A stretch of DNA of 64,000 nt from NCBI RefSeq assembly GCF_026571515.1, contig NW_026857783.1, forward strand, positions 178,878 to 242,877, in the 5' to 3' direction. This DNA is from Ruditapes philippinarum (lineage: Eukaryota). The translations under genes were made by a program, and so were the position numbers. Positions 1 to 64,000 of the stretch are shown here, piece by piece (positions within the stretch are counted from its first letter, which is position 1; each line of letters begins with the position of its first letter). The notes under the pieces were generated by a model. The model saw nothing but the letters and a program-made list of their open reading frames with translations. It was not told where the DNA came from and made no database searches.

Positions 1-139
1 GTACATTAAGAAACATTTTAGAATTATTGGAGCAGATATTGTAACACTTACGTAGATTAGGTCTATAAAAAGATTAACTTAAGACTCTAACCAATAATTG
101 AGTCTTAAATTTATACACTAACCAATAATGATGGGCATA

Positions 140-400
140 TGTGCTTGAGTGAATAAGGTCCTTGACTTCTTACTGCTAGCCCATCCCGGCTTGGGTTCAA
201 ATCCCACCAGTGACTTTGGATTAAGCTATTCAGCTAGCTTAGGGAACGTTGGTGGTTCTACTCCAATGCCTGTTTGTTCATGCATGGAGGGGCACCTGCA
301 GTCTTCTTTAACCAGTTAGCACTAGGAAAGTTGCCATATGACCTTTACAGTGTAGGTCCAATATAAAAACTGTACCCCAAAAAAAAGGAACTATAATGGA
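140..400 (+). repeat. SINE-like element with tRNA B-box-like motif (family A)
   Basis: GGGTTCAAATCCCACCAGTGACTTTGGATT B-box-like core; homologous copies at 3030-3200 and 60150-60400; tail ...aagttgccatatgacc recurs at 4385-4400. Confidence 0.5.
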
Positions 401-638
401 AAGCACTTCACTGTTAGATAGATTATGAAGTAAAAAGGAGAATGTCACCTATAATCTTATAGATTTTGGCACATTTTAGCTTGAAATTATTTGTTTTGAA
501 AAAAAACAACTGATGTAAGCAAGAGGTTAACATCAAGAATTAATCTCTTTCAATGGTTATATTATGTGCTAATACTTGTTGAATTTACTATTGACTGGTA
601 AAAAGTATTTTTCTATTAATACATATAAATGTAACTAG

Positions 639-776
639 ATGATGGTAGAGCTTGGATTAGAGAGTGGTAGTATGACAGAAGAGGTTGGTTGTCTGGTAGA
701 ACATATCTGGCTAGAGGCCAATGAAGAAGTGGAAAATGTCCTGTCCTGTGATGTCACAAGTATCAAAGAAGAACAG
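639..776 (+). CDS. PARP4: PARP4-like exon (PARP regulatory/helical domain, N part); window-first resolvable exon
   Basis: ORF MMVELGLESGSMTEEVGCLVEHIWLEANEEVENVLSCDVTSIKEEQ; acceptor tag|ATG at 637-638, donor CAG|gtactt at 777; phase 0 into next exon; weak similarity to PARP helical domain. Confidence 0.45.
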
Positions 777-1452
777 GTACTTAATATTTACATTGATTTA
801 AATTTTTTTAGCTCCTCCTGAGCACAAAGAGCATACATGTACTTCAAGGTGAATTCTTGTAAAAACTGATATTCATAGTCTGTGTTTTGCATTTAGCATA
901 TTGTGTTGTCATCCTCAATTTCTTTAAACACATTTCCTTATCACATGGTAGATTTTTACTAAACTGCAGGAATGATCCTGAAGGGACAGTCCATGAAAAT
1001 CATATATTAAATGATTTCAGTTTGATAAATATGTAGGTCACAGTACCTGAAAATAGACTTTAAAACTGAAGTCTTTAAAGATCTTCAATTCAGAAACTAC
1101 ATTGCCATAAGCTTTGATACTCGCATGTAGCAATACCTTATGGTTTTATACAAAAGTAATATTAACCATGACTACAGGGTCAAATTTGTCCGCCCTTGGG
1201 GTCATTTAGCTTACATAGACTATAAATATTTGTGTATGAACTACACAGCTTTGTGATTAGATATTTGGCATTTAGCATTGTGTTAGTACAGACTTCTACA
1301 AAAGTCATTTTATTCATGGTCCTGGGGCCCATCATGTAATATAATAGATTTACGTTGAAGACCAAAAAAAGCATATTTTGAGATAAGTGCATTCAAAGAT
1401 AAATTGTAGAATTAAACGAAAGTCATGAGGTAATTCTTCGGTAAATTTTCAG

Positions 1453-1626
1453 GTTGAAAAAGCAGAAGCCATTTTGAAACAGATCAAGTCAGCCCTAGAT
1501 ACGAATGATGATAGTAAAATACCCAAACTGATGTCGGATTTCCATTCTACACTACCTCATGATAAGCTGCATCAAGCAGTGACACCAACTAAATACTGGT
1601 TGTCAAGGAAACTGGACCTCTGCCAG
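1453..1626 (+). CDS. PARP4: PARP4-like exon, PARP alpha-helical (regulatory) domain
   Basis: VEKAEAILKQIKSALDTNDDSKIPKLMSDFHSTLPHDKLHQAVTPTKYWLSRKLDLCQ resembles PARP1 ...LSNRFYTLIPHDFG...; acceptor ttttcag|GTT, donor CAG|gtaagt. Confidence 0.75.
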
Positions 1627-2184
1627 GTAAGTTTTCTACTAAAATTTCCATGAAAAAAAAAAAATAAAATAGATTTTTTTTTTACGATTATACCTTTACC
1701 TTTTTTAGAATGAGATAAAATTAACAAAAAAAAAAAAAAAATCACAACATGCTAATTAAATCTTACAACTTCAATAATTATGTAAAAAAATTACTTGCAC
1801 AACCTGATTTTAGGGTGCTTTCTTAGTGCAAACATGACTATTTGAAGACTACTCGAAGTAAAGGAAGAGTTATTTTTCTCAGTCTAGTATCGGCATCGCC
1901 ATCACACTTTAGTCAAGTTTTTGGGTGCAAGTTGGTATCTCCAAAATTACTAAAGGAAATGGGTTGAAACTTCACTCACTTGTTCTTTGTGATTATCTTG
2001 CTTGATGGACACAGGTTCTTTAGTTCTTAGGTATCTTTTTATCAGAGTTATGCCCCTTTTCTTACTGTCAAGCACTGAGAATAGTCAATTTGGCTGTCTT
2101 ACGGACAGTTCTTATTCATATTGATTCTTGAAAACATGAACTTATTAATAGTCAGAAGTAAGACAAACTTATTTGTTTTTGCAG

Positions 2185-2345
2185 TTGGTAAGAGATATGA
2201 TATCTGTTAGTGAGGCCACAAACTTTGCCATGAGAACTAGCACAGTAGCTAAATATAGGTCTCTAAGATGTGGGATAGATTGTTTGAGCCCTTCTAGTAC
2301 AGAATACCACACAGTTAAACAGCTGGTCAGCGATTCAATAGTTGG
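2185..2345 (+). CDS. PARP4: PARP4-like exon, end of helical domain
   Basis: LVRDMISVSEATNFAMRTSTVAKYRSLRCGIDCLSPSSTEYHTVKQLVSDSIVG; acceptor tttttgcag|, donor GG|gtaagc; ends phase 2 and joins next exon in frame. Confidence 0.75.
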
Positions 2346-2489
2346 GTAAGCCTATTAAATTTGAATGATTCCCCAACATAAAAAAAACAACTTTTCTTTA
2401 AAATGCACAATATGTTTCAGAAATCCATATCTTTTTTAATTCTTTTTATAAATGTCATACTGTGGTTCATGAGTTTAATAACATTTTAA

Positions 2490-2708
2490 TAATGGATTAA
2501 GGGCATGTTAGATGTTTAACAACTGAACAAAGTAGCGCTGAATGTGCAGTATATGTGTCGTAAAGGTAGCAAAATGTAAACAAAGCAGTATTTTGACTTG
2601 CATACAAATTACTAACTCATTATATTTATATCCATTGCCAATAGAGCTAAAGGAGAAAAAGACAGTTCATGTATATGATAAATTAGTATTAATTTGGAAC
2701 CTGATACC

Positions 2709-2741
<33 letters not shown>

Positions 2742-2750
2742 TGATAGCAT
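2490..2750 (+). repeat. poly(A)-tailed SINE-like element (family B)
   Basis: catgttagatg..agtagcgctgaatgt..aatgtaaacaaagcagtattttgacttgcatacaaa.. plus A22 tail at 2708-2730; copies at 5425-5580 and 12312-12490. Confidence 0.55.
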
Positions 2751-3029
2751 TTCTTTGGCATAATGCACCTTTAAGCAACTTTTCTCCATTTCATGTTAAT
2801 TTCTAGTAAAAACATATGTATTGTAATTGATATAATATTACATAATGGTTTTAATGAAGTCAGAGGCACTTTTATTCCATGGAAAAGATATGCTCATTGA
2901 TATCAACAAGGTAGGATTGTTATGATAAGAATTTTATGCATACAACATTATCAGATGTGACATCATGTCACATGGATTTTGAATATTCACACATTTCTTT
3001 ATTTATCTGTTACTCACCAGAGATGAGCA

Positions 3030-3200
3030 TATTATACAGCCAAGGAAAGCATGACACCAAACGTTAAGTCACTTGCTCTTCATCTCTGTTGGTTCGAATC
3101 CCATCAGGGATTTGGATGTTTTAAGTGAGGAAAATACTTAGCTAGCTTGTTCTTCTCAGGTACCCACTGGTGTGTCAGATAATGGGCAAAGGAATACCAA
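3030..3200 (+). repeat. SINE-like element (family A copy)
   Basis: GGTTCGAATCCCATCAGGGATTTGGATG B-box-like motif; no A box or cloverleaf, so not a tRNA gene. Confidence 0.5.
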
Positions 3201-3204
3201 AGGT

Positions 3205-4385
3205 CTTTTTATGCCCCCACAATGTGGGAGCATATAGCGTTGCACTTGTCCGTCCGTCCGTCAGTCCGTCCGCACTCACAGGACAGTAATTATGTGGCTA
3301 GAGGGACAATAGGTAACTGTTCTTTCTCTTTGATGTCATTCATTCCGTAATGCTTTTATGTGGCTATTTTCTTTTGTGTGGCTAAAAAGAACAATAGAGA
3401 GAACAATAGAGTAGCCACATAATTACTGTCCTGTGAGAACTTCCGTCCGTACGTCCCGAAATCTTGTGAACGCAACTCCTCTTAAACCGGATGGCAGATT
3501 TTGCTTAAACAACATTAATGTGTATATGGTAGTAAAGGAAGGAATTTTTGCTGCGACCAAATTTAACAGAATTATGGCCCTTTGTTGATTTTTTCACTAT
3601 ATACTATGTAGAAATTTTGTGAACGCAACTCCTCTTAAACCGGATGGCAGATTTTGCTTAAACTTACAGGGATGAACAACCTTAATGTGTAGATGGTAGT
3701 AAAGGAAGGAATTTTTGCTGCGACCAAATTTAACAGAATTATGGCACTTTGTTGATTTTTTCACTATATACTATGTAGAAATTTTGTGAACGCAACTCCT
3801 CTTAAACCGGATGGCAGATTTTGCTTAAACTTACAGGGATGAACAACCTTAAGGTGTAGATGTTAGTAAAGGAAGGAATTTTTGCTGCGACCAAATTTAA
3901 CAGAATTATGGCCCTTTGTTGATTTTTTCACTAAATACTATGTAGAAATTTTGTGAATGCAACTCCTCTTAAACCGGATGGCAGATTTTGCTTAAACTTC
4001 CAGGGATGAACAACCTTAATGTGTAGATGGTAGTAAAGGAAGGAATTTTTGCTGCGACCAAATTTAACAGAATTATGGCCCTTTGTTGATTTTTTCACTA
4101 TATACTATGTAGAAATTTTGTGAATGCAACTCCTCTTAAACCGGATGGCAGATAATGCTTAAACTGGCAGGGATGAACAACCTTAATGTGTAGATGGTAG
4201 TAAAGGAAGGAATTTTTGCTGCGACCAAATTTAACAGAATTATGGCCCTTTGTTGATTTTTAGTTTTTCAACTTGTGGCACATGTAGTCCAAAAAATATT
4301 TGACCTAGAGTCATAAGATTGACAGAACAGTGGCGTGTGGGGGCATCCGTGTCCTATGGACACATTTCTAGTTCCATCAGTAAAG
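3205..4385 (+). mobile_element. non-autonomous TIR element (ATGCCCCCAC...GTGGGGGCAT) with (GTCC)n head, internal hairpin and 4.5 copies of a 180-bp satellite (3440-4260)
   Basis: termini atgcccccacaatgtggg (3211) and gtgggggcatccgtg (4340); inverted repeat cacaggacagtaattatgtggctag / tagccacataattactgtcctgtgag; near-identical element at 47440-48110. Confidence 0.6.
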
Positions 4386-4540
4386 CTAGAAAGTTGCCAT
4401 ATGATAATACAGTGTTGGTGTGACATACAAACAAAAATTAATTGAATGATAAAAGAGTTGATGATCTTGAATAAAATGAGTGACAAAAACATGACTAAAT
4501 ATTACTGTGCCATTTATATACATGTATATATATATTACAG

Positions 4541-4678
4541 AGATTGTCAGATCAATATTGTTGACATCTTTGCTGTAAATCGCCCGGTGGAGAGCAGCAA
4601 CTTCCTGTGGCATATCTCCAATAAACAACTTCTCTTCCACGCATCTAAAGCTAACAATATAGTTGGAATCTTATCCAG
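4541..4678 (+). CDS. PARP4: PARP catalytic domain exon (NAD-binding His block)
   Basis: DCQINIVDIFAVNRPVESSNFLWHISNKQLLFHASKANNIVGILSRGL parallels PARP1 YDLEVIDIF...[21 protein letters not shown] (H conserved, G to A); acceptor tatattacag|, donor CAG|gtaatt. Confidence 0.85.
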
Positions 4679-5424
4679 GTAATTACACAGATTGGTGAGC
4701 TATTTAAACTTTTTTATGGTAGATAATTATATAAAACATTACTGCGTGTTTGCAGTTAGACAATCAAACATGTATGTTACCTATATATACAGCTAATGCA
4801 AATTTGAGATTCTATTTCTACTTTTATCAAAGAAGGCAATAAATTTCCATATTATAAATTCTAAAGACTTGAATTGTTATTATATGGACATGTATAAACG
4901 GTTGTTTGCATTATAACCGTTATCAAGTGGCTTGTGTTAATAGGAGCTTACAGTCAGTTTTACTGGGCTATAGGAGAGGATCAGTGGTCAAGTGGTTATA
5001 CAGGTTCATTCCTTAACTACTCCACTAACAGTTCAAAATTTTAATGGTCTTTCATCTAAAAATAGCAAGGTCTCATGTATCTGTACTCTACACTTGGCAT
5101 GTAAAATAAATAGCTTATGGAACAGGTCAAATACTGCATCATTCATACAGTCCGCTAGAAATAAGAAAATATGCAGCATTGCAGATTGGGCAGCTGCACA
5201 CAACAGTTAGTAAAGTGAAGCAAAAAAAGAAAAATATTGGGCCATTTTACCTATATAATCTTGACCACAAATATACAAGCTGTAAGAATATTTTTCTTTA
5301 TTCTTCCTCAGGTTTCAAAGATTATTGCATCAGATTTAATGGCACATAATGCCTCAGAAACAAATAAAAAATTCTTTAAAAAGTTTGAGCATGTGCTTTA
5401 TAAAGTCTAAATAATGTCTTTAGA

Positions 5425-5580
5425 CCATGTTAGATGCTAAACACCAAAAGAGAGTAGTACTGAATGTGAAATTATGTTCATAAAAGTAGAAAAATGTAAA
5501 CAAAGCAGTAATTTGACTTCCATACAAAATACTAAATCACTATGACACTGTACTTGCCAAAAAAAAAAATGAACCAAAAG
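5425..5580 (+). repeat. SINE-like family B copy
   Basis: shares catgttagatgct..agtagtactgaatgtga..aatgtaaacaaagcagtaatttgacttccatacaaaatactaaatcac with 2490-2750; A11 tail. Confidence 0.5.
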
Positions 5581-5794
5581 ATGGTTCAGATTAGTATCCA
5601 GTGAGTAAATTTTCAGAAACTATAATTATCAGGTCACTAGAAATATAAAGCTTCTGAGAAAAAAAGATTGAAGAATGTATTGGGCATAATGGACAGGGAT
5701 AGGAATAGTCTATTGTACGGGCATCTTGCTTAAATTATAAAGAACCTTTTTGCATTGTTTATTATGAATTCTAAGTAATTAAGTTATATTTCAG

Positions 5795-5893
5795 AGGGTT
5801 GTTAATGCCGAGGGTTGTAGTGGAGGATCATGGAGGTACAAGGTCTGATCCTGGCATGTTGGGATCTGGTATTTACTTTGCAAGTGCTGCAAG
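5795..5893 (+). CDS. PARP4: PARP catalytic domain exon (GIYFA tyrosine block)
   Basis: LLMPRVVVEDHGGTRSDPGMLGSGIYFASAAR parallels PARP1 ...GYMFGKGIYFADM; acceptor tatttcag|, donor AAG|gtaatg; phase consistent. Confidence 0.85.
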
Positions 5894-6149
5894 GTAATGC
5901 TTTTGTAATTTTTGGTTTCAAATTGATATTTTAGATGATATTTTTCACATTTTGCTGTAAATTTATGTTTGAGTTTTTGCTAAATATTTTAATAAATTGT
6001 TATTTTTAATGGCTATTTTTTGTGTATATTAACAAAAATAATGTCTGGTCCAGAACTTTGTTGCTTTTTGCTGAATTTTAACTGTATGGAAGAATTGTAT
6101 TCCATCCTTAGACAATATGGCATGCTCAAGTTCCTCTTATATAGCAAGA

Positions 6150-6290
6150 GTATGCATAAATAGAGGATATTGAATGAGTGTATGTTTAATAACGAATTTA
6201 TTGAACAAGTTGAATAAAATTATTTTATGTGAGCCCCTGGAAAGCATAATAATATTTTCAACCAGTTCAATATATTCAGGTATGAACTTA
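6150..6290. repeat. palindromic MITE-like family C
   Basis: atattgaatgagtgtatgtttaataacgaatttattgaacaagttgaataaaatta; homologous to 19690-19850 and to hairpin element 60825-60970. Confidence 0.4.
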
Positions 6291-6650
6291 CACAAATTTA
6301 ATTATCACATACTGAAAATATATAGACCATTTGAAGCGAAAAAGTGCCAATTTTCATTGACACGCCTATAGTATAATGCTAATATTTAGCATGTCTTAAT
6401 GCTCTGTTTATATAACACAAATGACGTCACTTCAAAATATAATCACGGCTGTGCAATACCATGTTTACAAAGTTGTAAAAATGGCACTGGTATGTGATAA
6501 ACTAAATTTTGAATGTAGGTCATTATTACATTATACTTGTATTTTATTTCTAAGGAAAAGCATTAAACCTTTACAAAGGTCCATTTCTTTCTTCTTTTCA
6601 CAATAATTTTTTTGAAATGGTAGATTTGATTTTCTTTCTGCAATTTTTAG

Positions 6651-6834
6651 TACAAGTGTTGGTTATTCTCTGGCAAGTAAAACAAAAGGGTCAAGGTTTA
6701 TGCTGGTCAGTGAGGTTGCCTTGGGCAGGTGTATGGATACGTATCAGAAAGATTTGACCTTGACCTCTGCTCCAGAAGGTTATAACAGTGTACATGGTGT
6801 GAAATCTTCTCCAGGAGAACAATCTGCATTTAAG
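6651..6834 (+). CDS. PARP4: PARP catalytic domain exon
   Basis: STSVGYSLASKTKGSRFMLVSEVALGRCMDTYQKDLTLTSAPEGYNSVHGVKSSPGEQSAFK parallels PARP1 VSKSANYC...LLGEVALGNMYEL...KGKHSVKGLGKTTPDPSA; acceptor caatttttag|, donor AAG|gtacta. Confidence 0.85.
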
Positions 6835-7074
6835 GTACTATAATATATGATGTGTTTAGTTATCTAGGCTGTTGCACATCAATTTAATTTTTAGCTGTCT
6901 TTGATTTGAATCTGGAAATGTTCACTTACAGTTTAAGGGATTTTAATTTGAAAATATTATAGAAACCAATAGTGACCTTATGATGGCTGGACAAGCTCAT
7001 TTTTAGAAATTCAATAGTTTTAGGGTTAATAGTTACCCTTGAAGCTGGAGTGTCAGTCAATTTAATATTTTTGC

Positions 7075-7372
7075 ATTCGTCTCAGTGAGATATTATCCAT
7101 ATCTAACCAAATACTTGTTTAATAATCATTCCACTGACATATATAATTCATATCTAATCAAAAACTTGTTTTATAACAGGATTCTGATATTCCTCCAAGT
7201 GAGATATAATTCATATCTAATCAAAACTTGTTTTATAACAGGATTCTGTAATTTCTCTAAGTGAGATATAATTCATATCTAATCAAATCAAACACTCGTT
7301 TTATTACAGGATTTTGATATTCTTCCTAGTGAGATATTAGTGATATCTAATCAAAAACTAATTTTATTACAG
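7075..7372 (+). repeat. ~65-bp tandem repeat (4-5 units) duplicating the 3' splice-site region of exon 7373
   Basis: repeated gtgagatataattcatatctaatcaaaacttgttttataacag gattctgatattcctccaa; the last unit provides the real acceptor ttttattacag|GATGATGAG. Confidence 0.7.
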
Positions 7373-7526
7373 GATGATGAGTATGTGATATACAGCCCGA
7401 ATCAACAAAGACTGAAATATCTAGTAGAGTTTACTACAAAAACTGATGAAGTGAAGAGGACTTTTGAAGAGCTTGTAACCCTGGATGAAATGATGATATC
7501 TGATGATGAAGATTCTGATGTTATAA
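7373..7526 (+). CDS. PARP4: PARP catalytic domain exon (catalytic Glu block)
   Basis: DDEYVIYSPNQQRLKYLVEFTTKTDEV... parallels PARP1 [22 protein letters not shown]; acceptor ttttattacag|, donor A|gtatgt; ends phase 1. Confidence 0.85.
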
Positions 7527-8048
7527 GTATGTATATCATGAATAATTGTGAATTTGGTGCATGTATAATACAAATAAAAAGCAATGGGAATGGTTTTCCT
7601 TCAATGTATCTAAATATTCAAGGTTATATTGAAACATTCTGTTTGTTTCCACAGGAAAATATTTGAATGTTTTAAATTACAGAAACTGTGCAATTGTTGA
7701 ATTCTACACCAGCATCTTGTTACCTTCCTCCTGAAATTTAAGTTATAAATGTTATAAACTCATGAAAAAATAACCATGAAATATCAGACTGTAACCTGCA
7801 TTCTGTGTAAGATTCAGTTCTTTAAGGCCAGTGTAGTATTTCTCATTACATTTGTATGATATGTTTTGCTGTTTTTCACATCAGGAACCTTATAAGATTT
7901 AAATAATACTGAGGGCATACTAGAACAGGTGCAGAGTCAAAGGTCAAGGCTAGTCTCATCTCCGAGGCAGATTCAGATGTTAACCTTTTATAATTATGTG
8001 CATGTGTTTATTTATTGCAAAAATAACATTTTGTCATTGTCTTATTAG

Positions 8049-8179
8049 GTTTGAAAGATGTCAAGGACATTACAGACCCTATGTCAAAGGTCAAGGCCGG
8101 TCTTGTCTCCAAGGACGATGCACCGGTTAACCTTAAATCTGTACATGTTCGTGCTAAACTGATGGATTTGGCATCTGAG
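8049..8179 (+). CDS. PARP4: VIT (vault protein inter-alpha-trypsin) domain exon 1
   Basis: SLKDVKDITDPMSKVKAGLVSKDDAPVNLKSVHVRAKLMDLASE; acceptor cttattag|, donor GAG|gtaaat; phase 1 to 0. Confidence 0.8.
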
Positions 8180-8500
8180 GTAAATTATGTACATCTCTAC
8201 TGAGATGTCAGGGCAGAGAGAATTTTTGTGTGTTCAGGGTGGTTTTAGATAAAATACATGTAATTAATTGTAGGGTGGTTGTTAGTTAAACTGCCAATAT
8301 ATCCTCATTAATGATTTGAAACAACTTTTAAGAATGAATTTATTAGATTCAATGTGATAACTATATTTTCTTGAAAAAAAACATGTTTTAGTCATAAGAC
8401 ACTTATTAATAAGTTCAAAATTGATGTAGCTATGAAGACTTAAATGATATGCTCCTTTTTTCATTGTAAATTTGGGCTGACAGTTGATGTTGGAAATATT

Positions 8501-9235
8501 TATACCCCCGCACAACAAAGTTGTAAGGGGGTATACTGGAATCAGCTTGTCTGTCCGACCGTCCAGCTGTCTGGCCGTATGGCGTCCGTCGTTTTTTTCT
8601 TGTCCGCCCAATAACTTAAGAATCCTTTGACCCACAGTCTTCATATTTGGCATGGAAGTTAGTCATAATCAGTAGATGACCCCTATTGATTTTGAGGTCA
8701 CTGGGTCAAAGGTCAAGGTCACAGGGGCCTTGACTTCAAAAAGCTTGTCCGCCCAAAAACTTAAGGTTCCTTTGACCCACAGTCTTCATATTTGGCATGG
8801 AGGTTAGTCGTGATTAGTAGATGACCCCTATTGATTTTGAGGTCACCAGGTCAAAGGTCAAGGTCACAGGGGCCTTGACTTCAAAAAGCTTGTCCGCCCA
8901 AAAACTTAAGGTTCCTATGACCCACAGTCTTCATATTTGGCATGGAGGTTAGTCATGATTAGTAAATGATCCGTATTGATTTTGAGGTCACTGGGTCAAA
9001 GGTCAAGGTCACAGGGACCTTGTCAAAATAAAGCTTTTCCCCAATGCCTGTCCAGAGTGTATTGATTTTGACATTTTCACATTTGAAGCATGTAGAATAC
9101 ATAACTTAGCAATGCACTGGCTTAGTCACCTCAGATTTGGCAGGGTGGTTGTCCTTGAGTTCTAAATGGCCACTGTTGATTCTGACAAAGTGGTATGCGG
9201 GGGTATTCACGCCATGATAGTGGCAGTTCTAGTTT
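8501..9235 (+). mobile_element. TIR element (TATACCCCCG...CGGGGGTATT) carrying a 139-bp satellite (~3.5 units)
   Basis: 5' tatacccccgcacaacaaagttgtaagggggtatactggaatcagcttgtctgtccg; 3' ggtatgcgggggtattcacgccatgatagtggcagttctagttt; same family as 39347-41095. Confidence 0.6.
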
Positions 9236-9568
9236 ATGATAAAATATAAATCTGGCTAAAATATAAAAAAAGACTGTGCCACTGTTTTTCTAAACTGATT
9301 GCTACATTTGAATTATAATAGATATTGACAGACTTTTCCTTGGGCCATGTGAGTTATTTATCGTTTCTGCGAAGTGAATTATTAAATTAAAAGGAATTAT
9401 TGCACAATGAAAACTTATTTTGACTTTCACCTGTGCACTCACTATCTACCCTGCTTTATGAAGGAATGAAATGAGGCAGTGAAAAAATTCAAGAGCTTTA
9501 GAAAAGAGTGAAGTATATCATCAGATGAATCACAAGCAAAGTGTGCTAATGATAATCTTTTATTTTAG

Positions 9569-9793
9569 GTGGTTGTGTTGCAAGAATATGAAAACAACAG
9601 TAAGAACCCTCTAGAAGCAAAGTATGTATTCCCACTAGGAGATCTAGCTGCTGTTTGTGGGTTTGAAGCATTTATCAATGGAAAACATATCATTGGGGAA
9701 GTGAAGGAAAAAGAGCAAGCCCATAAAGAATATAAGAAGGCAATTAGTGAAGGGCATGGTGCTTATCTTATGGACCAAGATGAGGAAACTCCT
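9569..9793 (+). CDS. PARP4: VIT domain exon 2
   Basis: VVVLQEYENNSKNPLEAKYVFPLGDLAAVCGFEAFINGKHIIGEVKEKEQAHKEYKKAISEGHGAYLMDQDEETP; acceptor tattttag|, donor CCT|gtaagt; 75 codons phase 0. Confidence 0.85.
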
Positions 9794-10140
9794 GTAAGTA
9801 CAGTGAAACTGTATAAATGGTATAAAATATGATATTTGACCTGTATAAATGGTATATATAAATAAGATATGATATTGAAACCTGTATAAGTAGTATATTA
9901 AAATGGTATAATTTAGATATGATATTGGACCTTTATAAATGGTATGATCTTAGACCTGTATAGATAGTGTGTAAGTGTATAAATGTTATATCAGAATAAT
10001 GATATTTGACTTGTATAAATGGCATAATATTAGATATGATATTGGACCTGTATAAATGGTATGAAATGACATAATATTATGATATTGGACCATGAATTAA
10101 TGGTATAAGATAAGATATGATATATGACCTGTATAAATGG
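9794..10140 (+). repeat. ~60-bp tandem repeat (5 units) beginning at the 5' splice site of exon 9569-9793
   Basis: units tgatatttgacctgtataaatggtataaaatat...; first unit overlaps donor CCT|gtaagtacagtgaaactgtataaatggtat. Confidence 0.65.
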
Positions 10141-10876
10141 TTTAAAATTAGGTCTAATTTCAACATGATTAAAATTGGTGTATCAATTTGAATTAAATTT
10201 CAGTTTTGGACTTTTGGACAAGATGAATATGTCAGTAATTGTCAGTCAATACTACATTGTATTGATTTGTTTTAAAGTTAAATAATTTTCATGAGAGCTG
10301 GATATTCCCATCTGTACAAGAAAAGCATTGTCTGGTCCTTTTTCTTGCAAATTACAGTCATGTTAATTTAAGTTCAAATAGAATTAATCATATTAATATT
10401 TCCAGTTAAGCTGAGTTTACAATTTCATTCTTAATGGCAGAATAATGTCATTCAAAGCATGTGACTCATTCAACAATAGCTTTGTATAGCAGTGTCATGT
10501 AGACATATAGATATCTCTCTTATTCACTTTTAGTTTGAATTGAGTCTTTGATGAATGTATCACTGTATTGAATAAGAGTGTGACTTAAAATAGTGTTGGA
10601 ACATGCACAACACTAAATACTGTATTCCGGTATATACTGGAAAAGGTGCTTGAATGATTAAATTTTAAAATCTTTTGCCATTTCACCTGCCAAAATGCAT
10701 TTTGGAAAGTTTAATTCATCTCTTCCTACCAATTTATATAAGAACTTGAATGATAAATATAAGAATTGTTAAAAAAGAAAAAAAAAAGATTATTTTTCTA
10801 CTTTGTGATCATGATTTCTGCAAGTGTCTAACACTGTAGTGAGTTAAATCTATTGATTATCACTTCTTATTACCAG

Positions 10877-11038
10877 GATGTGTTTACAGTCAGCGTGGGC
10901 AACCTACCACCTGGGGCAACCGTGCTCATCAAGATCACATATGTGGCAGAGTTACAGGTGGAAGGGGAAATGATCAGCTTTAGGTTGCCCGGAAGTGTGG
11001 CTCCTTGGAAGAAAGATTCATTGAAGGAAACTACACAG
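10877..11038 (+). CDS. PARP4: VIT domain exon 3
   Basis: DVFTVSVGNLPPGATVLIKITYVAELQVEGEMISFRLPGSVAPWKKDSLKETTQ; acceptor ttattaccag|, donor CAG|gtatga. Confidence 0.85.
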
Positions 11039-11094
11039 GTATGATTTCTATCCTGTAGTTGGTGTTTTGACATTTTTCCATACTGAAGTTGTAT

Positions 11095-11240
11095 AATATA
11101 AGAAATATACTAGTCCTGATATGACTATGCACTGTCCTGCTGATTAGACTGTTCACTTCCCTGCTGACTGGTCTTTGCACTACCCTGCTGACTGGTCTTT
11201 GCACTGCCCTGCTGACTGGACTTTGCACTGCCTTGTACCA
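11095..11240 (+). repeat. 24-bp tandem repeat x5 (CTGCTGACTGGTCTTTGCACTRCC)
   Basis: ctgtcctgctgattagactgttcacttccctgctgactggtctttgcactaccctgctgactggtctttgcactgccctgctgactggactttgcactgcc, 57 bp after donor 11039. Confidence 0.7.
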
Positions 11241-11924
11241 ATTGATGAAGGTTGTGGTATAACTTGTGAGCAAATTTAAGAGGTTTTCTTTATCAAAACT
11301 GCTGAAACTTGGGCAGGTACCTGTAATAAGTCTGGTCAGACCATAAAGACTTTATGCTGGTGGTACAGCAAGCATGATAATTTTTTTGCTAAATAACGGT
11401 TTTTGACTTAACATGTTTTGAGTGCATGGCTGTGTGAAGCTTTGTATGGGTTGCTTGGTTCTGTTCTTATAGTGAAGGCCAGATGTCATTAGATAACTTA
11501 TATGTTAAAGAAGCTCAACTTAGGTTGAAAAGTCTAAGAACATTATATTTTAAACTGTTACATAATTTAACTGGTGCACTTTATATGGAAAAATATGCAA
11601 AAATTAATAAAAAAAATTACACTCTGTATTGAAAATGAAAATCAATTTTTCAGTGCAATTTTAAGCCCGCTTTGAGTTAAAAGCACTTTTAAATGCTTTT
11701 CATCTTTAGTCATTTTCATTTGCACAATAAAAATGATTATTCTGCTAAAATAGAGTGATCAATGATATGAAATTTTGCACACAAGTTAGTGTTGTATACC
11801 TTCAACAGTTGGTACACAAATCGTGATAAAGTATTTCCAGTCCCTCCATGTCAAAAAAACTTCTGAATCAGTAGAGTTGCTTTAAAAGGTTCATATGGAG
11901 AATTTCTTTTCTTTCTTGTTCCAG

Positions 11925-12038
11925 CATGAGACAGAAACCATAGAGGTTAAACAAGGGGAGACAAGTCTACAGGTTTCTGTAGAGATGCCCTTTGACATAA
12001 GGTCGATTGAATGTCCTTCACAAAAGATAAAGGTCAAG
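11925..12038 (+). CDS. PARP4: VIT domain C-terminal exon
   Basis: HETETIEVKQGETSLQVSVEMPFDIRSIECPSQKIKVK; acceptor tcttgttccag|, donor AAG|gtgagt; 38 codons. Confidence 0.7.
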
Positions 12039-12311
12039 GTGAGTTATCAATAGAAATTCAACACTCAAGGAAGACATATATTTGGAAGAATTTATTTAGA
12101 GTCTGAAGTAAAATTTAACTATGTTGCTTTATTAAAGTTATGAAGCATTTTCAGGTATTGTTTTTGTTTAAAAGAGATGTTGTTGATTGTTTGATTATGG
12201 ATAGACTTGGTTCTTTTATACAAGTAATTTGTTTCTTGATAAATGCCTCTGAAACAAAAAAATTGTACTTTTTTTAGATAGGGCAAACATAGTTTTATAA
12301 CATTTAATAAT

Positions 12312-12490
12312 GATTTAAGAGCATGTTAGATGCTTATCATCTAAAGAATGTAGTGCTGAACGTTAAATTATTTCTCTTGAAAAAAAACAAAATGTTAACA
12401 AAGTAGTATGTTGACTTACCTACAAAAGACTTTATCAAAATTAACTATACTTATTGCAAAATGCAAAAGAAACAAATGATGGTTCTGGTT
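12312..12490 (+). repeat. SINE-like family B copy
   Basis: gagcatgttagatgcttatcatctaaagaatgtagtgctgaacgttaaatt...atgttaacaaagtagtatgttgacttacctacaaaagact. Confidence 0.45.
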
Positions 12491-12741
12491 AATTGGTCAA
12501 TGAGTAACTTTTTGAAATTTTTTGAGGACATTTGAAAGCTTTTGAAGAATGAACATAAAGCATTTCTGTGATATAATGGGCCTTTTAGTACCTAAAACAT
12601 TTACAATTCTGGATATATCAAATATTTGTGTCGATAAAAACTTGTAAATTATGTTTTTAATGATGACTTGCTTTATGTAATGATAAAAAATAGACAAATT
12701 TACATAAAACATTCTCACAGTATTTGAAATATATTTTACAG

Positions 12742-12879
12742 AGGACATTAACAAAAGCAACAATTGAAATGTTGGAAGGAGAATCTATTGGGGATGGTTT
12801 CCAGCTTTTGATTGGTTTAGCTGAGATACATGTACCAAGAATGTGGGTGGAACGGAAACCAGACGATCAGAATCATCAG
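12742..12879 (+). CDS. PARP4: VIT-VWA linker exon
   Basis: RTLTKATIEMLEGESIGDGFQLLIGLAEIHVPRMWVERKPDDQNHQ; acceptor atattttacag|, donor CAG|gtgatt; MITE copy begins 26 bp downstream. Confidence 0.7.
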
Positions 12880-12905
12880 GTGATTGATTCTAATACAAAA
12901 TAAAT

Positions 12906-13128
12906 GAGCGGCATCATGACAAAACCAACATAATGCGACCAGCATTGATCCAGACCAGCCTGCGCATCCGTGCAGTTTGATCAGGATCCATGCTAGCAGT
13001 TTCTTTACTTGTTATAGGGTCTGTAGGCGAACAGCATGGATCCTGATCAGACTGCGCGGATGCACAGACTGGTCTGGATCCATGCTGGTTGCAAACCCAT
13101 GATGTTGGTTTTGTCATGGCGCGGCTCA
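12906..13128. mobile_element. MITE (family M), full copy with AAAT target-site duplication
   Basis: TIR gagcggcatcatgacaaaaccaacat ... atgttggttttgtcatggcgcggctc; internal palindromic core cctgcgcatccgtgcag / ctgcgcggatgcacag; flanks aaat|...|aaat. Confidence 0.8.
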
Positions 13129-13764
13129 AATGAGATTCAAGGATGCAATGTTGAGTTAAAATATTGGGGATATGTGTTTGTTTCTCTGTTCAATGCAGAA
13201 TGAATACCTAATCTGATGTATTTTGAACTATATAGCCAAGAATGAAAATAAAACGGCATGTGTTCATGACTAGAATATAATTTGATCTGTCAAACAGAAC
13301 AATAAATTTTCTACTTATTTCATGCTTTCCAGCTGTTTTCTGATTATTTCCTTGATTTCATAGCTACCACTTCATGACATCTTCAAATTATGACATCACA
13401 ATATCCAGGTTGATAAAAAAATAGTTGTGTAAAGTTTTTATCAAAGGATGTTTTTCAAAAATTAATGATCATGAATCTTTTATGTACTGACATGGAGTAT
13501 TGTTTAACAGATTATTTTTAAGAGCCATAGGTTCTTTTTATTTTTAGATATTTCTTAACCATGCCAATAAAAACAAAAGCTAAACAATTGGCATTTAGGA
13601 ATATATTAATTTACACATGTACAATTAAATGTCATGTCCCTGAAGAAAGAAAATTTGAAAATTGAAAGAAAATGCTAATTAACTTCTTGTTTACTCTATG
13701 ATTGTAAGAGATCATACAATTGTCAGATGTTTGTATATATTTTTTTCTTATCTTGTTTATAAAG

Positions 13765-13951
13765 GCATGCATGTTGGCATTTTACCCAGAATTTGAGGCG
13801 TGCGAGACGGATGATGTAAACATGATTCTACTGCTGGATCTGTCCAATTCTATGAAAGGAGATGCCATTGTTAGTGCCAAAAAAGTTTTACTGCTGACCC
13901 TTCAACATTTACCTTCCACCTGGAACTTTAATGTCATAGTGTTTGGAACAG
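13765..13951 (+). CDS. PARP4: VWA domain exon with MIDAS motif
   Basis: ACMLAFYPEFEACETDDVNMILLLDLSNSMKGDAIVSAKKVLLLTLQHLPSTWNFNVIVFGT; DLSNS is a DxSxS MIDAS motif; acceptor tttataaag|, donor G|gtgtgt. Confidence 0.85.
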
Positions 13952-14751
13952 GTGTGTGTGTCTTTGTGTGTATTTCTTAATCATAAGGTTAAACTGTTAG
14001 TCATTCAAGTGTTTTAATAGTAGTGGTATTGATAAAGAGACCATTTGCATCAGCACCATTCTAGAGAAAGGTAAAACAGTACATCAATGTTGTTTGACTT
14101 ATGTCTGTTCTGTTTTGCTGCTAAGTTGTCAATATGTTATGATATAAGAATCTTTCGATACCTTTACTACAACGCATTTTTAGACCTTTACGCAAATTAA
14201 GCATGGTAAGAGATAAAATTCTATAACTTATAATTTTTCAGTTACTTTTAGTCCTTTATTTCACTGTTTTAGTGTGTACAGGTGAGCTTCATAGGTCTTC
14301 CCTCGCCAGAGGTCAAGCTAAAAAGTTTTTTTTTAACAGTGTCACTTGAAATATAAAGACACTTAATAAAAACAAAACTTCACATTTATTAAACAGAACT
14401 TTTATCTTTTTCTTTGAGATTATTTTCAAGTCATCAGTAATGTTGGTTTACCCGTAACCTGGTGAATCTCTTAAATGTACCTCTCCAGCTTCCATTTTAG
14501 AATAGTCCACTATCAGTTTTGGGGATATCAAAATGAAATTTGAAGTTGCACAGTCAACAGACTGCACAGATATCCAGGCTGGCCTGTGTCTATACTGGTG
14601 ACAAAGTCAAAATACTTTAGATTCTAGCATGTGTAGGGTTCAAGTTGATATGAAAAGGTCAATGTTCATAAGACGGAGAAATAATCAAAGTAACAAATTT
14701 TTGACACATGTAGTTATTTTTAGTAACATTATGTAATTTTGTTTATTTCAG

Positions 14752-14825
14752 CCTGGAAAGAGTTGTTTCCCACTTGTGTAGCTAAAACTTCATCAAATAT
14801 GAAACAAGCATCAGAGTTTGTGATG
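14752..14825 (+). CDS. PARP4: VWA domain exon
   Basis: AWKELFPTCVAKTSSNMKQASEFVM; acceptor gtttatttcag|, donor ATG|gtaaat; phase 1 to 0. Confidence 0.65.
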
Positions 14826-14954
14826 GTAAATACACATGTATTTGTATAGAGAAAGTAAAGGAATTTTGTGACATTGCTCTTAATTTGTTTATGTCAAGCT
14901 TTGCTACTGACAGAAAAATAGGACCTTCACACTCATACGAGTGTATCTACAACA

Positions 14955-16105
14955 GGGTGTATCTTTGTTATACCCCCACAAACGAAGTTTAGGGGGGGTA
15001 TATAGGAGTCAGCTTGTCGGTCGGTTGGTCGGTCGGTCGGTCCACATCATGGTTTCCGGACGATAACTAGAGTTTGGAATGAGATATTGTAATCAGACTT
15101 GGTATATAGCAACCTTATGTGGAAACTCCGGTTGGTATTGCATTTGGACCCCCTGGAGTCAAGGTCAAGGTCAACGTTACTGAAAATAGAAAAATGGTTT
15201 CCGGACAATAACTACAGGTAGGAACGAGATATTGTTATCAAACTTGGTGTATAGCAAGCTTACATGAAGACCTGTGTTGGTATTGCATTTGGACCCCCTG
15301 AGGTCAAGGTCACCGTTACTAAAAATAGAAAAATGGTTTCCGGACAATAACTATGAATGAGATATTGTTATCAAACTTGGTGTATAGAAAGCTTATATGA
15401 AGACCTTGGTTGGTATTGCATTTGGACCCCCTGGGATCAAGGTCAAGGTCACCGTTATTTAATGGTTTCCGGACAATAACTACAGTTAGGAATGAGATAT
15501 TGTTATCAAACTTGGTGTATAGCAAGCTTATATAAAGACCTGGGTTGGTATTGCATTTGGACCCCCTGGGGTCATGGTCAAGGTCACTGTTACTAAAAAT
15601 AGAAAAATGGTTTCCAGACAGTTACTAGAGTTAGGAATGAGATATTGTTATCAAACTTGGGGTATAACAAGCTGATATGAAGACCTGGGTTGGTATTGCA
15701 TTTGGGCCCACTGGGGTCAAGGTCACTGTTACTAAAAATAGGAAAATGGTTTTCGGACAATAACTTGAGTTAGGAATGAGATATTGTAATCAAACTTGGT
15801 GTATAGCAAGCTTATATAAAGACCTGGGTTGGTATTGCATTTGGACCCCCTAGGGTCAAGGTCACCGATACAGTGTTACTAAAAATAGAAAAATGGTTTC
15901 CGGACAATAACTAGAGTTAGGAATGAGATATTGTTATCAAACTTTGTGAAAAGCAAGCTTATTCAGAGACCCCAGTTGGGATTACAATTAATTGAAATAT
16001 TTCTTTGTACACAGTTGATAGTTTGTGATCAATTTTTCTTCAGACTACTTACTTTTCAAAAAGTCAAAGTTGCTGGTGGGGGTATTAATCACCTTCAGTG
16101 ATAAG
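14955..16105 (+). mobile_element. TIR element (TTATACCCCCAC...GTGGGGGTATTA) with ~165-bp satellite x5
   Basis: 5' gttatacccccacaaacgaagtttagggggggtatataggagtcagcttgtcggtcggttggtcggtcgg; 3' gttgctggtgggggtattaatcaccttcagtgataag; internal unit ...ggtttccggacaataactagagttaggaatgagatattgttatcaaacttggtgtatagcaagctta... Confidence 0.6.
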
Positions 16106-16817
16106 TCTAGTTATTTTTTGGCACTAAAGGCCTTAAGGCAGTAATGTTTTTATCTTTGAATTTTACCTTTTACTGTTTCATGTAATAATTGATTGTACAG
16201 GGAAACTTCTGTAGTTCTTCTTTCTTATGAGAAGGAAGAACTATGTTTGTTGAAATTCACTGAGCCGTGATGCTATTAAATTTCACCTAGAAATCCAAAG
16301 CATTCAGAATGTATATGGGACATGCCATTTTGTTCTATGGACAGTGCCATTTTGATATAAGGTAGTTTTACTTTTAGTTTAGAGGTAAACACAGTTACTA
16401 GCAGCAGACTATAGGAAACAGTATGATTGTCATCATAGAACAGAAGAAGAAAAGTTTAGAAAAAAAAAGACAAAATTTAATGTATTATAATAAATGTCAT
16501 TTTGCGTGTATAAATTATTTCAGTAAATATATATTGTGACACCCCCACTTCCACCTTCAAATGGGACAAGTCTATCTGTTAATTGCATCAGAAAACATTG
16601 TATTGTCTATTTAAAGGTTGAATTGTCTGGCCCCTTTAAGACCATTTCTAGTCAAAGGAAACCACATCTGCATGACACTGCTTATTTTTTCCAGCTTCTA
16701 AACATGGACTCCTGTTTATAATCAAATGTATATTCATAAATTTAGTGTTGCCCTTGAAACAATTTTGGTAAGCTTAACTTGTTGAAGTAGCTAAATCTCA
16801 AGATAATGATATTTCAG

Positions 16818-17005
16818 AGCTTGTCTCCAACTATGGGTAACACAGAGGTTGTGAGGCCACTACATACATTCTACCTGATGAAACAGGAAAACTCCATGCA
16901 GAATGTGTTACTTATATCTGACGGACATATGAACAACACGGAACTGTTACTAAATAGTGTACGAACAAATTGCCAACATACCAGAGTGTTTACTGTAGGA
17001 GTCAG
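16818..17005 (+). CDS. PARP4: VWA domain exon
   Basis: SLSPTMGNTEVVRPLHTFYLMKQENSMQNVLLISDGHMNNTELLLNSVRTNCQHTRVFTVGV (VLLISDG... and VFTVGVG-type VWA blocks); acceptor atatttcag|, donor AG|gtaaat. Confidence 0.8.
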
Positions 17006-17745
17006 GTAAATCAATAAATACTTGGTTTAAACATATTTTTATTCAAAGTAATATATACATGTTAAAATTTACAATTTAAGCAGAAAGGAATTGGACCGAG
17101 AGCTACAATAGCTCATGGTAGTCCTCTCCTTTAACAAAAGCAATATGTTCATACATGTATATTACATGGCTTATCATAATTTTAATTAAACCCTATAAAG
17201 AAGGAAAATGAAGAGAAAAAAAATACAAATACATGTATGCAATTGATAGAAAATAATAAAGAGAAAGATGGAGAAAAGAGGAGTTTGCGGATGTTTCTAT
17301 ATCATTTGTCGTTTTGGTAGGAACATCATGTATGGAAAAAAAAACACTTTATTTTGAAGTGATAAGAAAATTGTTTGTGTTGATCAGGTATATGATTTAT
17401 AGGGATTTATAGATTGGTGAAAGTGGCAAGGAATCAAATAAGTTATAACTTGATTGCATTTTATAAAAGTGCATGTAATCATACTGTAGACAGGCTAAGA
17501 GCACATTTTTAAACAGATTTTTGAAGTTCTTATACATTCTTATTGTTCAGGTTTACCTGCTTTGTTATTAAAAATAATGTCCTAAAGATAATTTTTGTTA
17601 ATACATTATAGAAAAAGATAAGCATTTGGGCTTGATAACATATATCCCAAAGATATTTATATCGTTTATTAATGAGATGATACTTAAAAAAAAGTTGTAT
17701 AACATGAAATAAGGTAAAATACTTGAGGTTAGTGATTTGAGCATC

Positions 17746-17911
17746 AGCTCAGTCTGATCAGGATCCATGCTGTTCACTATCAGTTTCTCTACTTGTAATA
17801 GAGTTGGTAAGCGAACAGCATGGATCCTGATCAGACTGCGCGGATGCACAGGTTGATCTGGATCCATGCTGGTCACAAATGCGCAATGTTGGTTTTGTCG
17901 TGACGCGGCTC
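17746..17911. mobile_element. MITE family M, 5'-truncated copy abutting acceptor of exon 17928
   Basis: ...cagtctgatcaggatccatgctgttcactatcag...atgttggttttgtcgtgacgcggctc then atttatgtttttacag|TGG. Confidence 0.75.
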
Positions 17912-17927
17912 ATTTATGTTTTTACAG

Positions 17928-18027
17928 TGGCACAGCTGACAGACACATGTTGAGGGCTTTGGCTAGAGTTGGTGCAGGGTCCTTTGAGTACTTTGATACA
18001 AAAGTTAAATCTAAATGGGAAACAAAG
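17928..18027 (+). CDS. PARP4: VWA domain C-terminal exon
   Basis: SGTADRHMLRALARVGAGSFEYFDTKVKSKWETK; acceptor tgtttttacag| lies 14 bp after a MITE end; donor AAG|gtaaaa. Confidence 0.75.
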
Positions 18028-18391
18028 GTAAAAGTGATGGGCTGAGTATAGAAATAGTATGGTTAATTGTTTGTCATGTTGCTTAAGTTATTCCAAAATT
18101 CATGTTGTATTCCAGAAGACTGATACCTACAAACATTTCCAAAGATTTGTATGAAATAATTTTCTATTTTTCCATGAATATCTGTCAACTTCTCCTCAGA
18201 ATACATTGCATCAGTCTATGTAGGATAAAAAGACATCAGCCAAAAAATGTTTTCAACCAAATAGAAATTGAAAAATTTATCCAGCTTGGAGACTGCAGTT
18301 GATAAAGATCTGTAGAAATTGTACCCTCCCTGCAATTTGAGGTTCTTGTCTTTATTTTATCTATTATATCTAAATGTCTTTATTTAACAAG

Positions 18392-18562
18392 GTTAAATCT
18401 CAGATCAGCAAGGCCGCCCAGCCAGGTCTGACGTCAGTACAAGTGGAATGGGAACAGCATGGTGCCGATGTTCCACCTCCGGTTCAAGCCCCTCGACAAA
18501 TTACGGCCCTATTTAACGGTTCTCGTTCCGTGATATACGGATATGTTCCTAACTGTACAATG
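18392..18562 (+). CDS. PARP4: PARP4-like post-VWA exon
   Basis: VKSQISKAAQPGLTSVQVEWEQHGADVPPPVQAPRQITALFNGSRSVIYGYVPNCTM; acceptor tatttaacaag| is weak; donor ATG|gtaagt; 57 codons. Confidence 0.65.
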
Positions 18563-18926
18563 GTAAGTTCATTTTCTATTTTGTTTTCTGGTTGCTATAA
18601 TCTCTTATGGAGTATTAGAAATCTGTGTTTATATTTGCCACTTACATTTTTGTATTATATCTCCCTCTAAAAGTTATGATATTATAATTTATTTCCCTCT
18701 AAAATTATATTAATTTTGCCTTTAATATTTTTGAAAAAGACCATTGCTGGAGACTTACAACTAAATGCTCATGCAAATTTTATAAAAAAAAGAAAAGAAC
18801 TTTTTAACACATTATATTTGAATTTTATGCATCTAACTTGCATGCTATCTGTAGTATTAAATGGTAATTGTGCATAAAAATTAATATCCATATCCTCAAT
18901 ATAAGTATGAACTTCTGTAATTTTAG

Positions 18927-19007
18927 GCAACATTGAGAGCAAGTGTAGCTGGAGAAGAGGTCTCCACCATGGTATCAACCTCGGACCTCAGTATTACAAA
19001 TGGACAT
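18927..19007 (+). CDS. PARP4: PARP4-like post-VWA exon
   Basis: ATLRASVAGEEVSTMVSTSDLSITNGH; acceptor taattttag|, donor CAT|gtaaga; 27 codons. Confidence 0.6.
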
Positions 19008-19260
19008 GTAAGATTTTAAACTGTAGCATAGATTGATTATAAACTTCCCATAGCATGCCAAACATAATCATAAGTTGTTGTTTTAATATTAAAATTCAGA
19101 TATAACTTTTTTAACAATTTATCGAATATTTAGTATTGGGTCATTTGGTACGCTGACAATATATCATTATAAAATTTCTGTGAAAGTTAACTATACAGGC
19201 ATGACCTCACATGTATTTATTTAAAATTTGATAAATAGGCATAATAACTTTATTTTCCAG

Positions 19261-19341
19261 ATTTTACATCGTCTGACAGCAAGGGCAATAATCAGTGACT
19301 GGGAAAATGGAGTCTTGTCTGCTGACCGTACTGACCATGAG
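19261..19341 (+). CDS. PARP4: PARP4-like post-VWA exon
   Basis: ILHRLTARAIISDWENGVLSADRTDHE; acceptor tttattttccag|, donor GAG|gtacag. Confidence 0.65.
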
Positions 19342-19689
19342 GTACAGTAAAATTCCCCAAATCTGTGGGGTATTTATTATAGACATTTTTCACCAGTACA
19401 GGAACCATACTGTCCAGTCTTACCAGAATCATTTTTGACAGCAGTATTTCAACATTTTGACATCAGATTACTAGTACCAGTGAAATATGATTTATATCAT
19501 TCACTATATATGATCTCTAATTTATAAAAACACAGTCTTTTTATATGTTAGGCATAATAAAATTTTATCCTAAACATTTTCTTATATCAAATGTTGGTCA
19601 ATCACCAATATAACAGTCGATGTTTTGAAATATATAGTCATTCCAGCTCAACTTGACAATGAAAAAAGAGGCATAATGTTTTTTTAAGA

Positions 19690-19850
19690 TGATAAATTGC
19701 AGTCTATTATATATAGAGCATATTGAATGAGTGTTGGTTTAATACTAAATTTATTGAACGAGTTGAATAAAATCATATTATGCAAGCATAATATTTTTCT
19801 ATTCCACGAGTTAAATGAATTTAGTTTTGATTCTACACGAATATAGTATT
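19690..19850. repeat. palindromic MITE-like family C copy
   Basis: atattgaatgagtgttggtttaatactaaatttattgaacgagttgaataaaatcatattatgcaagcataatatttttctattccacgagttaaatgaatttag. Confidence 0.4.
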
Positions 19851-20096
19851 CTATTTGTCACACATATAAAAAAGAACGGTAAACTGTTAACAAGAGTCAC
19901 TTTTATTTGACGCACTATAGTGTAAAGCTAACAAGGCGCTTTAACGCTATGTTCATATATAGAGCGCCAATGACATCACATCAAAGTGTTATTACACAAG
20001 TGTTATATTGTTTTTAGTACATGGCTTTATTGTACTCCTGCACTATTAATTTAAAGAAGTAGGAAATTTCATGTATTTAATTATATTTTATTACAG

Positions 20097-20198
20097 ATAT
20101 TGAAGATGAACACTAAAGATTATATCATTGAGTTAAGTAAGGAGTACTCTATTGTCACTCAATTCACCAGCTTTGTTGCCATAGAAAAAAGAGACAAG
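20097..20198 (+). CDS. PARP4: PARP4-like exon with TSFVA motif typical of VIT/VWA-family C-terminal region
   Basis: ILKMNTKDYIIELSKEYSIVTQFTSFVAIEKRDK; acceptor ttttattacag|, donor AAG|gtatag. Confidence 0.7.
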
Positions 20199-20727
20199 GT
20201 ATAGTATTTCAATCTAAAATTTATAGTACTTGCATCAATGTTAGGGGGTTTTTTTTGTGTGCGGAGGTGGGGGTGAGTGGAGGGGATGGGGTGGTCAGGA
20301 GAGGTTTGTTGCATATCAGACTGGATCATCTAGAGTTAACCCACTAGATGCAAGATTTAAGATTACTTGCATACTTTGAACAATAAATTCCACTGTCATT
20401 ATGCATAAGTTGTATAAGTTGTAAATTTATGGGCAGCTGTAGAGAAATGGTGCTTAATAAAGATATGCGGTTCCTTTAAAAAAATTGATTATGGTTAAAA
20501 TGTAATAAAAACTCTGCTGTTACTAGTAATTATTGGTTTCAGCCTTATGGACTGTATTAAAATAATACATTTCTAGTAAAGTTTTAAAAACGATAATCAC
20601 AGCACAACAATTGTGTAATCCTTTGCGAAAAAGATTTTCTTTGCTAAATGCTCATTAGTTGACACAAAGTTAACACCAGTGAAAATAATGAAATTTCCAA
20701 ACAGAGCTGATATTACTTATGATGGTT

Positions 20728-21030
20728 TTTTTTTATGCCCCCTTTTATTGAGTTGGCACTGTCTGTCCGTATGTCTGTCTGTACATCCCCACTTACACAA
20801 CACAACTGTATCTTTGTCATGCATGGAGGGATTTTGAAATAACTTGACACAAGTGTCTACCACATCAAGACAATGTGTCATGTCCCTACTTTGAAGATCA
20901 AGTTCACACAGTTACAAGGTTCACATTCTCACAACTAGAGTTTAAAGGTACACACATTTGTGGCCGCACTGTAAATTTGTCATGCATTGAAGGTTTTAAA
21001 AAAATCAAAAAAAAAATCTTGTTTTTTATA
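20728..21030 (+). repeat. fragment of ATGCCCCC/(GTCT)n-headed element family, ending in A-rich tract that forms the polypyrimidine/acceptor context of exon 21040
   Basis: ttttatgcccccttttattgagttggcactgtctgtccgtatgtctgtctgtacatcc...; no matching 3' TIR, so truncated. Confidence 0.4.
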
Positions 21031-21039
21031 TTTCCAAAG

Positions 21040-21132
21040 GACGAGGAGAAGAAAGCAGTAGATGCCCCGGCTATGTCAGAACTAGTGGAGCGTGAAAATG
21101 TGGATCAACTTCAGTATATGGCATTTGAAGAG
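21040..21132 (+). CDS. PARP4: acidic linker exon
   Basis: DEEKKAVDAPAMSELVERENVDQLQYMAFEE; acceptor tatttccaaag| lies directly after a repeat-element fragment; donor GAG|gtaaga. Confidence 0.55.
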
Positions 21133-22245
21133 GTAAGATCAAAATAATAATTAGGTGGTTTGATGTTATAAGATTGTAGCTCATTCTTTATGTAAATTGA
21201 TTAACAAGTGTTTGCCACTACCATTTAACATGTTATATTTGAAGTAGCCAAAGCTATGGCCATTTTAGAAAATGATGAAGTAGCCAACTTTTTTACTAGG
21301 GGTGTAACTTGAATTGATCTGCAGAACAGTACAATCTCTGCAAAGCAGTACCCTTTGATAGGCAAAGCTTTTTGTTTTTGCAGAGTTTTTAGTCTAGATA
21401 AGTGCATTTTATTAAAAAAACCCTGCAAGCCTCCAGATGAGCCAAAATATTTAAAAAAAATAGTCTAACTTGGGGGAAATATACTTAGATTGTAAGATAA
21501 ATAGATTCAATATTTAAGTAATAATGTATATCTTTTATGAGCAATATATGACTTTGATTTTGCAGTATTTCATATCAACATATTTCTACTGCATTGCTAA
21601 TGCAGTAAGGGCTATTTTTGCATGTTTCCACCTATTTTTGGTAATTTACATGGATTGTTAGTGCAGTTTGCATTGTGTAAATTACTTTCTTTATTCAGTT
21701 TGCAATTATTTACTTTAAGATAACAGATTGTCATACAGGAATTGCATCACTGTATAATACTACAGAATAATAGATCTACAGCTATAAGAATAGTTCTAAC
21801 ACGCTTCACACTATTCCTCTATCAAAAAAATAGAGCAATCAAGTGCATTATTACAAGATATACAATGTATGCACAGCATAAAAAATTTGATTGCTTATGT
21901 GTCATGTGATGTTAGATAACTATGAAGTCAATAAACCAAATGACATCAAGAAAATTTCTTCTACGCTCAATTTAGTCTAACATATTTTTATCAATTCTCT
22001 TTTTATTAAGCATGTTATAATGGAAATAGATATATGTTTTTCTTGCATTAAAGTATAATAAAGCATGCTTTATCGTATTTAATCAGTGACAGGTTCATCG
22101 ACCTTCCTACGCATTTGAACTTGAACAGTGCATTATTCTACAACAGTGAACTCCACTAAATTTGATACAAATAAATGTAAATACCTAGTCCAATATTTAG
22201 GACAGTTAATACTCCAAATTATTATAATCTAATTTTGATTGACAG

Positions 22246-22395
22246 GATAATGACCTTGAGGCTTACTTTAAGAAACTAGATGATGAGCTAGATGAGATTG
22301 ATTCTGATGATGATAAAATCAGACTCCTTAAGGAAGGTTTCAAGCTTGTACGGATGATTCAAGATACAGACCAACAGACAGAGACAATACTGATG
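22246..22395 (+). CDS. PARP4: acidic/helical linker exon
   Basis: DNDLEAYFKKLDDELDEIDSDDDKIRLLKEGFKLVRMIQDTDQQTETILM; acceptor ttgattgacag|, donor ATG|gtttgt; 50 codons. Confidence 0.6.
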
Positions 22396-23014
22396 GTTTG
22401 TGGGATATATATACGCATATTAATTTGATAACTTTCCTCTTGTAGCTGAGGGGTTGCCTTAACGGGTTGAGGCATCAGAATTTCAGCTACCGTTTATCCC
22501 TAATTAAGAGGTGACAAAATGTGTAAGAATAGCTGGAGTCTATGCATCCCTTAGCTCCAGCAGTTGGGATGGTTTTGACCCCAGGTGTTGCTTTGAAGAT
22601 TGTAACACCCAAGGTCCTGTTTCGGTGCCTTTTAACCTAAACTTTGTTGGTGCGCCATAATATCAAACAAACAAATTATTAGATAACTTCTTCCAGGTTA
22701 TATGACATATTATGTAAATTGTAATTAATATAAGAATTTTGAACCAGCTGCTGGTACAGACCGGGATATCTAGCAAGAGGGTAACTGTTTTATGGCAGTA
22801 ACAAGGCTCTGTGTAGGGTGTAAGATTTTTCTAGAATCAGTGTAAATGGTAGAAAATCCTGTCTGACATGCACGAAAAAATATTGCAAAGGCTTTCTTTA
22901 CCATTTTATTCCTGAAAGAATTAAAATTTAAGATGGTTAAGAATAAAGCTTTTTTTCTCAATATTTGTGAACTGATCTGAAATCAGCTATTCATTTTATT
23001 ATCCTTGATTTCAG

Positions 23015-23087
23015 CTGGAAGAAGTGTTTGACAGTTTGGATATAGGTGATAAAGTGGACTTCAGTGAGACTTTTGGAATGGAAAGAA
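23015..23087 (+). CDS. linker exon preceding ubiquitin-like module
   Basis: LEEVFDSLDIGDKVDFSETFGMER; acceptor ttgatttcag|, donor A|gtaaga; ends phase 1, which exactly restores the UBL frame of the next exon. Confidence 0.5.
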
Positions 23088-23195
23088 GTAAGAATATATT
23101 TGTCTATATCAACCTTTAATAAGTTACTAGTACCTTTCTTTAATGTCAGATCATCTATAAGGGCCACCTTTTAATACACTTGAATACCTTTAAAT

Positions 23196-23430
23196 GAGCC
23201 GCGTCATGACAAAACCAACAAAGTGCGTTTGCGACCAGCATGAATCCAGACCAGCCTGCCCATCCGCGCAGTCTGATCAGGATCCATGCTGTTTGCTATC
23301 AGTTTCTCTACTTGTTATAGGGTTTGGAAGCGAACAGCATGGATCCTAATCAGACTGCGCGGATGCGCGGGCTGGTCTGGATACATGCTGGTCGCAAATG
23401 CATTATGTTGGTTTTGTTGTGACGCGGCTC
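23196..23430. mobile_element. MITE family M, full copy with AAAT TSD
   Basis: gagccgcgtcatgacaaaaccaacaaagtgcgtttgcgaccagcatgaatccagaccagcctgcccatccgcgcagtctgatcaggatccatgctg...gacgcggctc; flanks taaat|...|aaatt. Confidence 0.8.
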
Positions 23431-24349
23431 AAATTACGTTTTAATTATGTGGAAGCTTAGCAATATTTTGATTATGAAAGTACAAAAATGTTCTGTACTG
23501 GTTGGGGACCACCAAAAGCGGACAACCACCAAACCCGGACGGCCCCGAAAATGCTTAATATAGTATTTTCTTTGTTCAGTAGTTGTCAGTCACTTTTTTT
23601 TTTTTAACAATAAGTGCATGTTTCTTATATAATTTAGTAAATAAATTTATTTCAACCTCCGTAAATAGTAATATTTTAATGTCTATTTTAAGAATGTTGA
23701 TGTTGAAATTTGGGCATCAAAAAGCAATGCCTGATCTCATATACCAGCTATAATCATTTGCAAAGTAAACAATAGAATTTCCAAAACTTCAGCATTTGTT
23801 GCTGATATATTGTATATAATGTTAAAAATAAAAAATTAAAACACCCAAGCTTTTATATGAATTAAATCACGCCATGTACATATCTGGTACTGTAGTGTAG
23901 ACAATTTAGGTAATTTTGATACCCTCCTTGTCGAGCCTCAGATTTAAGTGTCAATACAATCAGAAATAATCTAACTAGTTCGTTAGTTAGGAGAAGAACC
24001 TAGCTGAACTGTGTCAAATTTTTAGGTCTCTGAGTTCGAAATTATGAAATCTGTATGGAAAATGTTCAAAAAGTGTCCAGTGATGGTCCCCGATGTTTAT
24101 TATAAAAAAGATAATAAAAAAAAAAATAATAATAATACCTAGAATGTACATGCTCATTATGTGAACCATATATACATGTTAAAAATTTTTATCAGAAAAT
24201 AACAGTATGTATTAATTCCATTTGAATATTATGCTTGTAGCTTATTTATCCAGAAGAAAGTTTCTGTATATAGGCCACCAATGTACTTAATATAATAATA
24301 TTATGAACTATTTTTCACTGGTTATAAACTTTTTTATTTATTGATCTAG

Positions 24350-24453
24350 GAAAGCCACCAAAACCAAAAAGTTCACATTTGTTTGTAAAAACTTTGACTG
24401 GCAAAACTGTGAATCTGGACTTGAATACTGACTGTACTATAGCTGACTTAAAG
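24350..24453 (+). CDS. ubiquitin-like domain, N-terminal half
   Basis: (R)KPPKPKSSHLFVKTLTGKTVNLDLNTDCTIADLK parallels ubiquitin MQIFVKTLTGKTITLEV; acceptor ttgatctag|, donor AAG|gtattt; no in-frame ATG, so it is an internal exon. Confidence 0.75.
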
Positions 24454-24529
24454 GTATTTAATTAAATTTCTTTTATCATTTGTTGGTTATGATTTATGAT
24501 TATGATACATTAACCTGTAACTTGCTAAA

Positions 24530-24790
24530 ACTTGTTGTTGTGTTTATTACTTCGGATCACGGCAGTAAGCCACATTGAATTTACCAGAGCACAGTTCAGC
24601 CACCGCATTGTTCTTGGACAGGCTGTCGAGCTGTTTATCAGTACTAATTGCTTTCACTTTTGCAAGCAAGTGATAACTTGTATACATGACAGAGCAGAGG
24701 TACAGTGCGAATGACTGTGGTCAATCACAACAAAAGTGACCTGCACCATCTGGGAATCGAACCTGGGTCGCCCAGCATATTTTTACATGC
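24530..24790 (-). repeat. tRNA-derived SINE-like element or tRNA pseudogene fragment on minus strand
   Basis: ctgggaatcgaacctgggtcgcc is the reverse complement of a GGTTCGATTCC T-arm/B-box; no intact cloverleaf or A box could be folded by eye. Confidence 0.35.
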
Positions 24791-25725
24791 CAGTACAAGT
24801 GATGGGGAAAAGTAATTTTTCTCTTAATGAATTAACATTTGTCTTTTATTCCCAAGAGACATATATAAATCAAAATAATTTAGAAAGAAATGTTCTTACT
24901 TTAAGCTTATCAATTTATCTAATGAAGCCTTTCTTATACCCCTGAATGTAGATTTTAATCTTTAACCTATTTGATCCAAATGTGATTTAGACTTTGACAC
25001 CACTTGTTTAGAACCAGCCTAGTCTGCACATCCATGCAGTCTGACCACAAGGGCTCTATACTGTGGGAAGTTCAATTTTCATATTATTAGCTTGACTATT
25101 TGCAGAATAATCGAGCTAATGCAGTCACCCATTTGTTGGCGTTGGTGTCCCTGTGGTTAAGTTTTTGCGTGTAAGCTGATATCTCCATAACTACTGAAGG
25201 GAATGGATTGAAACTTCACACACTTGTTCTCTGTGATTATCTAACATGATTGGCACAAGTCCAATAACTCTTATTTGCTTTTTTTGCATAATTATGCTCC
25301 TTTTTTACTTAGAAATTCTTGTTAAAGTTTTTGCTTGTAAGCTGGTATCTTCATAGGGTTTGTGCTTTTTTGGGGACAATTTAATGCTTTCATAATAAAG
25401 CAGTGATTTACTCGATAAGACATCTTAATAACAAGCCTTTGTACCTTTTTGGACAATTTTATGTATTCATATAGGTAAGTACATGTATTATTATACTCAA
25501 TGAAACACCCTTGTGACAACTTTTTCGATTGGTGGAGCGCTGCTGTCCTCCAACAGTTCTTATTTTTAAATTGAAATCCTTTAAACTTTGGCTGAACTGT
25601 TCCAGGGCAAATCTTTTTCACAATGTCAGCAGGTCAGGAGTTCAACAATGATTTATCATGATAGCTATCCAAGAGATATAAGTCCGTTCTTTTTTTAAAC
25701 ACCATTTATTTGTTGTACAATCAAG

Positions 25726-25870
25726 GCTATGATACAAGACAAAGAGGGTATACCTCCTGACCAGCAGAGACTGGTTTACGCTGGACGTCAGCTAGTAGAT
25801 GACTGGACATTGCAGGATTATGATATACAAAATGAGTCAATGTTACATCTTGTATTGAGATTAAGGGGCG
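25726..25870 (+). CDS. ubiquitin-like domain, C-terminal half
   Basis: [48 protein letters not shown](G) parallels ubiquitin [47 protein letters not shown]; acceptor caatcaag|, donor G|gtaagt. Confidence 0.85.
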
Positions 25871-26195
25871 GTAAGTCTGTATGTCTTAAATATAGAGTAA
25901 AGGGAGATAATGCATGTTTCAATAACATCAGTCATAGTTGAATCCTTTATTTATTGGAAAAAGAGCAAAAATAAAGGATGATAAAATAGGTGTATTGTCT
26001 AAACATTATGAAGTATAATGACAATTTTTCTAATTTATAATTCTTTTGTTTTAGTTATTTTTGTCATTGTATGAAAAAAAAGTTAATTTCATGAAAAGAC
26101 TAAAACACTCTTGAATATTTGAATATTTCAAGCATTTTACTGTCTGTATGGAAATTTGTTTAACTCCAGTGAAAATGGTTATTCATTTCTTACAG

Positions 26196-26248
26196 GACCA
26201 TCAGAAGATCAGGTACTTAAATTTAAGAAGGCAAGAGGACTTTTGAAG
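26196..26248 (+). CDS. short linker exon
   Basis: (G)PSEDQVLKFKKARGLLK; acceptor tttcttacag|, donor AAG|gtaaaa; phase 1 to 0. Confidence 0.5.
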
Positions 26249-26774
26249 GTAAAAACATAATTATAATTATGTATTGATTAAAATGAAATACACAGGTTTT
26301 TTGTCTTCACCATATGGCTATATAGAAATCACTTTATTTAAGAAACAATATATCCCAAACAGTGATTTTATTGCTCTATAAAATCACTGTTTGGAGTTTG
26401 GATGTGAGGAATTATATTACGTGGGCATATAATGATCCTTATCCGAACGGCAAACAGTGATTTTATCAGGCATGTGAATTTATTATTTAATGAGTTCAGA
26501 TTTTCATAACACTGACTTTATAACCTGTTTTTGTAAGGAAAAAGGCAGCAGTATTTCTCTGACAGTAGTTTCACCACTATTAGATTTGTATTGTTTGGGA
26601 ATTTATAGCTGATAGTAGTCAGATGAGGCCTTTCCTTTAGGCCAGAATTTTTAGGCCAAATTTTAGAGCATCTAGCTTGCGTAATCTTTAAACTAGTGCT
26701 TTGTCCTGGTGTCTAGAGACATTTTGATCTGTGTAGAATAACATTCCATTAACTTGAGTAAAATTATATTCCAG

Positions 26775-26834
26775 CATGAAAGAGAAGCCATGTCAAAGAT
26801 TTCTGCAGATGTTAATGAAACTAAAATGCTTTTA
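26775..26834 (+). CDS. Ykt6-like R-SNARE motif, N part
   Basis: [20 protein letters not shown] parallels Ykt6 [15 protein letters not shown]; acceptor atattccag|, donor TTA|gtaagt. Confidence 0.7.
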
Positions 26835-26869
26835 GTAAGTTCTCCTTTAGTGGCCCTATCATTGCTTTG

Positions 26870-27050
26870 TTTTATATAGCTGTTTACATTTCACTTTACT
26901 ATTACACTTTACTTTAATGATATGCATTTAATTACTATTACACTTTACTTTAATGATATGCATTTAATTACTATTACACTTTACTTTAATGATATGCATT
27001 TAATTACTATTACACTTTACTTTAATGATATGCATTTAATTAAAAAGAAA
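26870..27050 (+). repeat. 35-bp tandem repeat x~5
   Basis: tattacactttactttaatgatatgcatttaattac repeated head-to-tail. Confidence 0.75.
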
Positions 27051-27614
27051 TGAGGACACCGTTCTGGACTCACTGGTAATAATGCAGGCTGTCAACCAAT
27101 TTCTAAAATTATATTCCTTTATAAGTAAAATTATACCTATTTGCAAAAATACTTCCTATATTAAATTTTATAGTATATTCTCCAAAATTATTCCTGCGTT
27201 TGGACAAAAAGGTAATCTAAGTCCTGAAAAAAATAATGTTTTTTTGGCTTGCTATGCTGGCAATACCATTGGATTGTAATTCTAAGTAAACATCAAATCT
27301 TGTTCCTATATTATTTCATTATTTTGGCTTAAACAGGTCTAAAGCCAGTTAACAGGTTGAAAATGTTGACTTAATATCCATTCCCCTATTCTTTGTTTGA
27401 CAAAGTTACTGAGCATGGAAAGTTAGAGGTTCAATTTCTAAAATGATGCATTGCTGATTTTGAGTAATTGATTTTCCCAGCTTTAAATTTATTCAAAGTT
27501 TTTAAGATTTTAAAATCAAGATACAAAAATTGAGCTACGAACTGTATAGAGCCAAGTCAGACTGCATGGACAATCTTTATATGGCAAGTTGTATTTATGG
27601 TTTTTGAATTATAT

Positions 27615-27849
27615 GAGCCGCGTCATGACAAAACCAACATAACCCGTTTGCGACCAGCATGGATCCAGACCAGCCTGCACATCTTCGCAGTCTGATCAGG
27701 ATCCATGCTGTTCGCTTACCAACTCTATTACAAGTAGAGAAACTGATAGTCAACAGCATGGATCCTGATCAGACTGCGCGGATGCGCAGGCTGGTCTGGA
27801 TCTATGCTGGTCGCAAACCAATTCTGTTGTTTTTTTTGTGACGCGGCTC
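27615..27849. mobile_element. MITE family M, full copy with ATAT TSD
   Basis: gagccgcgtcatgacaaaaccaacataacccgtttgcgaccagcatggatccagaccagcctgcacatcttcgcagtctgatcaggatccatgctg...tgtgacgcggctc; flanks atat|...|atat. Confidence 0.8.
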
Positions 27850-28032
27850 ATATATACAGCTTAACAGATGAATTTACAGAGGTAAATCCCTTAGAGATAC
27901 AGAAACTAGTAGTCCAGTTAACTTCTGGCAGTCCAAGTTTCAAAAACATAAAGGTCTTTACATTGTAACCAAATGCATGCTTCCCCTGAAACTGAACAAT
28001 ATTTTAACCAATGTTTTTTTCTCTCTTTTTAG

Positions 28033-28134
28033 AATGAAAATATACAAGCAGTACTGGAAAGGGGAGAAAAATTAGATGAATTAGTAGAAAAGTCAGGAGA
28101 CCTAAGTTTACAGAGTCAAATGTTCTATAAAACT
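28033..28134 (+). CDS. Ykt6-like R-SNARE motif core (zero-layer Arg)
   Basis: [34 protein letters not shown] parallels Ykt6 [38 protein letters not shown]; acceptor ctctctttttag|, donor ACT|gtaagt; 34 codons. Confidence 0.85.
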
Positions 28135-29202
28135 GTAAGTTTATCACATATTATAGAATGTATCAAAGTAGTATACTCCTAATGCATTACCTCCCTTTGA
28201 AGACTATTTAAATGGGCTAGGACTCAAATGTAAACTGCATTGAAAATGAAGGTATTTGGTTTAGACCGAAGTGTGGCCAACTTTTCAGCTGAACAGAGCA
28301 CATTGTTAAGTGCTGAATAGGTGAGCTTAAATTGTGATGGCAGTGTGTCCGTCATTTGTCAATTTATCCGCAAGATCTAAACTTCTTGATGGATCTTGAC
28401 CAAACTTCACAGAAATGCCACTACAGAAGTTGTATAATGGTTTCAGTATGATGCATTTAAGTAGGTCAAAGGAGCTAAAAATATACTTTAAAAATGAAAT
28501 CTTTAAAAATATTTTCCTCACAAACTACAATGCCCAGTGCTAAGATATTTGGCATGTAGCATTACCTTGTCAACATCTACAAAACTAATATAAATCAGGC
28601 CCCAAGGATCAAAAATGGCTTGGCTTTAGGGTTCACTTAGTTTACATAGGGTTATATAGAAAAAAAATACATTTAAGTCTACTTTATGAAACTGCAATAG
28701 TGTAAAGAAAAATAAAATTGATGAGTATGAATCAATTAAAGTGATTTATTAAATTGGTGCATGTGTGCAGGTCCTGTTGGGTTATACAATTTCTTCTATT
28801 CACAAATTCTACATTTCTCAAAGGGATTTTAGCCGCACTTCAAAGAAAGATTATCAACATATCATATTTTCGGGATTTTATGAGGTAGAATTATGGCCCT
28901 TTTGTGTTTGTTTCTGCTCGCAGATGTAATTCTGATGAAAAACTGTTTTATAATCATTTTTTTCATAGTCCCTCATGTACAGACTCAATCAAACTAAATC
29001 TGTTTATTTTCATGTAATTTTCTTGTGATTAATGCCTTCGAGGGATCACACTTTCTCCAGATTTTTATACATCACAACAGCAGGTGTCAAGCATGTGAAG
29101 TACTGAATTGACTAGATTTCAATAAATCTCTGCAATAAAAGTATTTTACCCAAAGATGAGCATAGTATATCTTTTAAGTTTAAGATTTTTCCTTTATTGC
29201 AG

Positions 29203-29426
29203 GCTCGCAGCAGAATTGATGACGATATGGAAAGAATGAACGTATATGATGGAACATCTGAAGAAGAAGAATCTGAAGAGTCAGATTTTGAATGTTCAGA
29301 AACTCTTGGAGTTGAACAAGAATTTGGAGTAGATCTTACTGCTGAAGAAGAAAGAGAATATGATTCAGATGATTCGGAAGGAAATTCTGAAGATGAACTG
29401 TTACATGAAGGACTGCAGATGAACTT
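29203..29426 (+). CDS. acidic (E/D/S-rich) exon; ends at GTGAGT donor, alternatively at in-frame TGA 29428-29430
   Basis: ARSRIDDDMERMNVYDGTSEEEESEESDFECSETLGVEQEFGVDLTAEEEREYDSDDSEGNSEDELLHEGLQMN; acceptor cctttattgcag|; donor GTGAGT at 29427 overlaps stop TGA; phase 2 continuation is compatible with exon 33448. Confidence 0.6.
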
Positions 29427-30035
29427 GTGAGTTTTTGTAAAGGCTATTTAGCTTTTTTTATATTTAGCTAGATTATACATGTATGTAGCTTAATAATGAA
29501 GTGGCAGATGATAATTATTGTCCATGTGTATGTTCAGGTTTTTTTTACTGAACCATTAAGCTTTGTCAATATTTTTTAAATAACTTGGCACAATAATGTT
29601 TGTTCACCATCACGAAACAATATGTCATAATTTAAATTCACAATAAGATGTCAATAATTAGGAACCATTACTGTTTCATTCCATGGGCATTTTTTATTAT
29701 TTTAATTAGATTTTCCAACAAAAAGCTCAGGTAATAAGATAAGTGAATATGGACAGACAGGCATTAGAGTGTGCCTAAGTTGTTAGAGTGTGCCTAAGTT
29801 GTAAACATTAGGTTCTCAGTGTAACTGAATATTTCTGTAACTTGGCAGTTATAAAAAAAGGGCTTACATTCATTGTAATGACTATTACACCTTCAAATAC
29901 ATATCTCTACCAAAGGTAATAACTTAAAGGTCATTCCGACAAGTTTGTTGGTAGTACAATGTATGCGAATTATGTTCTGTTCCAATAACCTGAGGATTTG
30001 TGCTGGGATGAGATACCAGCAGGGAGTTTTTTAGC

Positions 30036-31700
30036 TCACCTGTCACAAAGTGACAGGGTGAGCTTTTGTGATCGCTTTTCGTCCGGCGTCTGTCCGGCGT
30101 CCGTCCGTCCGTAAACTTTTGCTTTAAAGGACATCTCCTCATAAACCACTGAGCCAATTTCATCCAAACTTCACAGGAATGTTCCTTTGGTGGTCACCTT
30201 GAAAAAATTGTTCAAAGAATTTAATTCCATGCAGAACTCTGGTTGCCATGGCAACCGAAAGAAAAATCTTTAAATATCTTCTTTTAAACAACCCTAAGAG
30301 CTAGAGCTAAGATATTTGGCATGAAACATCTTCTAGTGAGTGTTTACCAAGTTTGTTCAAATAAAAGCCCTGGGGTCAAAATTGGCCCCGCCCCAGGGGG
30401 TCATAGATTTTCCCTATATGCATATAGTAAAAACTTAAAAAATCTTCTTTTAAAGAACCCAAAGAGCTAGAGCTAAGATATTTGGCATGAAACATCTTCT
30501 AGTGAGTGTCTACCAAGTTTGTTTAAAAAAAAGCCCTGGGGTCAAAATTGGCCCCGCCCCAGGGGGTCATTGATTTTCCCTATATGCATATAGTAAAAAC
30601 TTAAAAAATCTTCTTTTAAAGAACCGAAAGAGCTAGAGCTAAGATATTTAGCATGAAACATGTTCTAATGGGTGTCTACCAAATTTGTTCAAATAAAAGA
30701 CCTGGGGTCAAAATTGGCCCCGCCCCAGGGGGTCATTGATTTTCCCTATATGCATATAGTAAAAAAATCTTCTTTTAAAGAAACCAAGAGCTAAGATATT
30801 TGGCATGAAACATCTTCTAGTGAGTGTCTACCAAGTTTGTTCAAATAAAAGCCCTGGGGTCAAAATTGGCCCCGCCCCATGGGGGGTCATAGATTTTCCC
30901 TATATGCATATAGTAAAAACTTAAAAAATCTTCTTTTAAAGAACCCAAAGTGCATAAGCTAAGATATTTGGCATGAAACATCTTCTAGTGAGTGTCTACT
31001 AAGTTTGTTTAAATAAAAGCCATGGGGTCAAAATTGGCCCCGCCCCAGGGGGTCATTGATTTTCCCTATATGCATAAAAATTATAGTAAAAACTTAAAAA
31101 ATCTTCTTTTAAAGAACCCAAAGAGCTAGAGCTAAGATATTTAGCATGAAACATGTTCTAATGGGTGTCTACCAAATTTGTTCAAATAAAAGCCCTGGGG
31201 TCAAAATTGGCCCCGCCCCGGGGGTCATTGATTTTCCTTATATGTGTATGGCAAAAACTTAAAAATCTTCTTTGAAAAAACCCATATAGCTAGAGATTAG
31301 ATATTAAGCATGAATCATCTTCTAATCAGTGTCTACAAAGTTTGTTTAAATAAAAGCCCCGGGGTCAAAATTGGCCCTGCCCCGGGGGTCATTGATTTTC
31401 CTTTTTTGTGTATAGCAAAAACTTAAAAATCTTCTTTGAAAAAACCCAAATAGCTAGAGTTTAGATATTAAGCATGAAACATCTTTTAGTAAATATCTAC
31501 AAAGTTTGTTCAAATAAAAGCCTGGGGGTCAAAACTGGCCCTGCCCCAGGGGTGTCATTGTTTTTAACTATATGTGTATAGTAAAAACTTAAAAAATCTT
31601 CTTTTAAAAAACCCAATGAGCTAGAACTTAGATGTTTAGCATGAAACATATCTGGCCCTCTTGTTTTAGATCTTGAGACAGCAAGATATTTTATGCCTAG
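30036..31700 (+). mobile_element. satellite-bearing element: perfect 33-bp hairpin head, (GTCCG)n tract, then ~9 units of a 165-180-bp satellite
   Basis: agctcacctgtcacaaagtgacagggtgagct hairpin at 30036-30068; tcgtccggcgtctgtccggcgtccgtccgtccg; unit ...gagctagagctaagatatttggcatgaaacatcttctagtgagtgtctaccaagtttgtt..aaagccctggggtcaaaattggccccgccccagggggtcattgattttccctatatgcatatagtaaaaac; related head at 61140-61320. Confidence 0.7.
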
Positions 31701-32216
31701 CCCCTTTAAAAGGTAGGGAGCATTGTGATTTTTGTAGGGATGTCCCCTGTAATCATGTCAATTAATGAATATAGTTCAAATATTACTTAAACCCAAAACA
31801 CAAACAAATTAATTAATTGCTATCATAGTCCAATCAGTAACTTTAAGTTTATTTACTCAAAAAGGACATTACATATGAGCATTAGCTGACCTTTAAGGTC
31901 AAAGGTCAGGGTCAAGGTCTGAATGACGCTTTGGGTAAAATCCTTGTTTGATCAGTATCTTGAGTTTGTGAATTGCCCATGATCAGTAGAAAACCCCTAC
32001 TTATTATGAGCTTATTTAATACTCAAGGTCACAGTGATGACCTTGTGTTACAAAGTACAGTACTCAAAAAGTCATACTTAACATAGTGGTTCTCTGGTGG
32101 AAACCTCTGCTTAGATGTTATATAAATATTTGTAATTATATTGGTTTGAATATTTTTGTTTTCTTTATAAGTTAATTTCCAATTTTGTTATCATCCAATT
32201 CGATGTTGAATGTATG

Positions 32217-32965
32217 TATACCGTATAAGTGGTTTTTTCTGCGGGCTCCAAATTCTGCGGTTTTTCCAAATTTTGGCATGTTTTTATTTCTGCGGACTTT
32301 ATTTCTGCGGCACAGTCTTTGGACAAAACGTGATTTAAATTCTGCGACTCATCTTTTCAAAGTCTAAGTCACATTACTCTTCCTATTTTATTTGCATTTA
32401 CACATTCGTATTAAAATTTTGTTTATCGTCGTCACTGCAAAACTATATAGTAATTACAAACAATTATATTGTTTGCTTGCAAACAAATATAATGTGCATA
32501 TTTGATCAGCGTGAAATGACGTGTGAAAAATATACCCCGGTAGTATCTTTAATTTAATAAAATTGATAGAAGTTTATCGTAAATCAGACAACAATTAATG
32601 TATACGACGATTATTTAGCAGTATAAGGGTTAAAATGATTTTAATGATTTAGTAGTTAACAAACCTTTTTAACGTACAGGCAAACACTATGATGTTTAAA
32701 TATCTTTATTCATAAATTGGCATAATTAACAGTAGGTACATCCTTTCAAGCATATATTACATACTTAGCCGAAATCAATTTTATATAACTCGATGACCCG
32801 CTAACCTTTATAATCCGTTAGTCGTTATTACTTTAGATGAAACAGGTCATAATGTAGGACACATATCGTTAAAAAAAACATGGAGAAATATTCTGCGGTT
32901 TTTATTTCTGCGGTGCTGAAACTGACCGCAGAAAACGCAGAAATAAAGTCACCGCAGAAAAAACC
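32217..32965. mobile_element. ~750-bp non-autonomous TIR element with perfect 28-bp TIRs and internal TTCTGCGG repeats
   Basis: left tataccgtataagtggttttttctgcgg (32217-32245), right ccgcagaaaaaaccacttatacggtata (32935-32965); AT-rich interior, no ORF. Confidence 0.7.
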
Positions 32966-33447
32966 ACTTATACGGTATATTATCAACTCAAGTCTTGCAA
33001 CTTATTTTGTCTTCTTCTTTTTTCAAGATTGATCTCATGTATGTCGGTGTTGAATGTATTATTATGAAATCAGCTTGTGTTATTATTTAATCTCTTGTAT
33101 TGTATTTTGTATATGGTTTTGTATATTGGCGAGGCTCACAGAGAAGACTGCTCACAGGGAAGACCGAGCTTGCCCAACTGTGTTGCCTCATTAAATAAAG
33201 TCGTTACTTACTTGCTTACTTACTTGCTTGCTTGCTTACAGTACAGTACAGTACAGTATTCTCAGTGATAGGTTTGTGAAAGTTATTCATCATAATACTA
33301 TTATTATGAATGTTTCTTATCAATATAATACATAGCATTTATAAATGTAAATATACTGTGGCAGGCAAATCATAAAAGTTCAGGCATATTAGTCTCCTGT
33401 CTGTATTTAGACACAATAAAAATTATTTTAAATTTATTTTATTTCAG

Positions 33448-33484
33448 CGAGTCAGACAATCAATTCAAAGGCTGGGCAATGGAG
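33448..33484 (+). CDS. 37-nt micro-exon (candidate)
   Basis: acceptor ttattttatttcag|, donor GAG|gtataa; with upstream phase 2 reads (F)ESDNQFKGWAME and hands phase 0 to exon 34059. Confidence 0.35.
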
Positions 33485-34058
33485 GTATAATTATCATTTT
33501 TACTAAAAAGAGTATAATTGATATAAATAATATAATATTATAAAAAACCTTTTTAAATCTTTAAGGCATGATTTCTTAACCCTTTGTAGCAGCCATATAT
33601 TGGCACATACCTGACTGTAACTTTGTTATTTATATTAGACATACAACATAATTACATATGATAGTTAATTTAAAGGCATTTACTATAGCTACCGGTACAT
33701 ATAGACATAGAGGGCAAAATAAATTAATGTAACCCCTAAAAATGAGCTTCAGGTGCCCTACAGTTTCGACAGAACATATTATAAAACATTTCAAAGATTG
33801 ATTACTCACATTGTTGTCATACTGTTTTGATTATACATGGATAGCAAAAAATCTATGTTTTTTAAAACTTACACATGTAAAAATAGAATTAAATGTTCTG
33901 GAACAAAATGTACAGTTGTAATATAGAAGGATTATTTACAATTTTGTGCATGTGCCGACACAAGCTTTATGGGAATTTTATAAACATAATGATTTCAATT
34001 TAAATACTTTGGTAGTCTGATTTTCATAAATATGCAAACATATTTCTAATTATTATAG

Positions 34059-34665
34059 ATGGCACAATCCTATGAGAAATTCTCGGCACAGGCAGAGGTA
34101 TCTACAAAAAGGCTTATGGATGTAGACACACATAAAGCTACGCCTGAATTAGAACAGATGTTAGATGCTGGAGCTGATACAATGTTTAAAAAAGTAAACT
34201 CCAAATCGGCAGCATATGACAGTGATGATGAATCTTGTGATGATGATATGGGATTTGATCTTTTTGGGGGGGATAGTTATGAAAAACAGGAAAGGTCTTC
34301 ACCTAGTCCTGTCTCACGTAAAACACATGGTGGAATGCTCAATCGTGACATACATTTAAGATCACCTATAGAGATAGAGAAAGAAGAGATTGTCCAGAAA
34401 GCTGTATCACATGTAAATGTAGATATGCTAGAGTGTAGTGAAGAGCCTGAATTTGCATACTGTTTGAGCATGGAAAAAGACTATACTGAACCTATGGAAG
34501 AGTGTTATGAAGATGATGACATTTATGAGAACCCTGAAGTTGAATATGAAGGTCAGAGGGGGACCTTTGCAGATTTGAGTCATGACTTATCTGCACGTGA
34601 ACAAATTACTATGAAAGCAAATGTAGTATCAAGTTTTGATAGTGAACCTCAGTTTGATGAAATTG
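34059..34665 (+). CDS. large acidic exon containing ribosomal P-stalk-tail-like motif
   Basis: 607-nt ORF MAQSYEKFSAQAEV...DSDDESCDDDMGFDLFGGDSYEKQERSSP...; acceptor tattatag|ATG; donor TTG|gtgagt at 34666; ATG sits at first exon position. Confidence 0.65.
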
Positions 34666-34894
34666 GTGAGTATACTCTAAAAGCAATAGTTTGATACAGG
34701 TTTTTATTGCTTAAGTCTTAGAAGTTAGAAATATTGTGTCTTAAATCTGTAAAACTATTATTGGACAGTGGGACACTACTTAGATATTTAGCATGAAACA
34801 TTGACTTGTAGACCTCTACAAAAATTGTTCACGCTATAACCCTGTGGTCAAAATTGCCCAACCCCAGGGATCATGGGTTTTCTTTGTATACATA

Positions 34895-35770
34895 TACAGT
34901 TGACTCTCAATAAGTCAAAATCGCTTAACTCAAAATTCCGCGTTAGTCGAAGAATTTCTAAAGTCCCGTCAAATTTCCTTCTTTATCTTTGTCTTTTTAC
35001 TCTGCTTAGGTCAAATTTTGACTTACTGAGACTCCTGTTTAGTCGAAAAGAAAATTTGGTCTTGTCAATTTAAGTCCAACATTTTTTCATCTCAATTAGT
35101 CGAAGTGTGAAAACAGCTGATTGATCAAAGGTCGGCGACATCAAGGTGAGAATTTGTCACTTGTGATTCACACGTTTCATAGTAATTTTAATTGCCGATC
35201 ATCATGTATTATTAACATGTTGTAAAAGTGGCTTTAATCGGTTTCAGGACTTAATTGGTTTTAACAGTTATATATCTAAATTAAGATTTAGTAACATTTC
35301 TTAAAGAAAGTTGACTCGTGCCAGTCTGACAGGTTTTAGTCAAATAACAGCCTAGGTATTGATGTTTGTTATCAACGTAAATGACATTTGTATAATTAAT
35401 GTTCCGTCATATTGCATACATTAATATGTACTTCCGGTTCACGATAGTTGCTTCTTTTGTTTTTGTCCGATGATCAATTCACTTCAAATATTAGATAAAT
35501 TTTTGAATGTTGAAATAAATATGTTATTGTGCTTTTATTATAATGAATTGTCATGAGTGCTTATTAAAAACATGTGCTTTACTGATGAATACTAACAAAC
35601 TTGCATTTAAGTCATTGCTACAAATGTTTGTGTTTCTTTGCACATGATTCAATCAGGCACATGTATATACATGTACGAATGTCAACGTAATCCACGTTAC
35701 TCAAATTTCGTTTATCTAGAAGTAAAATGCCCAGTCCCTTGGATTTCGAGTTACCGAGAGTCAACTGTAG
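34895..35770. mobile_element. ~870-bp TIR element (ACAGTTGACTCTC...GAGAGTCAACTGT) inserted into a copy of the 180-bp satellite unit
   Basis: left atacagttgactctcaataagtc, right cgagagtcaactgtag; flanking 34755-34894 and 35771-35900 resemble one unit of the 30-31.7 kb satellite; partial copy at 43555-43830. Confidence 0.6.
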
Positions 35771-36173
35771 TTATTTCTGTAAAATTCCTCTTTTTAAAAG
35801 CTAAAAGAGTTAGATCTTAGATATTTAGCATGAAATCTCTAAAAAAATTGTTCAAACTATGGCCCTGGGGTCAAATTTCGCTTATAGGTTTTCCTTTTAT
35901 ACATTTAGTAAATAATTTGAAAAACATTTCCTCCAGAACTATAAAGGTTAGGGCTTTGTGATTATATAACTGCACATTTGAACTCCATACCAGGCTGTAT
36001 TATAACACAGATCACTCAAAGTCAGGATCTATTTCCAAAATAAAAAGCCATATTACAAACATGCAGCATTGAATAATCACTCATACATAGGTAAATTTTA
36101 ATTTCAATGAAACAAAGATAATGTGAAGTATTGTAATTCTATAATAAAGACATTTTAATATGTTACATTTCAG

Positions 36174-36241
36174 TATCTGGACGGCCAAGCTTTGGTGGTG
36201 GTGGAATGCCTGATAGTGTGGAAATGGACCAGAAAAAAAAG
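36174..36241 (+). CDS. short exon (SFGGGG motif)
   Basis: (V)SGRPSFGGGGMPDSVEMDQKKK; acceptor tgttacatttcag|, donor G|gtaatt; phase 1 to 0 and in frame with the big exon at 41161. Confidence 0.5.
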
Positions 36242-36919
36242 GTAATTAATGATGTTTTGTAAAGTATATATATATGTGAGTCTAGCTAAAGATATATAAA
36301 AAAGAGTATTTTCTGGTGGTATTTCACATTGTGTAAAAAGACAGCTATAGTTCTGGCATAAGATGATTTCCACTGAATAATTGCATTTTCCTTTTTTTGA
36401 CAAAATTGACCAAAAATCCCCAATTTTATCTTGAAATTTCTCATACAATCTGTTTTAAACTAGCTTATCTCTTAAGTCTTATAAAGCTTATATTTTTATG
36501 AGAATCACTGTTCGTATTATTATGTAAATGTGTCTTAAAAGTGAGGTTTAATAGGGCCGTTAATCTTACTGAACTGAATGTTCTTATGTGCACCATTTCG
36601 ATTTTCCAAATTTTAAAGGCAAAGGATAAAGACACATAAAGCCTAAAATTTGTTCTTGTTTCTCAAAAGCTTTATATTTTTCGTGTTTTGGTACAGTTAA
36701 CAAAAGTACCTATACATTTAGCTGGGACATCTTTTGCTTCTTTATTATATAGGCAATAATAGTCCCTTTATAAAGATTTAGTATATTATATGGAAGTCAA
36801 AATACCACTTGTTTACATTTTGCCACCTTTGTGACAAATTGTTTGACATTCAGGTGATTATATTACCATCTCACATTAGCATGTTTACATACATAATTAC
36901 CCTCTTTATGGAATGAGAA

Positions 36920-38330
36920 ACCAAAACGAAGTTTGTGGGGGGGGGGGTATATAGGAGTCACCCAGTGGTCCGTCGGTCCAGTGTTCAGTTGCATTTTTTC
37001 TTGTCTGGAGCATAACCTGAAAACTAATGGTTGGAATTCAATACAACTTCATACAATGGTCAAGCACATTGAGAGGAAGTGCAGTGCACAAGAACCATAA
37101 CTCCATCTTGACTAATTACAGAGTTATTACCCTTTGTTATTTTTCCTTGTCTGGAGCATTACTTGAAAAGTACTGGTTGGAATTCAAAACAACTTCATAC
37201 AATGGTCAAGCACAATGAGGGGATGTGCAGTGCATAAGAATCATAACTCTATCTAAAGTATCTAAAGTAATTACAGAGTTGTTGCCCTTTGTTACTTTTC
37301 CATTGCTTTTTTTGTCAGGAGCATAACTTGAAGACTTATGGCAGGCAAGCACATTGAGAGGAAGTGCAGTGCACAAAAACCATAACTTCATTTTGACTAT
37401 TTAAAGAGTTATTGCCCTTTGTTACTTTTCCTTGTCCGGAGCATAACTTGAAAACTACTGGTTGTAATTCAATACAACTTTATACAATGGTCAAGCACAT
37501 TAAGAGGAAATTCAGTGCACAAGAACCATAACTCTGTCCAGAGTAATTATTGTGTTATTGCCCTTTGTTACTTTTCCATTGGTTTTTTTTTCCTGTCCAG
37601 AGCATAACTTGAAAACTACTAATTGGAATTCAGTACAATTTCATACAATGGTCAATATATTGAGAGGAAGCATAGTGCACAGAAACCATAATCCTTTCTT
37701 GACTCATTTAAGAGTTTTTGCCCTTTGTTACTTTTTATTATCCAGTGCATAACTTGAAGACTAAAGGTTGGAATTCAATGAAACATCATACAATGGTCAA
37801 GGGCAGTGAGATGAAGTGAAGTTCACAAGAACCATAACTCTATTTGGACTAATTACAGTTATTACCCATTGTTACTTGTTTTTGTCCAGTGCATAACTTG
37901 AAAACATTTAGTTGGAATTCAATACAACTTCATACAATGGACAAGCTCAATGAGAGGAAGTTTGATGTACAATAACCATAACTCCATCTTCAGTATTTTT
38001 AGAGTTAGTGCCCTTTGTTCCTTTTCCTTGTCCAGTGCATAACTTAAAAACTTTTGTTTAGAATTCAATGCAACTTCATACAATGGTCAAGCACAACGAG
38101 AGGAAGTGAAGTGCTTAAGAAGCGTAACTCTTTCTGGACTTTTTACAGACTAATTCAATAAAACTTCATCAATGGTCAACCACATTGAAAATAAATGCAA
38201 CATACAAGAACCACAACTATCTTTAATTGCCCACAACCATAACTCTATTTCAATTCTTTGACAAGGTATTCTCTTACTAGTATTTTCCTAATTTCTGAAG
38301 CAGTTTTGCGGGGGTATTATTAAATCACAT
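36920..38330 (+). repeat. ~155-bp satellite array (~8 units) inside 5'-truncated TIR element of the GGGGGTAT family
   Basis: head aaacgaagtttgtgggggggggggtatataggagtcacccagtggtccgtcggtcc; units ...caatggtcaagcacattgagaggaagtgcagtgcacaagaaccataactc..ttattgccctttgttacttttccttgtc..; tail tgcgggggtattattaaatcac. Confidence 0.65.
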
Positions 38331-38519
38331 TTAGTGATACATGTACTTCTAGTTTAATTCTGATTCATATATAATATGCCTTTAAGGAAAATATGATAGA
38401 AATACAGATGGGACAATTTTTCAACATTTGTAATAGCATTGCTATAACTTTTATATGAATAGCCTTACTAGTTTGAAGGTTAGGTTAAACCTAAAATATT
38501 GTATATCACAGGACATCTC

Positions 38520-38860
38520 CATCTTCAAATATGGACATAGCCTATGTCATAACTTTTAGGGGAAAATTTCAAAATTTGTAGTGGCTGAATAGCAAACAGT
38601 GCCAGAAATAGTGTATATTTCCATCTTCCAGTCTGGACATAGCCAATCCCATAACTTTTAGGGGAAATTTCAAAATTTGTAGTGGCTGAATAGCAAACAG
38701 TGCCAAAAATAGTGTATATTTCCATCTTCCAGTCTGGACATAGCCAATCCCATAACTTTTAGGGGAAAATTTAAAAATTTGTAGTGGTTGAATAGCAAAC
38801 AGTGCCAAAAATAGTGTATATTTCCATCTTCCAGTTTGGACATGGGAAATATTCAAAAAT
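38520..38860 (+). repeat. ~120-bp tandem repeat x3
   Basis: ccatcttccagtctggacatagccaatcccataacttttaggggaaatttcaaaatttgtagtggctgaatagcaaacagtgccaaaaatagtgtatattt repeated; explains the minus-strand ORFs at 38525-38952. Confidence 0.7.
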
Positions 38861-39346
38861 AGCAAACAGTGCCGACGGTAATCAGATGGCAGAATGACTG
38901 CCCCCTGATTGTAGTCTGTGCACTGGTCGCATTGCGTAGAAGCAGTTGCCATTGGCAGACTGTGAAATACTAATTATTTCTCCTGAAATTAAAATATTTC
39001 AAAATCATTAGTGCCTGAATAGCAAACAGTGCAGACCATGATCAACTTAAAACTTTTAAAACATTGCAGAAAAAAGTTTATTTAAATTTATGTTGTTTTA
39101 AGAAGTGGATAGTCTAAAACTTATCTTTTTGTATAAATCTATATGATGGATCCAAGATTAAAGTTAACTGTACGATTATAAACTTTCAATGACATAGTAA
39201 TAAAGCATTACATGTATGATAATGACTGAGACATTGATGTTACAACATGTGTGTTTATTTCTTTCTCTATTTATATAATAACATGTACATGTAAATGCAT
39301 GTTGACAGAATATAAGTTAACATTTTATTTAGGTGAGCAGTACTTT

Positions 39347-41095
39347 TTATACCTCCCAACAACGAAATTGTAAGGGGTGTATACTGGAATCAGCTTGTCT
39401 GTCCGTCCGTCAATCTGGCCATCCATTGGTTTTGGCTTGTACGCCCATTAACTTAAGATTCCTTTGACCAACAGCCTGCATAATTGACATGGAGGTTAGT
39501 CATGACTAGTAGATGACCCCTATTGATTTTGAGGTCACTAGGTCAAAGGTCAATGTTACCGGGACCTTGACTAAGAAAAGCTTGTCCGCCCAATAACTTA
39601 ATAAAGCTTTGACCCACAGTCTTTATATTTGCCATGGAGGTTAGTCATGATTAGTAGATGACCCCTATTGATTTTTAGGGCACTGGGTCAAAGGTCAAGG
39701 TCAAATGGACTTTGACTTCAAAAAATTTGTCCGCCCAATAACTTAAGAAACCTTTGACCCACAGTCTTCATATTTGGCATGGAGGTTAGTCATGATTAGT
39801 AGATGACCCCTATTGATTTTGAGGTCACTTGGTCAAAAGTCAAAGTCACAGGGGCCTTTACTATAAAAGCTTGTCCGCCAAATAACTTAAGTTTCCTTTA
39901 ACCACAGTCTTCATATTGGCCATGGAGGTTAGTCATGATTAGTAGATGACCCCTTTTGATTTTGAGGTCATTGGGTCAAAGGTCAAGGTCACAGAGACCT
40001 TGACATTAAAAAGTTTGTCCACCCAATAACTTAAGAAACCTTTGACCAACAGTCTTCATATTTGGCATGGAGGTTAGTCATGATTAGTAGATGACTCCTA
40101 TTGATTTTGAGGTCACTGGGTGAAAGGTTAAGGTCACAGAGGCCTTAACTATAAAAAGCTTGTCAGCCCAATAACTTAAGAAAGCTTTGACCCACAGTCT
40201 TCATATTTGGCAAGGAGGTTAGTCATGATTTGTAAATGACCCCTATAGATTTTGAAGTCACTAGGTCAAAGATCAATGTTACCCGAACCTTGACTAAGAA
40301 AAGCTTGTCCGCCCAATAACTTAAGAAAGCTTTGACCTAAAGTCTTTATATTTGCCATGCATGTTAGTCATGATAAATAGATGACCCCTATTGATTTTGA
40401 GGTCACTGGGTGAAAGGTTAAGGTCACAGGGGCCTTTACTATAAAAAGCTTGTCCGCCCAATAACTTAAGAAAGCTTTGACCTAAAGTCTTTATATTTGC
40501 CATGCATGTTAGTCATGATTAATAGATGACCTCTATAGATTTTGAGGTCACTGGGTCAAAGGTCAAGGTCACATGGACTTTGACTTCAAAAAGTTTGTCT
40601 GCCCAATAACTTAAGAAACCTTTGACCCACAGTCTTCATATTTGGCATGGAGGTTGATCATGACCATTAGGTGGCTCCTATTGATTTTTAGGTCACTGGG
40701 TCAAAGGTCAAGGTCACAGGGACCTTGATTAAAAAAGCTTTTCCCGTCAAATGCTTAAGAATGCTTTGGTCAACAGTCTTCATTTTTGTTATTGAGGTTG
40801 TTTATGACTAGTAGATGGCCTCTATTGATTTTTAGTTGACTGTGTCAAAGGTCAAGGTCACAGGGATTTTTACTAGAATAAGTTTGTCTTCTCAAATGCT
40901 TAAGAATGCCTGTCTGCAGTGTATTGATTTTGACATTCTCACATTTGAAGTATGTAGAATACATAACTTAGCAATGCACTGACTTAGTAACCACAGATTT
41001 GGCAGGGAGGTTGTCCTTGAGCTCTAAATGGCCACTGTTGATTCTGACAAAGAGGTATGCGGGGGTATTCACGCCATGACAGTGGTAGTTCTAGT
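39347..41095 (+). mobile_element. TIR element (TATACCTCCCAAC.../...GCGGGGGTATTCAC) with ~11 units of the 139-bp satellite; same family as 8501-9235
   Basis: 5' tatacctcccaacaacgaaattgtaaggggtgtatactggaatcagcttgtctgtccgtccgtc; 3' aagaggtatgcgggggtattcacgccatgacagtggtagttctagttt; ends 66 bp before acceptor of exon 41161. Confidence 0.65.
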
Positions 41096-41160
41096 TTTTT
41101 CAAAAGTATGAATCAAAATGCAGAACTAATATGAATAAGAGTTCTTTTTTTTGCATACAG

Positions 41161-42444
41161 AAAAAACCAGCAAGGAGAGCAATGAAGTCACATTTCAAAG
41201 CTCCTGAATCATCAAGTATTAGTTCACAAGCAGAAAAAGCAGAAACTGGCCTCCCTTCTCATCTTCATTTGAGTAATTGTTCCATGGCACCACAGTTGCA
41301 TCAGCTAATGGCACCACAATTGCAGCAAATGGCACCACAATTGCAGCCGCAAATGGCACCACAATTTCAGCAGCACATAGCACCACAGGTGCATCAACAA
41401 ATGGCACCACAATTGCAACAGCCACAACAACAGCTAGATATGCCACAACCTAATGCAAGAACTGATAAATTTATGTCTAGGTCTAAGCCTCCTAAATTTA
41501 TGTCTAGGTCTAAGCCTCTTGAAACTTATTCTGCATTGGAAAGGTCTGATGAATCATTGATGCATCAGATGGATAAAATTCCAACAGTGCATAATTATTT
41601 TTCAACAAGTTCTCCTTTTTCTCCTGCACCATTGAGTGCACCACCACCACCCCCACCTCCTCCAGGGGATACCCCAAGACCCACACCACAACTAGGGGTT
41701 GCTATTATTCCTTCATCTTTTCAAGTAGCATCTAGTTATCAAGCTCAGATACCAAGTTTTGGTTTTGGTGCAACAACGGGTGCATCACCACAACCCCCAC
41801 CTTCATCAAATAATGCGACTATACCACCCCCATGTCCTCCAATGCTTGCCCACAGATTCCAACCATCGAGAGCTCCAAGCTATTTATCTTTCGAAGTAGA
41901 GCCTAGATATGCAGCTAAAGCACCAAGTTTTGCTTTTAGTGCAACAACGGGTGCATCTCCACCACCACCACCTCCTTCAAAGGAAGCTCACAGACCACCA
42001 CCTCCACCAGGGGGTGCCCCCAGACCAACACCACCACCACCTCCAGGGGGTGCTCCCAGACCACCACCACCTCCAGGGGGTGCTCCCAGACCAGCACCAC
42101 CACCACCTCCAAGGGATGCTCCCAGACCTCCAGCTTCTCCAAGGGGTGCTCCTAGCCCTTCATCTTCTCTAGTAACATCTAGACATCCAGCTCCAGATCC
42201 AAGTTTTTCTTTTGGTGCAACAACTGGTGGATCTTTGGAAATGCTAAAAAGTTGTCCCAATATTAGCCCTATTAAGAGGATGATTGCAATGTCATTATCT
42301 AAATCTGCTGTTGATGATAATGATATGGAGTTTACCAAAGCCTCTAAGCAGGAAAGCAAAGAAATACCTGAGAAGAAAAGCATTGAAGCTCATGTTAGAA
42401 GAAATTATGGGGGAAGGAGGGTAGATATGCGTGAACTTCAAGAG
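41161..42444 (+). CDS. 1284-nt low-complexity exon: Q/P-rich MAPQLQQ repeats, FG-type PSFGFGATTGASP repeats, polyproline PPPPGGAPRP repeats
   Basis: long ORF in frame from acceptor ttttttttgcatacag| (41159-41160) to donor GAG|gtttgt (42445); 428 codons; repeat structure explains the overlapping antisense ORFs. Confidence 0.7.
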
Positions 42445-42519
42445 GTTTGTAAAACATAACACTTTTATAAGGTTTGACTTTCTTAATATACAGTACAGCT
42501 TTAACAATTTTTCCAAAGT

Positions 42520-43545
42520 CAGCTGATCCCTGCGATTTTTTTTATGGATGGATTGTCACCGCGACATCGCTGCAACAGTTATGACTTTCTGCTCATCCAC
42601 CTGATCGGGTGAAATTTGCGCTGCTGCATATCGTCGCCCCGGATCACTGTGGAAAATTGCAACCATATTTTGCTCTCTCATGTGATGATTTATCAATTAT
42701 TACACGTATTTACCTGCGTCCACGCAAAATTTGTCTCCTATAATATAATTGTGGACATTTGGAAATGTTAGCCCACAGTTCTCTGTTTAAAAAATGTTAA
42801 AATATTTAATTGTTATTTACCAAAATTCATTGCTGATTGTTGAAATTCCATTCTGCTAAAATACACAAAAACACTGGCAGCCAAAGTAGCATCCATAAAT
42901 AAATGAAAATTAATGTTTCCATTGTTTAATAATATACACAAACTTTACACACGAGATGACCTCAGAAAAATAACTTAGTCGGCTCTTCAAAAGAATCTGT
43001 AAATCTTTGATGTTTACACGTGTGTATCGCCTGTGGAATCATCAAAGAAGTGCCGACACTGAACTTGACTTCCATCCTTTGTCATCTTTTTTTTCCTGTC
43101 CAGAAAAATTACACGTGCTTAATTATTGCTCAAAAGTAAAAAAAAAAAATGTTGGATAATTATGGGGTCAATTATTGACATATTATTAAACGTTAAGTGC
43201 ATTAAATTTTAGATTGTTATATATTTTTTACATAAATGGAACTTCAAAATTACCAATTTTTATAGATATCAGATGATTTAACGGCTGTTATTTAAGCAAT
43301 AGATAAGTGTTATTGTTTTTTCTAACAAGGCCATGTACATTTACGTGAACATTTACCTGTACAGTATTTAAAATTATATGCAAATTGATCAAGGCGAATC
43401 TCTGTGATTTTCCACAGCGGATCGCGGTGTTTTTTATTACCAGTCTGCGGTGATTTGTTGCCACAACTGTTAATAGTATGTCTCCCGCGATTTTCTGTTC
43501 GCTGTTAAAAGTGTCCGCGGTGACTGAGCGGGAAGTGAAAAAATT
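42520..43545. mobile_element. ~1-kb element with ~150-bp terminal inverted repeats, AT-rich interior, no ORF
   Basis: 42551-42665 (..gtcaccgcgacatcgctgcaacagttatgac..ccggatcactgtggaaaattgc) is the reverse complement of 43403-43520 (..gattttccacagcggatcgcgg..ctgcggtgatttgttgccacaactgttaat..). Confidence 0.55.
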
Positions 43546-44999
43546 GTTTGAGCTGTACTGATACAGTTGACTCTCAGTACATCAAGTCCTGTCAAAATTT
43601 CTTCTTATATATTTGAACATCCTTTATGTCTAATCAAATTTTTACTCCAGATGGAGTAATTTTTATACTTAAAATTTTATAGTCCTGTTGTCCTGACAAT
43701 TAGATTTAAACCTTTTTTTTTTTTTACACAAAAAATTGAAACATTGAGACAGCCAATGATCAAAGATCGGAACATCAAGGTGAAATATTGTCATATTGGC
43801 TGACACATAAAGTATGATTGTTTATTGCTAGTACAATGTATATTAAAAACTACTGGTCATCATGTGGAATTGACATGCTCTAAATATTGCTTTACAGGTT
43901 TTAATACCTCCACTCTAGGGGGTGGGTGGGATTTAGATTTGTTCTTTGTCAGGCTGTCTGTCTGTGCGTGTGTTCTCATGTTGTGTCACATGTAGCTCTA
44001 AAAGTGCTTGAGCCAAAGTCAACTAACTTTAAAAGGAATGTTTATCAGCATGTGAAGCTGTGCACCTGGGGGGGGGGGGGGGTATGGGGATTAATTCAGT
44101 TTTGTCAGTGTTATTGCCCTTGACTTGGTAAAAATGGCCAATTTTCAATATGTGTCGCCTGTAGCCAAAAAGATATTTGACATGGAGTCTTGAATCTTTA
44201 CAGGAATGCTGGTCAGCATGTGTTATTCATTTGGGGAATAAATTTGTTGTTTTTATTCCCCAACCACTTAATGTTAAGGGGTGTCATGAAGAATTTCCTT
44301 TGCCTATCCCTATTTCATACCTTCCTACTGTATGTCAGTAGACTGACAAAACAGTGGAGTGTGGGAGCATCTGTGTTCTATGGACTCATTTCTTGTTTAC
44401 CGTAAGATACTTAAATCTCAGTTTTATTGAGAAAATTTATTATGCAAACATTATATGTTTTATTTGTTCTGTATAATATATGCATACATTAATGTATACT
44501 TCCAATTCAAGAGATTTCCTATATTTTGTTTTAATACAAATGGTGAAATATACCTTTTTTCCAGCAGGTGTTTTGGATATTGGTAAATCTAATATTAGTT
44601 ATATGATTGTGTGCATTTCAGATTGATAATTATCCTGCGTGCATTACATGAACATGTTCTGTTGATTATTTTCTTATTAAGTATTGATAAGTGATTCATA
44701 CACAGTGCACCAGTTAGCATTTAGAAGTAGACCTACAACTTTGTACAATCCCTCCATTTAAAACAGGTACAAAGTATTACAAGGCAATTAATTGCACCTT
44801 TTAAATCAAATTCCATTTATCTCAAAGTAAATTATGCCGGGTTCCTTGAAATTCTAGATACTCTCAGAGTAAACTGTTTGTATTTTATTTATGGTTAAAT
44901 GACTTTCTTTTATATTTATGAAATGGCCAAAAAAATATTCAAGATAATTTCCCATCCGTCTCCATTTTCGTGTCCGCTCTATAAATCCTATACCAATTG

Positions 45000-45440
45000 A
45001 AGGGATGTGCAGAACCCATGTTGCCCATGTGTCAGCTCAAGGTCAAGATCACAATTATTGAAGGTCAAATATCAAACAATCAAATTATAGACAGTATGTT
45101 GTGTCCGCTCTGTAAGTCTATACTAATGGAAAGATTTTCTTCAAACTTGGCTCAAATGTTCACCTCAACGAGGGGAGTTACTACCCTTTGTTCATTTTAC
45201 ATTTTGAAGTGTGTCTCGGACATAACTCTAAAACTATAAGAGATATGAACATGAAACTTTGTAGGTAGATAGATCTCATTGAGTAAATGTGTAGTGCACA
45301 AAAAAATTACTCTGCCTTGCTTAATTTTGGAGTTATTTCCCTTTGTTCATTTTTATACTTTGAACTTTGTCCTGGTCATAACTCTAAAATGATAAGAGAT
45401 ATCAACATTAAACTTTGTAGGTAGATAGATCTCTCGTTGT
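45000..45440 (+). repeat. ~155-bp tandem repeat x2.5
   Basis: ...gttcattttacattttgaagtgtgtctcggacataactctaaaactataagagatatgaacatgaaactttgtaggtagatagatctc... repeated; related to the 36920-38330 and 51290-51480 units. Confidence 0.55.
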
Positions 45441-45829
45441 TTCTTATTTCACTGGCTAGTGCTTCAAGCTCGGATCAAGTTAAGCCTAATGCACCTAAGC
45501 TTAACCATTTGGTTTCCATGAGATGATAATCAACCCTTTTGTTGTTAAATGGTCAAAGTCATCTACTTTGAATTTGCCTTGGACCATGTGAAGTTTTCAC
45601 CTTATGGATCACTTTAAATTTAAGTTTAATTATGTGGAGAGGCTATCAAGATGTAAAATTAATTAGTCTTTCTCAGTTGACAGTACCTGTAACAATTCAA
45701 GTAATAAGTAAAAATTGAAATTTTCATGCACAAAGACATCTGTTGCCACACAAAACACAACCAAAGCAAATGTCAAGTGATTTCAGTAAAGTAGAGAAAC
45801 ACTTCATTATATCACTGTTTCCTTTCAAG

Positions 45830-45959
45830 GATTCCCTGAATGTTTCTAAAGAGGACGAACTTGAACAAGAACTAAGAAAAGAAATGGAAGAAGAGAGGAG
45901 CAAACCACAGGTATCTTGGAGGGCAATGTCTATGCCTAGAAGTGAAAGAATATGTGATG
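45830..45959 (+). CDS. charged exon
   Basis: DSLNVSKEDELEQELRKEMEEERSKPQVSWRAMSMPRSERICD(G); acceptor tttcctttcaag|, donor G|gtaagt; only this donor (not CAG|gtatct at 45911) keeps downstream exons open. Confidence 0.5.
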
Positions 45960-46029
45960 GTAAGTGTATAAATAATGTAGAAAAAAACCCAGATTTATTT
46001 TGTGTTTAAGAGTTCTGAAGGCTCAGGGT

Positions 46030-46800
46030 GACATTTTTGGCCAGGTTCACCGTGAGATATAGTGCAAGGTTTCGATGGTTTTACAATGCACCTTATCTCC
46101 CTTGAAGTTTAATGATATGGTACAAAGCAAATTAACTTTAAATCGGAGAAGCAACTTCAAAGGAGCTAAGGATTGCAAATCCTGTGAAGTTTCACTGAAA
46201 TCCCCCAGCAGTTTTGGTGATGCAGCGTGGATAAGCTTATTCTACTAAAATATAGACCATTAAGGGGCCAAGACTTTGCACACAAAAAATCAAGCAGAAT
46301 ATCAAGAGGGTATGCACAACTAGGCTTGGTAGCAAACATAATCCTGTGAAGTTTCCCTGAAGTTTTGGTAATGAAGTGCGGACAAGCTTATTTTACCCGA
46401 AAATTGACCATTAAGAGACCATAAAAAGCAGAAAATCAAGACACTATGAACAACTCGGCTTTAATTTCACTTAAATCCCCCAGCGGTTTGGAGATGAAGC
46501 TCTGACAAGCTTATTTTACTCAATATTTGTCAATTAAGGGGCCATAATTTTGTAAAAAAATTTAAGGGAAAAATCAAGAGAGTATGCACAATTAAGCATA
46601 GCGACAAACAATATTGTGAAGTTTCACTGAAATCCCTCAAGTAATTAAGTTTGGTGATGAATCACTGACAAGCTTATTTTACTCGAAATTTGACCATTAA
46701 GGGGCCATAATAGTGCAAAACAAATTCAAGCAGAAAATCAATATACTATACACAAATAGGCTTGGTGACAAAAATAAATATAAAATTATATTTGTATAGT
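46030..46800 (+). repeat. ~150-bp satellite x~5, with inverted partial copy at 46960-47170
   Basis: units ...cctgtgaagtttcactgaaatcccccagcagttttggtgatgcagcgtggataagcttattctactaaaatatagaccattaaggggccaagactttgcacacaaaaaatcaagcagaatatcaagagggtatgcacaactaggcttggtagcaaaca...; related to the 61598-62410 unit. Confidence 0.6.
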
Positions 46801-47439
46801 TCCACTGATTGAAGAAGACAAATATTATTTTGTTAAACTTATTCAATAAATTCAGTTTGAAGCATACACTCTTACAACAATCTTTCATAGACTAATTAGG
46901 AAGATCATCAATAAACCTAAAGGTACATTATGCCTCAGAAGTCACTATTTTTATGCCAGTGAAGGAAGGCATATAGTAATTGCACTCACTGTCTGTCCAA
47001 TTCCATCCTTCCATATGTGCATCCAGTAATCTTTTCCGTGCTAAGTCATCTCTAACACTGCTGGGGGGATTTCAGTGAAACTAATCACAGGATTGGTTGT
47101 CACCAAGCCTAGTTGTGCATAGTACCTTGATATTCTGCTTGATTTTGCCCATTAATGGCCTATTTTAGATAAATAAAATTCAATTTAGAGCATGTTAACA
47201 AGGTAAAATAAGATAACAAAAATAAAAAGGTTTGGAGAAATAAAATGATAGCATTTTGGGGGCCTAATGGGCCTTAAATAATTAAAAATCATCCATGGAC
47301 AAATCCCTTGTGAATTAGTTTACATGTAATGTTGAGATTTTCTTAAAATGTCTACAACAGGTATATGTAACATTTTCTATAAAAACCACTGCATTTAAAC
47401 ATATTCAAGTTTCAGTATGAGTTTTATTATGCCCCCACA

Positions 47440-48110
47440 ATGTGGGAGCATATAGCGTTGCACTTGTCCGTTAGTCCGTCCGTCCGTCAGTTTGTCCAGC
47501 CGTACGTCCCGAAATCTTGTGAACGCAACTCCTCTTAAACCAGATGGCAGATTTTCCTTAAACTTACAGGGATGAACAACCTTAATGTGTAGATGGTAGT
47601 AAAGGAAGGAATTTTCGCTGCGACCAAATTTAACAGAATTATGGCCCTTTGTTGATTTTTTCACTAGATACTATGTAGAAATTTTTTGAACGCAACTCCT
47701 CTTAAACCGGATGGCAGATTTTGCTTAAACTTACAGGGATGAACAACCTTCAGGTGTAGATGGTAGTAAAGGAAGGAATTTTCGCTGCGACCAAATTTTA
47801 CAGAATTATGGCCCTTTGTTGATTTTTTCACTATATACTATGTAGAAATTTTGTGAACGCAACTCCTCTTAAACCGGATGGCAGATTTTGCTGAAACTTA
47901 CAGGGATGAACAACCTTCAGGTGTAGATGGTAGTAAAGGAAGGAATTTTGCTGCGACCAAATTTAACAGAATTATGGCCCTTTGTTGATTTTTAGCTTTC
48001 AACTTGTGGCACATGTAGTCCAAAAAATATTTGACCTAGAGTCATAAGATTGACAGAACAGTGGCGTGTGAGGGCATCCGTGTCCTATGGACACATTTCT
48101 AGTCTTTAAA
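47440..48110 (+). mobile_element. second copy of the ATGCCCCCAC...GTGAGGGCAT element with 3 units of the 180-bp satellite
   Basis: near-identical to 3205-4385 (ttattatgcccccacaatgtgggagcatatagcgttgcacttgtccg ... cagtggcgtgtgagggcatccgtgtcctatggacacatttctag). Confidence 0.65.
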
Positions 48111-48224
48111 TGTTTCTGTAGTCCTAAACTCACTTAATTTGTTAAATTGATTTAACTGCTTTGAATTTTAAAAAAAGGTCAGTATTAAAGTACAAAAATT
48201 AAGCAACCAAAAGTATATAGCGTG

Positions 48225-48815
48225 GTCAGACTGCACAGATGTTCAGGCTAGCCTGGTCAGACTGCATAGATGTTCAGAGCTAACTTGGTCAGACTGCACA
48301 GATGTTCAGGCTAGCCTGGTCAGACTGCACAGTTGTTCAGGCTAGCCTGGTCAGACTACACAGTTGTTCAGGCTAGCGTGGTCAGACTACACAGATGTTC
48401 AGGCTAGCCTGGTCAGACTGCACAGATGTTCAGGCTAGCCAGGTCAGACTGCATAGATGTTCAGGCAAGCCTGGTCAGACTGCATAGATGTTCAGGCTAC
48501 CCTGGTCAGACTGCATAGATGTTCAGACTAGCCTGGTCAGACTGCATAGATGTTCAGGCTACCCTGGTCAGACTGTGCATTTGTTTAGTCTAGCCTGATC
48601 AGACTGCACATATGTTCAGACTAGCCTGGTCAGACTTCACAGTTGTTCAGGCTAGCCTGTTCATACTGCACAGATGTTCAGGCTACCCTGGTCAGACTGT
48701 GCAGATGACCAGGCTAGCCTGATAAGACTGCACAGATGTTCAATCTAGCCTGGTCAGACTGCAGAGATGTTCAGGCTAACCTGGTCAAACTGCACAGATT
48801 TTCAGGCTAGCCTTG
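48225..48815 (+). repeat. 31-32-bp minisatellite, ~19 units, derived from MITE family M core
   Basis: unit cctggtcagactgcacagatgttcaggctag is ~24/31 identical to the MITE segment cctgatcagactgcgcggatgcgcaggctgg. Confidence 0.8.
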
Positions 48816-49007
48816 GTTTATATTTATTTTTATTTAAAAAAAAACAGGTTTAATGTCAAACCAAGATTTGTTGTTTTGGGCATTCTTAAGAGATCTTGTT
48901 TTCCTGTATTTTGTTATTGTCCTTGACTTTATGAAGTCTAATAATGAAGTTTGGTCAAACCACTCTAGCATGTGCATCTTTGTTCAGCTGTTTGTGCAGT
49001 TATAATT

Positions 49008-49212
49008 GAGCCGTGTCACAACAAAACCAACATAATTGGTTTACGACCAGCACAGTCTGATCAGGATCCATGCTGTTCGCTATCAGTATCTCTACTTGTT
49101 TTAGGGTTTGTAAGCGAACAGCATGGATCCTGATCAGATCTGGGGATGCACAGGCTGGTCTTGATCCATGCTAGTCGCAACCCATTATGTTGGTTTTGTC
49201 ATAGTGCGGCTC
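49008..49212. mobile_element. MITE family M (internally deleted copy)
   Basis: gagccgtgtcacaacaaaaccaacataattggtttacgaccagcacagtctgatcaggatccatgctg...atgttggttttgtcatagtgcggctc. Confidence 0.7.
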
Positions 49213-49343
49213 AAATATATTCATACTGTCTTCAATATTTCATGCAAACTTTAAACATTTCATCCTTTTGTTAATCTATTTCCTTGTCTGTAATAGTACT
49301 TTTTCACTTTATAATGTACACTTGTATTCAAATGATATTTTAG

Positions 49344-49418
49344 GCTCAATTATTAGCCAGGGGTTACGTTTTGGTGCGAGTCGTAAAGTTGTGGTTGAGA
49401 AAGAACAAGAGAAAAGAG
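49344..49418 (+). CDS. short exon
   Basis: (G)SIISQGLRFGASRKVVVEKEQEKR; acceptor gatattttag|, donor G|gtaaaa; phase 1 to 1. Confidence 0.4.
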
Positions 49419-49632
49419 GTAAAACTTTCCATGCTTTGTAGTAATTTTATTTTTTCATAGTGATATGTCAAAATTATATGTTTATGTCCATGCAAATGAT
49501 CAGTTCCTTAATTCCATGTAAGTAACCTTACTTTGCTGATATTGTACACCTGTGTTGAATTGGAAACCTTGATATAAGAACAAACACATAGTTATATGAG
49601 TGTAGTATATAAACAGGTATGGTTTACAAATG

Positions 49633-49871
49633 AGCCGCGTCATGACAAAACCAACATAATGGGTTTGCGACCAGCATGGGTCCAGACTAGCCTGCGCATC
49701 CGTGCAGTCTGAAAGGATCCATACTGTTCGCTATCAGTTTATTTACTTGTTACATGTATAGGGTCTGTGAGCAAACAGCATGGATCCTGATCAGACTGTG
49801 TGGATATGCAGGCTGGTATGGATCCATGCTGGTCGCAAACGCATTATGTTGGTTTTGTCGTGACGCGGCTC
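49633..49871. mobile_element. MITE family M, full copy
   Basis: gagccgcgtcatgacaaaaccaacataatgggtttgcgaccagcatgggtccagactagcctgcgcatccgtgcagtctgaaaggatcc...tcgtgacgcggctc. Confidence 0.8.
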
Positions 49872-50805
49872 AGTATTCAGTATTCAAAACATAGAAAGGC
49901 AAAGGAAACATTTGTTTTTATTGAACTTGTTACATTTCATAAGTTTCTTTAATAATCAAATTTCGAAATACCTAAATACGGCAGCCAACTTTTTATCTAC
50001 TTTTCCATAATTCTTTATGATTGCTCATTTTGAATGATAATGAAATAATTTGAAGTCCGAAATATTTCACTAACACACTATAGTTTCTTTATTTTCAATG
50101 CCCCCCAAGGGCCATACATTCTTTCAAAACAAGAGTGCTTTTAAAACCCCAGGTTGTGTTGTTTAATGTTAGTATATTTATGTCTAATATTTGTCATAAT
50201 GTCTTGATCAGTGTTAGCTTGACAAATTATATTTCAACACAACAAAAGAAATTGTATTATTTGGTATTTCCTTTTGTTGGCTTTTTTAGATTCCTAGATC
50301 TTCAAATAGGGCACAAAGAATATTTTGTTTTAGTTAGAAGTGCATAGAAATAACATTGCTAGCCTAAATGATTAGGTACTAGAGATTGGAGTTTGAATTG
50401 TGCAGAAAATGCTTGAAATTTGATAATTTAATGAAACAAATGAAAAACTTCCAACAGATAAGACTAAATTTGTAAAAGCATCCATCTTCGACCATGTCTG
50501 ACAAAATTATATATGAAATGGTGGTGTTTGTAGATCTCACTCCAGATTACGGCAAATAAAGCAACATTGCATTTACCAGTGCACAATTTAGCCACTGCTA
50601 ACTGAAAAGGTGCCAAAAAACATCTATAATTATATATAACAACAACAACCAATCAAATTGCCCGTTATATTCCATAATTAAATTTTATTTGTAAACAAAA
50701 TGCTGCAAATATTGCAAGATGATACATATTTCACCAACAATATCCAAAGATCATTTTTTTATTGTTTAACTGTTAATCTAATGATTCACTGTTCATTTTA
50801 TTCAG

Positions 50806-50927
50806 CAGAAATTTCTAGAGGAACTCGGCTATACGAGTATGGTATAGGAATGCAGATACCTTGTATCATCAGCGGACGTGGACTGGTGTTCCCTGATCTA
50901 GGTCAGGTTGTGAAAATGCAGAATCTG
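50806..50927 (+). CDS. C-terminal domain exon
   Basis: AEISRGTRLYEYGIGMQIPCIISGRGLVFPDLGQVVKMQNL; acceptor cattttattcag|, donor CTG|gtaagt. Confidence 0.55.
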
Positions 50928-52249
50928 GTAAGTACAATCAGGTAGCTTTTAGTGTAAAAGTATTGCTTTCAGACTATACAACCATGTATAATATAGTGCA
51001 GATACACTGATGTCCCAGTCCAATTTGTTTGACAAATGGATGCAATAAGTAATGTAAGCTTGGAAAAGTGTACTAGTAACTTGAACAAGGGTGAGCATAT
51101 AGTCGCCGCTTTGTCCGTCCGTGCATCCGCTCTCACGGGACAGTAAAAATGTGGCTAGTGGGACAATAGGTAATTGTTCTTTCTCTTTGATGTCATTCAT
51201 TCCACGATGCTTTTATGTGGCTATTTTCTTTTGTGTGGATAGAGAACAATAGAGTAGCCACATTATTACTGTCTCATTGGAACATAACTCGGACATAACT
51301 CTGAAACCGTAAGAGGTATCAACATGAAACTTTGTAGGAAGATTGGTCTCATTATATAGAAGTGCAGTGCAAAAGAACCATAACTCTGCCTTGCTTAATT
51401 TGGTTATAGTTATTGCCCTTTGTTCATTTTTATGCTTTGAACTATGTCTGTGACATAACTCTGACACTACATGAGGTATACTTACCTGTGTCCAAAACCT
51501 ATTCAGGGAGCATCACTTGGTTTAACTGCTTCTTGTCTTGACTATAAGAATAGTGCTTGAGCTTTCATATGCAAAAAGAGTAAGTTTTCATGCATCTGCA
51601 TCAACATATCACTTTAATTATGGTGTTGTGTGCAACTTCTTGAACAATTTCATGTCTCATGAGTCAAAGATATTTGCTTGAAACTTAAAAAGTTAAAAGT
51701 TTTTGAACCATAATTCAAGGTTTAATTCTCAAAGATGCAAAAAGTTAGTATGCATATTGACTGAATTATGGCCCTCTGAACTTTGAAAATTACTGGTTAA
51801 AGTTTATTTTTTCCAAGCCTTAAAACTCAATTTTGCTAGTCTAGGTATTCACTTGACTCTAGTATCATAACCAGGGGTCACTTTCCACTGCCCATAATTC
51901 TCGTGTGGATTAAAATATAGCCCTTCTTCCTGGTTCAGTTTAGTGTGCAAGATCTATTCACTTGAAGTCCTTAACACAGTCATGTGTTTCGGATCATAAT
52001 CACATGCTTATGTAAGTGAGGAGAACCTTTGAAAGTACTTTGTATATTATTTTATAAAAAAAAACTTGACACTTGTAACATCCATAAATGGCAATATGTC
52101 AAATATGCATGAGTACTCATTTTCGTTGCTTTGTCAAAACATACCGGTTACTATGATAACTAATTGACATTTGATTCTGATGATTCCATTGAAAACAAGT
52201 ACAATAAGCTGCTTTAATACAAAAAACAAATCATTGCTTTGTTTTACAG

Positions 52250-52349
52250 AATGGTTACTGGGAGATGAATGATAATTTGGAGAAATTACTCTGCATTGAC
52301 TTCAGTATCTGTAAATCTGTTCTGGAGACAGCTGGCTTAAAATCACTAG
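52250..52349 (+). CDS. C-terminal domain exon (NGYWE motif; possible VIT/VWA-family C-terminal/MVP-binding-like region)
   Basis: NGYWEMNDNLEKLLCIDFSICKSVLETAGLKSL(G); acceptor tttgttttacag|, donor TAG|gttggt. Confidence 0.55.
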
Positions 52350-52789
52350 GTTGGTATCATTTTATTGGCATTTTTCTAACCCTTTTCCTGTGTGATGGAA
52401 TTGCCGGATGATCAGTTGGAAATATTTCATTCACAGTTTAATGACATGCAATTCAAAATATAAAAAGTTGAGACAACCAACCTACAACCTAGTGCAGGGT
52501 TGTCACACTATTTCAAACGTTTCTCACCACAGTGTTGGAGCAGTACAAGATCCAGACCCTTCCAGAAATCATGATCACAAAGTAGAAAAATATTGTTTGA
52601 GCCTTTTTTTCGATAATTCTGATATTTTTTGATAGTTCTTATATTTTTCATTCATTATGATATATAAATCAGGAGATTGAGTATTTAATCATTGAAGGGC
52701 CTTGTCCAGAATTGTACCGGAATATGCTATTAAGTACTGTACTCCAACACTTTTTGTCCCCTACCGGTTTAACTGGAGGGGACTTTAGG

Positions 52790-53175
52790 TTTACCCTCCG
52801 TCCATCTGTCTGTCCGTCTGTCTGTCAGTCCATCAGTCCGTCCGTCCACAAAACTGGATCCCGCAATAACGCAAAAAGTACTGAAAATATTTTTATGAAA
52901 CTTGATATATGGATAGATGGCAGTATGGAGATTATGCACGTCTTTTTCTTTTCTTCCTATGTTGAAAATTCTGGTTGCTATGGCAACAAATAGTCTGAAA
53001 ATATGGCAAATTTAACACATAAACTGGATCCAGTGATAACTCAAAAAGTACTGAAAATATTTTTATGAAACTTGTAAAATGGATAGATGCCAGTCTGCAG
53101 ATTATGCACATCTTTTTCTTTTCTTCCTATGTTAAAAATTCTGGTTGCTATGGCAACAAATAGCCTGAATTTCAA
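52790..53175 (+). repeat. (GTCY)n head + ~180-bp tandem repeat x2
   Basis: ccgtccatctgtctgtccgtctgtctgtcagtccatcagtccgtccgtcc then two units aaactggatcc..ataac.caaaaagtactgaaaatatttttatgaaacttg...ttctggttgctatggcaacaaatag. Confidence 0.65.
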
Positions 53176-53987
53176 GATTTCTGATTTAAATTTTTCAGCT
53201 TTTTCACTATAAGTTCTTTATTTCTTAAGGTGTTTACTTCAAACTTTAAATATAAGTTTCTGGTCATCAACCACATCATATGTGACAAGGTTTACAACTC
53301 TAGCACAAAATCAGTATTACCACCCTTGAACTTAGAATTTTTATGAAAAAAAAAATGTCTTCTTTAAATAACTTCTTTATTTCCTAATGTATCTACTTCA
53401 AACTTCATATATATGTTTCTTATTATCACTCAACATTTTTGAGAAGGTTAAATACTCTAGCAAGACTATTTCCAGAATTATGTCCCCCTTGAACTTAGAT
53501 TTTTTTCGAGAAATTGGTATTTTTTGGTAACTTCTTCATTCCTTATAGGATTTACTTTAAAATCCCACATCATAATAATATGACAAGGTTGTATAAACAT
53601 AATTTCCTTACTAGGCAGGGAAACTTAACACATTACTGTGAAATAGACAAACTTAGAACTCAAAAGATTTAAGTTCATTCGTGTCATTTATTCACTGGTA
53701 AAATTGAAATCAGAATGTTGCTGGGGTTCTAATCGGTAGGGGACTTATGGATTGCTTGCAATACTATGATAATTGCTTGTTTACTCTCACTTGACTATTT
53801 TTAGCAGGGAAACGTTTACGATTAATGAATTTCATAAATAAATATTTCACTAATAAAAGTCCTTACTTAACACTAACAGAGATGTTATGATCATCTTGTG
53901 ATTTTGTTGATGGCAAGAAAACCTTAGTTTTGTGACAACTTCATGTCACTTGTATAATTATGATAATGATGATGTCATTTATTACAG

Positions 53988-54397
53988 GATTAAAATGCCA
54001 CGAGGAAATTCTTCACCTTATTTCCACCGCCATAGTACTGATGCAAATGTTCAAGCTTCTGTTGCCACAAGCGTTTCCTCGTAACTGTAAGCTATACTTC
54101 GATGACAGTCAGGATGCCGTCATGATCAAATTGGTGTCTGAAAAAATCGAAATTACAAAATTTGATCCGGCTGGTACAGACAGGGATACAGTAAGGACGG
54201 CAATAGATATGGCTTTTGAATTCTGGGTATGGGCAGATAAAAGACACCCACTGGTTTGTACGAGTCTAGAGCTGGGGTCAAACTGGTACGAATTTGTTGG
54301 ACGCTGTTTGAACTTGCATAGAGAAGGCATTAGCCCAAAAATACAGGAGAAAACAATGTTTGCGAAAAGCACTGTAAAACAACCGATTTTGGTATAA
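53988..54397 (+). CDS. terminal coding exon with TAA stop
   Basis: (G)LKCHEEILHLISTAIVLMQMFKLLLPQAFP...WVWADKRHPLVCTSLELGSNWYEFVGRCLNLHREGISPKIQEKTMFAKSTVKQPILV*; acceptor catttattacag|; total CDS 639-54397 is 6639 nt, a multiple of 3. Confidence 0.6.
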
Positions 54398-54504
54398 ACT
54401 GTTTAATGAGGTGAAACAGGAACTGATAAAAGATCAAATTTTGAAATATGCATATTTAACCAGGTTTTCCGAAGGAAAAAACTGGTTATTAGATTGAGGT
54501 ATGT

Positions 54505-55625
54505 CGGCGGGCGGGCGGATGGGCGGGCGGGTGGTCGGGCGGGCGTAAACAATTTCCTCTGTGCGCAACTCCTTCTACATTTTTCAACGGATTTTGACCA
54601 AACTTTCACAGAAGCTTTGTCATCAAGTGCCCTGGCGCATATTGTCGGGGTTTTGCGAGTGGATAATATTTGACCTAATTATGGCCCTTTGTTTTTTTTC
54701 CTTATATAGAATATATAGTGAACAATTTCTTCTGTGCGCAACTCCTTCTACATTTCTCAACGGATTTTGACCTAACTTTCACAGAAGCTTTTTAATCAAG
54801 TGCCCTCGGGCATATTGTCGGGGTTTTGCGATAGGATAATATTTGACCTAATTACGGCCCTTTGTTTTTTTTCCTTATAAAGGTTATATAGTGAACAATT
54901 TCTTCTGTGCGCAACTCCTCCTACATTTCTCCACGGATTTTGACCAAACTTTCACAGAAGCTTTGTCACCAAGTGCCCTGGGGCATATTGTCGGGGTTTT
55001 GCGATTGGATAATATTTGACCTAATTATTGCTTTTTTTTTTTTTTTCTTATATAGAATATATAGTGAACAATTTGTTCTGTGCTGAACCCCCTCTACAAT
55101 TCTCAACGGATTTTGTTCAAACTTTCACAGAAGCTTTGTCATCATGTGCCCTGGCGCATATTGTCAGGGTTTTGTGATTGGATAATATTTGACTTAATTA
55201 TGGCCCTTTGTTTTTTTTCCTTATACAGAATATATAGTGAACAATTTCTATCGTGTGCAAGTTCTCCTACATTTCTCGACGGATTTTGACCAACTTTTCA
55301 CAGAAGCTTTGTTATCAAGTGCCCTGGGGCATATTGTCGGGGTTTTGTGATTGGATAATATTTGACCTAATTATGGCCCTTTGTTTTTTTTCCTTATACA
55401 GAATTATCAATATATAGTGAACAAATTCTTCTGTGCTGAACTCGTCCTACATTTCTCAACGGATTTTGTTCAAACTTTCACAGAAGCTTTGTCACCAAGC
55501 GCCCTGGCACATATTGTCGGGGTTTGTGATTGGATAATTTTTGACCTAATTATGGCCCTTTGTTTTTTCCTTATACAGAATATATAGTGAACACTTCTTC
55601 AGTCGCAATTCCTCCTACATTATTC
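54505..55625 (+). repeat. (GGCGGGC)n head + ~175-bp satellite x7, immediately 3' of the terminal exon
   Basis: ggcgggcgggcggatgggcgggcgggtggtcgggcgggcg then units caatttcttctgtgcgcaactcc..acatttctcaacggattttgaccaaactttcacagaagctttgtcatcaagtgccctggcgcatattgtcggggttttgcgattggataatatttgacctaattatggccctttgtttttttt. Confidence 0.75.
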
Positions 55626-58600
55626 ATGTTTTACATTGCACATAGTTACATTGTTTGTTGCTTGTATTTGTATTTCAAATACAACATATTTATCTACAAT
55701 GGTGATAATTGAAAACCTGGTTTCATGGCATTGCCATGTTTCTTGTTATTTTTAAGTTTGCAAATATGCTTTATGATCATTTAACTGAATGAAAAGAAAA
55801 GGTTTTTCAGCATTATACTGTATAAGTGGTTATTTTGTTATGTGGAAATATTTGTGATATTTGCAAATTGAAATTATTCGTGCTAAAGAAATTTTTTTAT
55901 GCAAACTTTCTTCTATCATTTGCAAACACGTTTTCATACAGCATCTTACATGAATAAGTTTGACTGTTCAGGTACTGAGATTATTTTTTTCTCATTGCTT
56001 GTTTGTTTAAGTTCCGTTTTAACAAATCACAATTGTTTAAATAAAACAATATAATGTATTAATAACACAATAGGTTATTCATATAACAAAAGAAATTGTT
56101 TCAAAATATGACAAAAAAATGTGTAATCAGCTAGGTATTTATCATACTAACAATGTTTATTTCAAACAGTTATATAAATAATAAAAGTACGAGGGATGTC
56201 CGAAAAGTTCATATACTTCTTCATTTCTGATTGTATAACAATACATACATTGTACAAATTTTGTCAGGAAAGATATATATATTCTGCGAACACATTTATA
56301 AAAAAATACTGAACTGTGACTTACGTTTGTATTTTAACAGCATTTACATACAACATATATACATCGTCATGGAGCACTTTGACAACGTCAACGGCGTCAA
56401 TTTAACTTCATGTTTACCCACTATTCAATTTCTTCCGATTTCAACAGCCATTGTACCTGTCTGGCCTATACTTAATACATGTTATGTTGCTTTTACTTTA
56501 TGAATTTCATATTTTGAAATACTATTTTAAAACAAAAATGTCACTGGTTCCCAGTGTGTGAGATGTCTGTCTATTTCAAAGGTTGTTGTAACGCACTGTA
56601 CGATATTTCGCCCATGCTACCTTTGGTCGTCTTGGGCATTTCTTATACGATATACTGTCATCGCCGCTTCTTAATCTTGTTTGACATTTAAACACAAGTT
56701 GCCTTTAACATTTTATGGTTGGTTTTATTTTTAAAGTAAAGATTTAAATCTGAGTTGGTGCCATATTAGCGTTGCTATGAAGTTAAATATCATTACCTTG
56801 CTCTGTCCGTTTTTGCAACACAAAATTTATGCACCTTCGTTGCCAATAACCGTCGTTAACAAGCTGTTTATTTACGTATGACGTCATAATTTTCAGTAAA
56901 TATCATGTTATAGTATCTGATGATGTCGCAAAATTAAAACAAGAGTTTGTATTAAAATTACAACTTTGAGCAACTTATTATTCTAGTAGCTATCGTCATG
57001 AAATCAAAGTTCTCCGTGATTCGTTGATCATGTTGCCATGGTGATCGGCGCATTGCGAATATTACTTTTATCATGTTTTTTAATTTAGAAATATGTAGCA
57101 AATAAATACTTTAGCAAATTATTCAATCATTGTATTGATATGACAGCTTATTATAATTGTATAGCCTTGTCTACGAACTTTCCGGACAGCCCTCGTATTT
57201 AACAACTTAATAGAACAAATACAAAAACGGTATATTCTTAAATTGTATGTGCGTAATATATTTCGGCGCGCAAAAAGTCCACTTTCTGACATTCTCAAAA
57301 TTTTTGTGAGGCGTAAATATCCACTTATACAGTACATGAATACTGAAATGTACTGTTTATTTAATGAACTACTTCTGACGAAATCAGTTTTGTGGAGGAA
57401 GACAAAAAATATTATTTTGATTGGGTCAGAAAAGCTTTGAGATAAGTGTAAATGTTTTCTGTATTTAAAAATAATTTATATTTTTCTTGGTTTCAGGTGT
57501 AGTAGCATTGATTATATATAACTATCTATATTGTATTTTCACCTAAACATATATATGTATTTATAGCCACAAGAAAAAAGAAGTTCAATGAGTGCAAAAG
57601 ATTTTTTCAATACAAATTCGATTTTTTTTTCTAGAACTGTGATAAATTGTAATTTATTTATTTTTTGTTGACTTCCATAGTTATTGTATTTTTAGTTGTT
57701 TTGGTCTGAGTCAAACTTTGTGTCTTACTTTAGATCCTAAATTACCAGAGATTTAAGTTATTTTAAAAGGTACCAACTTGAAACGTGGTATACTTGGTTA
57801 TCGTGACAAGTTGCAATTGTAAGCATTACTTTCCCCTTATTCTTCTTTTTAGCTTGGAATATTTGTCAAAATTGCCTGTTAAGTAGAATGATTTTAAAAC
57901 TATGAAAGGTATCAACATAAAACTTGGCGTACTTGATTATTATGACAATGCACAGTTGTAAGACTATAGGTATTATCATTTCCCTTTTTTACCTGAATAT
58001 TGACAAAAATTGGTTATCTTAACAGACAAGTGTTAACAACCTATATATGGTGCTCTTATTTTGTATTTTGATATTGAATCCCTTAAAGCTGTATACCTCA
58101 AGATAGATCAAAATATTTCAAAAAAATTCAAATCTGAGAAAAATGTACTAAGATTTAAGGAAAAGATTCAAGATTTGAAGAAAAATTTGCATGTTATGGG
58201 CAATTAATGATTGATTTTTCAGTATTTATTACCATATTTATATTGCTTTCCTAACGCAGTAAATGTTATTTTCCAAAATTTTGACCTTATTTAATTATTT
58301 CTCGCGGGTTGTGAGTGCTATTTGTAATGTGTAGATTGCTTCATTTTGGTAACTTCATATTTTTTTACTTTTAAAAATTTCATGAACATTAGCATGAATC
58401 TGGAGGCGTGCTGCTTTAAACTGCATAATGGGTGTCATGTTTATCCATTTAAATGGTTTCGCTTGGCTTTTAGCCATTAACTGGTTAAAACTTTCAATAA
58501 ACAGTAACCAAGGTTAGCATTATACCAATAGTCAAACAATTTTAAGTATGGTTTTATTTATTACCTTTGTTCTACTCTGACTAGATACAACATTTTCTTT

Positions 58601-60149
58601 TTAATTTAGTCATACAGACCTGTTTTTTTTTCTCAGTTGCATGCTATCTAGTACGGTACAGCCTTAGCAGAAAATAATTGGACATCTTAATTGACATCTT
58701 GTTGAGTATAACAACATATGAAGTAAATGTTATATCTTGTCATAAAGAAGCAAAGTTAATGTTTAAAATTTAAGAGTACTTTTTGTATGGACGGTTAAAC
58801 ATTAAACCGATTATTATGTTGCTGTTTAAACGTTTAGCATATAAGCTAAACTTGACACCCCTACTTTGAATGGATTGTCCTTATTTCCAAGCAGGACAAA
58901 TCCATTACATAAAATCAGCATGTTAAGGATTTAAATGCTCTACTATTATTAAATACTGTAGTGATAAAAGTTATTTTCTTTTTATATTTATTTATAGGAA
59001 CTGCTGTATATATATAGTGTATATAATTGTATTTTTATTCTTTATGCTTTACAGTTATCATTGTAGATCTATTTGTTTACGCAGAATAAGTAATAATTTT
59101 GAATCGATTTAATAAATTTGAGGTTTTTTTTAGAATTTTTTACATGTTTTGAAGTGTGAATAAATAAATCAGATGTTTACCATGATCTTATTTTCTGTAA
59201 TTTACAAGTGAATGTTTCAAGCTTCTGAGTTTGGAACTGTCAGTTATCATTTTAAGGAACATCAAAATGTAAATTTTAAGTTTAAATCAGCCATCAGTAC
59301 AATTCCTACACAGCTTAGATAAGGTATATATCCAAATTGTTCAGGTTGTTGCCTTCACTTACATTGAACCTTTAGTCTTTGTTCTGTTGGAGTCATATCA
59401 TGGGTTAAGATTTCTCTCCTGTGAGGAGGATGTATCCAGCTTGACTTCTAACAAACCCCATCTTGGTTAAATCATACAGAATAGAGCACTGATCCAAGGC
59501 CTTGCTATACCAGTAAAGCTGAAAAGTTATCGCTTGGCTTTTACAGTGTTGGTATCATTTTAATTAAACATATCTATTTTACATCAATTTTTATAATTTT
59601 GGGGTTTGTTGATTTACACTTGGTCAAAAGAACTCATATTACAAAACTAATATGTTTAGTAATTCAAATATGACCTTTATTTAAATTTGACCATCAAGGT
59701 TAAATATTGAAATAAGCTTAGATTATCTTAACATTGTTGTGATTTATACAGAGATCAAGGTGAAGGTATTATAATTCCCTTCAATTTTCATATCTTTTGT
59801 TATTTATTTACAGATTTGATATTTACTTAGAGGAAAGAACACATGATAAAACTGACAATTTGAACTATTTTGATATGACTTTGACCTTTCATTGACTTGA
59901 CTATAGAAATTGGCTTAAATTGCCATAAATTTGTTATTTATGTATTCTTAGACAAAACAAAAGAACACTTATGACAATTGTACACTTGTGACAAAACTGA
60001 CAAGATGATAAATTCAAGTGTGACCTTGATGTTTGATTGACCTTGACTATGAAGGTCAAATATGAAATTTGAATTATATTTTGTCCTTGAAATTTATGTT
60101 TTCTTAGATTATTTTTTACTACAATATTCAATTCAATTTATCAATATGT

Positions 60150-60400
60150 CTACTTGTAAACCTTAATAGCTGAGTTAAGGTTACTGACTTCAATTATTTT
60201 GCTTACTACCTATTATATGGGTTTGAATCCCATCATGGACTTTGGATTCCTTCATGTGAGGAAACTCTAGAAGGTTGGTGGTCCTACTCTGGTGCATACT
60301 TGTAACTGTAATAATGTAGAGAGGGACACCTGGTGTCTTTCTATATTGGTCAAGCTAAACAGTAAATTTTAATGACCTGCTAACTGTTTGTGAGAAATAT
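60150..60400 (+). repeat. SINE-like family A copy
   Basis: gggtttgaatcccatcatggactttggattccttcatgtgaggaaactctagaaggttggtggtcctactctggtgcatac is homologous to 180-300 and 3090-3190. Confidence 0.45.
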
Positions 60401-60824
60401 ATGTCATAATTGGTTTGAATCAACATTTAATTGGTTAAATGGAAATATTATTCCTTACTGTTATGGAAACATAATGTGCTTTTGCTGAAAACCAAAATGT
60501 TTAAAGTTAGCCAACCTGCTTTTTGTACTATAAACAAACTTTAATTTGAATACAGAAGTATTTGTTATAAAATTTGGTGCTGTCTTATAATGTTATGTTA
60601 AAGTTACAGGGTTGAAAAAATTACAAAAATTATTTGTTATTTTAAAAAAAAGTATAATCCTTAATCATATACCTGTGCCGATTCTGCGACTGAAAATATG
60701 GTATTGCATGGCCATGCATATATTTTGACTTGACGTCATTAGCAAAAAATTTTATCGTTATACTATAGGCGCTTCAATGCAACTTATTTCACTTTAAATG
60801 GTCTTTATTTTGGGTATGTGATAA

Positions 60825-60970
60825 ATAGAATATTAAATTCATGTAAGTTCATTACTGAAATTTATTGAACTCATTGAACAAAATAATATTATGCTCGCCA
60901 GAGGCTCGCATAATATAATTTTATTCAACTCGTGCAATAAATTCAGTATTGAACTTGCACTTATACAATA
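60825..60970. repeat. hairpin (palindromic) MITE-like family C element
   Basis: ttcattactgaaatttattgaactcattgaacaaaataatattatgctcgcc | ggctcgcataatataattttattcaactcgtgcaataaattcagtattgaac; arms are near-perfect reverse complements. Confidence 0.55.
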
Positions 60971-61597
60971 TCCTCTATATAATTAATAAATGCAAAGTGT
61001 TTTCCTTTTCCACTTTTTTGCCCTAGGTAGTTTTTTTTTGTTTTTTTTTTTGTTGTTGTTGCTAGGGTCAATCTTCTAGAAAATCATGAATGTTATTCAC
61101 TTTAATACACCTGTTTCTACTTTGTTTTTAATTGTTTAAGCTCACCTGTGCCATTGTGAGCTTTTGTGATCGTTTTTCTTCTGGCGTGTGTCCGTAAACT
61201 TTTACTTTAAACTACATCTGCTCATCAACCACAAAGCCATTTTCATACAAACTTTACAGTTTTGTTCTGCAACGTGGCCGCCCAGCCACTGTTACAAAGG
61301 GATTCGTCTGAACCTGGCTTGAGGCTTTGATACACTTATTTTATAATGGAAGCTTGACAACGGAGGCGATAAACATTTAACACATTTTATTTAACTAGAA
61401 ACCTTAACAATGGAAATGGTAGCATATGGTGATTATTAAGAGTAAGTGTATAAGATGGTAATATTACGATAAATGTTCTGTTTAATAACAAGTATCCTTC
61501 TGTATATAAAGTTCACGAGTTCCTTCTTACTCTATAACAAGAGCGATCAGTAATCACATGTGTCGCCTCATAATGGCCAATTTCATGTTGGGACAAA

Positions 61598-62410
61598 TTT
61601 TGTGACAGACGGACAGACAGACGGACAGTGCACAACTAGACTTGGTACTGATCAATCATGTAAAGTTTGGATAAAATTGCACCAGTAGCTTATGAGGATT
61701 AGTCCGGACAAGCTTTTGCGTATCTGGCAACACACAGAAAAAAACACCTTTTTATCAAAGGGCCATAACTCAGGCAAAAATCATTCAACCGGAAAACTCG
61801 TGCAATATGCGCAAGGACTTGAGCTACAGATCAATCCTGTAAAGTTTCATTGAAATTACATAAGTGGTATAAGAGAACTAGTCCGGACAAACTTTAAAAA
61901 AAAAATTATTAAAGGGCCATAACTCTGACAAAAATCATTGAACCGGAAAATGCTGACAATATGCACAACTAGACTTGGTACTGATCATTCCTGTAAAGTT
62001 TGGATGAAATTGCACCAGTAGTTTATGAGGAGCAGTCCGGACAAGCTATTGTGTATCTGGCAACACACAGAAAAAAACACCTTTTTATCAAAGGGCCATA
62101 ACTCGGCCAAAAATCATTCAACCGGAAAACCCTTGCAATATGCGCAAGGACTTGAGCTACAGATCAATCCTGTAAAGTTTCATTGAAATTGCATTAGTGG
62201 TATAAGAGTAGTAGTCCGGACAAACTTTTAAATTAAAAATTATTAAAGGGCCATAACTCTGACAAAAATCATTGAACCGGAAAATGCTGACAATATGCAC
62301 AACTAGACTTGATACTGATCATTCCTGTAAAGTTTGGATGAAATTGCACCAGTAGTTTATGAGGGGTAGTCCGGACAAGTTTTGTGACGGACGGACAGAC
62401 AGACGACGGA
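61598..62410 (+). repeat. ~330-bp tandem repeat x2.4 flanked by direct (GACGGACAGACA)-type repeats
   Basis: ttttgtgacagacggacagacagacggacag at 61598 and ttttgtgacggacggacagacagacgacgg at 62380 bracket units tgcacaactagacttggtactgatca.tcctgtaaagtttggat.aaattgcaccagtag.ttatgagg..agtccggacaagc... Confidence 0.7.
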
Positions 62411-62799
62411 GAAGTGATCCCTATATGTCGCCACTACTCCGTAGAGGCGACACAAAAATACTTCAGTTCAACTTAAGATAATATATGTGAAAGAAATAGT
62501 CACTTATTTAGTATATAAGTTATTCCACTGAATGTTTATGTTCAATTTGATATGATTATGGTTGTGTCAGTTAGTTAAAAGTCAGCTTGATAACATCTTC
62601 ACCAGTGTAAGAGAGCAATCGTCACTTTATCACGTTATTGTTGATTAAGAATAAAGATATCTAAGTGTTCATCTTTTGTTCATCTCGGCGAGTACACTTC
62701 TTCCAGGTTTTAAACATTAGTGAAAAAGGAGTACTTTATATTTGTAAAAGGTCCATAGTCTTTAGTGTGTCTCTTTATTTAAGGTACTCTTCAACAATA

Positions 62800-63960
62800 C
62801 TTATATATATAAATGAGGTTACTATCAAAAGTTAATCCCCTTGACGGTTCTGTAGAAATGAGAGGATTTTATTACTGCTTGTAGCACTGTATTGACCGTA
62901 GTATGTACATTAAATTCTGAGATGTTTGACAATAATGTTACTTCCTCAATCTCTCTTGTAACTATAGTGAGGTGGTAGCTCTAGAAGAATAGTATCTGAC
63001 GGTAATTGGTCAGATAGACGGTAGGATACCACAAGAAGTAGTAGTGTATAGTTTCTTCTCACAGATATAATGGTAAATTGCAACAGGACGGTAAAGTAAC
63101 ACTTTGGATATCAACGATGAGCAAATTTCCACACACTTATTTATAAATGCGACGGAATAGTAGATCAAAAACCAATCACACTGATGACACTTGTAGAAAT
63201 AATTCTATTTCAATATATTGACCGATATGGTTTTGTAGTCGATATTTAACACAGATGGTATTATATGTTGTTGGGAATTTCAACAGCACCACTTCTTTAT
63301 TAAGGTTAAAAACAGACTCCTTACTCAATAATTGTTGACGGTTCTCACTTAGAAATTCATTCCTATCGGCGACACTGTAGCACTGAATATATATTTATCC
63401 TTAAATGACACTTTACGGTAATTAAAGACATCACACACTTGCAGAATTATAACTATTTGATTATGGATCAGATTATAAAAGGCACTTATACTGACGGTTA
63501 TTCACAATAAAGATGACACTTAAGCACACAATAAAACACTGATGATCCCTTATGTAATTACTTAGAATATAATTAAGATGACGGTAACCAACACTGACGA
63601 CGTTCCTCTCCGTTGGTAGTAACACTTTACATTAATTATATTTATGAAGCACTGATATTAATTAGATCAGGTGATCTTTATTGCTGCATTAATTTCTTAC
63701 ACATTACCACACTAAGATATTTGTATATCCATGAAAAAGCACTGACGGTTATATTGAACACTTCCTTTGGATTTCACATTCACTCACATAACGGCACTTT
63801 ACCCTTAAAACAGCTTAATAATGACGGTATTTTAATCACTGAAGCACCGACGGTTCTTATGGTCATTGACGGAACTATAATCACTTAAACACTGACGGTT
63901 GTTCTGGTCACTGACGGTAATTTCGGACCTTAAATTTTAACTTTATTTAACGGTACAAAA
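62800..63960 (+). repeat. degenerate satellite / motif array with ~20 copies of (A/G)CACTGACGGT(A/T), runs to window end
   Basis: e.g. aacactgacggttgttctggtcactgacggtaatttcgg, gcactgacggttatattg, agatgacggtaaccaacactgacgacgtt, ttgacggttctc, tctgacggtaattggtcagatagacggtag; spacing ~20-90 bp. Confidence 0.55.
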
Positions 63961-64000
63961 ACTACGGTTTTAAGAAAAATTATTTAAAACATTTTTTCCT

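What the first reader, a model, noticed from the sequence alone, without database searches (positions are those of the whole stretch)
26775..28134. Ykt6-derived R-SNARE helix without longin domain or prenylation box
[51 protein letters not shown] matches the Ykt6 SNARE motif ([51 protein letters not shown]) at about two thirds of positions, including the zero-layer Arg. The N-terminal longin domain is replaced by a ubiquitin-like domain. The C-terminal CCAIM lipidation box is replaced by a long acidic tail. This looks like exon capture of a SNARE helix into a non-trafficking context, or a soluble SNARE decoy.
Basis: partly seen in the sequence, partly recalled or inferred. Interest (0 to 1): 0.8.

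Follow-up and report, generated by a model that had tools for sequence, protein, structure and literature searches.

The report
Ykt6 SNARE helix inside vault PARP4
The Ykt6-like SNARE helix is real, but it is not a small stand-alone protein: together with a ubiquitin-like domain it sits in the flexible middle of a mollusc's vault-particle enzyme PARP4, which may bear on how vaults meet membranes.

Summary
Exons 26775-26834 and 28033-28134, plus the first codons of 29203, encode a complete Ykt6-type R-SNARE motif. Pfam Synaptobrevin gives 3.6e-14. Against solved structures, Ykt6 scores 54 bits and other R-SNAREs 27 or less. All heptad layers -7 to +7 and the zero-layer Arg are kept. A ubiquitin-like domain (67% identical to ubiquitin) lies just upstream. 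The window holds no longin exons, CCAIM box or membrane anchor.

These exons splice in frame, through canonical AG/GT sites, to upstream exons of a PARP4 (vault PARP) orthologue: PARP catalytic, VIT, VWA. The gene's C-terminal vault-anchoring region lies 23 kb downstream on the same strand. The apparent stop at 29428 overlaps a strong donor (CTT|GTGAGT), and an in-frame path continues.

Two other molluscs have PARP4-like gene models with part of the module. The oyster Saccostrea has the SNARE part; the snail Batillaria has the ubiquitin-like domain. Shared derived residues point to a common origin.

So this is probably exon capture of the 3' end of Ykt6 into PARP4. I infer, without a test, that it works as an anchorless tomosyn-like R-SNARE that docks PARP4 or vaults on Q-SNAREs. 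It is a new variant of a known kind, of moderate interest.

The parts
615..7540 (+). PARP4 orthologue: exons for the helical regulatory region and the PARP catalytic domain. The gene starts upstream of the window, so any BRCT part is not in the window.
   Evidence: tblastn of mollusc PARP4-like P0125 is colinear from its residue 253. The H-Y-E catalytic residues are readable in FHAS, GIYFAS and DDEYVIY. Best homologues are all PARP4 or PARP4-like with PF00644.
8012..18568 (+). PARP4 orthologue: VIT and VWA domain exons.
   Evidence: Colinear tblastn HSPs at 56-84% identity to P0125. The homologues carry PF08487, PF13757, PF13768 and PF00092.
18927..21132 (+). Conserved post-VWA exons of PARP4, including ...ILKMNTKDYIIELSKEYSIVTQFTSFVAIEKRDK (20097-20198) and 21040-21132.
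   Evidence: tblastn to P0125 at 68-89% identity. The same exon was found in the oyster, scallop, mussel and abalone loci.
22246..23087 (+). Two lineage-specific acidic linker exons (22246-22395 and 23015-23087) that carry the frame from PARP4 into the ubiquitin-like domain. The 73-nt exon supplies the phase 1 that exon 24350 needs.
   Evidence: AG/GT borders, open frame and correct phases. This is a gene model only; there is no RNA evidence.
24350..25870 (+). Ubiquitin-like domain in two exons (24350-24453 and 25726-25870). It ends LRLRGG, followed directly by Pro.
   Evidence: PF00240 E=2.4e-25. 51 of 76 residues identical to ubiquitin. K29M, K48R and K63N; the L8/V44/V70 patch is kept. Seven derived residues are shared with the ubiquitin-like domain of Batillaria PARP4-like P0139.
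26196..26248 (+). 53-nt linker exon (PSEDQVLKFKKARGLLK) between the ubiquitin-like domain and the SNARE motif.
   Evidence: AG/GT borders, in frame.
26775..26834 (+). SNARE exon 1, layers -7 to -3 ([20 protein letters not shown]). It corresponds to the Ykt6 exon that begins NPKEAD...
   Evidence: The exon unit is inferred from Ykt6 fragment P0245.
28033..28134 (+). SNARE exon 2, layers -2 to +6, including the zero-layer Arg ([34 protein letters not shown]).
   Evidence: 74-77% identical to Ykt6 over exactly this exon. The same exon unit, H(N/Q)T...FYKT, is seen in Ykt6 fragments P0249 and P0252. Read-through after FYKT begins with Val (the GT donor) in P0246, P0247, P0252 and P0353.
29203..29430 (+). 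Exon that starts with the Ykt6-like 'AR' (layer +7), then runs into an acidic stretch instead of KQNSCCAIM. TGA at 29428-29430 overlaps the donor CTT|GTGAGT (exon end 29426).
   Evidence: No AATAAA or ATTAAA in the next 670 nt.
33448..33484 (+). Candidate 37-nt micro-exon that restores the frame between 29426 and 34059.
   Evidence: tttatttcag|...|gtataa borders; the frame closes exactly. Inferred only.
34059..34665 (+). Acidic exon holding DSDDESCDDDMGFDLFGGD (Met at 34248). This motif resembles the C-terminal tail of ribosomal stalk proteins P0/P1/P2.
   Evidence: Open frame with AG/GT borders. The motif [DE]nM[GA]FxLF also occurs in Batillaria P0139 and Saccostrea P0140, and in none of the other 118 PARP4 homologues retrieved.
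41161..42456 (+). Long proline-rich open frame with repeated PPPPPGGAPRP, probably part of the PARP4 linker. Its splice connection to 34665 was not resolved.
   Evidence: No Pfam family.
52250..54397 (+). Last two exons (52250-52349 and 53988-54397), homologous to the C-terminal region of vertebrate PARP4 that anchors it in the vault.
   Evidence: phmmer matches to fish PARP4, colinear with P0145 residues 1152-1277 of 1302 (best full-sequence E=5e-6, P0186; small database). tblastn of the P0145 C-terminus gives E=0.003. The two exons join in phase. Human MINT is residues 1562-1724 (PMC12280208).

Best explanation
The SNARE helix is an internal module of the PARP4 (vault poly-ADP-ribose polymerase) orthologue of a mollusc. 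The gene runs on the + strand from before the window to about 54.4 kb. Its order is PARP regulatory and catalytic, VIT, VWA, acidic linker, ubiquitin-like domain, Ykt6-type R-SNARE motif, acidic stretch with a ribosomal-stalk-like DDDMGFDLF motif, proline-rich region, then the C-terminal vault-anchoring region. That order is shown or strongly indicated here.

Origin (inferred): the last three exons of a Ykt6 gene were copied as genomic DNA into the intron-rich linker of PARP4 and became exons. The CCAIM box and the stop codon were lost, so the frame reads on. The capture predates the split between this lineage and oysters. The ubiquitin-like insertion predates the split from caenogastropods.

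Mechanism (inferred, not tested): the motif keeps every heptad layer of a working Ykt6 helix but has no anchor and no longin domain to fold back on. It would therefore act like the anchorless R-SNARE motifs of tomosyn and amisyn. It could zipper onto Qa/Qb/Qc acceptor complexes, the ER-Golgi, endosomal or autophagosomal partners of Ykt6. That would give a non-fusogenic complex that either docks PARP4, and vaults attached through its C-terminus, at those membranes, or competes with Ykt6.

The ubiquitin-like domain has an uncleavable-looking GG-Pro junction. It lacks K29, K48 and K63 but keeps the L8/V44/V70 patch. It would serve as a built-in, non-extendable ubiquitin signal for ubiquitin-binding receptors.
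For: Gene membership:
- Twelve consecutive AG/GT exons from 20097 to 34665 translate without a stop.
- The upstream exons are colinear with mollusc PARP4-like P0125.
- The best homologues are PARP4 from molluscs to vertebrates.
- The C-terminal exons match the end of fish PARP4.

Independent gene models: Saccostrea cucullata PARP4-like has VIT, VWA and Synaptobrevin (1.5e-9, above the Pfam cut-off). Batillaria PARP4-like has PARP, VIT, VWA and ubiquitin (6e-18). The oyster SNARE exon was located in genomic DNA.

Common origin: window NENI and oyster KENV contrast with Ykt6 HNT[IM]. Seven derived residues are shared by the two ubiquitin-like domains. The stalk-like motif is found only in these three proteins.

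Ykt6 type: a 26-bit gap over other R-SNAREs. The layers are identical in pattern to Ykt6. Exon borders coincide with those inferred for Ykt6.

Literature context:
- PARP4-like proteins are already known to accrete C-terminal domains: 14-3-3, actin, and ubiquitin-related ones (PMC4245714).
- PARP4's folded domains are joined by long disordered regions, and its C-terminus anchors it in the vault (PMC12280208).
- Tomosyn's VAMP-like domain sequesters syntaxin (PMC2568027 abstract).
Against: - There is no RNA evidence for any exon junction in this species.
- The splice link between 34665 and the proline-rich and C-terminal exons was not resolved.
- The micro-exon 33448-33484 is only a frame-closing candidate.
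- A Met at the end of exon 23015-23087 (..GMER) would allow a short ubiquitin-like/SNARE isoform from an internal promoter, ending at the TGA at 29428.
- Scallop, mussel and abalone PARP4 loci show no ubiquitin-like or SNARE exon within 10-15 kb downstream of the VWA-proximal exon. The protobranch clam locus was uninformative. The module is therefore patchy, lost in places, or further away than I could read.
- The oyster exon has different borders and covers only layers about -6 to +4.
- In vault-bound human PARP4 the linker lies in the vault lumen, where a SNARE motif could not reach membrane Q-SNAREs unless the PARP4 is free or the vault is open.
- No binding was tested.
Confidence: 0.7

Rival explanations
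1. It is a separate small gene, or an internal-promoter isoform, encoding only the ubiquitin-like domain, the SNARE helix and the acidic tail (about 232 aa: MERRKPPKPK...LQMNL*). It would be nested in the PARP4 locus and act as a free soluble SNARE decoy. This is essentially the first reader's picture.
For: An in-frame ATG lies four codons before the end of exon 23015-23087, and a TGA at 29428 closes the frame. Nothing I could run shows which transcripts exist.
Against: - The ubiquitin-like exon itself has no start codon and begins in phase 1.
- The frame stays open through four more upstream AG/GT exons into conserved PARP4 sequence.
- The TGA overlaps a consensus GTGAGT donor, and no polyadenylation hexamer follows within 670 nt.
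- Oyster and snail gene models place these modules inside PARP4-like proteins.
- The search that would have found such a small protein returned only Ykt6.
Confidence: 0.15
2. The module is part of PARP4, but the helix no longer pairs with Q-SNAREs. It serves as a generic coiled-coil or linear-motif region inside the vault lumen. It might bundle PARP4 copies or hold cargo, alongside the ubiquitin-like domain and the stalk-like motif.
For: Vault-bound PARP4 linkers lie in the lumen (PMC12280208). The oyster copy is shorter and more diverged. Vaults can enclose ribosomes (PMC13100048), which makes the neighbouring ribosomal-stalk-like motif suggestive of luminal interactions.
Against: The window copy keeps the zero-layer Arg and all fifteen flanking layers in the Ykt6 pattern. 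It is as similar to Ykt6 (58-67%) as the human and invertebrate Ykt6 motifs in the same alignment are to each other. A generic coiled coil would not need that. From general knowledge, a buried Arg disfavours homomeric bundles.
Confidence: 0.3
3. The Ykt6-like exons are a neutral relic of a partial gene duplication lying in a PARP4 intron. They are pseudo-exons that are not spliced in, or are tolerated without function.
For: The module is absent from the readable part of three other mollusc PARP4 loci. PARP4 linkers are long, disordered and permissive.
Against: The frames are intact, all splice sites are canonical, and the phases are compatible across the ubiquitin-like, linker and SNARE exons. 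There are no stops or frameshifts. The heptad layers are fully kept. Related modules with shared derived residues occur in lineages as distant as an oyster and a snail.
Confidence: 0.1

Closest known systems
Ykt6 (longin-type, lipid-anchored R-SNARE)
   Same: The SNARE motif is of Ykt6 type. Ykt6 scores 54 bits against 27 or less for other R-SNAREs. The layer pattern -7 to +7 is the same, including the zero-layer Arg. The exon borders match those inferred for Ykt6, and even the 'AR' that follows FYKT is kept.
   Different: There is no longin domain in the window. There is no CCAIM or CCxxM box, and no transmembrane segment. The motif is embedded in a protein of well over 1,000 residues, between a ubiquitin-like domain and an acidic stretch.
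PARP4 / vault PARP (Clade 5 PARPs), including PARP4-like proteins with accreted C-terminal domains
   Same: It has the PARP catalytic domain with H-Y-E, VIT, VWA, the conserved post-VWA exons, and a C-terminal region homologous to the vault-anchoring end of vertebrate PARP4. Extra domains such as 14-3-3, actin and ubiquitin-related ones are already described for PARP4-like proteins (PMC4245714).
   Different: A SNARE (Synaptobrevin) motif is not among the accreted domains listed in that survey. Two full-text searches found no paper describing it. Here the extra modules are internal, between VWA and the C-terminal anchor, not appended at the end.
Tomosyn (STXBP5) and amisyn (STXBP6): soluble proteins with an anchorless R-SNARE-like motif
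   Same: They carry an R-SNARE-type helix without a membrane anchor on a large non-SNARE protein. Tomosyn's VAMP-like domain sequesters syntaxin-1 and inhibits fusion (PMC2568027 abstract). This is the mechanistic model proposed here.
   Different: There is no WD40/Lgl or PH scaffold. In tomosyn and amisyn the motif is C-terminal and, from general knowledge, VAMP2-like. Here it is internal and Ykt6-like, so different Q-SNARE partners would be expected. This is a resemblance in how it might work, not family membership.
In-line ubiquitin fusions (Ub-Pro fusions; ubiquitin-like domains of Rad23/parkin type)
   Same: It has the ubiquitin fold at 67% identity, an intact LRLRGG, and the conserved L8/I44(V)/V70 recognition patch.
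   Different: The GG is followed by Pro, which from general knowledge of the ubiquitin-fusion technique is poorly cleaved by deubiquitylases. K29, K48 and K63 are replaced, so the chains used in ubiquitin-fusion degradation could not be built on it. The snail orthologue has lost the GG altogether.

Membership tests
R-SNARE / Ykt6 | About 53-residue SNARE motif with heptad layers and a zero-layer arginine | tested here: met
   PF00957 at 3.6e-14. Layers are M I V T L N V R L L S L S F A, against Ykt6 M V L T L T L R L L S L S F A.
R-SNARE / Ykt6 | N-terminal longin domain | tested here: not met
   tblastn of three full-length Ykt6 proteins against the window hits only the SNARE exon. What lies upstream is a ubiquitin-like domain and PARP4.
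R-SNARE / Ykt6 | C-terminal CCAIM-type prenylation/palmitoylation box (or a transmembrane anchor in other R-SNAREs) | tested here: not met
   After FYKTAR the sequence is SRIDDDMERM... and acidic. There is no Cys-Cys box and no hydrophobic segment. The Pfam match stops at profile position 56 of 89.
R-SNARE / Ykt6 | Forms a four-helix bundle with Qa, Qb and Qc SNAREs | not testable with these tools
   Needs in vitro assembly.
PARP4 / vault PARP | PARP catalytic domain followed by VIT and VWA domains | tested here: met
   Colinear tblastn to P0125. The top 120 homologues are PARP4 or PARP4-like with PF00644, PF08487 and PF13768.
PARP4 / vault PARP | N-terminal BRCT domain | not testable with these tools
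   The window starts at the equivalent of residue 253 of P0125, so the 5' end of the gene lies outside the window.
PARP4 / vault PARP | C-terminal major-vault-protein interaction region (MINT, human residues 1562-1724) | tested here: inconclusive
   Exons 52250-52349 and 53988-54397 match the last roughly 150 residues of fish PARP4, colinearly. The scores are weak: E=5e-6 to 1e-3 in a 394-protein database, and tblastn 0.003. No Pfam model in the local copy hit it. The splice continuity from 34665 is unresolved.
PARP4 / vault PARP | Physical association with vault particles | not testable with these tools
   This is an experimental question.
Tomosyn/amisyn-type anchorless R-SNARE regulators | Anchorless R-SNARE-like motif on a non-SNARE scaffold | tested here: met
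Tomosyn/amisyn-type anchorless R-SNARE regulators | WD40/Lgl (tomosyn) or PH (amisyn) scaffold homology | tested here: not met
   Pfam scans of the module and of the downstream pieces, and the homologue domain lists, show no such domain. It is not a member; the analogy is mechanistic only.
Ubiquitin family | Ubiquitin beta-grasp domain by sequence profile | tested here: met
   PF00240 at 2.4e-25, covering the full profile 1-72. 51 of 76 residues identical to ubiquitin.
Ubiquitin family | Free or releasable C-terminal Gly-Gly for conjugation | tested here: inconclusive
   LRLRGG is present but continues in frame as GG-P-S-E-D. Whether it is cleaved cannot be tested here. General knowledge says Ub-Pro junctions are poorly cleaved.

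The most novel reading that the evidence does not exclude
In some molluscs the vault enzyme PARP4 carries three borrowed 'address labels' in the flexible tether that joins its enzymatic half to the vault shell. They are a non-cleavable, non-extendable ubiquitin, a complete Ykt6 R-SNARE helix, and a copy of the ribosomal stalk tail (DDDMGFDLF). If the helix still pairs with Ykt6's Q-SNARE partners, it would be a direct molecular link between the vault machinery and ER-Golgi or autophagosomal membranes. The other two labels would link it to ubiquitin receptors and to factors that bind the ribosomal stalk. These are the three kinds of partner that recent in situ and proteomic work has placed near vaults: membranes, ribosomes and autophagy receptors.
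Probability: 0.3. Interest if true: 0.75.

Novelty: new variant of a known kind. Interest (0 to 1): 0.55.

Why it matters
Vaults are among the largest and most conserved particles in animal cells, and their function is still unknown. PARP4 is their enzyme, and what it does there is also unclear.

Recent cryo-tomography in Dictyostelium showed that a minor fraction of vaults sits on ER and nuclear-envelope membranes, and that some enclose ribosomes. The same paper cites earlier work showing that vaults bind the autophagy receptor NBR1 (PMC13100048). A natural PARP4 variant that has acquired a full Ykt6 SNARE helix, an in-line ubiquitin and a ribosomal-stalk-like motif would offer concrete, testable handles on those three associations.

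For SNARE biology, it would add a further case of an anchorless R-SNARE motif recruited by an unrelated protein, alongside tomosyn and amisyn. As far as I know it would be the first derived from Ykt6. It is also a clean example of exon shuffling in which the donor gene's exon borders appear to be retained.

The limits are real. The evidence is a gene model plus two other automated gene models. The distribution is patchy. No interaction has been tested.

Tried and rejected
1. A search with the whole ubiquitin-like/SNARE peptide was swamped by polyubiquitin.

2. A search with the SNARE and tail alone found only Ykt6. A full HMMER scan of 1.84 billion representatives listed only Ykt6-length proteins or fragments among its best 150. 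The top or atypical hits I read were Ykt6 fragments, tandem-exon artefacts or fusions. So no stand-alone protein made of a ubiquitin-like domain and a SNARE helix is on record.

3. Canonical Ykt6 in the window: rejected. There are no longin exons.

4. A direct check of Ykt6 intron positions failed. The fly Ykt6 locus has a single intron, in the longin part. The Logan contig is intronless. The intron argument therefore rests on read-through and duplicated-exon fragments, and on my memory of the human gene.

5. Ubiquitin-like or SNARE exons downstream of PARP4 in other species:
- scallop, mussel and abalone: none within the 10-15 kb that could be fetched;
- Solemya: uninformative;
- Pomacea: not on record.

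6. Pfam on the downstream exons gave nothing. The families PF26156 and PF26166 listed for vertebrate PARP4 are not in the local Pfam copy.

7. Structure prediction and the exact-protein look-up refuse spliced sequences.

8. No tRNA genes were found in the window.

9. The source organism was not identified. The best hit is only 59% identical, roughly equidistant from bivalves and gastropods.
Full report
**What is at the coordinates**

The window is AT-rich (about 33% G+C) and rich in introns and repeats, so it is eukaryotic DNA. On the + strand, six exons with canonical AG/GT borders join in one frame: 24350-24453, 25726-25870, 26196-26248, 26775-26834, 28033-28134 and 29203-29430. The finding's coordinates, 26775-28134, span exactly the fourth and fifth of these. 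They encode [20 protein letters not shown] and [34 protein letters not shown].

- Pfam places a ubiquitin domain (PF00240, 2.4e-25) on the first two exons.
- Pfam places a Synaptobrevin match (PF00957, 3.6e-14, profile positions 3-56 of 89) on the SNARE exons. That is the SNARE motif without the transmembrane part.

**Is it Ykt6-like and more than chance?**

Yes.

- Against all PDB sequences, the best matches are Ykt6 (3kyq, 9.4e-14, 53.9 bits). The next R-SNAREs reach only 27 bits (VAMP4, endobrevin, Snc1) and Sec22b reaches 18.
- A word-indexed search of 5.8 billion proteins returned four hits, all Ykt6, at 58-64% identity.
- An exhaustive HMMER scan of 1.84 billion representatives gave 794 hits at E<=1e-3. 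The top or atypical hits I read were Ykt6 or fragments of it.
Against the best invertebrate fragment the figure is 67%, and over the central exon 74-77%.
- Projected onto the standard layer register (anchored on my recollection of VAMP2 numbering, R56 = layer 0), the window motif reads M I V T L N V R L L S L S F A for layers -7 to +7. Human Ykt6 reads M V L T L T L R L L S L S F A. Every layer is SNARE-compatible and the zero-layer Arg is kept.
- tblastn with three full-length Ykt6 proteins finds no longin-domain exon anywhere in the 64 kb.
- After FYKTAR the sequence turns acidic, with no Cys-Cys box or hydrophobic segment.

The first ubiquitin-like exon begins in phase 1 and has no start codon, so something must lie upstream. 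Open frames all along the + strand from about 600 to 21,100 look like PARP catalytic, VIT and VWA sequence. A search with them returned PARP4 (vault PARP) and PARP4-like proteins from molluscs, a hemichordate, echinoderms, corals and vertebrates. The best, at 59% identity, has no source name; the closest named hits are molluscs.

tblastn of the best hit (P0125) against the window is colinear from its residue 253 onward, so the 5' end of the gene lies outside the window. The catalytic H-Y-E residues are readable.

From the conserved exon ILKMNTKDYIIELSKEYSIVTQFTSFVAIEKRDK (20097-20198), the exons 21040-21132, 22246-22395 and 23015-23087 all have AG/GT borders. They carry an open frame straight into the ubiquitin-like exon. 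The 73-nt exon supplies exactly the phase that is needed.

Downstream, the TGA at 29428 overlaps a consensus donor (CTT|GTGAGT), and no AATAAA or ATTAAA follows within 670 nt. A 37-nt exon candidate (33448-33484) then closes the frame onto a 607-nt exon (34059-34665).

Further on, exons 52250-52349 and 53988-54397 join in phase. They match, colinearly though weakly, the last 150 or so residues of fish PARP4. In human PARP4 that region is the MINT domain, which anchors the enzyme inside the vault (PMC12280208). I could not resolve the splice path between 34665 and the proline-rich open frame at about 41.2-42.5 kb.

The most economical reading is one long PARP4 gene. The ubiquitin-like domain and the SNARE motif sit in the disordered tether between VWA and the vault anchor.

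**Support from other species**

Among the 120 PARP4 homologues listed, two carry the extra domains.

- Saccostrea cucullata 'PARP4-like, partial' has VIT, VWA and Synaptobrevin (1.5e-9, 38 bits, above the Pfam cut-off).
- Batillaria attramentaria has BRCT, PARP, VIT, VWA and ubiquitin (6e-18).

I fetched the oyster contig and located its SNARE-like exon at L001 16010-16111, encoding [33 protein letters not shown]. It keeps layers about -6 to +4. It shares with the window copy the derived 'EN' (KENV and NENI), where the aligned Ykt6 sequences have HNT, KNT or LNT.

The window and snail ubiquitin-like domains share seven residues that differ from ubiquitin: I3L, I13V, E24A, N25D, V26L, I44V and K48R.

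All three proteins, and none of the other 118, also have an acidic motif of the form [DE]nM[GA]FxLF:
- window: DDDMGFDLF
- snail: EEMGFCLF
- oyster: VDMAFALF

These shared derived features argue for common descent of the modules rather than three independent accidents.

Against a universal feature, the oyster contig has no ubiquitin-like exon. Scallop, mussel and abalone PARP4 loci show neither module within the 10-15 kb I could read downstream of the VWA-proximal exon. The protobranch clam (Solemya) locus was uninformative and the apple-snail protein was not on record.

**Origin**

Gene-caller fragments of Ykt6 from genomic contigs run through the donor after FYKT into a Val codon, which is the GT itself (P0246, P0247, P0252, P0353). 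Other fragments repeat the units H(N/Q)T...FYKT (P0249, P0252) or NPKEAD...FYKT (P0245). This implies Ykt6 introns at ^NPKEAD, IIL^HNT and FYKT^AR.

The window exons begin within two codons of the first position and exactly at the second. They end exactly at the third, and the next exon still begins 'AR'. Both SNARE exons are phase 0-0.

This is the signature of genomic copying of the last three Ykt6 exons into a PARP4 intron. The CCAIM box and the stop codon were then lost. It is not a processed retrocopy. The only Ykt6 genomic loci I could fetch were uninformative: the fly gene has one intron, in the longin part, and a Logan contig has none. This step therefore remains an inference.

**How it most likely works**

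Shown:
- a complete Ykt6-pattern R-SNARE helix with no anchor and no longin partner;
- a ubiquitin-like domain with LRLRGG followed by Pro, with K29M, K48R and K63N, and an intact L8/V44/V70 patch;
- a position in PARP4's tether.

Inferred:
- The helix behaves like the anchorless R-SNARE motifs of tomosyn and amisyn. Tomosyn's VAMP-like domain sequesters syntaxin-1 (PMC2568027 abstract). By analogy, this motif would zipper onto Ykt6's Q-SNARE partners without driving fusion. That would either dock PARP4 (and vaults) at ER-Golgi, endosomal or autophagosomal membranes, or compete with Ykt6.
- From general knowledge of ubiquitin-fusion work, Ub-Pro junctions resist deubiquitylases, and K29 and K48 are the lysines used in ubiquitin-fusion degradation. 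The domain therefore looks like a stable, non-extendable ubiquitin signal for ubiquitin-binding receptors.

A cautionary point: in human vaults the PARP4 tether lies in the lumen. Membrane Q-SNAREs could then be reached only by free PARP4 or by opened vaults. That keeps alive the rival that the helix now serves luminal protein-protein contacts.

The literature context makes the question interesting. In Dictyostelium a minor fraction of vaults sits on ER and nuclear-envelope membranes, and some enclose ribosomes. The same paper cites earlier work showing that vaults bind NBR1 and are degraded by p62-dependent autophagy (PMC13100048).

**Comparison with what is known**

PARP4-like proteins are known to accrete extra domains: 14-3-3, actin, and ubiquitin-related domains in Acanthamoeba (PMC4245714). 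A SNARE motif is not among those listed in that survey, and two full-text searches found no paper describing one.

- The motif is of Ykt6 type but fails two of Ykt6's defining features, the longin domain and the lipid anchor. It is not a Ykt6 family member in the functional sense.
- The protein is a PARP4 orthologue.
- It resembles tomosyn and amisyn only in principle.

I therefore class it as a new variant of a known kind.

**Verdict**

- Confidence that the module belongs to PARP4 transcripts: about 0.75.
- Confidence that it still pairs with Q-SNAREs: about 0.3-0.35.
- Interest: 0.55. The domain combination would surprise specialists and yields direct experiments on vault function. It rests on gene models, has a patchy distribution, and no function has been tested.

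Noticed in passing
window 34239-34265 (exon 34059-34665): DDDMGFDLF, within DSDDESCDDDMGFDLFGGD, is almost the C-terminal tail of ribosomal stalk proteins P0/P1/P2 (..DDDMGFGLFD, from memory), but here it is internal. The same motif type occurs in Batillaria P0139 (EEMGFCLFD) and Saccostrea P0140 (VDMAFALFD), and in none of the 118 other PARP4 homologues retrieved. This is intriguing given that vaults can enclose ribosomes (PMC13100048).
   Followed up: partly
window 25860-25873: The ubiquitin-like domain ends LRLRGG and continues directly with Pro across the 25870/26196 splice junction. K29, K48 and K63 are replaced, while K6, K11, K27, K33 and the L8/V44/V70 patch are kept. It looks like a built-in, non-cleavable, non-extendable ubiquitin.
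   Followed up: partly
L001 (Saccostrea cucullata contig) 16491-16772: The annotated oyster PARP4-like model includes an actin N-terminal-like exon (PF00022, 1.6e-8) straight after the SNARE-like exon. Actin domains on PARP4-like proteins have been reported in other lineages (PMC4245714), so it may be real rather than a mis-prediction. No counterpart was found in the window.
   Followed up: partly
L001 25393-25518, minus strand: An exon resembling the PARP4 C-terminal (vault-anchoring) exon 52250-52349 of the window lies on the strand opposite the annotated oyster PARP4-like gene, just past its end. This could be a convergent second PARP4-like gene or an assembly inversion.
   Followed up: no
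window 41161-42456: Long proline-rich open frame with four or five PPPP(P)GGAPRP repeats and Gln-rich MAPQLQQ repeats. It looks like a formin FH1-like profilin/SH3-binding tract. No Pfam family matched, and its splice links were not resolved.
   Followed up: partly
window 26896-27042: Perfect 36-nt tandem repeat, 4.1 copies at 100% identity, inside the intron that splits the SNARE motif. It is young, since no copy has diverged.
   Followed up: no
window 30263-31649: A 166-nt tandem array, 8.4 copies at 88% identity, in the intron after the acidic exon. It looks like a satellite or SINE-derived array.
   Followed up: no
window ~12920-13200, 17598-17900, 23190-23440, 27600-27860, 48970-49270, 49690-49900: Repeated element of about 250 nt with terminal inverted repeats (GAGCCGCGTCATGACAAAACCAAC ... 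GTTGGTTTTGT(T)GTGACGCGGCTC). It is MITE-like, occurs in both orientations, and all copies are in introns of the PARP4 gene. It could help to identify the source species.
   Followed up: no
window 24735-24780: The stretch CACCATCTGGGAATCGAACCTGGGTCGCCCAGC looks like the 3' half of a tRNA (T-arm, reverse strand), probably a tRNA-derived SINE fragment. ARAGORN calls no tRNA in the window.
   Followed up: partly
proteins P0245, P0249, P0252: Several database 'proteins' are Ykt6 gene fragments with the SNARE exon(s) duplicated in tandem. They may be assembly or gene-caller artefacts, or real tandem exon duplications. Here I used them only as evidence for exon borders.
   Followed up: no

Follow-up and report, generated by a model that had tools for sequence, protein, structure and literature searches.

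The exon at 29203-29426 on the + strand of the window (by which we mean the whole 64-kb stretch of DNA analyzed here) runs, if read on without splicing, into a stop codon that lies within a consensus 5' splice site. This raises the question of whether the stop serves to switch between a short and a long protein, as an earlier note on this DNA had claimed, or whether it comes along with the splice consensus. Positions 29422-29433 read AAC TTG TGA GTT (wider context, CAG ATG AAC TTG TGA GTT TTT), and the coordinates and frame that the note had given were confirmed in the sequence: the GTGAGT occupies 29427-29432, the TGA occupies 29428-29430 (+2 to +4 of the donor), and the unspliced reading across 29427 yields a single codon, TTG, followed by TGA, which is the first in-frame stop of this 224-nt acidic exon and is read only upon intron retention. 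The designation of the GT at 29427 as a phase-2 consensus donor was likewise upheld by the sequence and by a junction scan, with the frame open from the acceptor at 29203 and with use of the donor causing the exon to end at 29426, two bases into a codon. As compared with CAG/GTRAGT, the site (CTT/GTGAGT) matched at 7 of 9 positions, the intron side being consensus (GTRAGT) and the exon side, CTT, being off the CAG/AAG consensus.

The donor at 29427 and its embedded stop

Stop trinucleotides located inside GTRAGT, in the register G/TRA/GT, made up 0.68-0.70% of all those in the window, and of the 155 ORFs, counted over both strands, that reach 60 codons or more, 1 ended in a stop within GTRAGT, namely the ORF of the acidic exon. 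The probability that a true terminal stop lands in a perfect donor by chance is less than 1%, whereas for a real phase-2 donor a stop in this position is the expected picture. Owing to the rarity of such a coincidence, the donor at 29427 is probably genuine, and this rarity, together with the downstream exons of the gene (see below), makes it very likely that the donor is in actual use. We consider it likely that 29427 represents a U2-type 5' splice site of the ordinary kind, which closes an internal coding exon in a PARP4 orthologue. Decoding of the TGA at 29428-29430 as selenocysteine, or its read-through, was entertained and rejected: between 28 and 36 kb, there was no Rfam match at E<=0.1, SECIS included, and the same frame encounters another stop 6 codons later.

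Any phase-2 intron starting with GTAA or GTGA is certain to read NNG TAA or NNG TGA when it is left in place; with a stop at +2 to +4 arising automatically from the combination of phase 2 and GTRA, the TGA itself carries no information on a switch. Among the 18 donors mapped in the gene, 12 start with GTRA and 7 are GTRAGT. The sole other phase-2 donor among them provides an internal control, in that the site at 17006-17009 on the + strand (CAG/GTAAAT) contains a TAA at 17007-17009 that overlaps the GT in the same manner. The junction at this donor is confirmed by homology, with the spliced product ...TVGV-S-GTADRHML matching Lingula PARP4 ...TLGVSATANKYLL. Retention of any of the 18 mapped introns would bring in a stop within 1-35 codons (median 4). 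The "compact arrangement" for a short/long switch that the earlier note had read into the overlap of stop and donor is unsupported by these data, since the stop at 29428 follows from phase 2 plus GTRA just as it does at 17006.

The effect is already known, and the feature at 29427 is of an ordinary kind. In Yarrowia lipolytica, GTGAGT or GTAAGT in phase-2 introns gives rise to an in-frame stop (Mekouar et al. 2010, PMC2911113), a rule that covers 19.3% of the introns of this yeast and that was read by the authors as easing nonsense-mediated decay (NMD) of unspliced mRNA (PMC2911113). Like these phase-2 introns, in which TGA or TAA occupies +2 to +4 whatever the length of the intron, the intron at 29427 carries its stop directly in the donor; unlike the genome-wide statistic of Yarrowia, the present case concerns one intron of an animal gene, read from DNA.

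Identity and extent of the PARP4 orthologue

The window is eukaryotic DNA with 30-40% G+C, short exons and long introns. Judging from domain content and homology, the gene to which the acidic exon belongs is an orthologue of PARP4 (vault PARP) on the + strand, which begins upstream of 1.4 kb and reaches 54.4 kb. Along this strand, we detected a PARP regulatory domain at 1.4 kb (Pfam PARP_reg, E=0.0018, which is under Pfam's curated cut-off), a PARP catalytic domain at 6.6-7.4 kb (Pfam, 9.6e-11), a VIT domain at 9.6-11 kb (Pfam, 9.7e-35) and a vWA domain at 13.7-18 kb (Pfam VWA_3, 9.3e-14). Searches with the region following vWA retrieved the PARP4 proteins of Lingula, Anneissia, Ridgeia, Bulinus and vertebrates (E values down to 5e-121), and between 11.9 and 21.1 kb, these homologues could be placed on the individual exons. 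At the upstream edge, the ORF at 639-818 had no Pfam match, and the window may start inside the gene. Human PARP4 comprises BRCT, PARP, ITIH-like VIT and vWA domains, a disordered region and a C-terminal MVP-interacting domain (PMC10450202). As in human PARP4, the PARP regulatory and catalytic, VIT, vWA and MVP-interacting domains are found here in order and on one strand; compared with the domain survey of the human protein (PMC10450202), the window gene adds a ubiquitin-like domain (UBL), three apparently YKT6-derived exons, and long acidic and Pro/FG-rich exons, all of these extra modules being situated between vWA and the MVP-interacting domain.

The downstream end of the gene was located with vertebrate PARP4 C-termini, for which tblastn gave + strand alignments at 52247-52402 and 53987-54334, the best match being Gekko PARP4 (E=2e-4). 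The MVP-interacting domain begins with an exon at 52250-52349 (+; NGYWEMNDNLEKLLCIDFSICKSVLETAGLKSL-G), and the last coding exon, at 53988-54397 (+), contains the rest of the domain and ends in ...KQPILV with a TAA at 54395-54397. When joined, the two exons matched residues 1582-1701 of human PARP4 (PDB chain 11jf_P, 1724 aa; E=5e-5), in which the MVP-interacting domain constitutes the extreme C-terminus, residues 1570-1724 (PMC10450202). A search with the last exon against 1.8 billion representative proteins returned 16 relatives, all of them fragmentary models, including one annotated as PF26156 PARP4_MVP-ID; relative P0024, a bacterial Ig-repeat protein, was discarded. Relatives with 95% and 61% identity conserve the last exon and its start, the 95%-identical copy being located on a 912-bp JGI metagenome contig (P0018, L004). 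Metagenome contigs were also scanned, with this 95%-identical relative as the target, using two back-translated patterns from the acidic exon, of which one gave no match and the other hit one unrelated bacterial contig.

Two gastropod loci (L005 and L006) split the MVP-interacting domain after ...KSLG, at the same place as in the window; the upstream flanks of the two gastropod loci carrying this domain contained nothing alignable, with one of the loci being full of assembly gaps. The 903-aa gastropod model P0032 (assembly GCA_000002075.2, which we take to be Aplysia californica), another of the 16 relatives, combines Pro-rich sequence and GATTG/FG repeats with the MVP-interacting domain, and its GGATTGGATFGS repeats, located upstream of the domain, are akin to those in the window at 41161-42444. 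With the conserved C-terminal domain positioned at 52250-54394, production of the canonical protein requires splicing past 29427, and the acidic exon is internal to PARP4 given that the gene runs on to 54.4 kb. The notion of a read-on past 29427, as put forward in the earlier note, is thus supported indirectly, by a conserved MVP-interacting domain of the same gene downstream on the + strand.

We also weighed whether PARP4 might be split, with the TGA being the genuine end of one gene, a second gene starting from the ATG at 34059 and the GTGAGT being coincidental. In line with such a division, the ORF at 34059 starts with ATG right after an in-frame TAG, no acceptable direct in-frame splice from 29426 to 34059 was found, and gastropod database models are themselves split, with Bulinus model P0009 ending after the UBL while P0032 and P0027 (281 aa) are C-terminal only. 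However, the chance of a true terminal stop falling within GTRAGT is ~0.7%; the TAG before 34059 belongs to a good acceptor (ttattatag); and the ATG has a T at -3, which makes for a poor initiation context. In addition, two of the split models, P0032 and P0009, are likely annotation artefacts. P0032 starts next to assembly gaps, and in Bulinus truncatus (GCA_021962125.1, L001 19240-19262), the PARP4 model P0009 ends in ...RLRGGGGK plus stop at cgaggaggtggag/gtaagtaa, where the "stop" results from reading through a consensus donor, GGAG/GTAAGTAA, whose phase-1 position corresponds to that of the window donor at 25871. The Bulinus model is, by this comparison, probably truncated. With these points in mind, we regard two separate genes as highly improbable.

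Non-exonic GC skew was 0.10-0.14 over ~4-18 kb and near zero elsewhere in the gene, with repeat content as a possible cause. The skew had been tried as a marker for the end of transcription (0.073 before 29.2 kb vs. 0.016 after) and was dropped, as it was confined at 2-kb resolution to 4-18 kb and was uninformative for 29.4 kb.

YKT6-like exons and the route onward from 29426

The exons leading up to the donor begin with the UBL, which is encoded on the + strand by exons at 24350-24453 and 25729-25870, the second of which ends in LVLRLRG(G) with a phase-1 donor and can be aligned with the corresponding domain in PARP4 of Bulinus truncatus. Joined, the two exons matched Pfam ubiquitin at 3.3e-26, and the UBL is a feature shared with the Bulinus model P0009. 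The best partner for the UBL donor at 25871 (GCG/GTAAGT) is the acceptor ttcttacag/G of a candidate linker exon, (G)PSEDQVLKFKKARGLLK, at 26196-26248 (+; phase 1 in, phase 0 out), for which homology support is absent. Upon splicing to 26196, the LVLRLRGG of the UBL is followed by Pro (GG-P-SEDQ), and a Pro after GG would be expected to resist cleavage by deubiquitinases. Between the UBL and the acidic exon, every junction combines a strong donor of the GTAAGT type with a pyrimidine-rich acceptor, and the phases are compatible.

Two SNARE exons on the + strand follow the linker, and together they matched Pfam Synaptobrevin at 1.1e-9. The first, HEREAMSKISADVNETKMLL at 26775-26834, aligns to YKT6 ...SLMKIQDELDETKIIL and has the same exon end; the second, NENIQAVLERGEKLDELVEKSGDLSLQSQMFYKT at 28033-28134, whose splice sites were scanned, displayed 71% identity to a spider YKT6 in tblastn (E=4e-10), with VLERGEKL kept, including its Arg, the SNARE zero-layer residue. 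A SNARE exon had initially been guessed at ~27040-27090 and was discarded on comparison with YKT6, which revealed that 26775-26834 joins 28033 directly. The next junction, from 28134 to 29203, is in phase 0 and joins SNARE exon 2 in frame to the acidic exon (+; ARSRIDDDMERMNVYDGTSEEEE...LHEGLQMN; acceptor ttattgcag/G; phase 0 in, phase 2 out). The frame of this exon is open from ttattgcag/GCT onward, while the other two frames hold 3 and 13 stops, and its codon score is 0.47 per codon vs. 0.03 and -0.91 out of frame.

The exon structure itself recalls that of YKT6. In Argiope bruennichi YKT6 (L008), the last three exons respectively end in ...DETKIIL, end in ...TFYKT and start with ARKTNQCCVIL-stop; the corresponding exons of the window end in ...NETKMLL, end in ...MFYKT and start with ARSRIDDD..., and both introns share their position and phase (phase 0) with the spider gene. 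The AR at the start of the acidic exon is hence a positional match to the start of the YKT6 terminal exon, and where YKT6 has ARKxNxCCxIx, the acidic exon continues as ARSRIDDDMERMNV.... We view the acidic exon, on this positional evidence, as the homologue of the YKT6 terminal exon that has lost the CCxIx tail and carries ~70 acidic codons. Longin-domain exons were absent from the entire 64-kb window. Because intron positions and phases match those of YKT6 whereas the longin exons are absent from the window, the segments 26775-26834, 28033-28134 and 29203-29426 appear to have been copied at the DNA level from the 3' portion of a YKT6 gene into PARP4. In summary, the block resembles the R-SNARE gene YKT6 in two aspects: 1) a SNARE exon that is 71% identical; and 2) phase-0 introns after ...ETK(I/M)(I/L)L and ...FYKT. 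It differs from YKT6 in three: 1) there are no longin exons in the window; 2) the CCxIx lipidation motif is replaced by ~70 acidic residues; and 3) the SNARE exons lie in frame behind the ubiquitin-like domain of PARP4. Going by these likenesses and differences, the SNARE block is a captured fragment and not a YKT6 gene. Searches with peptides of the SNARE, acidic, putative micro- (see below) and 34059 exons retrieved spider YKT6 only, over the SNARE part, and no protein spanning the junctions.

Whether this block is a constant part of the mRNA is a separate matter. One may imagine that, in the main mRNA, the UBL donor at 25871 is joined to a phase-1 acceptor located past 34665, leaving out the linker, SNARE, acidic and 34059 exons, with the donor at 29427 then being of importance in minor transcripts only. 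The block from 26196 to 34665, counted with the candidate micro-exon at 33448, amounts to 1083 nt (3 x 361) and has phase 1 at both ends, so its skipping would preserve the frame; in addition, the 10 kb that follow the Bulinus UBL contained neither a SNARE nor an acidic exon, suggesting that the block is lineage-restricted. On the other hand, the block contains four consecutive exons with an open frame, strong splice sites and codon use like that of homology-confirmed exons, and its SNARE is 71% identical to YKT6 with the Arg of ERGEKL retained, all of which we take as signs of selection on the protein. We deem such an optional cassette very unlikely, and it would in any event leave the nature of the site at 29427 unchanged.

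If the donor at 29427 is used, as we favor, the transcript has to find its way to the MVP-interacting domain. The earlier note had proposed a route via 33448 and 34059. The frame arithmetic of this proposal is right: the TT at the end of the acidic exon would be completed by C at 33448, 12 codons would follow up to GAG/gtataa (33484/33485), and the next exon would be entered in phase 0 at tag/ATG at 34059. The 34059 exon is also coding-like. The 37-nt micro-exon itself ((F)ESDNQFKGWAME, 33448-33484, +) is a candidate, being one of 264 single exons that could bridge 29426 to 34059 in frame, among which it ranks 11th by a crude splice score. Most of the bridges ranked above it are 1-7 nt long, lie within a satellite or have a negative codon score, and among the sensible candidates it has the best acceptor along with a positive codon score.

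The large acidic exon at 34059-34665 (+; MAQSYEKF...DDDMGFDLFGG...FDEI) derives from a 211-codon ORF and has a phase-1 donor, TTG/GTGAGT. With a codon-score model trained solely on homology-supported exons, it scored 0.32 per codon vs. -0.30 and -0.97 out of frame, exceeding all 74 minus-strand ORFs; a homologue search with its product yielded no match. The motif SDDESCDDDMGFDLFGG within this exon (~34230-34270, +) resembles the C-terminal peptide of ribosomal P-stalk proteins but is internal here; Pfam Ribosomal_60s was absent at E<=1, and the likeness may be convergent.

Beyond 34665, the route in the earlier note falls short, since the phase 1 of this exon end is incompatible with the phase 0 of 41161 and a second bridging exon is required. 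An example is 36174-36241 (VSGRPSFGGGGMPDSVEMDQKKK), one among 335 candidates. From 41161 onward, the exons at 41161-42444, 45830-45910, 52250-52349 and 53988-54397 (+) join directly in frame. The first of these, at 428 codons, features MAPQLQQ repeats, polyproline (PPPPPGGAPRP) and FGFGATTGASP / FSFGATTGGS motifs. Exons could be chained in frame all the way between 29203 and the TAA at 54395, encoding 936 aa with no internal stop; as it uses two hypothetical small exons, this chain speaks for feasibility and is not proof.

Intron retention, polyadenylation and the short-isoform idea

We propose that the internal exon of PARP4 ends two bases into a codon and that, as the intron starts with GTGA, the unspliced sequence reads TTG TGA, the TGA arising as a side effect of the donor consensus. 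Normally, splicing would remove the intron, and translation would continue via the poorly conserved exons 34059-34665, 41161-42444 and 45830-45910, along with predicted small exons, into the conserved MVP-interacting domain up to the true stop at 54395. Were the intron occasionally retained, the TGA would act as an immediate premature termination codon, and NMD would be expected. According to established NMD rules, a premature stop upstream of exon junctions renders an mRNA a substrate for NMD; by these rules, unless intronic polyadenylation takes place, an intron-retaining mRNA is expected to be degraded rather than to serve as a source of protein. A short protein ending in ...LQMNL would need cleavage and polyadenylation within the intron, since the stop would otherwise precede many exon junctions.

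Composite terminal exons with intronic polyadenylation do occur, as exemplified by the secreted vs. membrane forms of the IgM heavy chain. Applied to PARP4, the donor at 29427 would compete with intronic polyadenylation to produce a short form ending in ...LQMNL, with PARP, VIT, vWA, UBL, SNARE and an acidic tail and without the MVP-interacting domain, vs. a long vault-binding form. The acidic exon is homologous in position to the last exon of YKT6, which must once have been followed by a poly(A) site, so that the acidic exon may itself have carried one in the past, and the immediate stop would make for a clean short product. Against this, the stop is uninformative, being automatic for phase 2 plus GTRA; intronic polyadenylation is uncommon on a per-intron basis; and the short/long switch of the earlier note finds no AATAAA or ATTAAA for 933 nt past the donor (29431-30359). 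This hexamer-free stretch is the second longest among 19 donors, and 20% of random window positions have a gap of that length. The first AATAAA hexamers after 29427 fall within a 166-bp satellite inside the intron (30263-31649; 8.4 copies, 88% matching). The satellite also carries several spurious GTGAGT "donors". In this genome, the absence of AATAAA is weak evidence, because the true 3' end of the gene is also without a nearby canonical hexamer (the first AATAAA is at 56040, ~1.6 kb past the stop); the scan covered canonical AATAAA/ATTAAA, and non-canonical signals are possible. Like the IgM heavy chain, PARP4 has a 5' splice site at a coding end, closely followed by a stop when read without splicing, so that alternative C-termini are possible; systems of the IgM type have a functional intronic poly(A) site and two documented mRNA 3' ends, whereas the present locus, read from DNA, has no canonical signal within 933 nt. 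Balancing these points, we consider a composite terminal exon unlikely.

A more specific variant would be that the acidic exon still works as a terminal exon of the YKT6 type, with the donor at 29427 pitted against a non-canonical or distant poly(A) site to yield two forms. We rate this as quite unlikely. If true, a vault-independent PARP4 with a UBL and an R-SNARE and without the MVP-interacting domain would exist next to the long vault-binding form, and the isoform switch would have been created by capture of the 3' end of another gene. As a separate observation, an AATAAA is found at 25970, 99 nt past the UBL donor at 25871, where the reading frame runs on through the donor; the ingredients for an intronic-polyadenylation isoform would thus be present in the 25871 intron, if in any, rather than in that at 29427.

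Returning to our preferred reading of an ordinary internal donor, the embedded stop is a consequence of the splice consensus and is not to be taken as a regulatory device. For annotation, gene finders that accept donor-embedded stops truncate genes, with Bulinus P0009 as an example, and the same mistake at 29427 would remove ~900 residues, including the vault-binding domain. A PARP4 with what appear to be three YKT6 exons, intron positions kept, would be a clear case of DNA-level exon capture and deserves an investigation of its own. In our view, the more notable finding is not the stop in the donor but the predicted ~54-kb PARP4 gene itself, with its accretion of domains in the disordered middle.

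Follow-up and report, generated by a model that had tools for sequence, protein, structure and literature searches.

A ribosomal P-stalk tail look-alike in the linker of a PARP4 gene of Ruditapes philippinarum, and its possible role as a bait

Why should a look-alike of the ribosomal P-stalk tail lie in the middle of an acidic exon? The question is raised by a 64,000-nucleotide stretch of Ruditapes philippinarum DNA (here called the window). Positions 34209-34286 of the forward strand (exon codons 51-76) translate to AAYDSDDESCDDDMGFDLFGGDSYEK, and the motif peptide is YDSDDESCDDDMGFDLFGGDSYE. The translation bears out the motif reported in the initial annotation, except that the string in its title, SDDDMGFDLFGG, omits one Cys; the true string is S-C-DDDMGFDLFGG. 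The core DDDMGFDLFGG takes up residues 61-71 of the 202 encoded by an internal exon, and the chain runs on as GGDSYEK.... The motif is indeed internal and embedded in an acidic region of about 200 residues, as had been described: the exon peptide contains 24% Asp plus Glu and has a net charge of -30. The acidic run of the extended module contains two CK2-type S-x-x-[DE] sites (SDDE and SCDD).

The proposed likeness to the stalk tail also stands. The core is identical to the consensus SD[D/E]DMGFGLFD (PMC3280276) at 8/11 positions, and the three mismatches are S to C, the Gly between F and L to D, and the final D to G. With a 13-position P-tail score applied to all six frames of the window, the motif reaches 17/18 and every other position stays below 12, so this is the sole such site in the window. 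The loose core [ML][GE]Fx[LM]F arises in 20/30,000 shuffles of the exon peptide. Pfam Ribosomal_60s aligns to the motif segment alone, at profile positions 74-88 of 88, the C-terminal end, with a sub-threshold match (E=0.044, 14.8 bits against a cut-off of 28.1). The acidic serine-containing run followed by MGFxLF is shared with the tails of uL10/P0, P1 and P2 (the end of PF00428, Ribosomal_60s). Those tails are found at the extreme C-terminus and end in Asp, whereas the window motif is internal, lacks a free carboxylate and has Gly-Gly-Asp in place of the terminal Asp. In tblastn of human P2 against the window, ESEESDDDMGFGLF aligned to DDESCDDDMGFDLF; just this 14-residue tail matched, and neither the P-protein N-terminal domain nor the preceding hinge was found. 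On this evidence the gene with the motif is not a P protein.

The identity of the gene is the key to interpreting the motif exon. A PARP4 (vault PARP) gene, missed in the initial annotation, is colinear from about 612 to 54397 on the forward strand by tblastn with at least 10 PARP4 orthologues (Table 1), and the alignments indicate that the motif exon belongs to it. Whereas the stalk tail belongs to the ribosome, the window copy is part of an ADP-ribosyltransferase. The exon follows the Ubl exon and precedes the C-terminal exons, which puts it in the disordered linker that joins the vWA module to the vault-binding C-terminal domain. The catalytic region matches Pfam PARP (E=1e-10) and, weakly, PARP_reg. 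For the catalytic and VIT part the best PDB match is the full-length chain of human PARP4 (E=1e-74); constructs of the human PARP4 catalytic domain match at 1e-25, with PARP2 behind at 2e-6. Downstream of the catalytic domain come VIT (Pfam VIT, E=1e-24) and then vWA, where the VWA_3 and VWA_2 matches on single exons are below the cut-off. The gene extends past the 5' end of the window, beyond which an N-terminal BRCT domain of the PARP4 type would lie, and its first mapped exon is at about 612.

The Ubl pair has canonical splice sites and no start codon. Its first half was located by tblastn, and the domain resembles the internal Ubl of Biomphalaria and Sinanodonta PARP4. The large linker exon carries the FG repeats PSFGFGATTG, PSFAFSATTG and PSFSFGATTG, and similar FG/Pro-rich stretches occur in the linkers of PARP4 orthologues. 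The two C-terminal exons match the C-termini of the PARP4 proteins P0127, P0131 and P0135 by tblastn. They join in frame as AGLKSLG/LKCHEEIL..., and the stop codon follows at 54395-54397. Against the PDB, the joined exons match only human PARP4 residues 1583-1701 (E=1.4e-4). A family profile gives E=1e-43 on this domain; Pfam gave no match on the two exons, singly or joined, where PARP4_MVP-ID was expected.

Table 1. Positions of the motif, its exon and the mapped PARP4 exons in the window
Feature	Position	Strand	Basis or remark
Core motif DDDMGFDLFGG, P-stalk C-terminal tail look-alike	34239..34271	+	coordinates; 13-position score; Pfam Ribosomal_60s
MGFDLF hexapeptide	34248-34265	+	part of core DDDMGFDLFGG
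Extended module DSDDESCDDDMGFDLFGGD	34218..34274	+	acidic serine-containing run, hydrophobic core, then trailing Asp
Acidic motif exon, 607 nt, 202 codons + 1 base	34059..34665	+	ORF, AG acceptor, donor
PARP regulatory and catalytic exons	612..7447	+	Pfam PARP_reg, PARP; tblastn; PDB
Example PARP regulatory/catalytic exons	1450-1629, 5793-5891, 6631-6834, 7367-7447	+	Pfam, tblastn
VIT and vWA exons	8045..17027	+	Pfam VIT, VWA_3, VWA_2; tblastn
Example VIT/vWA exons	9569-9793, 10877-11038, 13762-13953, 16806-17027	+	Pfam, tblastn
Conserved post-vWA exons to FTSFVAVE landmark, and next exon	17926..21132	+	tblastn, splice sites
Post-vWA exons individually	17926-18033, 18392-18562, 18927-19010, 19258-19347, 20094-20210, 21040-21132	+	
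Internal Ubl over two spliced exons	24350-24453, 25726-25870	+	Pfam ubiquitin E=4e-18
Second acidic linker exon, candidate	29203..29426	+	ORF, strong acceptor and donor
Large Q-rich, proline-rich, FG-repeat linker exon, phase 0/0	41161..42444	+	longest window ORF
Small linker exon, phase 0/0, donor at 45911	45830..45910	+	88% identical to fragment P0132
Vault-binding (MVP-interaction/MINT) domain exons	52250-52349, 53988-54394	+	tblastn, PDB, family profile

The ORF that holds the motif exon has 211 codons from stop to stop and is the second longest in the 64-kb window (34% GC). The exon is entered in phase 0 from an AG acceptor at 34057-58 and leaves one base at the donor TTG/GTGAGT at 34666. 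Its phases do not directly match those of the adjacent candidate exons, which calls for alternative splicing or for small exons that escaped detection. A phase-consistent chain leads from the FG exon through 45830-45910 and 52250-52349 to 53988-54394, while the Ubl pair, the acidic exon at 29.2 kb (phase 0 in, 2 bases left; a search for its homologues found none) and the motif exon can each be joined in only through further exons that were not detected. The motif exon is presumably included in the PARP4 mRNA of the source species. The ORF opens with an ATG immediately 3' of an in-frame TAG, but a separate gene starting from this ATG at 34059 is unlikely, because the exon is flanked by colinear PARP4 exons on the same strand and because orthologues have the motif at the same place.

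The same ATG after a stop codon, the lack of a direct fit of splice phases and the sub-threshold Pfam match would also fit an ORF outside the mature protein, or another short linear motif that resembles the stalk tail, such as an LC3-interacting or an adaptor/clathrin-type DxF/DLF motif. Acidic runs followed by aromatic residues are common to several motif classes. We consider this explanation quite improbable. The 211-codon ORF has canonical splice sites and the expected place in a colinear PARP4 gene, and the orthologues described below argue against it more specifically.

An independent genomic contig (L001, JGI metagenome) carries the identical motif. Its exon is 98.6% identical to that of the window, and the distal intron about 90%. 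The two exons differ by four non-synonymous changes and one synonymous change, and this comparison, the only close one, gives no sign of strong constraint on the whole exon. In a homologue search with the exon peptide the sole match was the 98%-identical genomic fragment P0001 on this contig, which continues past the donor into the intron and so says nothing about splicing. Two metagenome scans, one for the exon peptide and the other for a degenerate DNA pattern that encodes DDMGFDLFGG, were empty.

The core recurs in the same linker of PARP4 orthologues, where its absence had been named in advance as grounds for dismissing the motif. Among 50 long representative PARP4 proteins, six carry [ML][GE]Fx[LM]F with an acidic run: those of Argopecten (scallop), Magallana (oyster), Branchiostoma (amphioxus), Amphiprion (clownfish, where the acidic run is weak), Chamberlinius (millipede) and P0167, encoded on an mRNA-like contig. 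Local shuffles predict on average about 0.25 proteins with the core [ML][GE]Fx[LM]F and about 0.003 with MGF[GDNS]LF, and the reversed sequences of the set give 0 matches. A P-tail score of at least 15/18 is reached by the same six carriers and by 0/3000 shuffles, and the last 24 residues of human P2 match exactly these six proteins. The motif lies about 120-330 residues past the FTSFVAVE landmark wherever this landmark is detectable. The scallop and oyster peptides are SDEEEEMGFGLFEDD and SDVDDLGFNLFGDDDD. The Gly is retained in the scallop, millipede, clownfish and P0167 copies, where LF is followed by D or E, and the oyster and window copies have their substitutions (GF[DN]LFG) in common. 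All eight RefSeq isoforms of the scallop gene contain the motif. P0167, present on contigs of two separate sequencing runs, consists of a single 5.57-kb ORF flanked by UTRs and is most simply an mRNA. In amphioxus the module is an exon of its own, 41 codons long (L002, 13648-13770), and its similarity reaches into the P-protein hinge, which supports an origin by capture.

This hinge is specific to the stalk tail and so speaks against another class of acidic-aromatic motif. The same holds for the exact MGFGLF of four orthologues, with an acidic run before it or acidic residues after it, and for the seven motif segments given to Pfam, 4/7 of which match Ribosomal_60s and nothing else. Because the same tail copy recurs in the PARP4 of scallop, oyster, amphioxus, fish and millipede, the resemblance is probably not accidental, and the motif probably has a function in docking or as a bait. 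The cnidarian and sponge isoforms and the mammal-like representatives examined have no such motif, and human-type PARP4s appear to lack it. Several further candidates were rejected as degenerate motifs, with scores within the shuffle range: SDDLGFGYIDLY in P0171, SDFMGYCMFDN in P0236, DEDYGFSIME in P0250, ESMGFGDGDE in P0127 and the MDEVGFAP repeats of P0242. A homology search with the oyster motif segment returned nothing, from an index that seems poor in long eukaryotic proteins.

The stalk tail is one of several host-protein pieces in PARP4 linkers. Orthologue linkers contain partial 14-3-3 (the C-terminus), actin, Hsp70, calmodulin-like EF-hand and ubiquitin sequences, as well as histone H3 and H4 tails and Pol II CTD heptads, and such fragments range from sponge to amphioxus. 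The actin piece is the N-terminus (positions 2-65 of 410), with the same boundaries in cnidarians and molluscs. The segment from the vWA to the MVP-binding domain is the one that Daugherty et al. 2014 described as the disordered region of the same protein (PMC4038475). It is encoded by the largest exon (exon 30 in human) and varies extremely in both length and sequence; it evolves under positive selection in mammals and birds and was proposed as an interface with pathogens (PMC4038475). That study covered vertebrates and described no recognisable modules (PMC4038475), whereas the linkers of invertebrate, amphioxus and one fish PARP4 hold identifiable copies of host proteins, the stalk tail included.

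The motif could also be a neutral relic, a retro-copied or duplicated RPLP fragment that was exonised into a tolerant disordered linker and is functionless in the source species. All fragments seen in PARP4 linkers derive from very highly expressed genes, and it is from such genes (ribosomal proteins, actin, Hsp70, ubiquitin, histones) that retro-copied and duplicated fragments most often come. The patchy distribution, the four non-synonymous differences to one synonymous in L001 and flanks with no detectable conservation between species agree with a neutral origin, as does the degeneracy of the window copy at two functionally important positions (PMC3280276, PMC6162817). Nevertheless the core is almost letter-perfect across more than 500 million years in a linker that is otherwise unalignable, which implies that purifying selection has acted over a long time or that the same gene region captured the piece repeatedly. 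The retention of the motif in every scallop isoform and the identical actin boundaries in cnidarians and molluscs point the same way, and the GF[DN]LFG shared by oyster and window looks like a maintained lineage variant and not like random decay. A neutral relic is improbable, though less so than another motif class or an ORF outside the mature protein.

Our favored reading, held tentatively and with less than even confidence, is that the motif is a captured copy of the P-stalk tail whose selected role would be that of a bait for foreign stalk-docking factors. The tail of a ribosomal P-stalk protein would have been captured into the disordered linker between VIT-vWA and the vault-binding domain. 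With the C-terminal domain of PARP4 anchored in the vault, the linker and its look-alike would be displayed in the lumen, near the ADP-ribosyltransferase domain. The look-alike would act as a short linear docking motif, in which the acidic run makes electrostatic contact and the F-x-L-F core enters a hydrophobic pocket, as with the real stalk tail. Proteins with a stalk-tail-binding pocket would be captured in this way. The foreign targets may be toxins of the ribosome-inactivating-protein type and other stalk-homing effectors, which, once caught, would be modified or sequestered by the enzyme or in the vault to which they are brought. The stalk tail would then be one of several 'host hub protein' modules shown by animal PARP4 linkers. 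The sequence, its place in PARP4, its recurrence in orthologues, the accompanying pieces of other host proteins and the mRNA-like context in another species are observed; the binding, the lumenal display in the source species and the bait function are inferred. A passive competitive decoy is unlikely on stoichiometry, because each ribosome presents five tails; more plausible is a bait or tether on an enzyme within the vault.

As free peptides, P-tails bind ricin A chain and inhibit it (PMC6162817), and Shiga-like toxin 1, through its A1 chain, recognises two parts of the tail, DDD and FGLF (PMC3280276). The acidic run (DDD) and the hydrophobic F-x-L-F core are both present in the window motif (DDDMGFDLF). 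Where the tail has Gly between F and L and Asp right after LF, the window motif has D and G. Binding of Shiga-like toxin 1 is weakened when any one of the last five residues is replaced by Ala (PMC3280276), and removal of the terminal Asp means a loss of more than 20-fold for ricin A chain (PMC6162817). The window copy deviates at two positions that are important for binding these two toxins, and an internal motif has no free carboxylate; both points weigh against the favored reading. Against a bait role, in addition, are the patchy distribution (6/50 representatives) and the absence of any evidence that ties PARP4 to a toxin. A defence role of PARP4 is itself only inferred from positive selection (PMC4038475).

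A further point against the bait is that such a motif would, by default, pair with translation factors, which are abundant in the host. The same docking motif may serve endogenous partners, with eEF1A, eEF2, eRF3, eIF5B or GCN2 recruited to PARP4 or the vault lumen as cargo or as ADP-ribosylation substrates, or with the motif modulating ribosomes enclosed in vaults. In biochemical terms, a stalk tail that is exposed will first of all be expected to bind the abundant translation GTPases, and the sequence and recurrence evidence applies equally to this explanation. About 8% of cytosolic Dictyostelium vaults enclose 80S ribosomes in ordered orientations, and 69/79 ribosomal proteins are enriched near vaults (PMC13100048); these ribosome-in-vault data, however, come from an amoeba. 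The CK2-type serines before the core resemble the phosphoserines of P proteins (PMC11624264). Endogenous recruitment leaves unexplained the incomplete actin, 14-3-3, Hsp70 and histone-tail pieces in the same linkers and the positive selection on the mammalian linker (PMC4038475). A housekeeping link to translation should also be more uniformly conserved than 6/50, and human-type PARP4s appear to do without the motif. We favor the toxin bait over a tether for translation factors, which is possible but on the unlikely side.

Two kinds of system are comparable with a toxin bait. Plant NLR receptors contain integrated decoys (WRKY in RRS1, HMA in RGA5/Pik-1), and NLRP1 and CARD8 have 'tripwire' linkers. 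As in these, a piece of a host protein, or a mimic of the site that a pathogen targets, is found in a protein associated with defence (putatively so for PARP4), with a patchy and lineage-specific distribution, and paralogues carry different modules, as do the two Mytilus edulis PARP4-like genes P0145 (actin) and P0158 (EF-hand). Unlike them, PARP4 is not an established immune receptor, and no effector, cleavage or signalling output is known for it; many of its modules, instead of being folded domains, are short or incomplete pieces within a disordered linker. The second kind is synthetic or engineered. Stalk-tail peptides against ricin and Shiga toxins (PMC6162817; PMC3021518, 'zymoxins') likewise present the tail off the ribosome, where it can fill the ribosome-binding pocket of the toxins and inhibit them. 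Those peptides are man-made and keep the terminal Asp, whereas the window copy is natural, genome-encoded and internal, and is a putative binder.

The functions of the vault and of PARP4 have been open for decades, and a docking motif in the lumenal part of PARP4 offers a concrete handle: which proteins bind the motif peptide (translation GTPases, GCN2, RIP toxins), and whether the binders become vault cargo or ADP-ribosylation substrates. We found no prior description of a stalk tail in PARP4 in the searched literature, by which this would be the first natural non-ribosomal host protein with such a tail. Linker fragments from sponge to amphioxus, together with positive selection in mammals, turn a vague 'host-pathogen interface' into a testable integrated-bait hypothesis. 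By analogy, and more speculatively, the lumen-facing linker of PARP4 could be an evolvable display of look-alikes of the host proteins that pathogens exploit most, with vault-PARP4 an ancient, animal-wide effector trap and the window module its bait against RIP toxins; we regard this extension as rather doubtful. If it were true, the look-alikes would comprise the stalk tail, the actin N-terminus, the 14-3-3 C-terminus and a substrate-binding piece of Hsp70, and also calmodulin-like EF-hands, ubiquitin, H3/H4 tails, Pol II CTD heptads and FG repeats, and the vault-PARP4 particle would be comparable to the integrated decoys of plant NLRs. A search of the window for actin, 14-3-3, calmodulin, histone, Hsp70 and CTD pieces found none; besides the stalk tail, its only modules are the Ubl and the FG repeats.

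The window is eukaryotic and contains many introns. PARP_reg, PARP catalytic, VIT and vWA domains are encoded by plus-strand exons upstream of the motif exon. The catalytic plus VIT part matches human PARP4, the vault PARP, at 1e-74; the nearest named fragment is Crassostrea gigas PARP4-like (80% identity), and the highest identities are with bivalve and gastropod PARP4s, e.g. 88% in the VIT exon with Mytilus edulis. When the post-vWA exons were combined into one query, an exhaustive HMMER search gave about 50 long PARP4 proteins, colinear with the window at ~612 to 20210 and then at 52211-54394. The two C-terminal exons (Table) encode the MINT domain, the part of PARP4 that anchors it inside the vault (PMC12280208). 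Taken alone, of all sequences in the PDB they match human PARP4 only, at residues 1583-1701 (E=1.4e-4), and the family profile gives 1e-43. Because of these upstream domains, the colinear orthologues and the downstream MINT exons, we place the motif exon, as judged from sequence, within the PARP4 gene, on the same strand and in the linker that connects the VIT-vWA module to the vault-binding domain.

Table. Coordinates of the stalk-tail module, other parts of the PARP4 gene and motif regions of orthologues
Feature	Source	Coordinates	Strand	Remark
Stalk-tail motif region AAYDSDDESCDDDMGFDLFGGDSYEK	window	34209-34286	+	translated from window
Core DDDMGFDLFGG	window	34239-34271	+	translated from window
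Motif exon	window	34059-34665	+	AG acceptor 34057-58, donor TTG/GTGAGT
Internal ubiquitin-like domain (Ubl), two spliced exons	window	24350-24453 and 25726-25870	+	without start codon
Largest exon, 428 codons	window	41161-42444	+	Q-rich, proline-rich, FG-type repeats
C-terminal exons	window	52250-52349 and 53988-54394	+	in-frame join, stop 54395-97
ORF fragments, ...SMDPDQTARMRRLVWI.../...IRIHAVRLPTLLQVEKLIVNSMDPDQ...	window	12917-13189 (-), 17601-17909 (-), 27629-27838 (+)		repeated peptide signature
Amphioxus stalk-tail module	Branchiostoma belcheri locus L002	13648-13770		own 41-codon frame-preserving exon
Motif region SDEEEEMGFGLFEDD	P0135, Argopecten irradians
Motif region SDVDDLGFNLFGDDDD	P0138, Magallana gigas
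Motif region SESDEDMEFGLFDQE	P0131, Branchiostoma belcheri
Motif region GDGMGFGLFDD	P0201, Amphiprion ocellaris
Motif region DEDFAMGFGLFDN	P0223, Chamberlinius hualienensis
Motif region DDDDDDMGFGLFDD	P0167

The core is identical to the ribosomal stalk consensus SD[D/E]DMGFGLFD (PMC3280276) at 8 of 11 positions. On a 13-position P-tail score with a maximum of 18 the motif reaches 17, while every other site in the six frames of the window stays below 12. The loose core [ML][GE]Fx[LM]F arises in 20 of 30,000 shuffles of the motif exon peptide. The identical motif is also present in L001, an independent contig of genomic DNA in a JGI metagenome, which matches the exon at 98.6% identity. The stalk-tail look-alike noticed in the initial annotation is real and not due to chance; its motif string omits one Cys, the true sequence being S-C-DDD. 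The acidic setting described there is also borne out, with 24% Asp+Glu and a net charge of -30 in the exon peptide. The motif-bearing ORF has 211 codons stop-to-stop and ranks second by length in the 64-kb window, which has 34% GC. Pfam Ribosomal_60s aligns to exactly the motif segment with the far end of its profile, below threshold (E=0.044; 14.8 bits, cut-off 28.1).

In the window copy, Asp replaces Gly between F and L, and Gly replaces Asp after LF; this Gly and this Asp both matter for binding of Shiga-like toxin 1 and ricin (PMC3280276, PMC6162817). The GF[DN]LFG form may be a maintained lineage variant, since the oyster (Magallana gigas) copy has it too. A neutral relic, an exonised copy of a ribosomal P protein gene (RPLP), would fit these degenerate positions and the 4:1 ratio of non-synonymous to synonymous differences between window and L001 in the exon, but it is at odds with the deep recurrence of the motif, and we regard it as improbable.

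The proposed conservation check finds the motif in the same linker of 6 of 50 long PARP4 representatives, above the shuffle expectation. In local-composition shuffles the core occurs in 0.25 proteins on average, and MGF[GDNS]LF in 0.003; reversed sequences as control give no protein with the core. The position scores of the six are 15-18; in 3000 shuffles the score always stayed below 15. With the last 24 residues of human P2 as query (its tail agreeing with PMC3280276), the matches in the PARP4 set are exactly these six, and the amphioxus match continues through the Lys/Glu hinge. Pfam reports Ribosomal_60s and no other family in 4 of 7 motif segments, the best E-value being 4e-4. All 8 RefSeq isoforms of the scallop gene contain the motif. 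P0167 is most simply a mature BRCT-PARP-VIT-vWA-...-motif mRNA, as its one ORF of 5.57 kb is flanked by UTRs on contigs of two independent runs. That the motif belongs to another class, or that the ORF is not expressed, is the least likely explanation.

The P-protein similarity of the 41-codon amphioxus exon includes the KKD...EESE hinge, and the exon looks as if it were the last coding exon of an RPLP gene that had been captured. Between species the motif flanks cannot be aligned, so the core is either constrained over the long term or the product of repeated capture at one site, and both possibilities speak for function. The motif occurs patchily, being absent from cnidarian and sponge isoforms and mammal-like representatives of the PARP4 set. 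Degenerate candidates were not significant and were rejected.

From sponge to amphioxus, PARP4 linkers are mosaics of partial copies of very conserved host (hub) proteins, with pieces in P0128, P0131, P0138, P0139, P0142, P0145, P0158, P0163, P0181, P0216 and P0227. By Pfam, two Branchiostoma species have 14-3-3 C-terminal helices; Magallana, Mytilus, Hydra and Nematostella have the N-terminus of actin, about 60 residues (profile positions ~2-65 of 410); Magallana and Saccostrea have pieces of the Hsp70 substrate-binding domain; and one Mytilus paralogue has a calmodulin-like EF-hand pair. Ubiquitin domains are identified as well. With short queries, BLAST further detects the tail of histone H3 in Sinanodonta (89% over 18 residues) and that of histone H4 in P0227 (76% over 21), and in Sycon nine Pol II CTD heptads, all perfect. 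The actin piece of P0145 (CAG2205451.1) and the EF-hand pair of P0158 (CAG2205447.1) belong to PARP4-like models of Mytilus edulis that are apparently neighbours, which points to tandem paralogues whose modules have diversified; it is possible that these two gene models are chimeric. We found no published description of this host-fragment mosaic.

The stalk tail binds translational GTPases, GCN2 and ribosome-inactivating toxins via its acidic run and F-x-L-F core (PMC3280276, PMC6162817, PMC11624264). [quoted passage not shown] The motif could thus be displayed in the vault lumen beside the ADP-ribosyltransferase domain, where it would capture proteins with a stalk-tail pocket. Since some vaults enclose 80S ribosomes (PMC13100048), these might be endogenous translation factors or GCN2, recruited in connection with vault-ribosome biology; we consider this main alternative possible but rather unlikely. 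We tentatively favour a bait for foreign stalk-docking factors, because the modules that accompany it are incomplete fragments of pathogen-exploited hub proteins, because the distribution is lineage- and paralogue-specific, and because low-copy PARP4 cannot beat ribosomal tails as a passive sponge but could serve as an enzyme-attached trap. The linker is under positive selection in mammals and birds (PMC4038475). Full-text literature searches found no paper linking PARP4 to the ribosomal stalk or P-stalk and no description of a PARP4 decoy or bait; judged by titles and abstracts, the matches for decoy, bait, viral protease and Nematostella are unrelated. Already known are the stalk tail, the hypervariability of the PARP4 linker and, in general terms, the idea of integrated decoys. 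What is new is that they come together: PARP4 has a natural stalk-tail copy that is encoded in the genome, recurs, and forms one module of a mosaic linker.

The motif exon (phase 0 in, 1 base out) cannot be joined directly to neighbouring candidate exons, so either the gene model lacks small exons or there is alternative splicing. In phase, the Ubl pair (1/1), the first acidic exon (29203-29426; 0/2) and the motif exon (0/1) directly fit neither one another nor the phase-0 backbone 21132 -> 41161 -> 45830 -> 52250; either they are alternative cassettes or four small exons have escaped detection. The window gene has no pieces of actin, 14-3-3 or calmodulin. Its Ubl, which lies in the linker, is complete, is preceded by KPPKPKSSH, ends in LRLRGG and is 76% identical to ubiquitin in its second half; PARP4 of Biomphalaria, Sinanodonta and Plakobranchus and the orthologue P0235 also have an internal Ubl. 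The largest exon contains MAPQLQQ-type repeats, long proline runs with repeated PPPPPGGAPRP, and three nucleoporin-like FG units (PSFGFGATTG, PSFAFSATTG and PSFSFGATTG). It is probably the counterpart of the hypervariable 'largest exon' of vertebrate PARP4.

The ORF fragments with the repeated peptide signature form an interspersed repeat family in PARP4 introns. Repeats at window 25079-25283 and 30028-30150 are likewise matched by parts of L001. About 870 bp of the window (34897-35767) are missing from the otherwise near-identical L001, an insertion/deletion polymorphism and possibly a mobile element; further on, intron identity is only ~90%.

Follow-up and report, generated by a model that had tools for sequence, protein, structure and literature searches.

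A large repeat-built exon, probably the disordered linker of a molluscan PARP4 (vault PARP) homologue

The largest exon of human PARP4 (vault PARP), exon 30, encodes about 360 residues that are disordered, fast-evolving and variable in length (PMC4038475), and the exon 30 region joins the ITIH-like region of the protein to the MVP-interaction domain (MVP-ID; PMC10450202). In the vault, the C-terminus of PARP4 is anchored near the waist of the particle, and its long disordered regions move freely in the lumen (PMC12280208). The disordered exon has been proposed to be a host-pathogen interface under positive selection (Daugherty et al. 2014, PMC4038475), and the 14-3-3, actin and ubiquitin-related additions found in some PARP4-like proteins have been read as signalling or cytoskeletal links (Perina et al. 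2014, PMC4245714). Here we describe a probable counterpart of this region in Ruditapes philippinarum, encoded in the window, that is, the whole 64 kb stretch of DNA that was analysed. An earlier note, made from the letters alone, had pointed to a low-complexity exon of a vault-PARP-like gene with features of FG nucleoporins and of FH1/WASP proteins.

A PARP4 gene with a single open repeat exon

Judged from its sequence, the gene in the window is a homologue of PARP4. The best protein database matches to the exons of the window were all PARP4 (146 PARP4-type matches, the top one with 63% identity, from Saccostrea). tblastn returned collinear HSPs with oyster, ark-clam, coral and fish PARP4, with 12-14 collinear exon HSPs at 52-87% identity for mollusc PARP4. 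The PARP helical and ART catalytic domains (Pfam; tblastn to fish PARP4), the VIT and vWA domains of the ITIH-like region and the C-terminal MVP-ID (PF26156) are all present (Table 1). The gene enters the window at its PARP regulatory subdomain, and the 5' part (BRCT) lies outside the 64 kb. Pfam domains, collinear tblastn hits and the MVP-ID profile match thus bear out the description of the gene as vault-PARP-like. The linker after the vWA region additionally encodes a complete ubiquitin fold ending in LRLRGG (Pfam E=2e-26) and an exon of R-SNARE type (Synaptobrevin, passing the Pfam threshold with E=4.7e-9). Exon 34059-34665 carries DDESCDDDMGFDLFGGD, which resembles the tail of the ribosomal P-stalk (Pfam Ribosomal_60s, weak at E=0.033); motifs of the DDESCDDDMGFDLFGGD type are common to Saccostrea and Tegillarca PARP4 fragments.

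Table 1. Features of the PARP4-like gene, in positions of the window
Feature	Position	Strand	Evidence
PARP_reg	1429-1650	+	Pfam E=0.0018, below Pfam threshold
PARP catalytic	6616-6840	+	Pfam E=9.6e-11, above threshold
VIT	9569-9829 and 10877-11059	+	Pfam E=1.3e-24
vWA and remaining ITIH-like region	12727-20198	+	Pfam VWA_2/3 ~2e-4 on a single exon; tblastn
Upstream conserved exons of the PARP4-like gene, all together	1429-20198	+	Pfam, tblastn
Preceding acidic linker exon, 607 nt, phase-1 end at G/GTGAGT	34059-34665	+	Sequence, splice sites
Large linker exon	41161-42444, or 41171-42444 with second AG	+	AG/GT boundaries, sole open frame
Gln-rich array MAPQLHQL, MAPQLQQ, MAPQLQPQ, MAPQFQQH, IAPQVHQQ, MAPQLQQ	41284-41422	+	TRF, 24 nt x5.9
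KFMSRSKP(P/L) x2, basic motif, near-perfect 27-nt duplication	41466-41519	+	TRF 100%, second repeat search 96%
First poly-proline unit PPPPPPPPGDTPRPT, heading the first higher-order unit	41641-41685	+	Peptide positions 161-175
FG-like motif copy 1, PSFGFGATTGASP	41752-41790	+	aa 198; conserved core of the higher-order repeats
FG-like motif copy 2, PSFAFSATTGASP, both FG dipeptides lost	41923-41961	+	aa 255
Poly-proline array: PPPPPGGAPRP(T/A) x3, then PPPPPRDAPRP, PASPRGAPSP	41959-42169	+	TRF, motif scan
FG-like motif copy 3, PSFSFGATTGGSL	42199-42237	+	aa 347
Non-repetitive 3' end of the large exon (...KKSIEAHVRRNYGGRRVDMRELQE)	42358-42444	+	AF2 helices aa 406-416, 423-427
Next coding exon, 100 nt, phase 0 entry, NGYWEMNDNLEKLLCIDFSICKSVLETAGLKSL(G), part of MVP-ID	52250-52349	+	Splice sites; alignment
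Last coding exon, bulk of MVP-ID, stop TAA 54395-54397	53988-54397	+	phmmer, profile

On the plus strand, the ITIH-like region is followed by the acidic linker exon, the large exon and the MVP-ID. With 1274-1284 nt, the large exon is the largest of the gene, the next one (34059-34665) having 607 nt. Its 3' end (42358-42444) aligns with Aplysia, Haliotis and Plakobranchus, the LQxxGxW motif being split by the intron, and on sequence and model its last ~25 residues are already part of the MVP-ID. Exon 52250-52349 matches protein P0112; the last exon obtained 17 matches in the phmmer search and is 96% identical to JGI protein P0151, as it is to a contig of JGI metagenome 3300049158. A profile built from the aligned C-terminal exons retrieves PF26156 'PARP4 MVP-ID' proteins and matches human PARP4 1583-1709 (PDB 9bw6/9bw7/11jf) with E=2.4e-18.

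The segment 41161-42444 (+) is a single exon of 428 open codons, made of in-frame tandem repeats and flanked by ...tttttttgcatacAG on the 5' side and GTttgt on the 3' side. It is open throughout in one frame only, with 15-35 stops in each of the other five. At the window-wide stop-codon frequency of 0.066, a run of 428 open codons would arise by chance with a probability of ~2e-13, and in 2000 shuffles of the exon the longest open frame had 264 codons (mean 92.5). The codon-position bias in this frame is pronounced (GC3 23% versus 57-58% for GC1/GC2), proline is encoded by CCA/CCT with the same usage as in the conserved exons of the gene, and the product contains 21% Pro, 12% Ser and 10% Ala. 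The phase-0 junction ...RELQE/NGYWEM restores the conserved LQxxGxW motif across the intron. Because this is the sole open frame, has a strong codon-position bias and is spliced in phase into the MVP-ID exons, the sequence argues for a coding exon read in the FG/Pro frame. On these points (one exon of 428 codons, with FG/Pro as the coding frame) the earlier note was right, and the spurious reading frames it had noticed are real as well, one of 87 aa on the plus strand (41909-42172) and one of 131 aa on the minus strand (41988-42383).

The 5' boundary may differ slightly from the one first assumed. A direct splice from 34665 to 41161 was rejected, since the exon would then be read in a wrong frame that reaches a stop after 14 codons. 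A second AG at 41169-70 would start the exon at 41171 and is compatible with the strong donor of the preceding exon (34665, G/GTGAGT). Since this donor leaves phase 1, which misfits 41161, the true acceptor is possibly 41170/41171 rather than 41161, unless a small exon intervenes.

Repeat anatomy and predicted disorder

Self-repeat searches confirmed nucleotide-level repeats as the building blocks of the exon. TRF found a 24-nt unit repeated 5.9 times at 41284-41422 (score 173, 78% matches) and arrays of 30/36/66 nt across 41959-42169 (scores 151-276), and a 27-nt unit is duplicated at 41466-41518 with 96-100% identity. Higher-order copies are dispersed over the exon: one of 144 nt with 75% identity and a spacing of 447 (41643-41786 and 42090-42233), and one of 120 nt with 76% identity and a spacing of 171 (second copy 41883-42002). 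All repeat unit lengths and spacings are multiples of 3. The exon product, a chain of ~425 residues that is rich in Pro, Ser, Ala and Gln and predicted to be disordered, would have grown and been resized by in-frame tandem duplication of 24-, 27-, 30-, 36-, 66- and ~150-170-nt units, presumably through replication slippage or unequal exchange. Differences between paralogous repeat units fall equally on the three codon positions (12/12/12 and 9/8/12); therefore the sequence gives no sign of purifying selection outside the PSFxFxATTG core, and the motifs could be neutral by-products.

At the peptide level, the counts of the earlier note fared unevenly. Its six MAPQLQQ repeats correspond to six [MI]APQ units, and its two copies of KFMSRSKP, a motif to which Saccostrea 'LMKMSRPPP' is comparable, are the products of the near-perfect 27-nt duplication. 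The five copies given for PPPPGGAPRP agree with the five units of the tandem array, but P[GR][GD][AT]P[RS]P occurs six times in total, once upstream of the array, and only three units are exact PGGAPRP. The FG-bearing unit, counted there as four, is present three times, as PSFxFxATTG at aa 198, 255 and 347. One of these three units has mutated to FAFS, and the 428 residues contain only three FG dipeptides, about 0.7 per 100 aa. Runs of at least four prolines number six, the longest of 8, and RxxPxxP (class I SH3-type) matches three times, twice inside the 41959-42169 array; the motif scan of the exon peptide found no FPPPP (EVH1) or PPxY (WW) cores.

The disorder prediction that had been recommended was run with AF2 on the exon peptide and gave a mean pLDDT of 47.3 and a pTM of 0.14, with 279 of the 428 residues below 50, a single-sequence run being a weak predictor of disorder. 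There is almost no secondary structure, all helices being short (aa 68-78, 371-376, 406-416 and 423-427). The low pLDDT and the published precedent of exon 30 make the most modest suggestion of the earlier note, that the segment may simply be a disordered linker, the best-supported reading.

Linkers of other PARP4 proteins and alternative readings

As a query against protein databases, the exon had no homologue at E<=0.001, its low-complexity words saturating the list of 8000 candidates. Look-ups for proteins identical to the 442-aa or the 145-aa ORF gave no match, and metagenome scans with six peptide patterns or the poly-proline unit CCAGGGGGTGCYCCCAGACCA found no related copy of the exon. 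Residue-level homology to the linkers of Aplysia, Plakobranchus, Saccostrea and Stylophora was rejected (best E=1.4 after composition correction), as the apparent pairwise matches arise only without this correction; what the sequences support is likeness in position and motifs. The MVP-ID ends of two gastropod proteins, Aplysia XP_005096629.2 (automatically named 'POM121') and Plakobranchus GFO43317.1 (automatically named 'Rpb1'), are homologous to the last exons of the window. The Aplysia counterpart of the large exon has at least 423 codons and ends in ...SQNG/gt; a 100-102-nt exon starting with AGYWEF comes next, and then the last exon, so that intron positions match between the window and Aplysia. 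As in the window, poly-proline tracts in Aplysia XP_005096629.2 precede motifs of the FGFG...ATTG type, and P(A/S)SF recurs. The gastropod linkers differ in having many more FG units (13 in Aplysia, as GGATFGS) and Pol II CTD-like YSPTSP heptads, which are absent from the window and occur in Aplysia, Plakobranchus and Lingula PARP4 linkers, and in lacking the MAPQLQQ and KFMSRSKP arrays. The Aplysia and Plakobranchus models are without the N-terminal half of PARP4, probably because the gene was split in prediction or the assembly has gaps; a search of 10 kb upstream of 'POM121' in Aplysia found no N-terminal PARP4 exons, in a flank with N gaps throughout.

Over the 430 aa that precede the MVP-ID, FG dipeptides are more frequent than in composition-matched shuffles, with 3 against 0.72 in the window (p=0.027), 13 against 2.6 in Aplysia, 5 against 1.3 in the coral Stylophora, 7 against 1.5 in the frog Ascaphus and 3 against 0.67 in the sponge Geodia, although the numbers are low and the copies in any one protein stem from duplication and are not independent events. 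The reverse dipeptide, GF, is not enriched in the same segments. Poly-proline runs usually, but not always, accompany FG enrichment in PARP4 linkers. Oyster and human linkers have no or few FG dipeptides, and the equivalent oyster segment, which runs from the end of the acidic exon up to ...RELN at the junction, has no FG motif and is far shorter, at about 150 aa. The coral linker has GLFG/FxFG-type motifs with a weak Nucleoporin_FG match (E=0.0046, 18 bits) and is part of a continuous ORF of 1840 aa, on an assembly contig of 6.2 kb that looks transcript-derived. The linker is included in full-length coral and frog models, from BRCT to MVP-ID, and together with the MVP-ID in an N-terminally truncated sponge model that starts in VIT. 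Other linkers contain further modules: synaptobrevin and an N-terminal piece of actin in Saccostrea, a full 14-3-3 and synaptobrevin in Geodia, and an Hsp70 substrate-binding domain with 14-3-3 in protein P0185. The protein searches covered mainly entries of up to 1,050 aa.

How far these observations bear on alternatives to a plain linker differs from case to case. That the segment is not a PARP4 exon at all, being a chance-open intronic minisatellite or a separate gene with its own promoter, is highly improbable. It would fit the donor phase at 34665, which does not suit a start at 41161, and the separate annotation of the two gastropod proteins without PARP, VIT or vWA; the lack of PARP4 exons upstream of the Aplysia model points the same way, but is uninformative given the assembly gaps in that flank. 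Against it stand the improbable open frame with its coding-type codon-position bias, a junction that joins the MVP-ID exons in phase and whose intron position is shared with Aplysia, the shared strand and collinear order with the PARP4 exons, and the coral, frog and sponge models and transcript-like coral contig, in which linker and MVP-ID occur together. It is also improbable, if less so, that the FG-like units form a true nucleoporin-type FG domain that binds transport receptors or FG nucleoporins and docks PARP4 or vaults at nuclear pores, or forms an FG phase in the vault lumen. The excess of FG over shuffles in five linkers, with GF not enriched, and the motifs of the transcript-like coral ORF would agree with such a domain, as would a report of vaults at nuclear pores (Chugani et al. 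1993, as described in a citing paper). Yet the exon has three FG dipeptides and a mutated unit, Pfam Nucleoporin_FG gives no match on it even at E<=10, the enrichment rests on small counts of non-independent copies, oyster and human have few or none, and a literature search returned no paper connecting PARP4 with FG repeats. The nucleoporin-like FG motifs of the earlier note were thus overstated. Nevertheless, because FG enrichment recurs in PARP4 linkers of other animals and the Aplysia fragment was named 'POM121' by NCBI, sequence comparison suggests that the FG observation is not purely accidental.

A further alternative is that the linker displays baits or decoys: its FG-like and poly-proline modules would mimic host targets, and pathogen factors that bind or cleave them would be captured at the vault or met by the ADP-ribosyltransferase of PARP4. 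We consider this unlikely. A literature search for a decoy role of PARP4 returned nothing relevant. The same gene carries the ubiquitin fold, the R-SNARE exon and the P-stalk-like tail; linkers elsewhere hold synaptobrevin, actin, 14-3-3 and Hsp70 pieces or YSPTSP heptads; the FG arrays of Aplysia were strong enough to earn the name POM121; and the disordered exon has been proposed to be a positively selected host-pathogen interface (Daugherty et al., PMC4038475). The case is purely comparative, however, with no pathogen factor or interaction known, and the equivalent oyster segment is devoid of FG motifs. Several of the models are automatic predictions that might be fusions of neighbouring fragments, against which recurrence across phyla argues, and Perina et al. 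2014 (PMC4245714) had already noted additions related to 14-3-3, actin and ubiquitin, which they interpreted as links to signalling or the cytoskeleton. In its most general form, that the PARP4 linker is an ancient modular bait array on the vault wall showing host look-alikes, to which the exon supplies mollusc FG-like and poly-proline baits, the idea is doubtful too. The speculative list of baits would comprise ubiquitin, R-SNARE, the P-stalk tail, the N-terminal piece of actin, 14-3-3 and the Hsp70 substrate-binding domain, and further Pol II CTD heptads, FG-nucleoporin units and FH1-like poly-proline. If true, the vault would trap or ADP-ribosylate pathogen effectors that attach to or cleave targets of this kind, giving vaults a role in innate-immune sensing and accounting for the rapid turnover of the exon.

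The reading we prefer, and hold to be quite likely, is that the exon is the large disordered linker exon of a PARP4 orthologue and the positional counterpart of human exon 30. Its most likely role would then be that of a flexible tether with short binding motifs, as extrapolated from the human vault structure and general knowledge of such motifs. By analogy with that structure, the MVP-ID would pin the C-terminus of PARP4 to the inner vault wall, and the exon product would be the tether that frees the ITIH-like region and catalytic head to move in the lumen. As PPII-helix ligands, the poly-proline and PxxP tracts may bind modules of the profilin, SH3 or WW type, and the PSFxFxATTG 'FG-like' sticker together with the PxxP tracts could recruit partners or provide weak multivalent cohesion.

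Comparison with known systems

FG nucleoporins (Nup62, Nup98, POM121; PF13634) share with the exon FxFG/SFGFG-type dipeptides in a disordered context rich in Ser, Thr, Gly and Ala, and PSFSFGATTG looks like a single Nup62-type unit. Such nucleoporins have tens of FG dipeptides, several per 100 aa, and a Pfam match, whereas the exon has three, separated by spacers that are rich in proline and in part charged. At E<=10, Pfam returned for the exon only a meaningless Efg1 match (E=0.23) and no FH1-associated family, and for the exon and its neighbours only PARP4-type domains, ubiquitin and synaptobrevin, with no domain that anchors to the pore scaffold. The runs of 5-8 prolines with short Gly/Ala/Arg spacers (PPPPPGGAPRP) are of the kind seen in formin FH1 and WASP/WAVE/Ena-VASP proteins, and PPII helices, of the type bound by profilin, SH3 and WW, are expected in both. 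In this respect the FH1/WASP-like polyproline of the earlier note stands as composition, with multiple tracts of at least five prolines, but not as architecture: no FH2, WH2/VCA or EVH2 is adjacent, Pfam finding neither FH2 nor WH2/VCA on this exon or on those downstream, which encode the MVP-ID, and a vault PARP is an unrelated protein context.

The PARP4-like proteins of Perina et al. 2014 carry extra modules, as does the linker of this gene with its ubiquitin fold and R-SNARE piece, but that study (PMC4245714) describes no FG-like, poly-proline, CTD-heptad, P-stalk-like or SNARE-like elements and no bait role, and add-ons of the ubiquitin, 14-3-3 and actin type fall outside exon 41161-42444. 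FG-type stickers, often with poly-proline, recur in linkers of sponge, coral, gastropods and frog, and automatic annotation mislabels C-terminal halves of PARP4 as POM121 or Rpb1. Together with the ubiquitin-, SNARE- and P-stalk-like pieces, the FG and poly-proline motifs offer a concrete handle on the function of PARP4 in vaults, via the partners or pathogen factors that they may bind.

The closest system remains exon 30 of human and vertebrate PARP4, for which the comparison covers a published primate alignment and one frog protein, the fish and mammal PARP4 entries retrieved being short isoforms without the linker. Both exons are the largest of their gene, encode at least 300 disordered aa (predicted here), lie before the MVP-ID, are poorly conserved in sequence and length between species and have a basic patch near their start; scattered FG-type motifs occur in some primates, e.g. 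SLFGVSAPAFGSS, GAGFGFAPPPR in Old World monkeys. The mollusc exon differs in being visibly built from young tandem repeats and in its proline content (21% vs 11%), with six runs of at least four prolines as against none in human, and residue-level alignment of the two is impossible. The value of the exon is therefore comparative. Taken alone it is an ordinary, if extreme, repeat-built disordered linker of a kind already described for vertebrate PARP4; compared across animals, the largest disordered exon before the MVP-ID has kept its position from molluscs to humans while its sequence has turned over completely.

Gene assignment and coding frame of the large exon

The large exon lies in a gene whose upstream plus-strand exons contain the Pfam domains PARP_reg, PARP catalytic, VIT and VWA and are collinear with PARP4 (vault PARP) of oyster, ark clam, limpet-type gastropods, coral and fish. 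The best identity to PARP4 homologues, found in bivalves, reaches 63% overall and at most 87% for single exons, which makes a mollusc absent from the protein database the probable source. Exhaustive phmmer searches matched the last exon to fragments of the C-terminal MVP-interaction domain (MVP-ID) of PARP4, and a profile built from these fragments (A1) recovered proteins annotated as PF26156 'PARP4 MVP-ID' and matched human PARP4 residues 1583-1709 in the vault cryo-EM entries 9bw6/9bw7/11jf (E=2.4e-18). By these sequence matches, the gene is a PARP4 orthologue, with the large exon located between the ITIH-like (VIT-vWA) region and MVP-ID.

Only one frame is open across all 428 codons of the exon, each of the other five containing 15-35 stops. 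The window-wide stop-codon frequency of 0.066 per codon gives ~2e-13 for 428 open codons, and in 2000 shuffles of the exon the longest open frame was 264 codons (mean 92.5); the observed frame is far from chance. GC content at codon positions 1/2/3 is 57%/58%/23%, and the proline codons are CCA and CCT, which the gene's conserved exons use too. The exon has a polypyrimidine tract and AG at its left edge and GT at its right. Its 3′ end joins the next exon phase 0 to phase 0 (...RRVDMRELQE|NGYWEMNDNLEKLL...), restoring an LQxxGxW motif that is also found in Aplysia (LLKSQNGAGYWEF), Haliotis (LTLQQKDGFWEF), Plakobranchus and coral; the last exon follows. Sole openness, codon-position asymmetry, proline codon use, repeat lengths that keep the frame and the in-phase 3′ junction all point to the frame with FG and proline repeats as the coding one. 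At the 5′ end, the preceding exon terminates in phase 1 at a strong donor (G|GTGAGT). After this donor, a start at 41161 would break the frame, and the next AG (41169-70) would keep it. Because of this phase, the exon probably starts at 41171 (...FDEI-A-RRAMKSHF...), unless a small exon intervenes.

Features of the PARP4-like gene and of repeats in the window
Feature	Position	Strand	Details
Ubiquitin fold exons	24382-24453, 25720-25881	+	Pfam ubiquitin 1-72/72, E=2.2e-26
R-SNARE exon	28030-28137	+	Pfam Synaptobrevin E=4.7e-9, 36 bits (cut-off 26.4 bits)
Exon preceding the large exon	34059-34665		phase-1 donor at 34665
Acidic motif in that exon	34200-34270	+	Pfam Ribosomal_60s, profile positions 74-88/88, E=0.033
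Large exon	41161-42444	+	428 codons
24-nt unit	41284-41422		5.9 copies
27-nt duplication	41466-41519		near-perfect
30/36/66-nt arrays	41959-42169		nested
Dispersed higher-order copies, 144 nt			75% identity, spacing 447
Dispersed higher-order copies, 120 nt			76% identity, spacing 171
Exon following the large exon	52250-52349		
Last exon	53988-54397		
145-nt satellite	40008-40888		6.1 copies, 83% identity
~1.4-kb insertion	~54457-55900		
173-nt satellite	54548-55621		6.2 copies
Interspersed repeat	12917-13203, 17601-17909, 23277-23441, 27598-27965, 49003-49170, 49691-49891	both	
~334-nt tandem units	3426-4104, 47398-47837	-	

Repeat anatomy

The earlier note described the exon as built of repeats, and Tandem Repeats Finder and a repeat finder indeed recovered them at the nucleotide level, with all periods and spacings divisible by three. 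The dispersed higher-order copies of 144 and 120 nt show that a unit of ~150-170 nt, 'poly-proline + SSFxVxS... + PSFxFxATTG', was triplicated and that its poly-proline part was re-expanded afterwards. Differences between the paralogous units are spread evenly over the three codon positions (12/12/12 and 9/8/12), which suggests that outside the conserved PSFxFxATTG core the units drift near-neutrally. At the peptide level, [MI]APQ occurs six times and KFMSRSKP twice, as the note had counted, but PSFxFxATTG occurs three times rather than four, which leaves the exon with just three FG dipeptides. P[GR][GD][AT]P[RS]P is present in six copies, half of them exactly PGGAPRP. Spurious ORFs in an alternative frame (87 aa) and in antisense (131 aa) are present too. 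Overall, the original observation holds; one count needs correcting, and the exon start may be shifted by 10 nt.

Other repeats lie outside the exon. The 145-nt satellite occupies an intron ~270 nt 5′ of it, and the ~1.4-kb insertion, ~60 nt past the stop codon, contains the 173-nt satellite. This insertion is missing from a JGI metagenome contig (L002, sample 3300049158) that is otherwise 96% identical; its sequence resumes around window position 55900 and is exact over 32 nt at 55935-55966. A probable SINE/MITE-like element of this genome is an interspersed repeat with many intronic copies, whose two strands have the open frames ...SMDPDQTARMRRLVWI(H/Y)AGR... and ...WILIRLRGCAGWSGSMLVAN..., respectively. 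The ~334-nt units, at two far-apart intronic sites, have frames ...VKKSTKGHNSVKFGRSKNSFLYYHLHIKVVHPCKFKQNLPSGLRGVAFTKF....

FG and poly-proline motifs in PARP4 linkers

The nucleoporin-like and FH1-like reading of these repeats fails as far as family membership is concerned. Compared with FG nucleoporins, the exon has three FG dipeptides in 428 aa, no Pfam Nucleoporin_FG match even at E<=10, and no pore-anchoring domain; the FH2 or WH2 module of FH1 or WASP-type regions is absent. The large exon is thus neither a nucleoporin nor a formin element. What remains of that reading is an FG count above shuffle expectation. Over the 430 aa before MVP-ID, compared with composition-matched shuffles, FG was enriched in the window (3 observed, 0.72 expected, p 0.027), Aplysia (13, 2.6, p <0.00025), the coral Stylophora (5, 1.3, p 0.006), the frog Ascaphus (7, 1.5, p 0.0003) and the sponge Geodia (3, 0.67, p 0.026), while the same test revealed no enrichment of the reverse dipeptide GF in any of the five linkers. 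All five also have proline runs of at least four residues. In Plakobranchus the FG array sits farther upstream than this 430-aa stretch; oyster has no FG dipeptides and human two. The coral linker, which gives a weak Nucleoporin_FG match (E=0.0046), is part of an unbroken 1840-aa ORF on a 6.2-kb contig that looks transcript-derived. With small counts, non-independent copies within a protein and species that are whatever the searches returned, the cross-species enrichment is a lead, not a result. The library searched contained no literature linking PARP4 to FG repeats.

The frog linker (Ascaphus truei, P0194) has three PPPPPP-F-Y-S-S units with PPxY (WW-ligand type) cores, plus PLFGFGLSSSTTS, and is a vertebrate case of the poly-proline and FG pattern. 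Two gastropod proteins ending in PARP4 MVP-ID bear unrelated names: Aplysia XP_005096629.2 (P0133) is annotated by the NCBI pipeline as 'nuclear envelope pore membrane protein POM 121' and Plakobranchus GFO43317.1 (P0137) as 'DNA-directed RNA polymerase II subunit rpb1'. These names probably stem from FG and YSPTSP low-complexity repeats, respectively, hence both proteins are likely to be C-terminal halves of PARP4 that were misnamed.

In the human vault, PARP4 is fixed by its C-terminus close to the waist, and its long disordered regions leave the rest free to move in the lumen (PMC12280208). By analogy, the large exon would encode the tether. Its poly-proline tracts, which include RxxPxxP matches, would be expected to adopt PPII helices, and the FG-like units, surrounded by Ser, Thr, Gly and Ala, could act as hydrophobic stickers. 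Tracts and units alike are plausible as short linear motifs and candidate binding sites.

Comparison with known PARP4 linkers

Other parts of the gene's linker in the window resemble conserved host proteins. The ubiquitin fold is complete and ends in LRLRGG; such an add-on is also present in a Bulinus PARP4 fragment (P0120) and an ENA protein (P0061). The R-SNARE motif (NENIQAVLERGEKLDELVEKSGDLSLQSQMFYKTV) has matching pieces in Saccostrea P0001 (aa 682-720) and Geodia P0196 (aa 1453-1508). The acidic motif (DSDDESCDDDMGFDLFGGD, including DDDMGFDLF), a weak match, is similar to the conserved C-terminal tail of ribosomal P-stalk proteins, and comparable motifs occur in the linkers of oyster (EEDVDMAFALFDDDD) and ark clam (DEDLEFGLFGDGE). 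Above Pfam thresholds, the Saccostrea linker contains synaptobrevin and an actin N-terminal piece, the Geodia linker a full 14-3-3 and synaptobrevin, and that of another invertebrate PARP4 (P0185) an Hsp70 substrate-binding domain and a partial 14-3-3. Add-ons related to 14-3-3, actin and ubiquitin have already been noted in PARP4-like proteins (Perina et al. 2014, PMC4245714), a partial description of these pieces. Reading the look-alikes together with the host-pathogen proposal of Daugherty et al., one could imagine a linker displaying baits that resemble common pathogen targets, FG-like and poly-proline units being two of them; we regard this as quite unlikely. The look-alike mosaic and the FG enrichment across phyla, often with poly-proline, deserve systematic follow-up.

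The large exon by itself is ordinary. In vertebrates, the largest PARP4 exon (exon 30 in human) codes for a disordered stretch of ~360 aa, which evolves fast and differs greatly in length and sequence among vertebrates (Daugherty et al., PMC4038475) and is located between the ITIH-like region and MVP-ID (Suskiewicz et al., PMC10450202). Like it, the large exon is the biggest of its gene, occupies the same position and is predicted to be disordered (AF2 from a single sequence, mean pLDDT 47, pTM 0.14), its sole helices lying close to the 3′ end, toward MVP-ID; an attempted alignment to orthologues yielded no alignable stretch. The alternative that the earlier note had allowed, a disordered linker, fits best: this is the large disordered linker exon of PARP4, a type already described. 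Metagenome peptide-pattern scans and exact-protein look-ups of its ORFs found no same-species or sister-species copy. Its exon-level orthologue is an Aplysia exon of at least 423 codons (L001, the locus of XP_005096629.2), with the 5′ part hidden by an assembly gap, which ends in ...SQNG|gtgagt and is followed by a 100-102-nt exon starting with AGYWEF and by the last exon. At roughly 150 aa, the oyster counterpart is far shorter, and its likeness to the large exon is limited to traces, e.g. LMKMSRPPP and ...RQLRELN; given this difference, the linker exon of the window has been inflated by its repeats.
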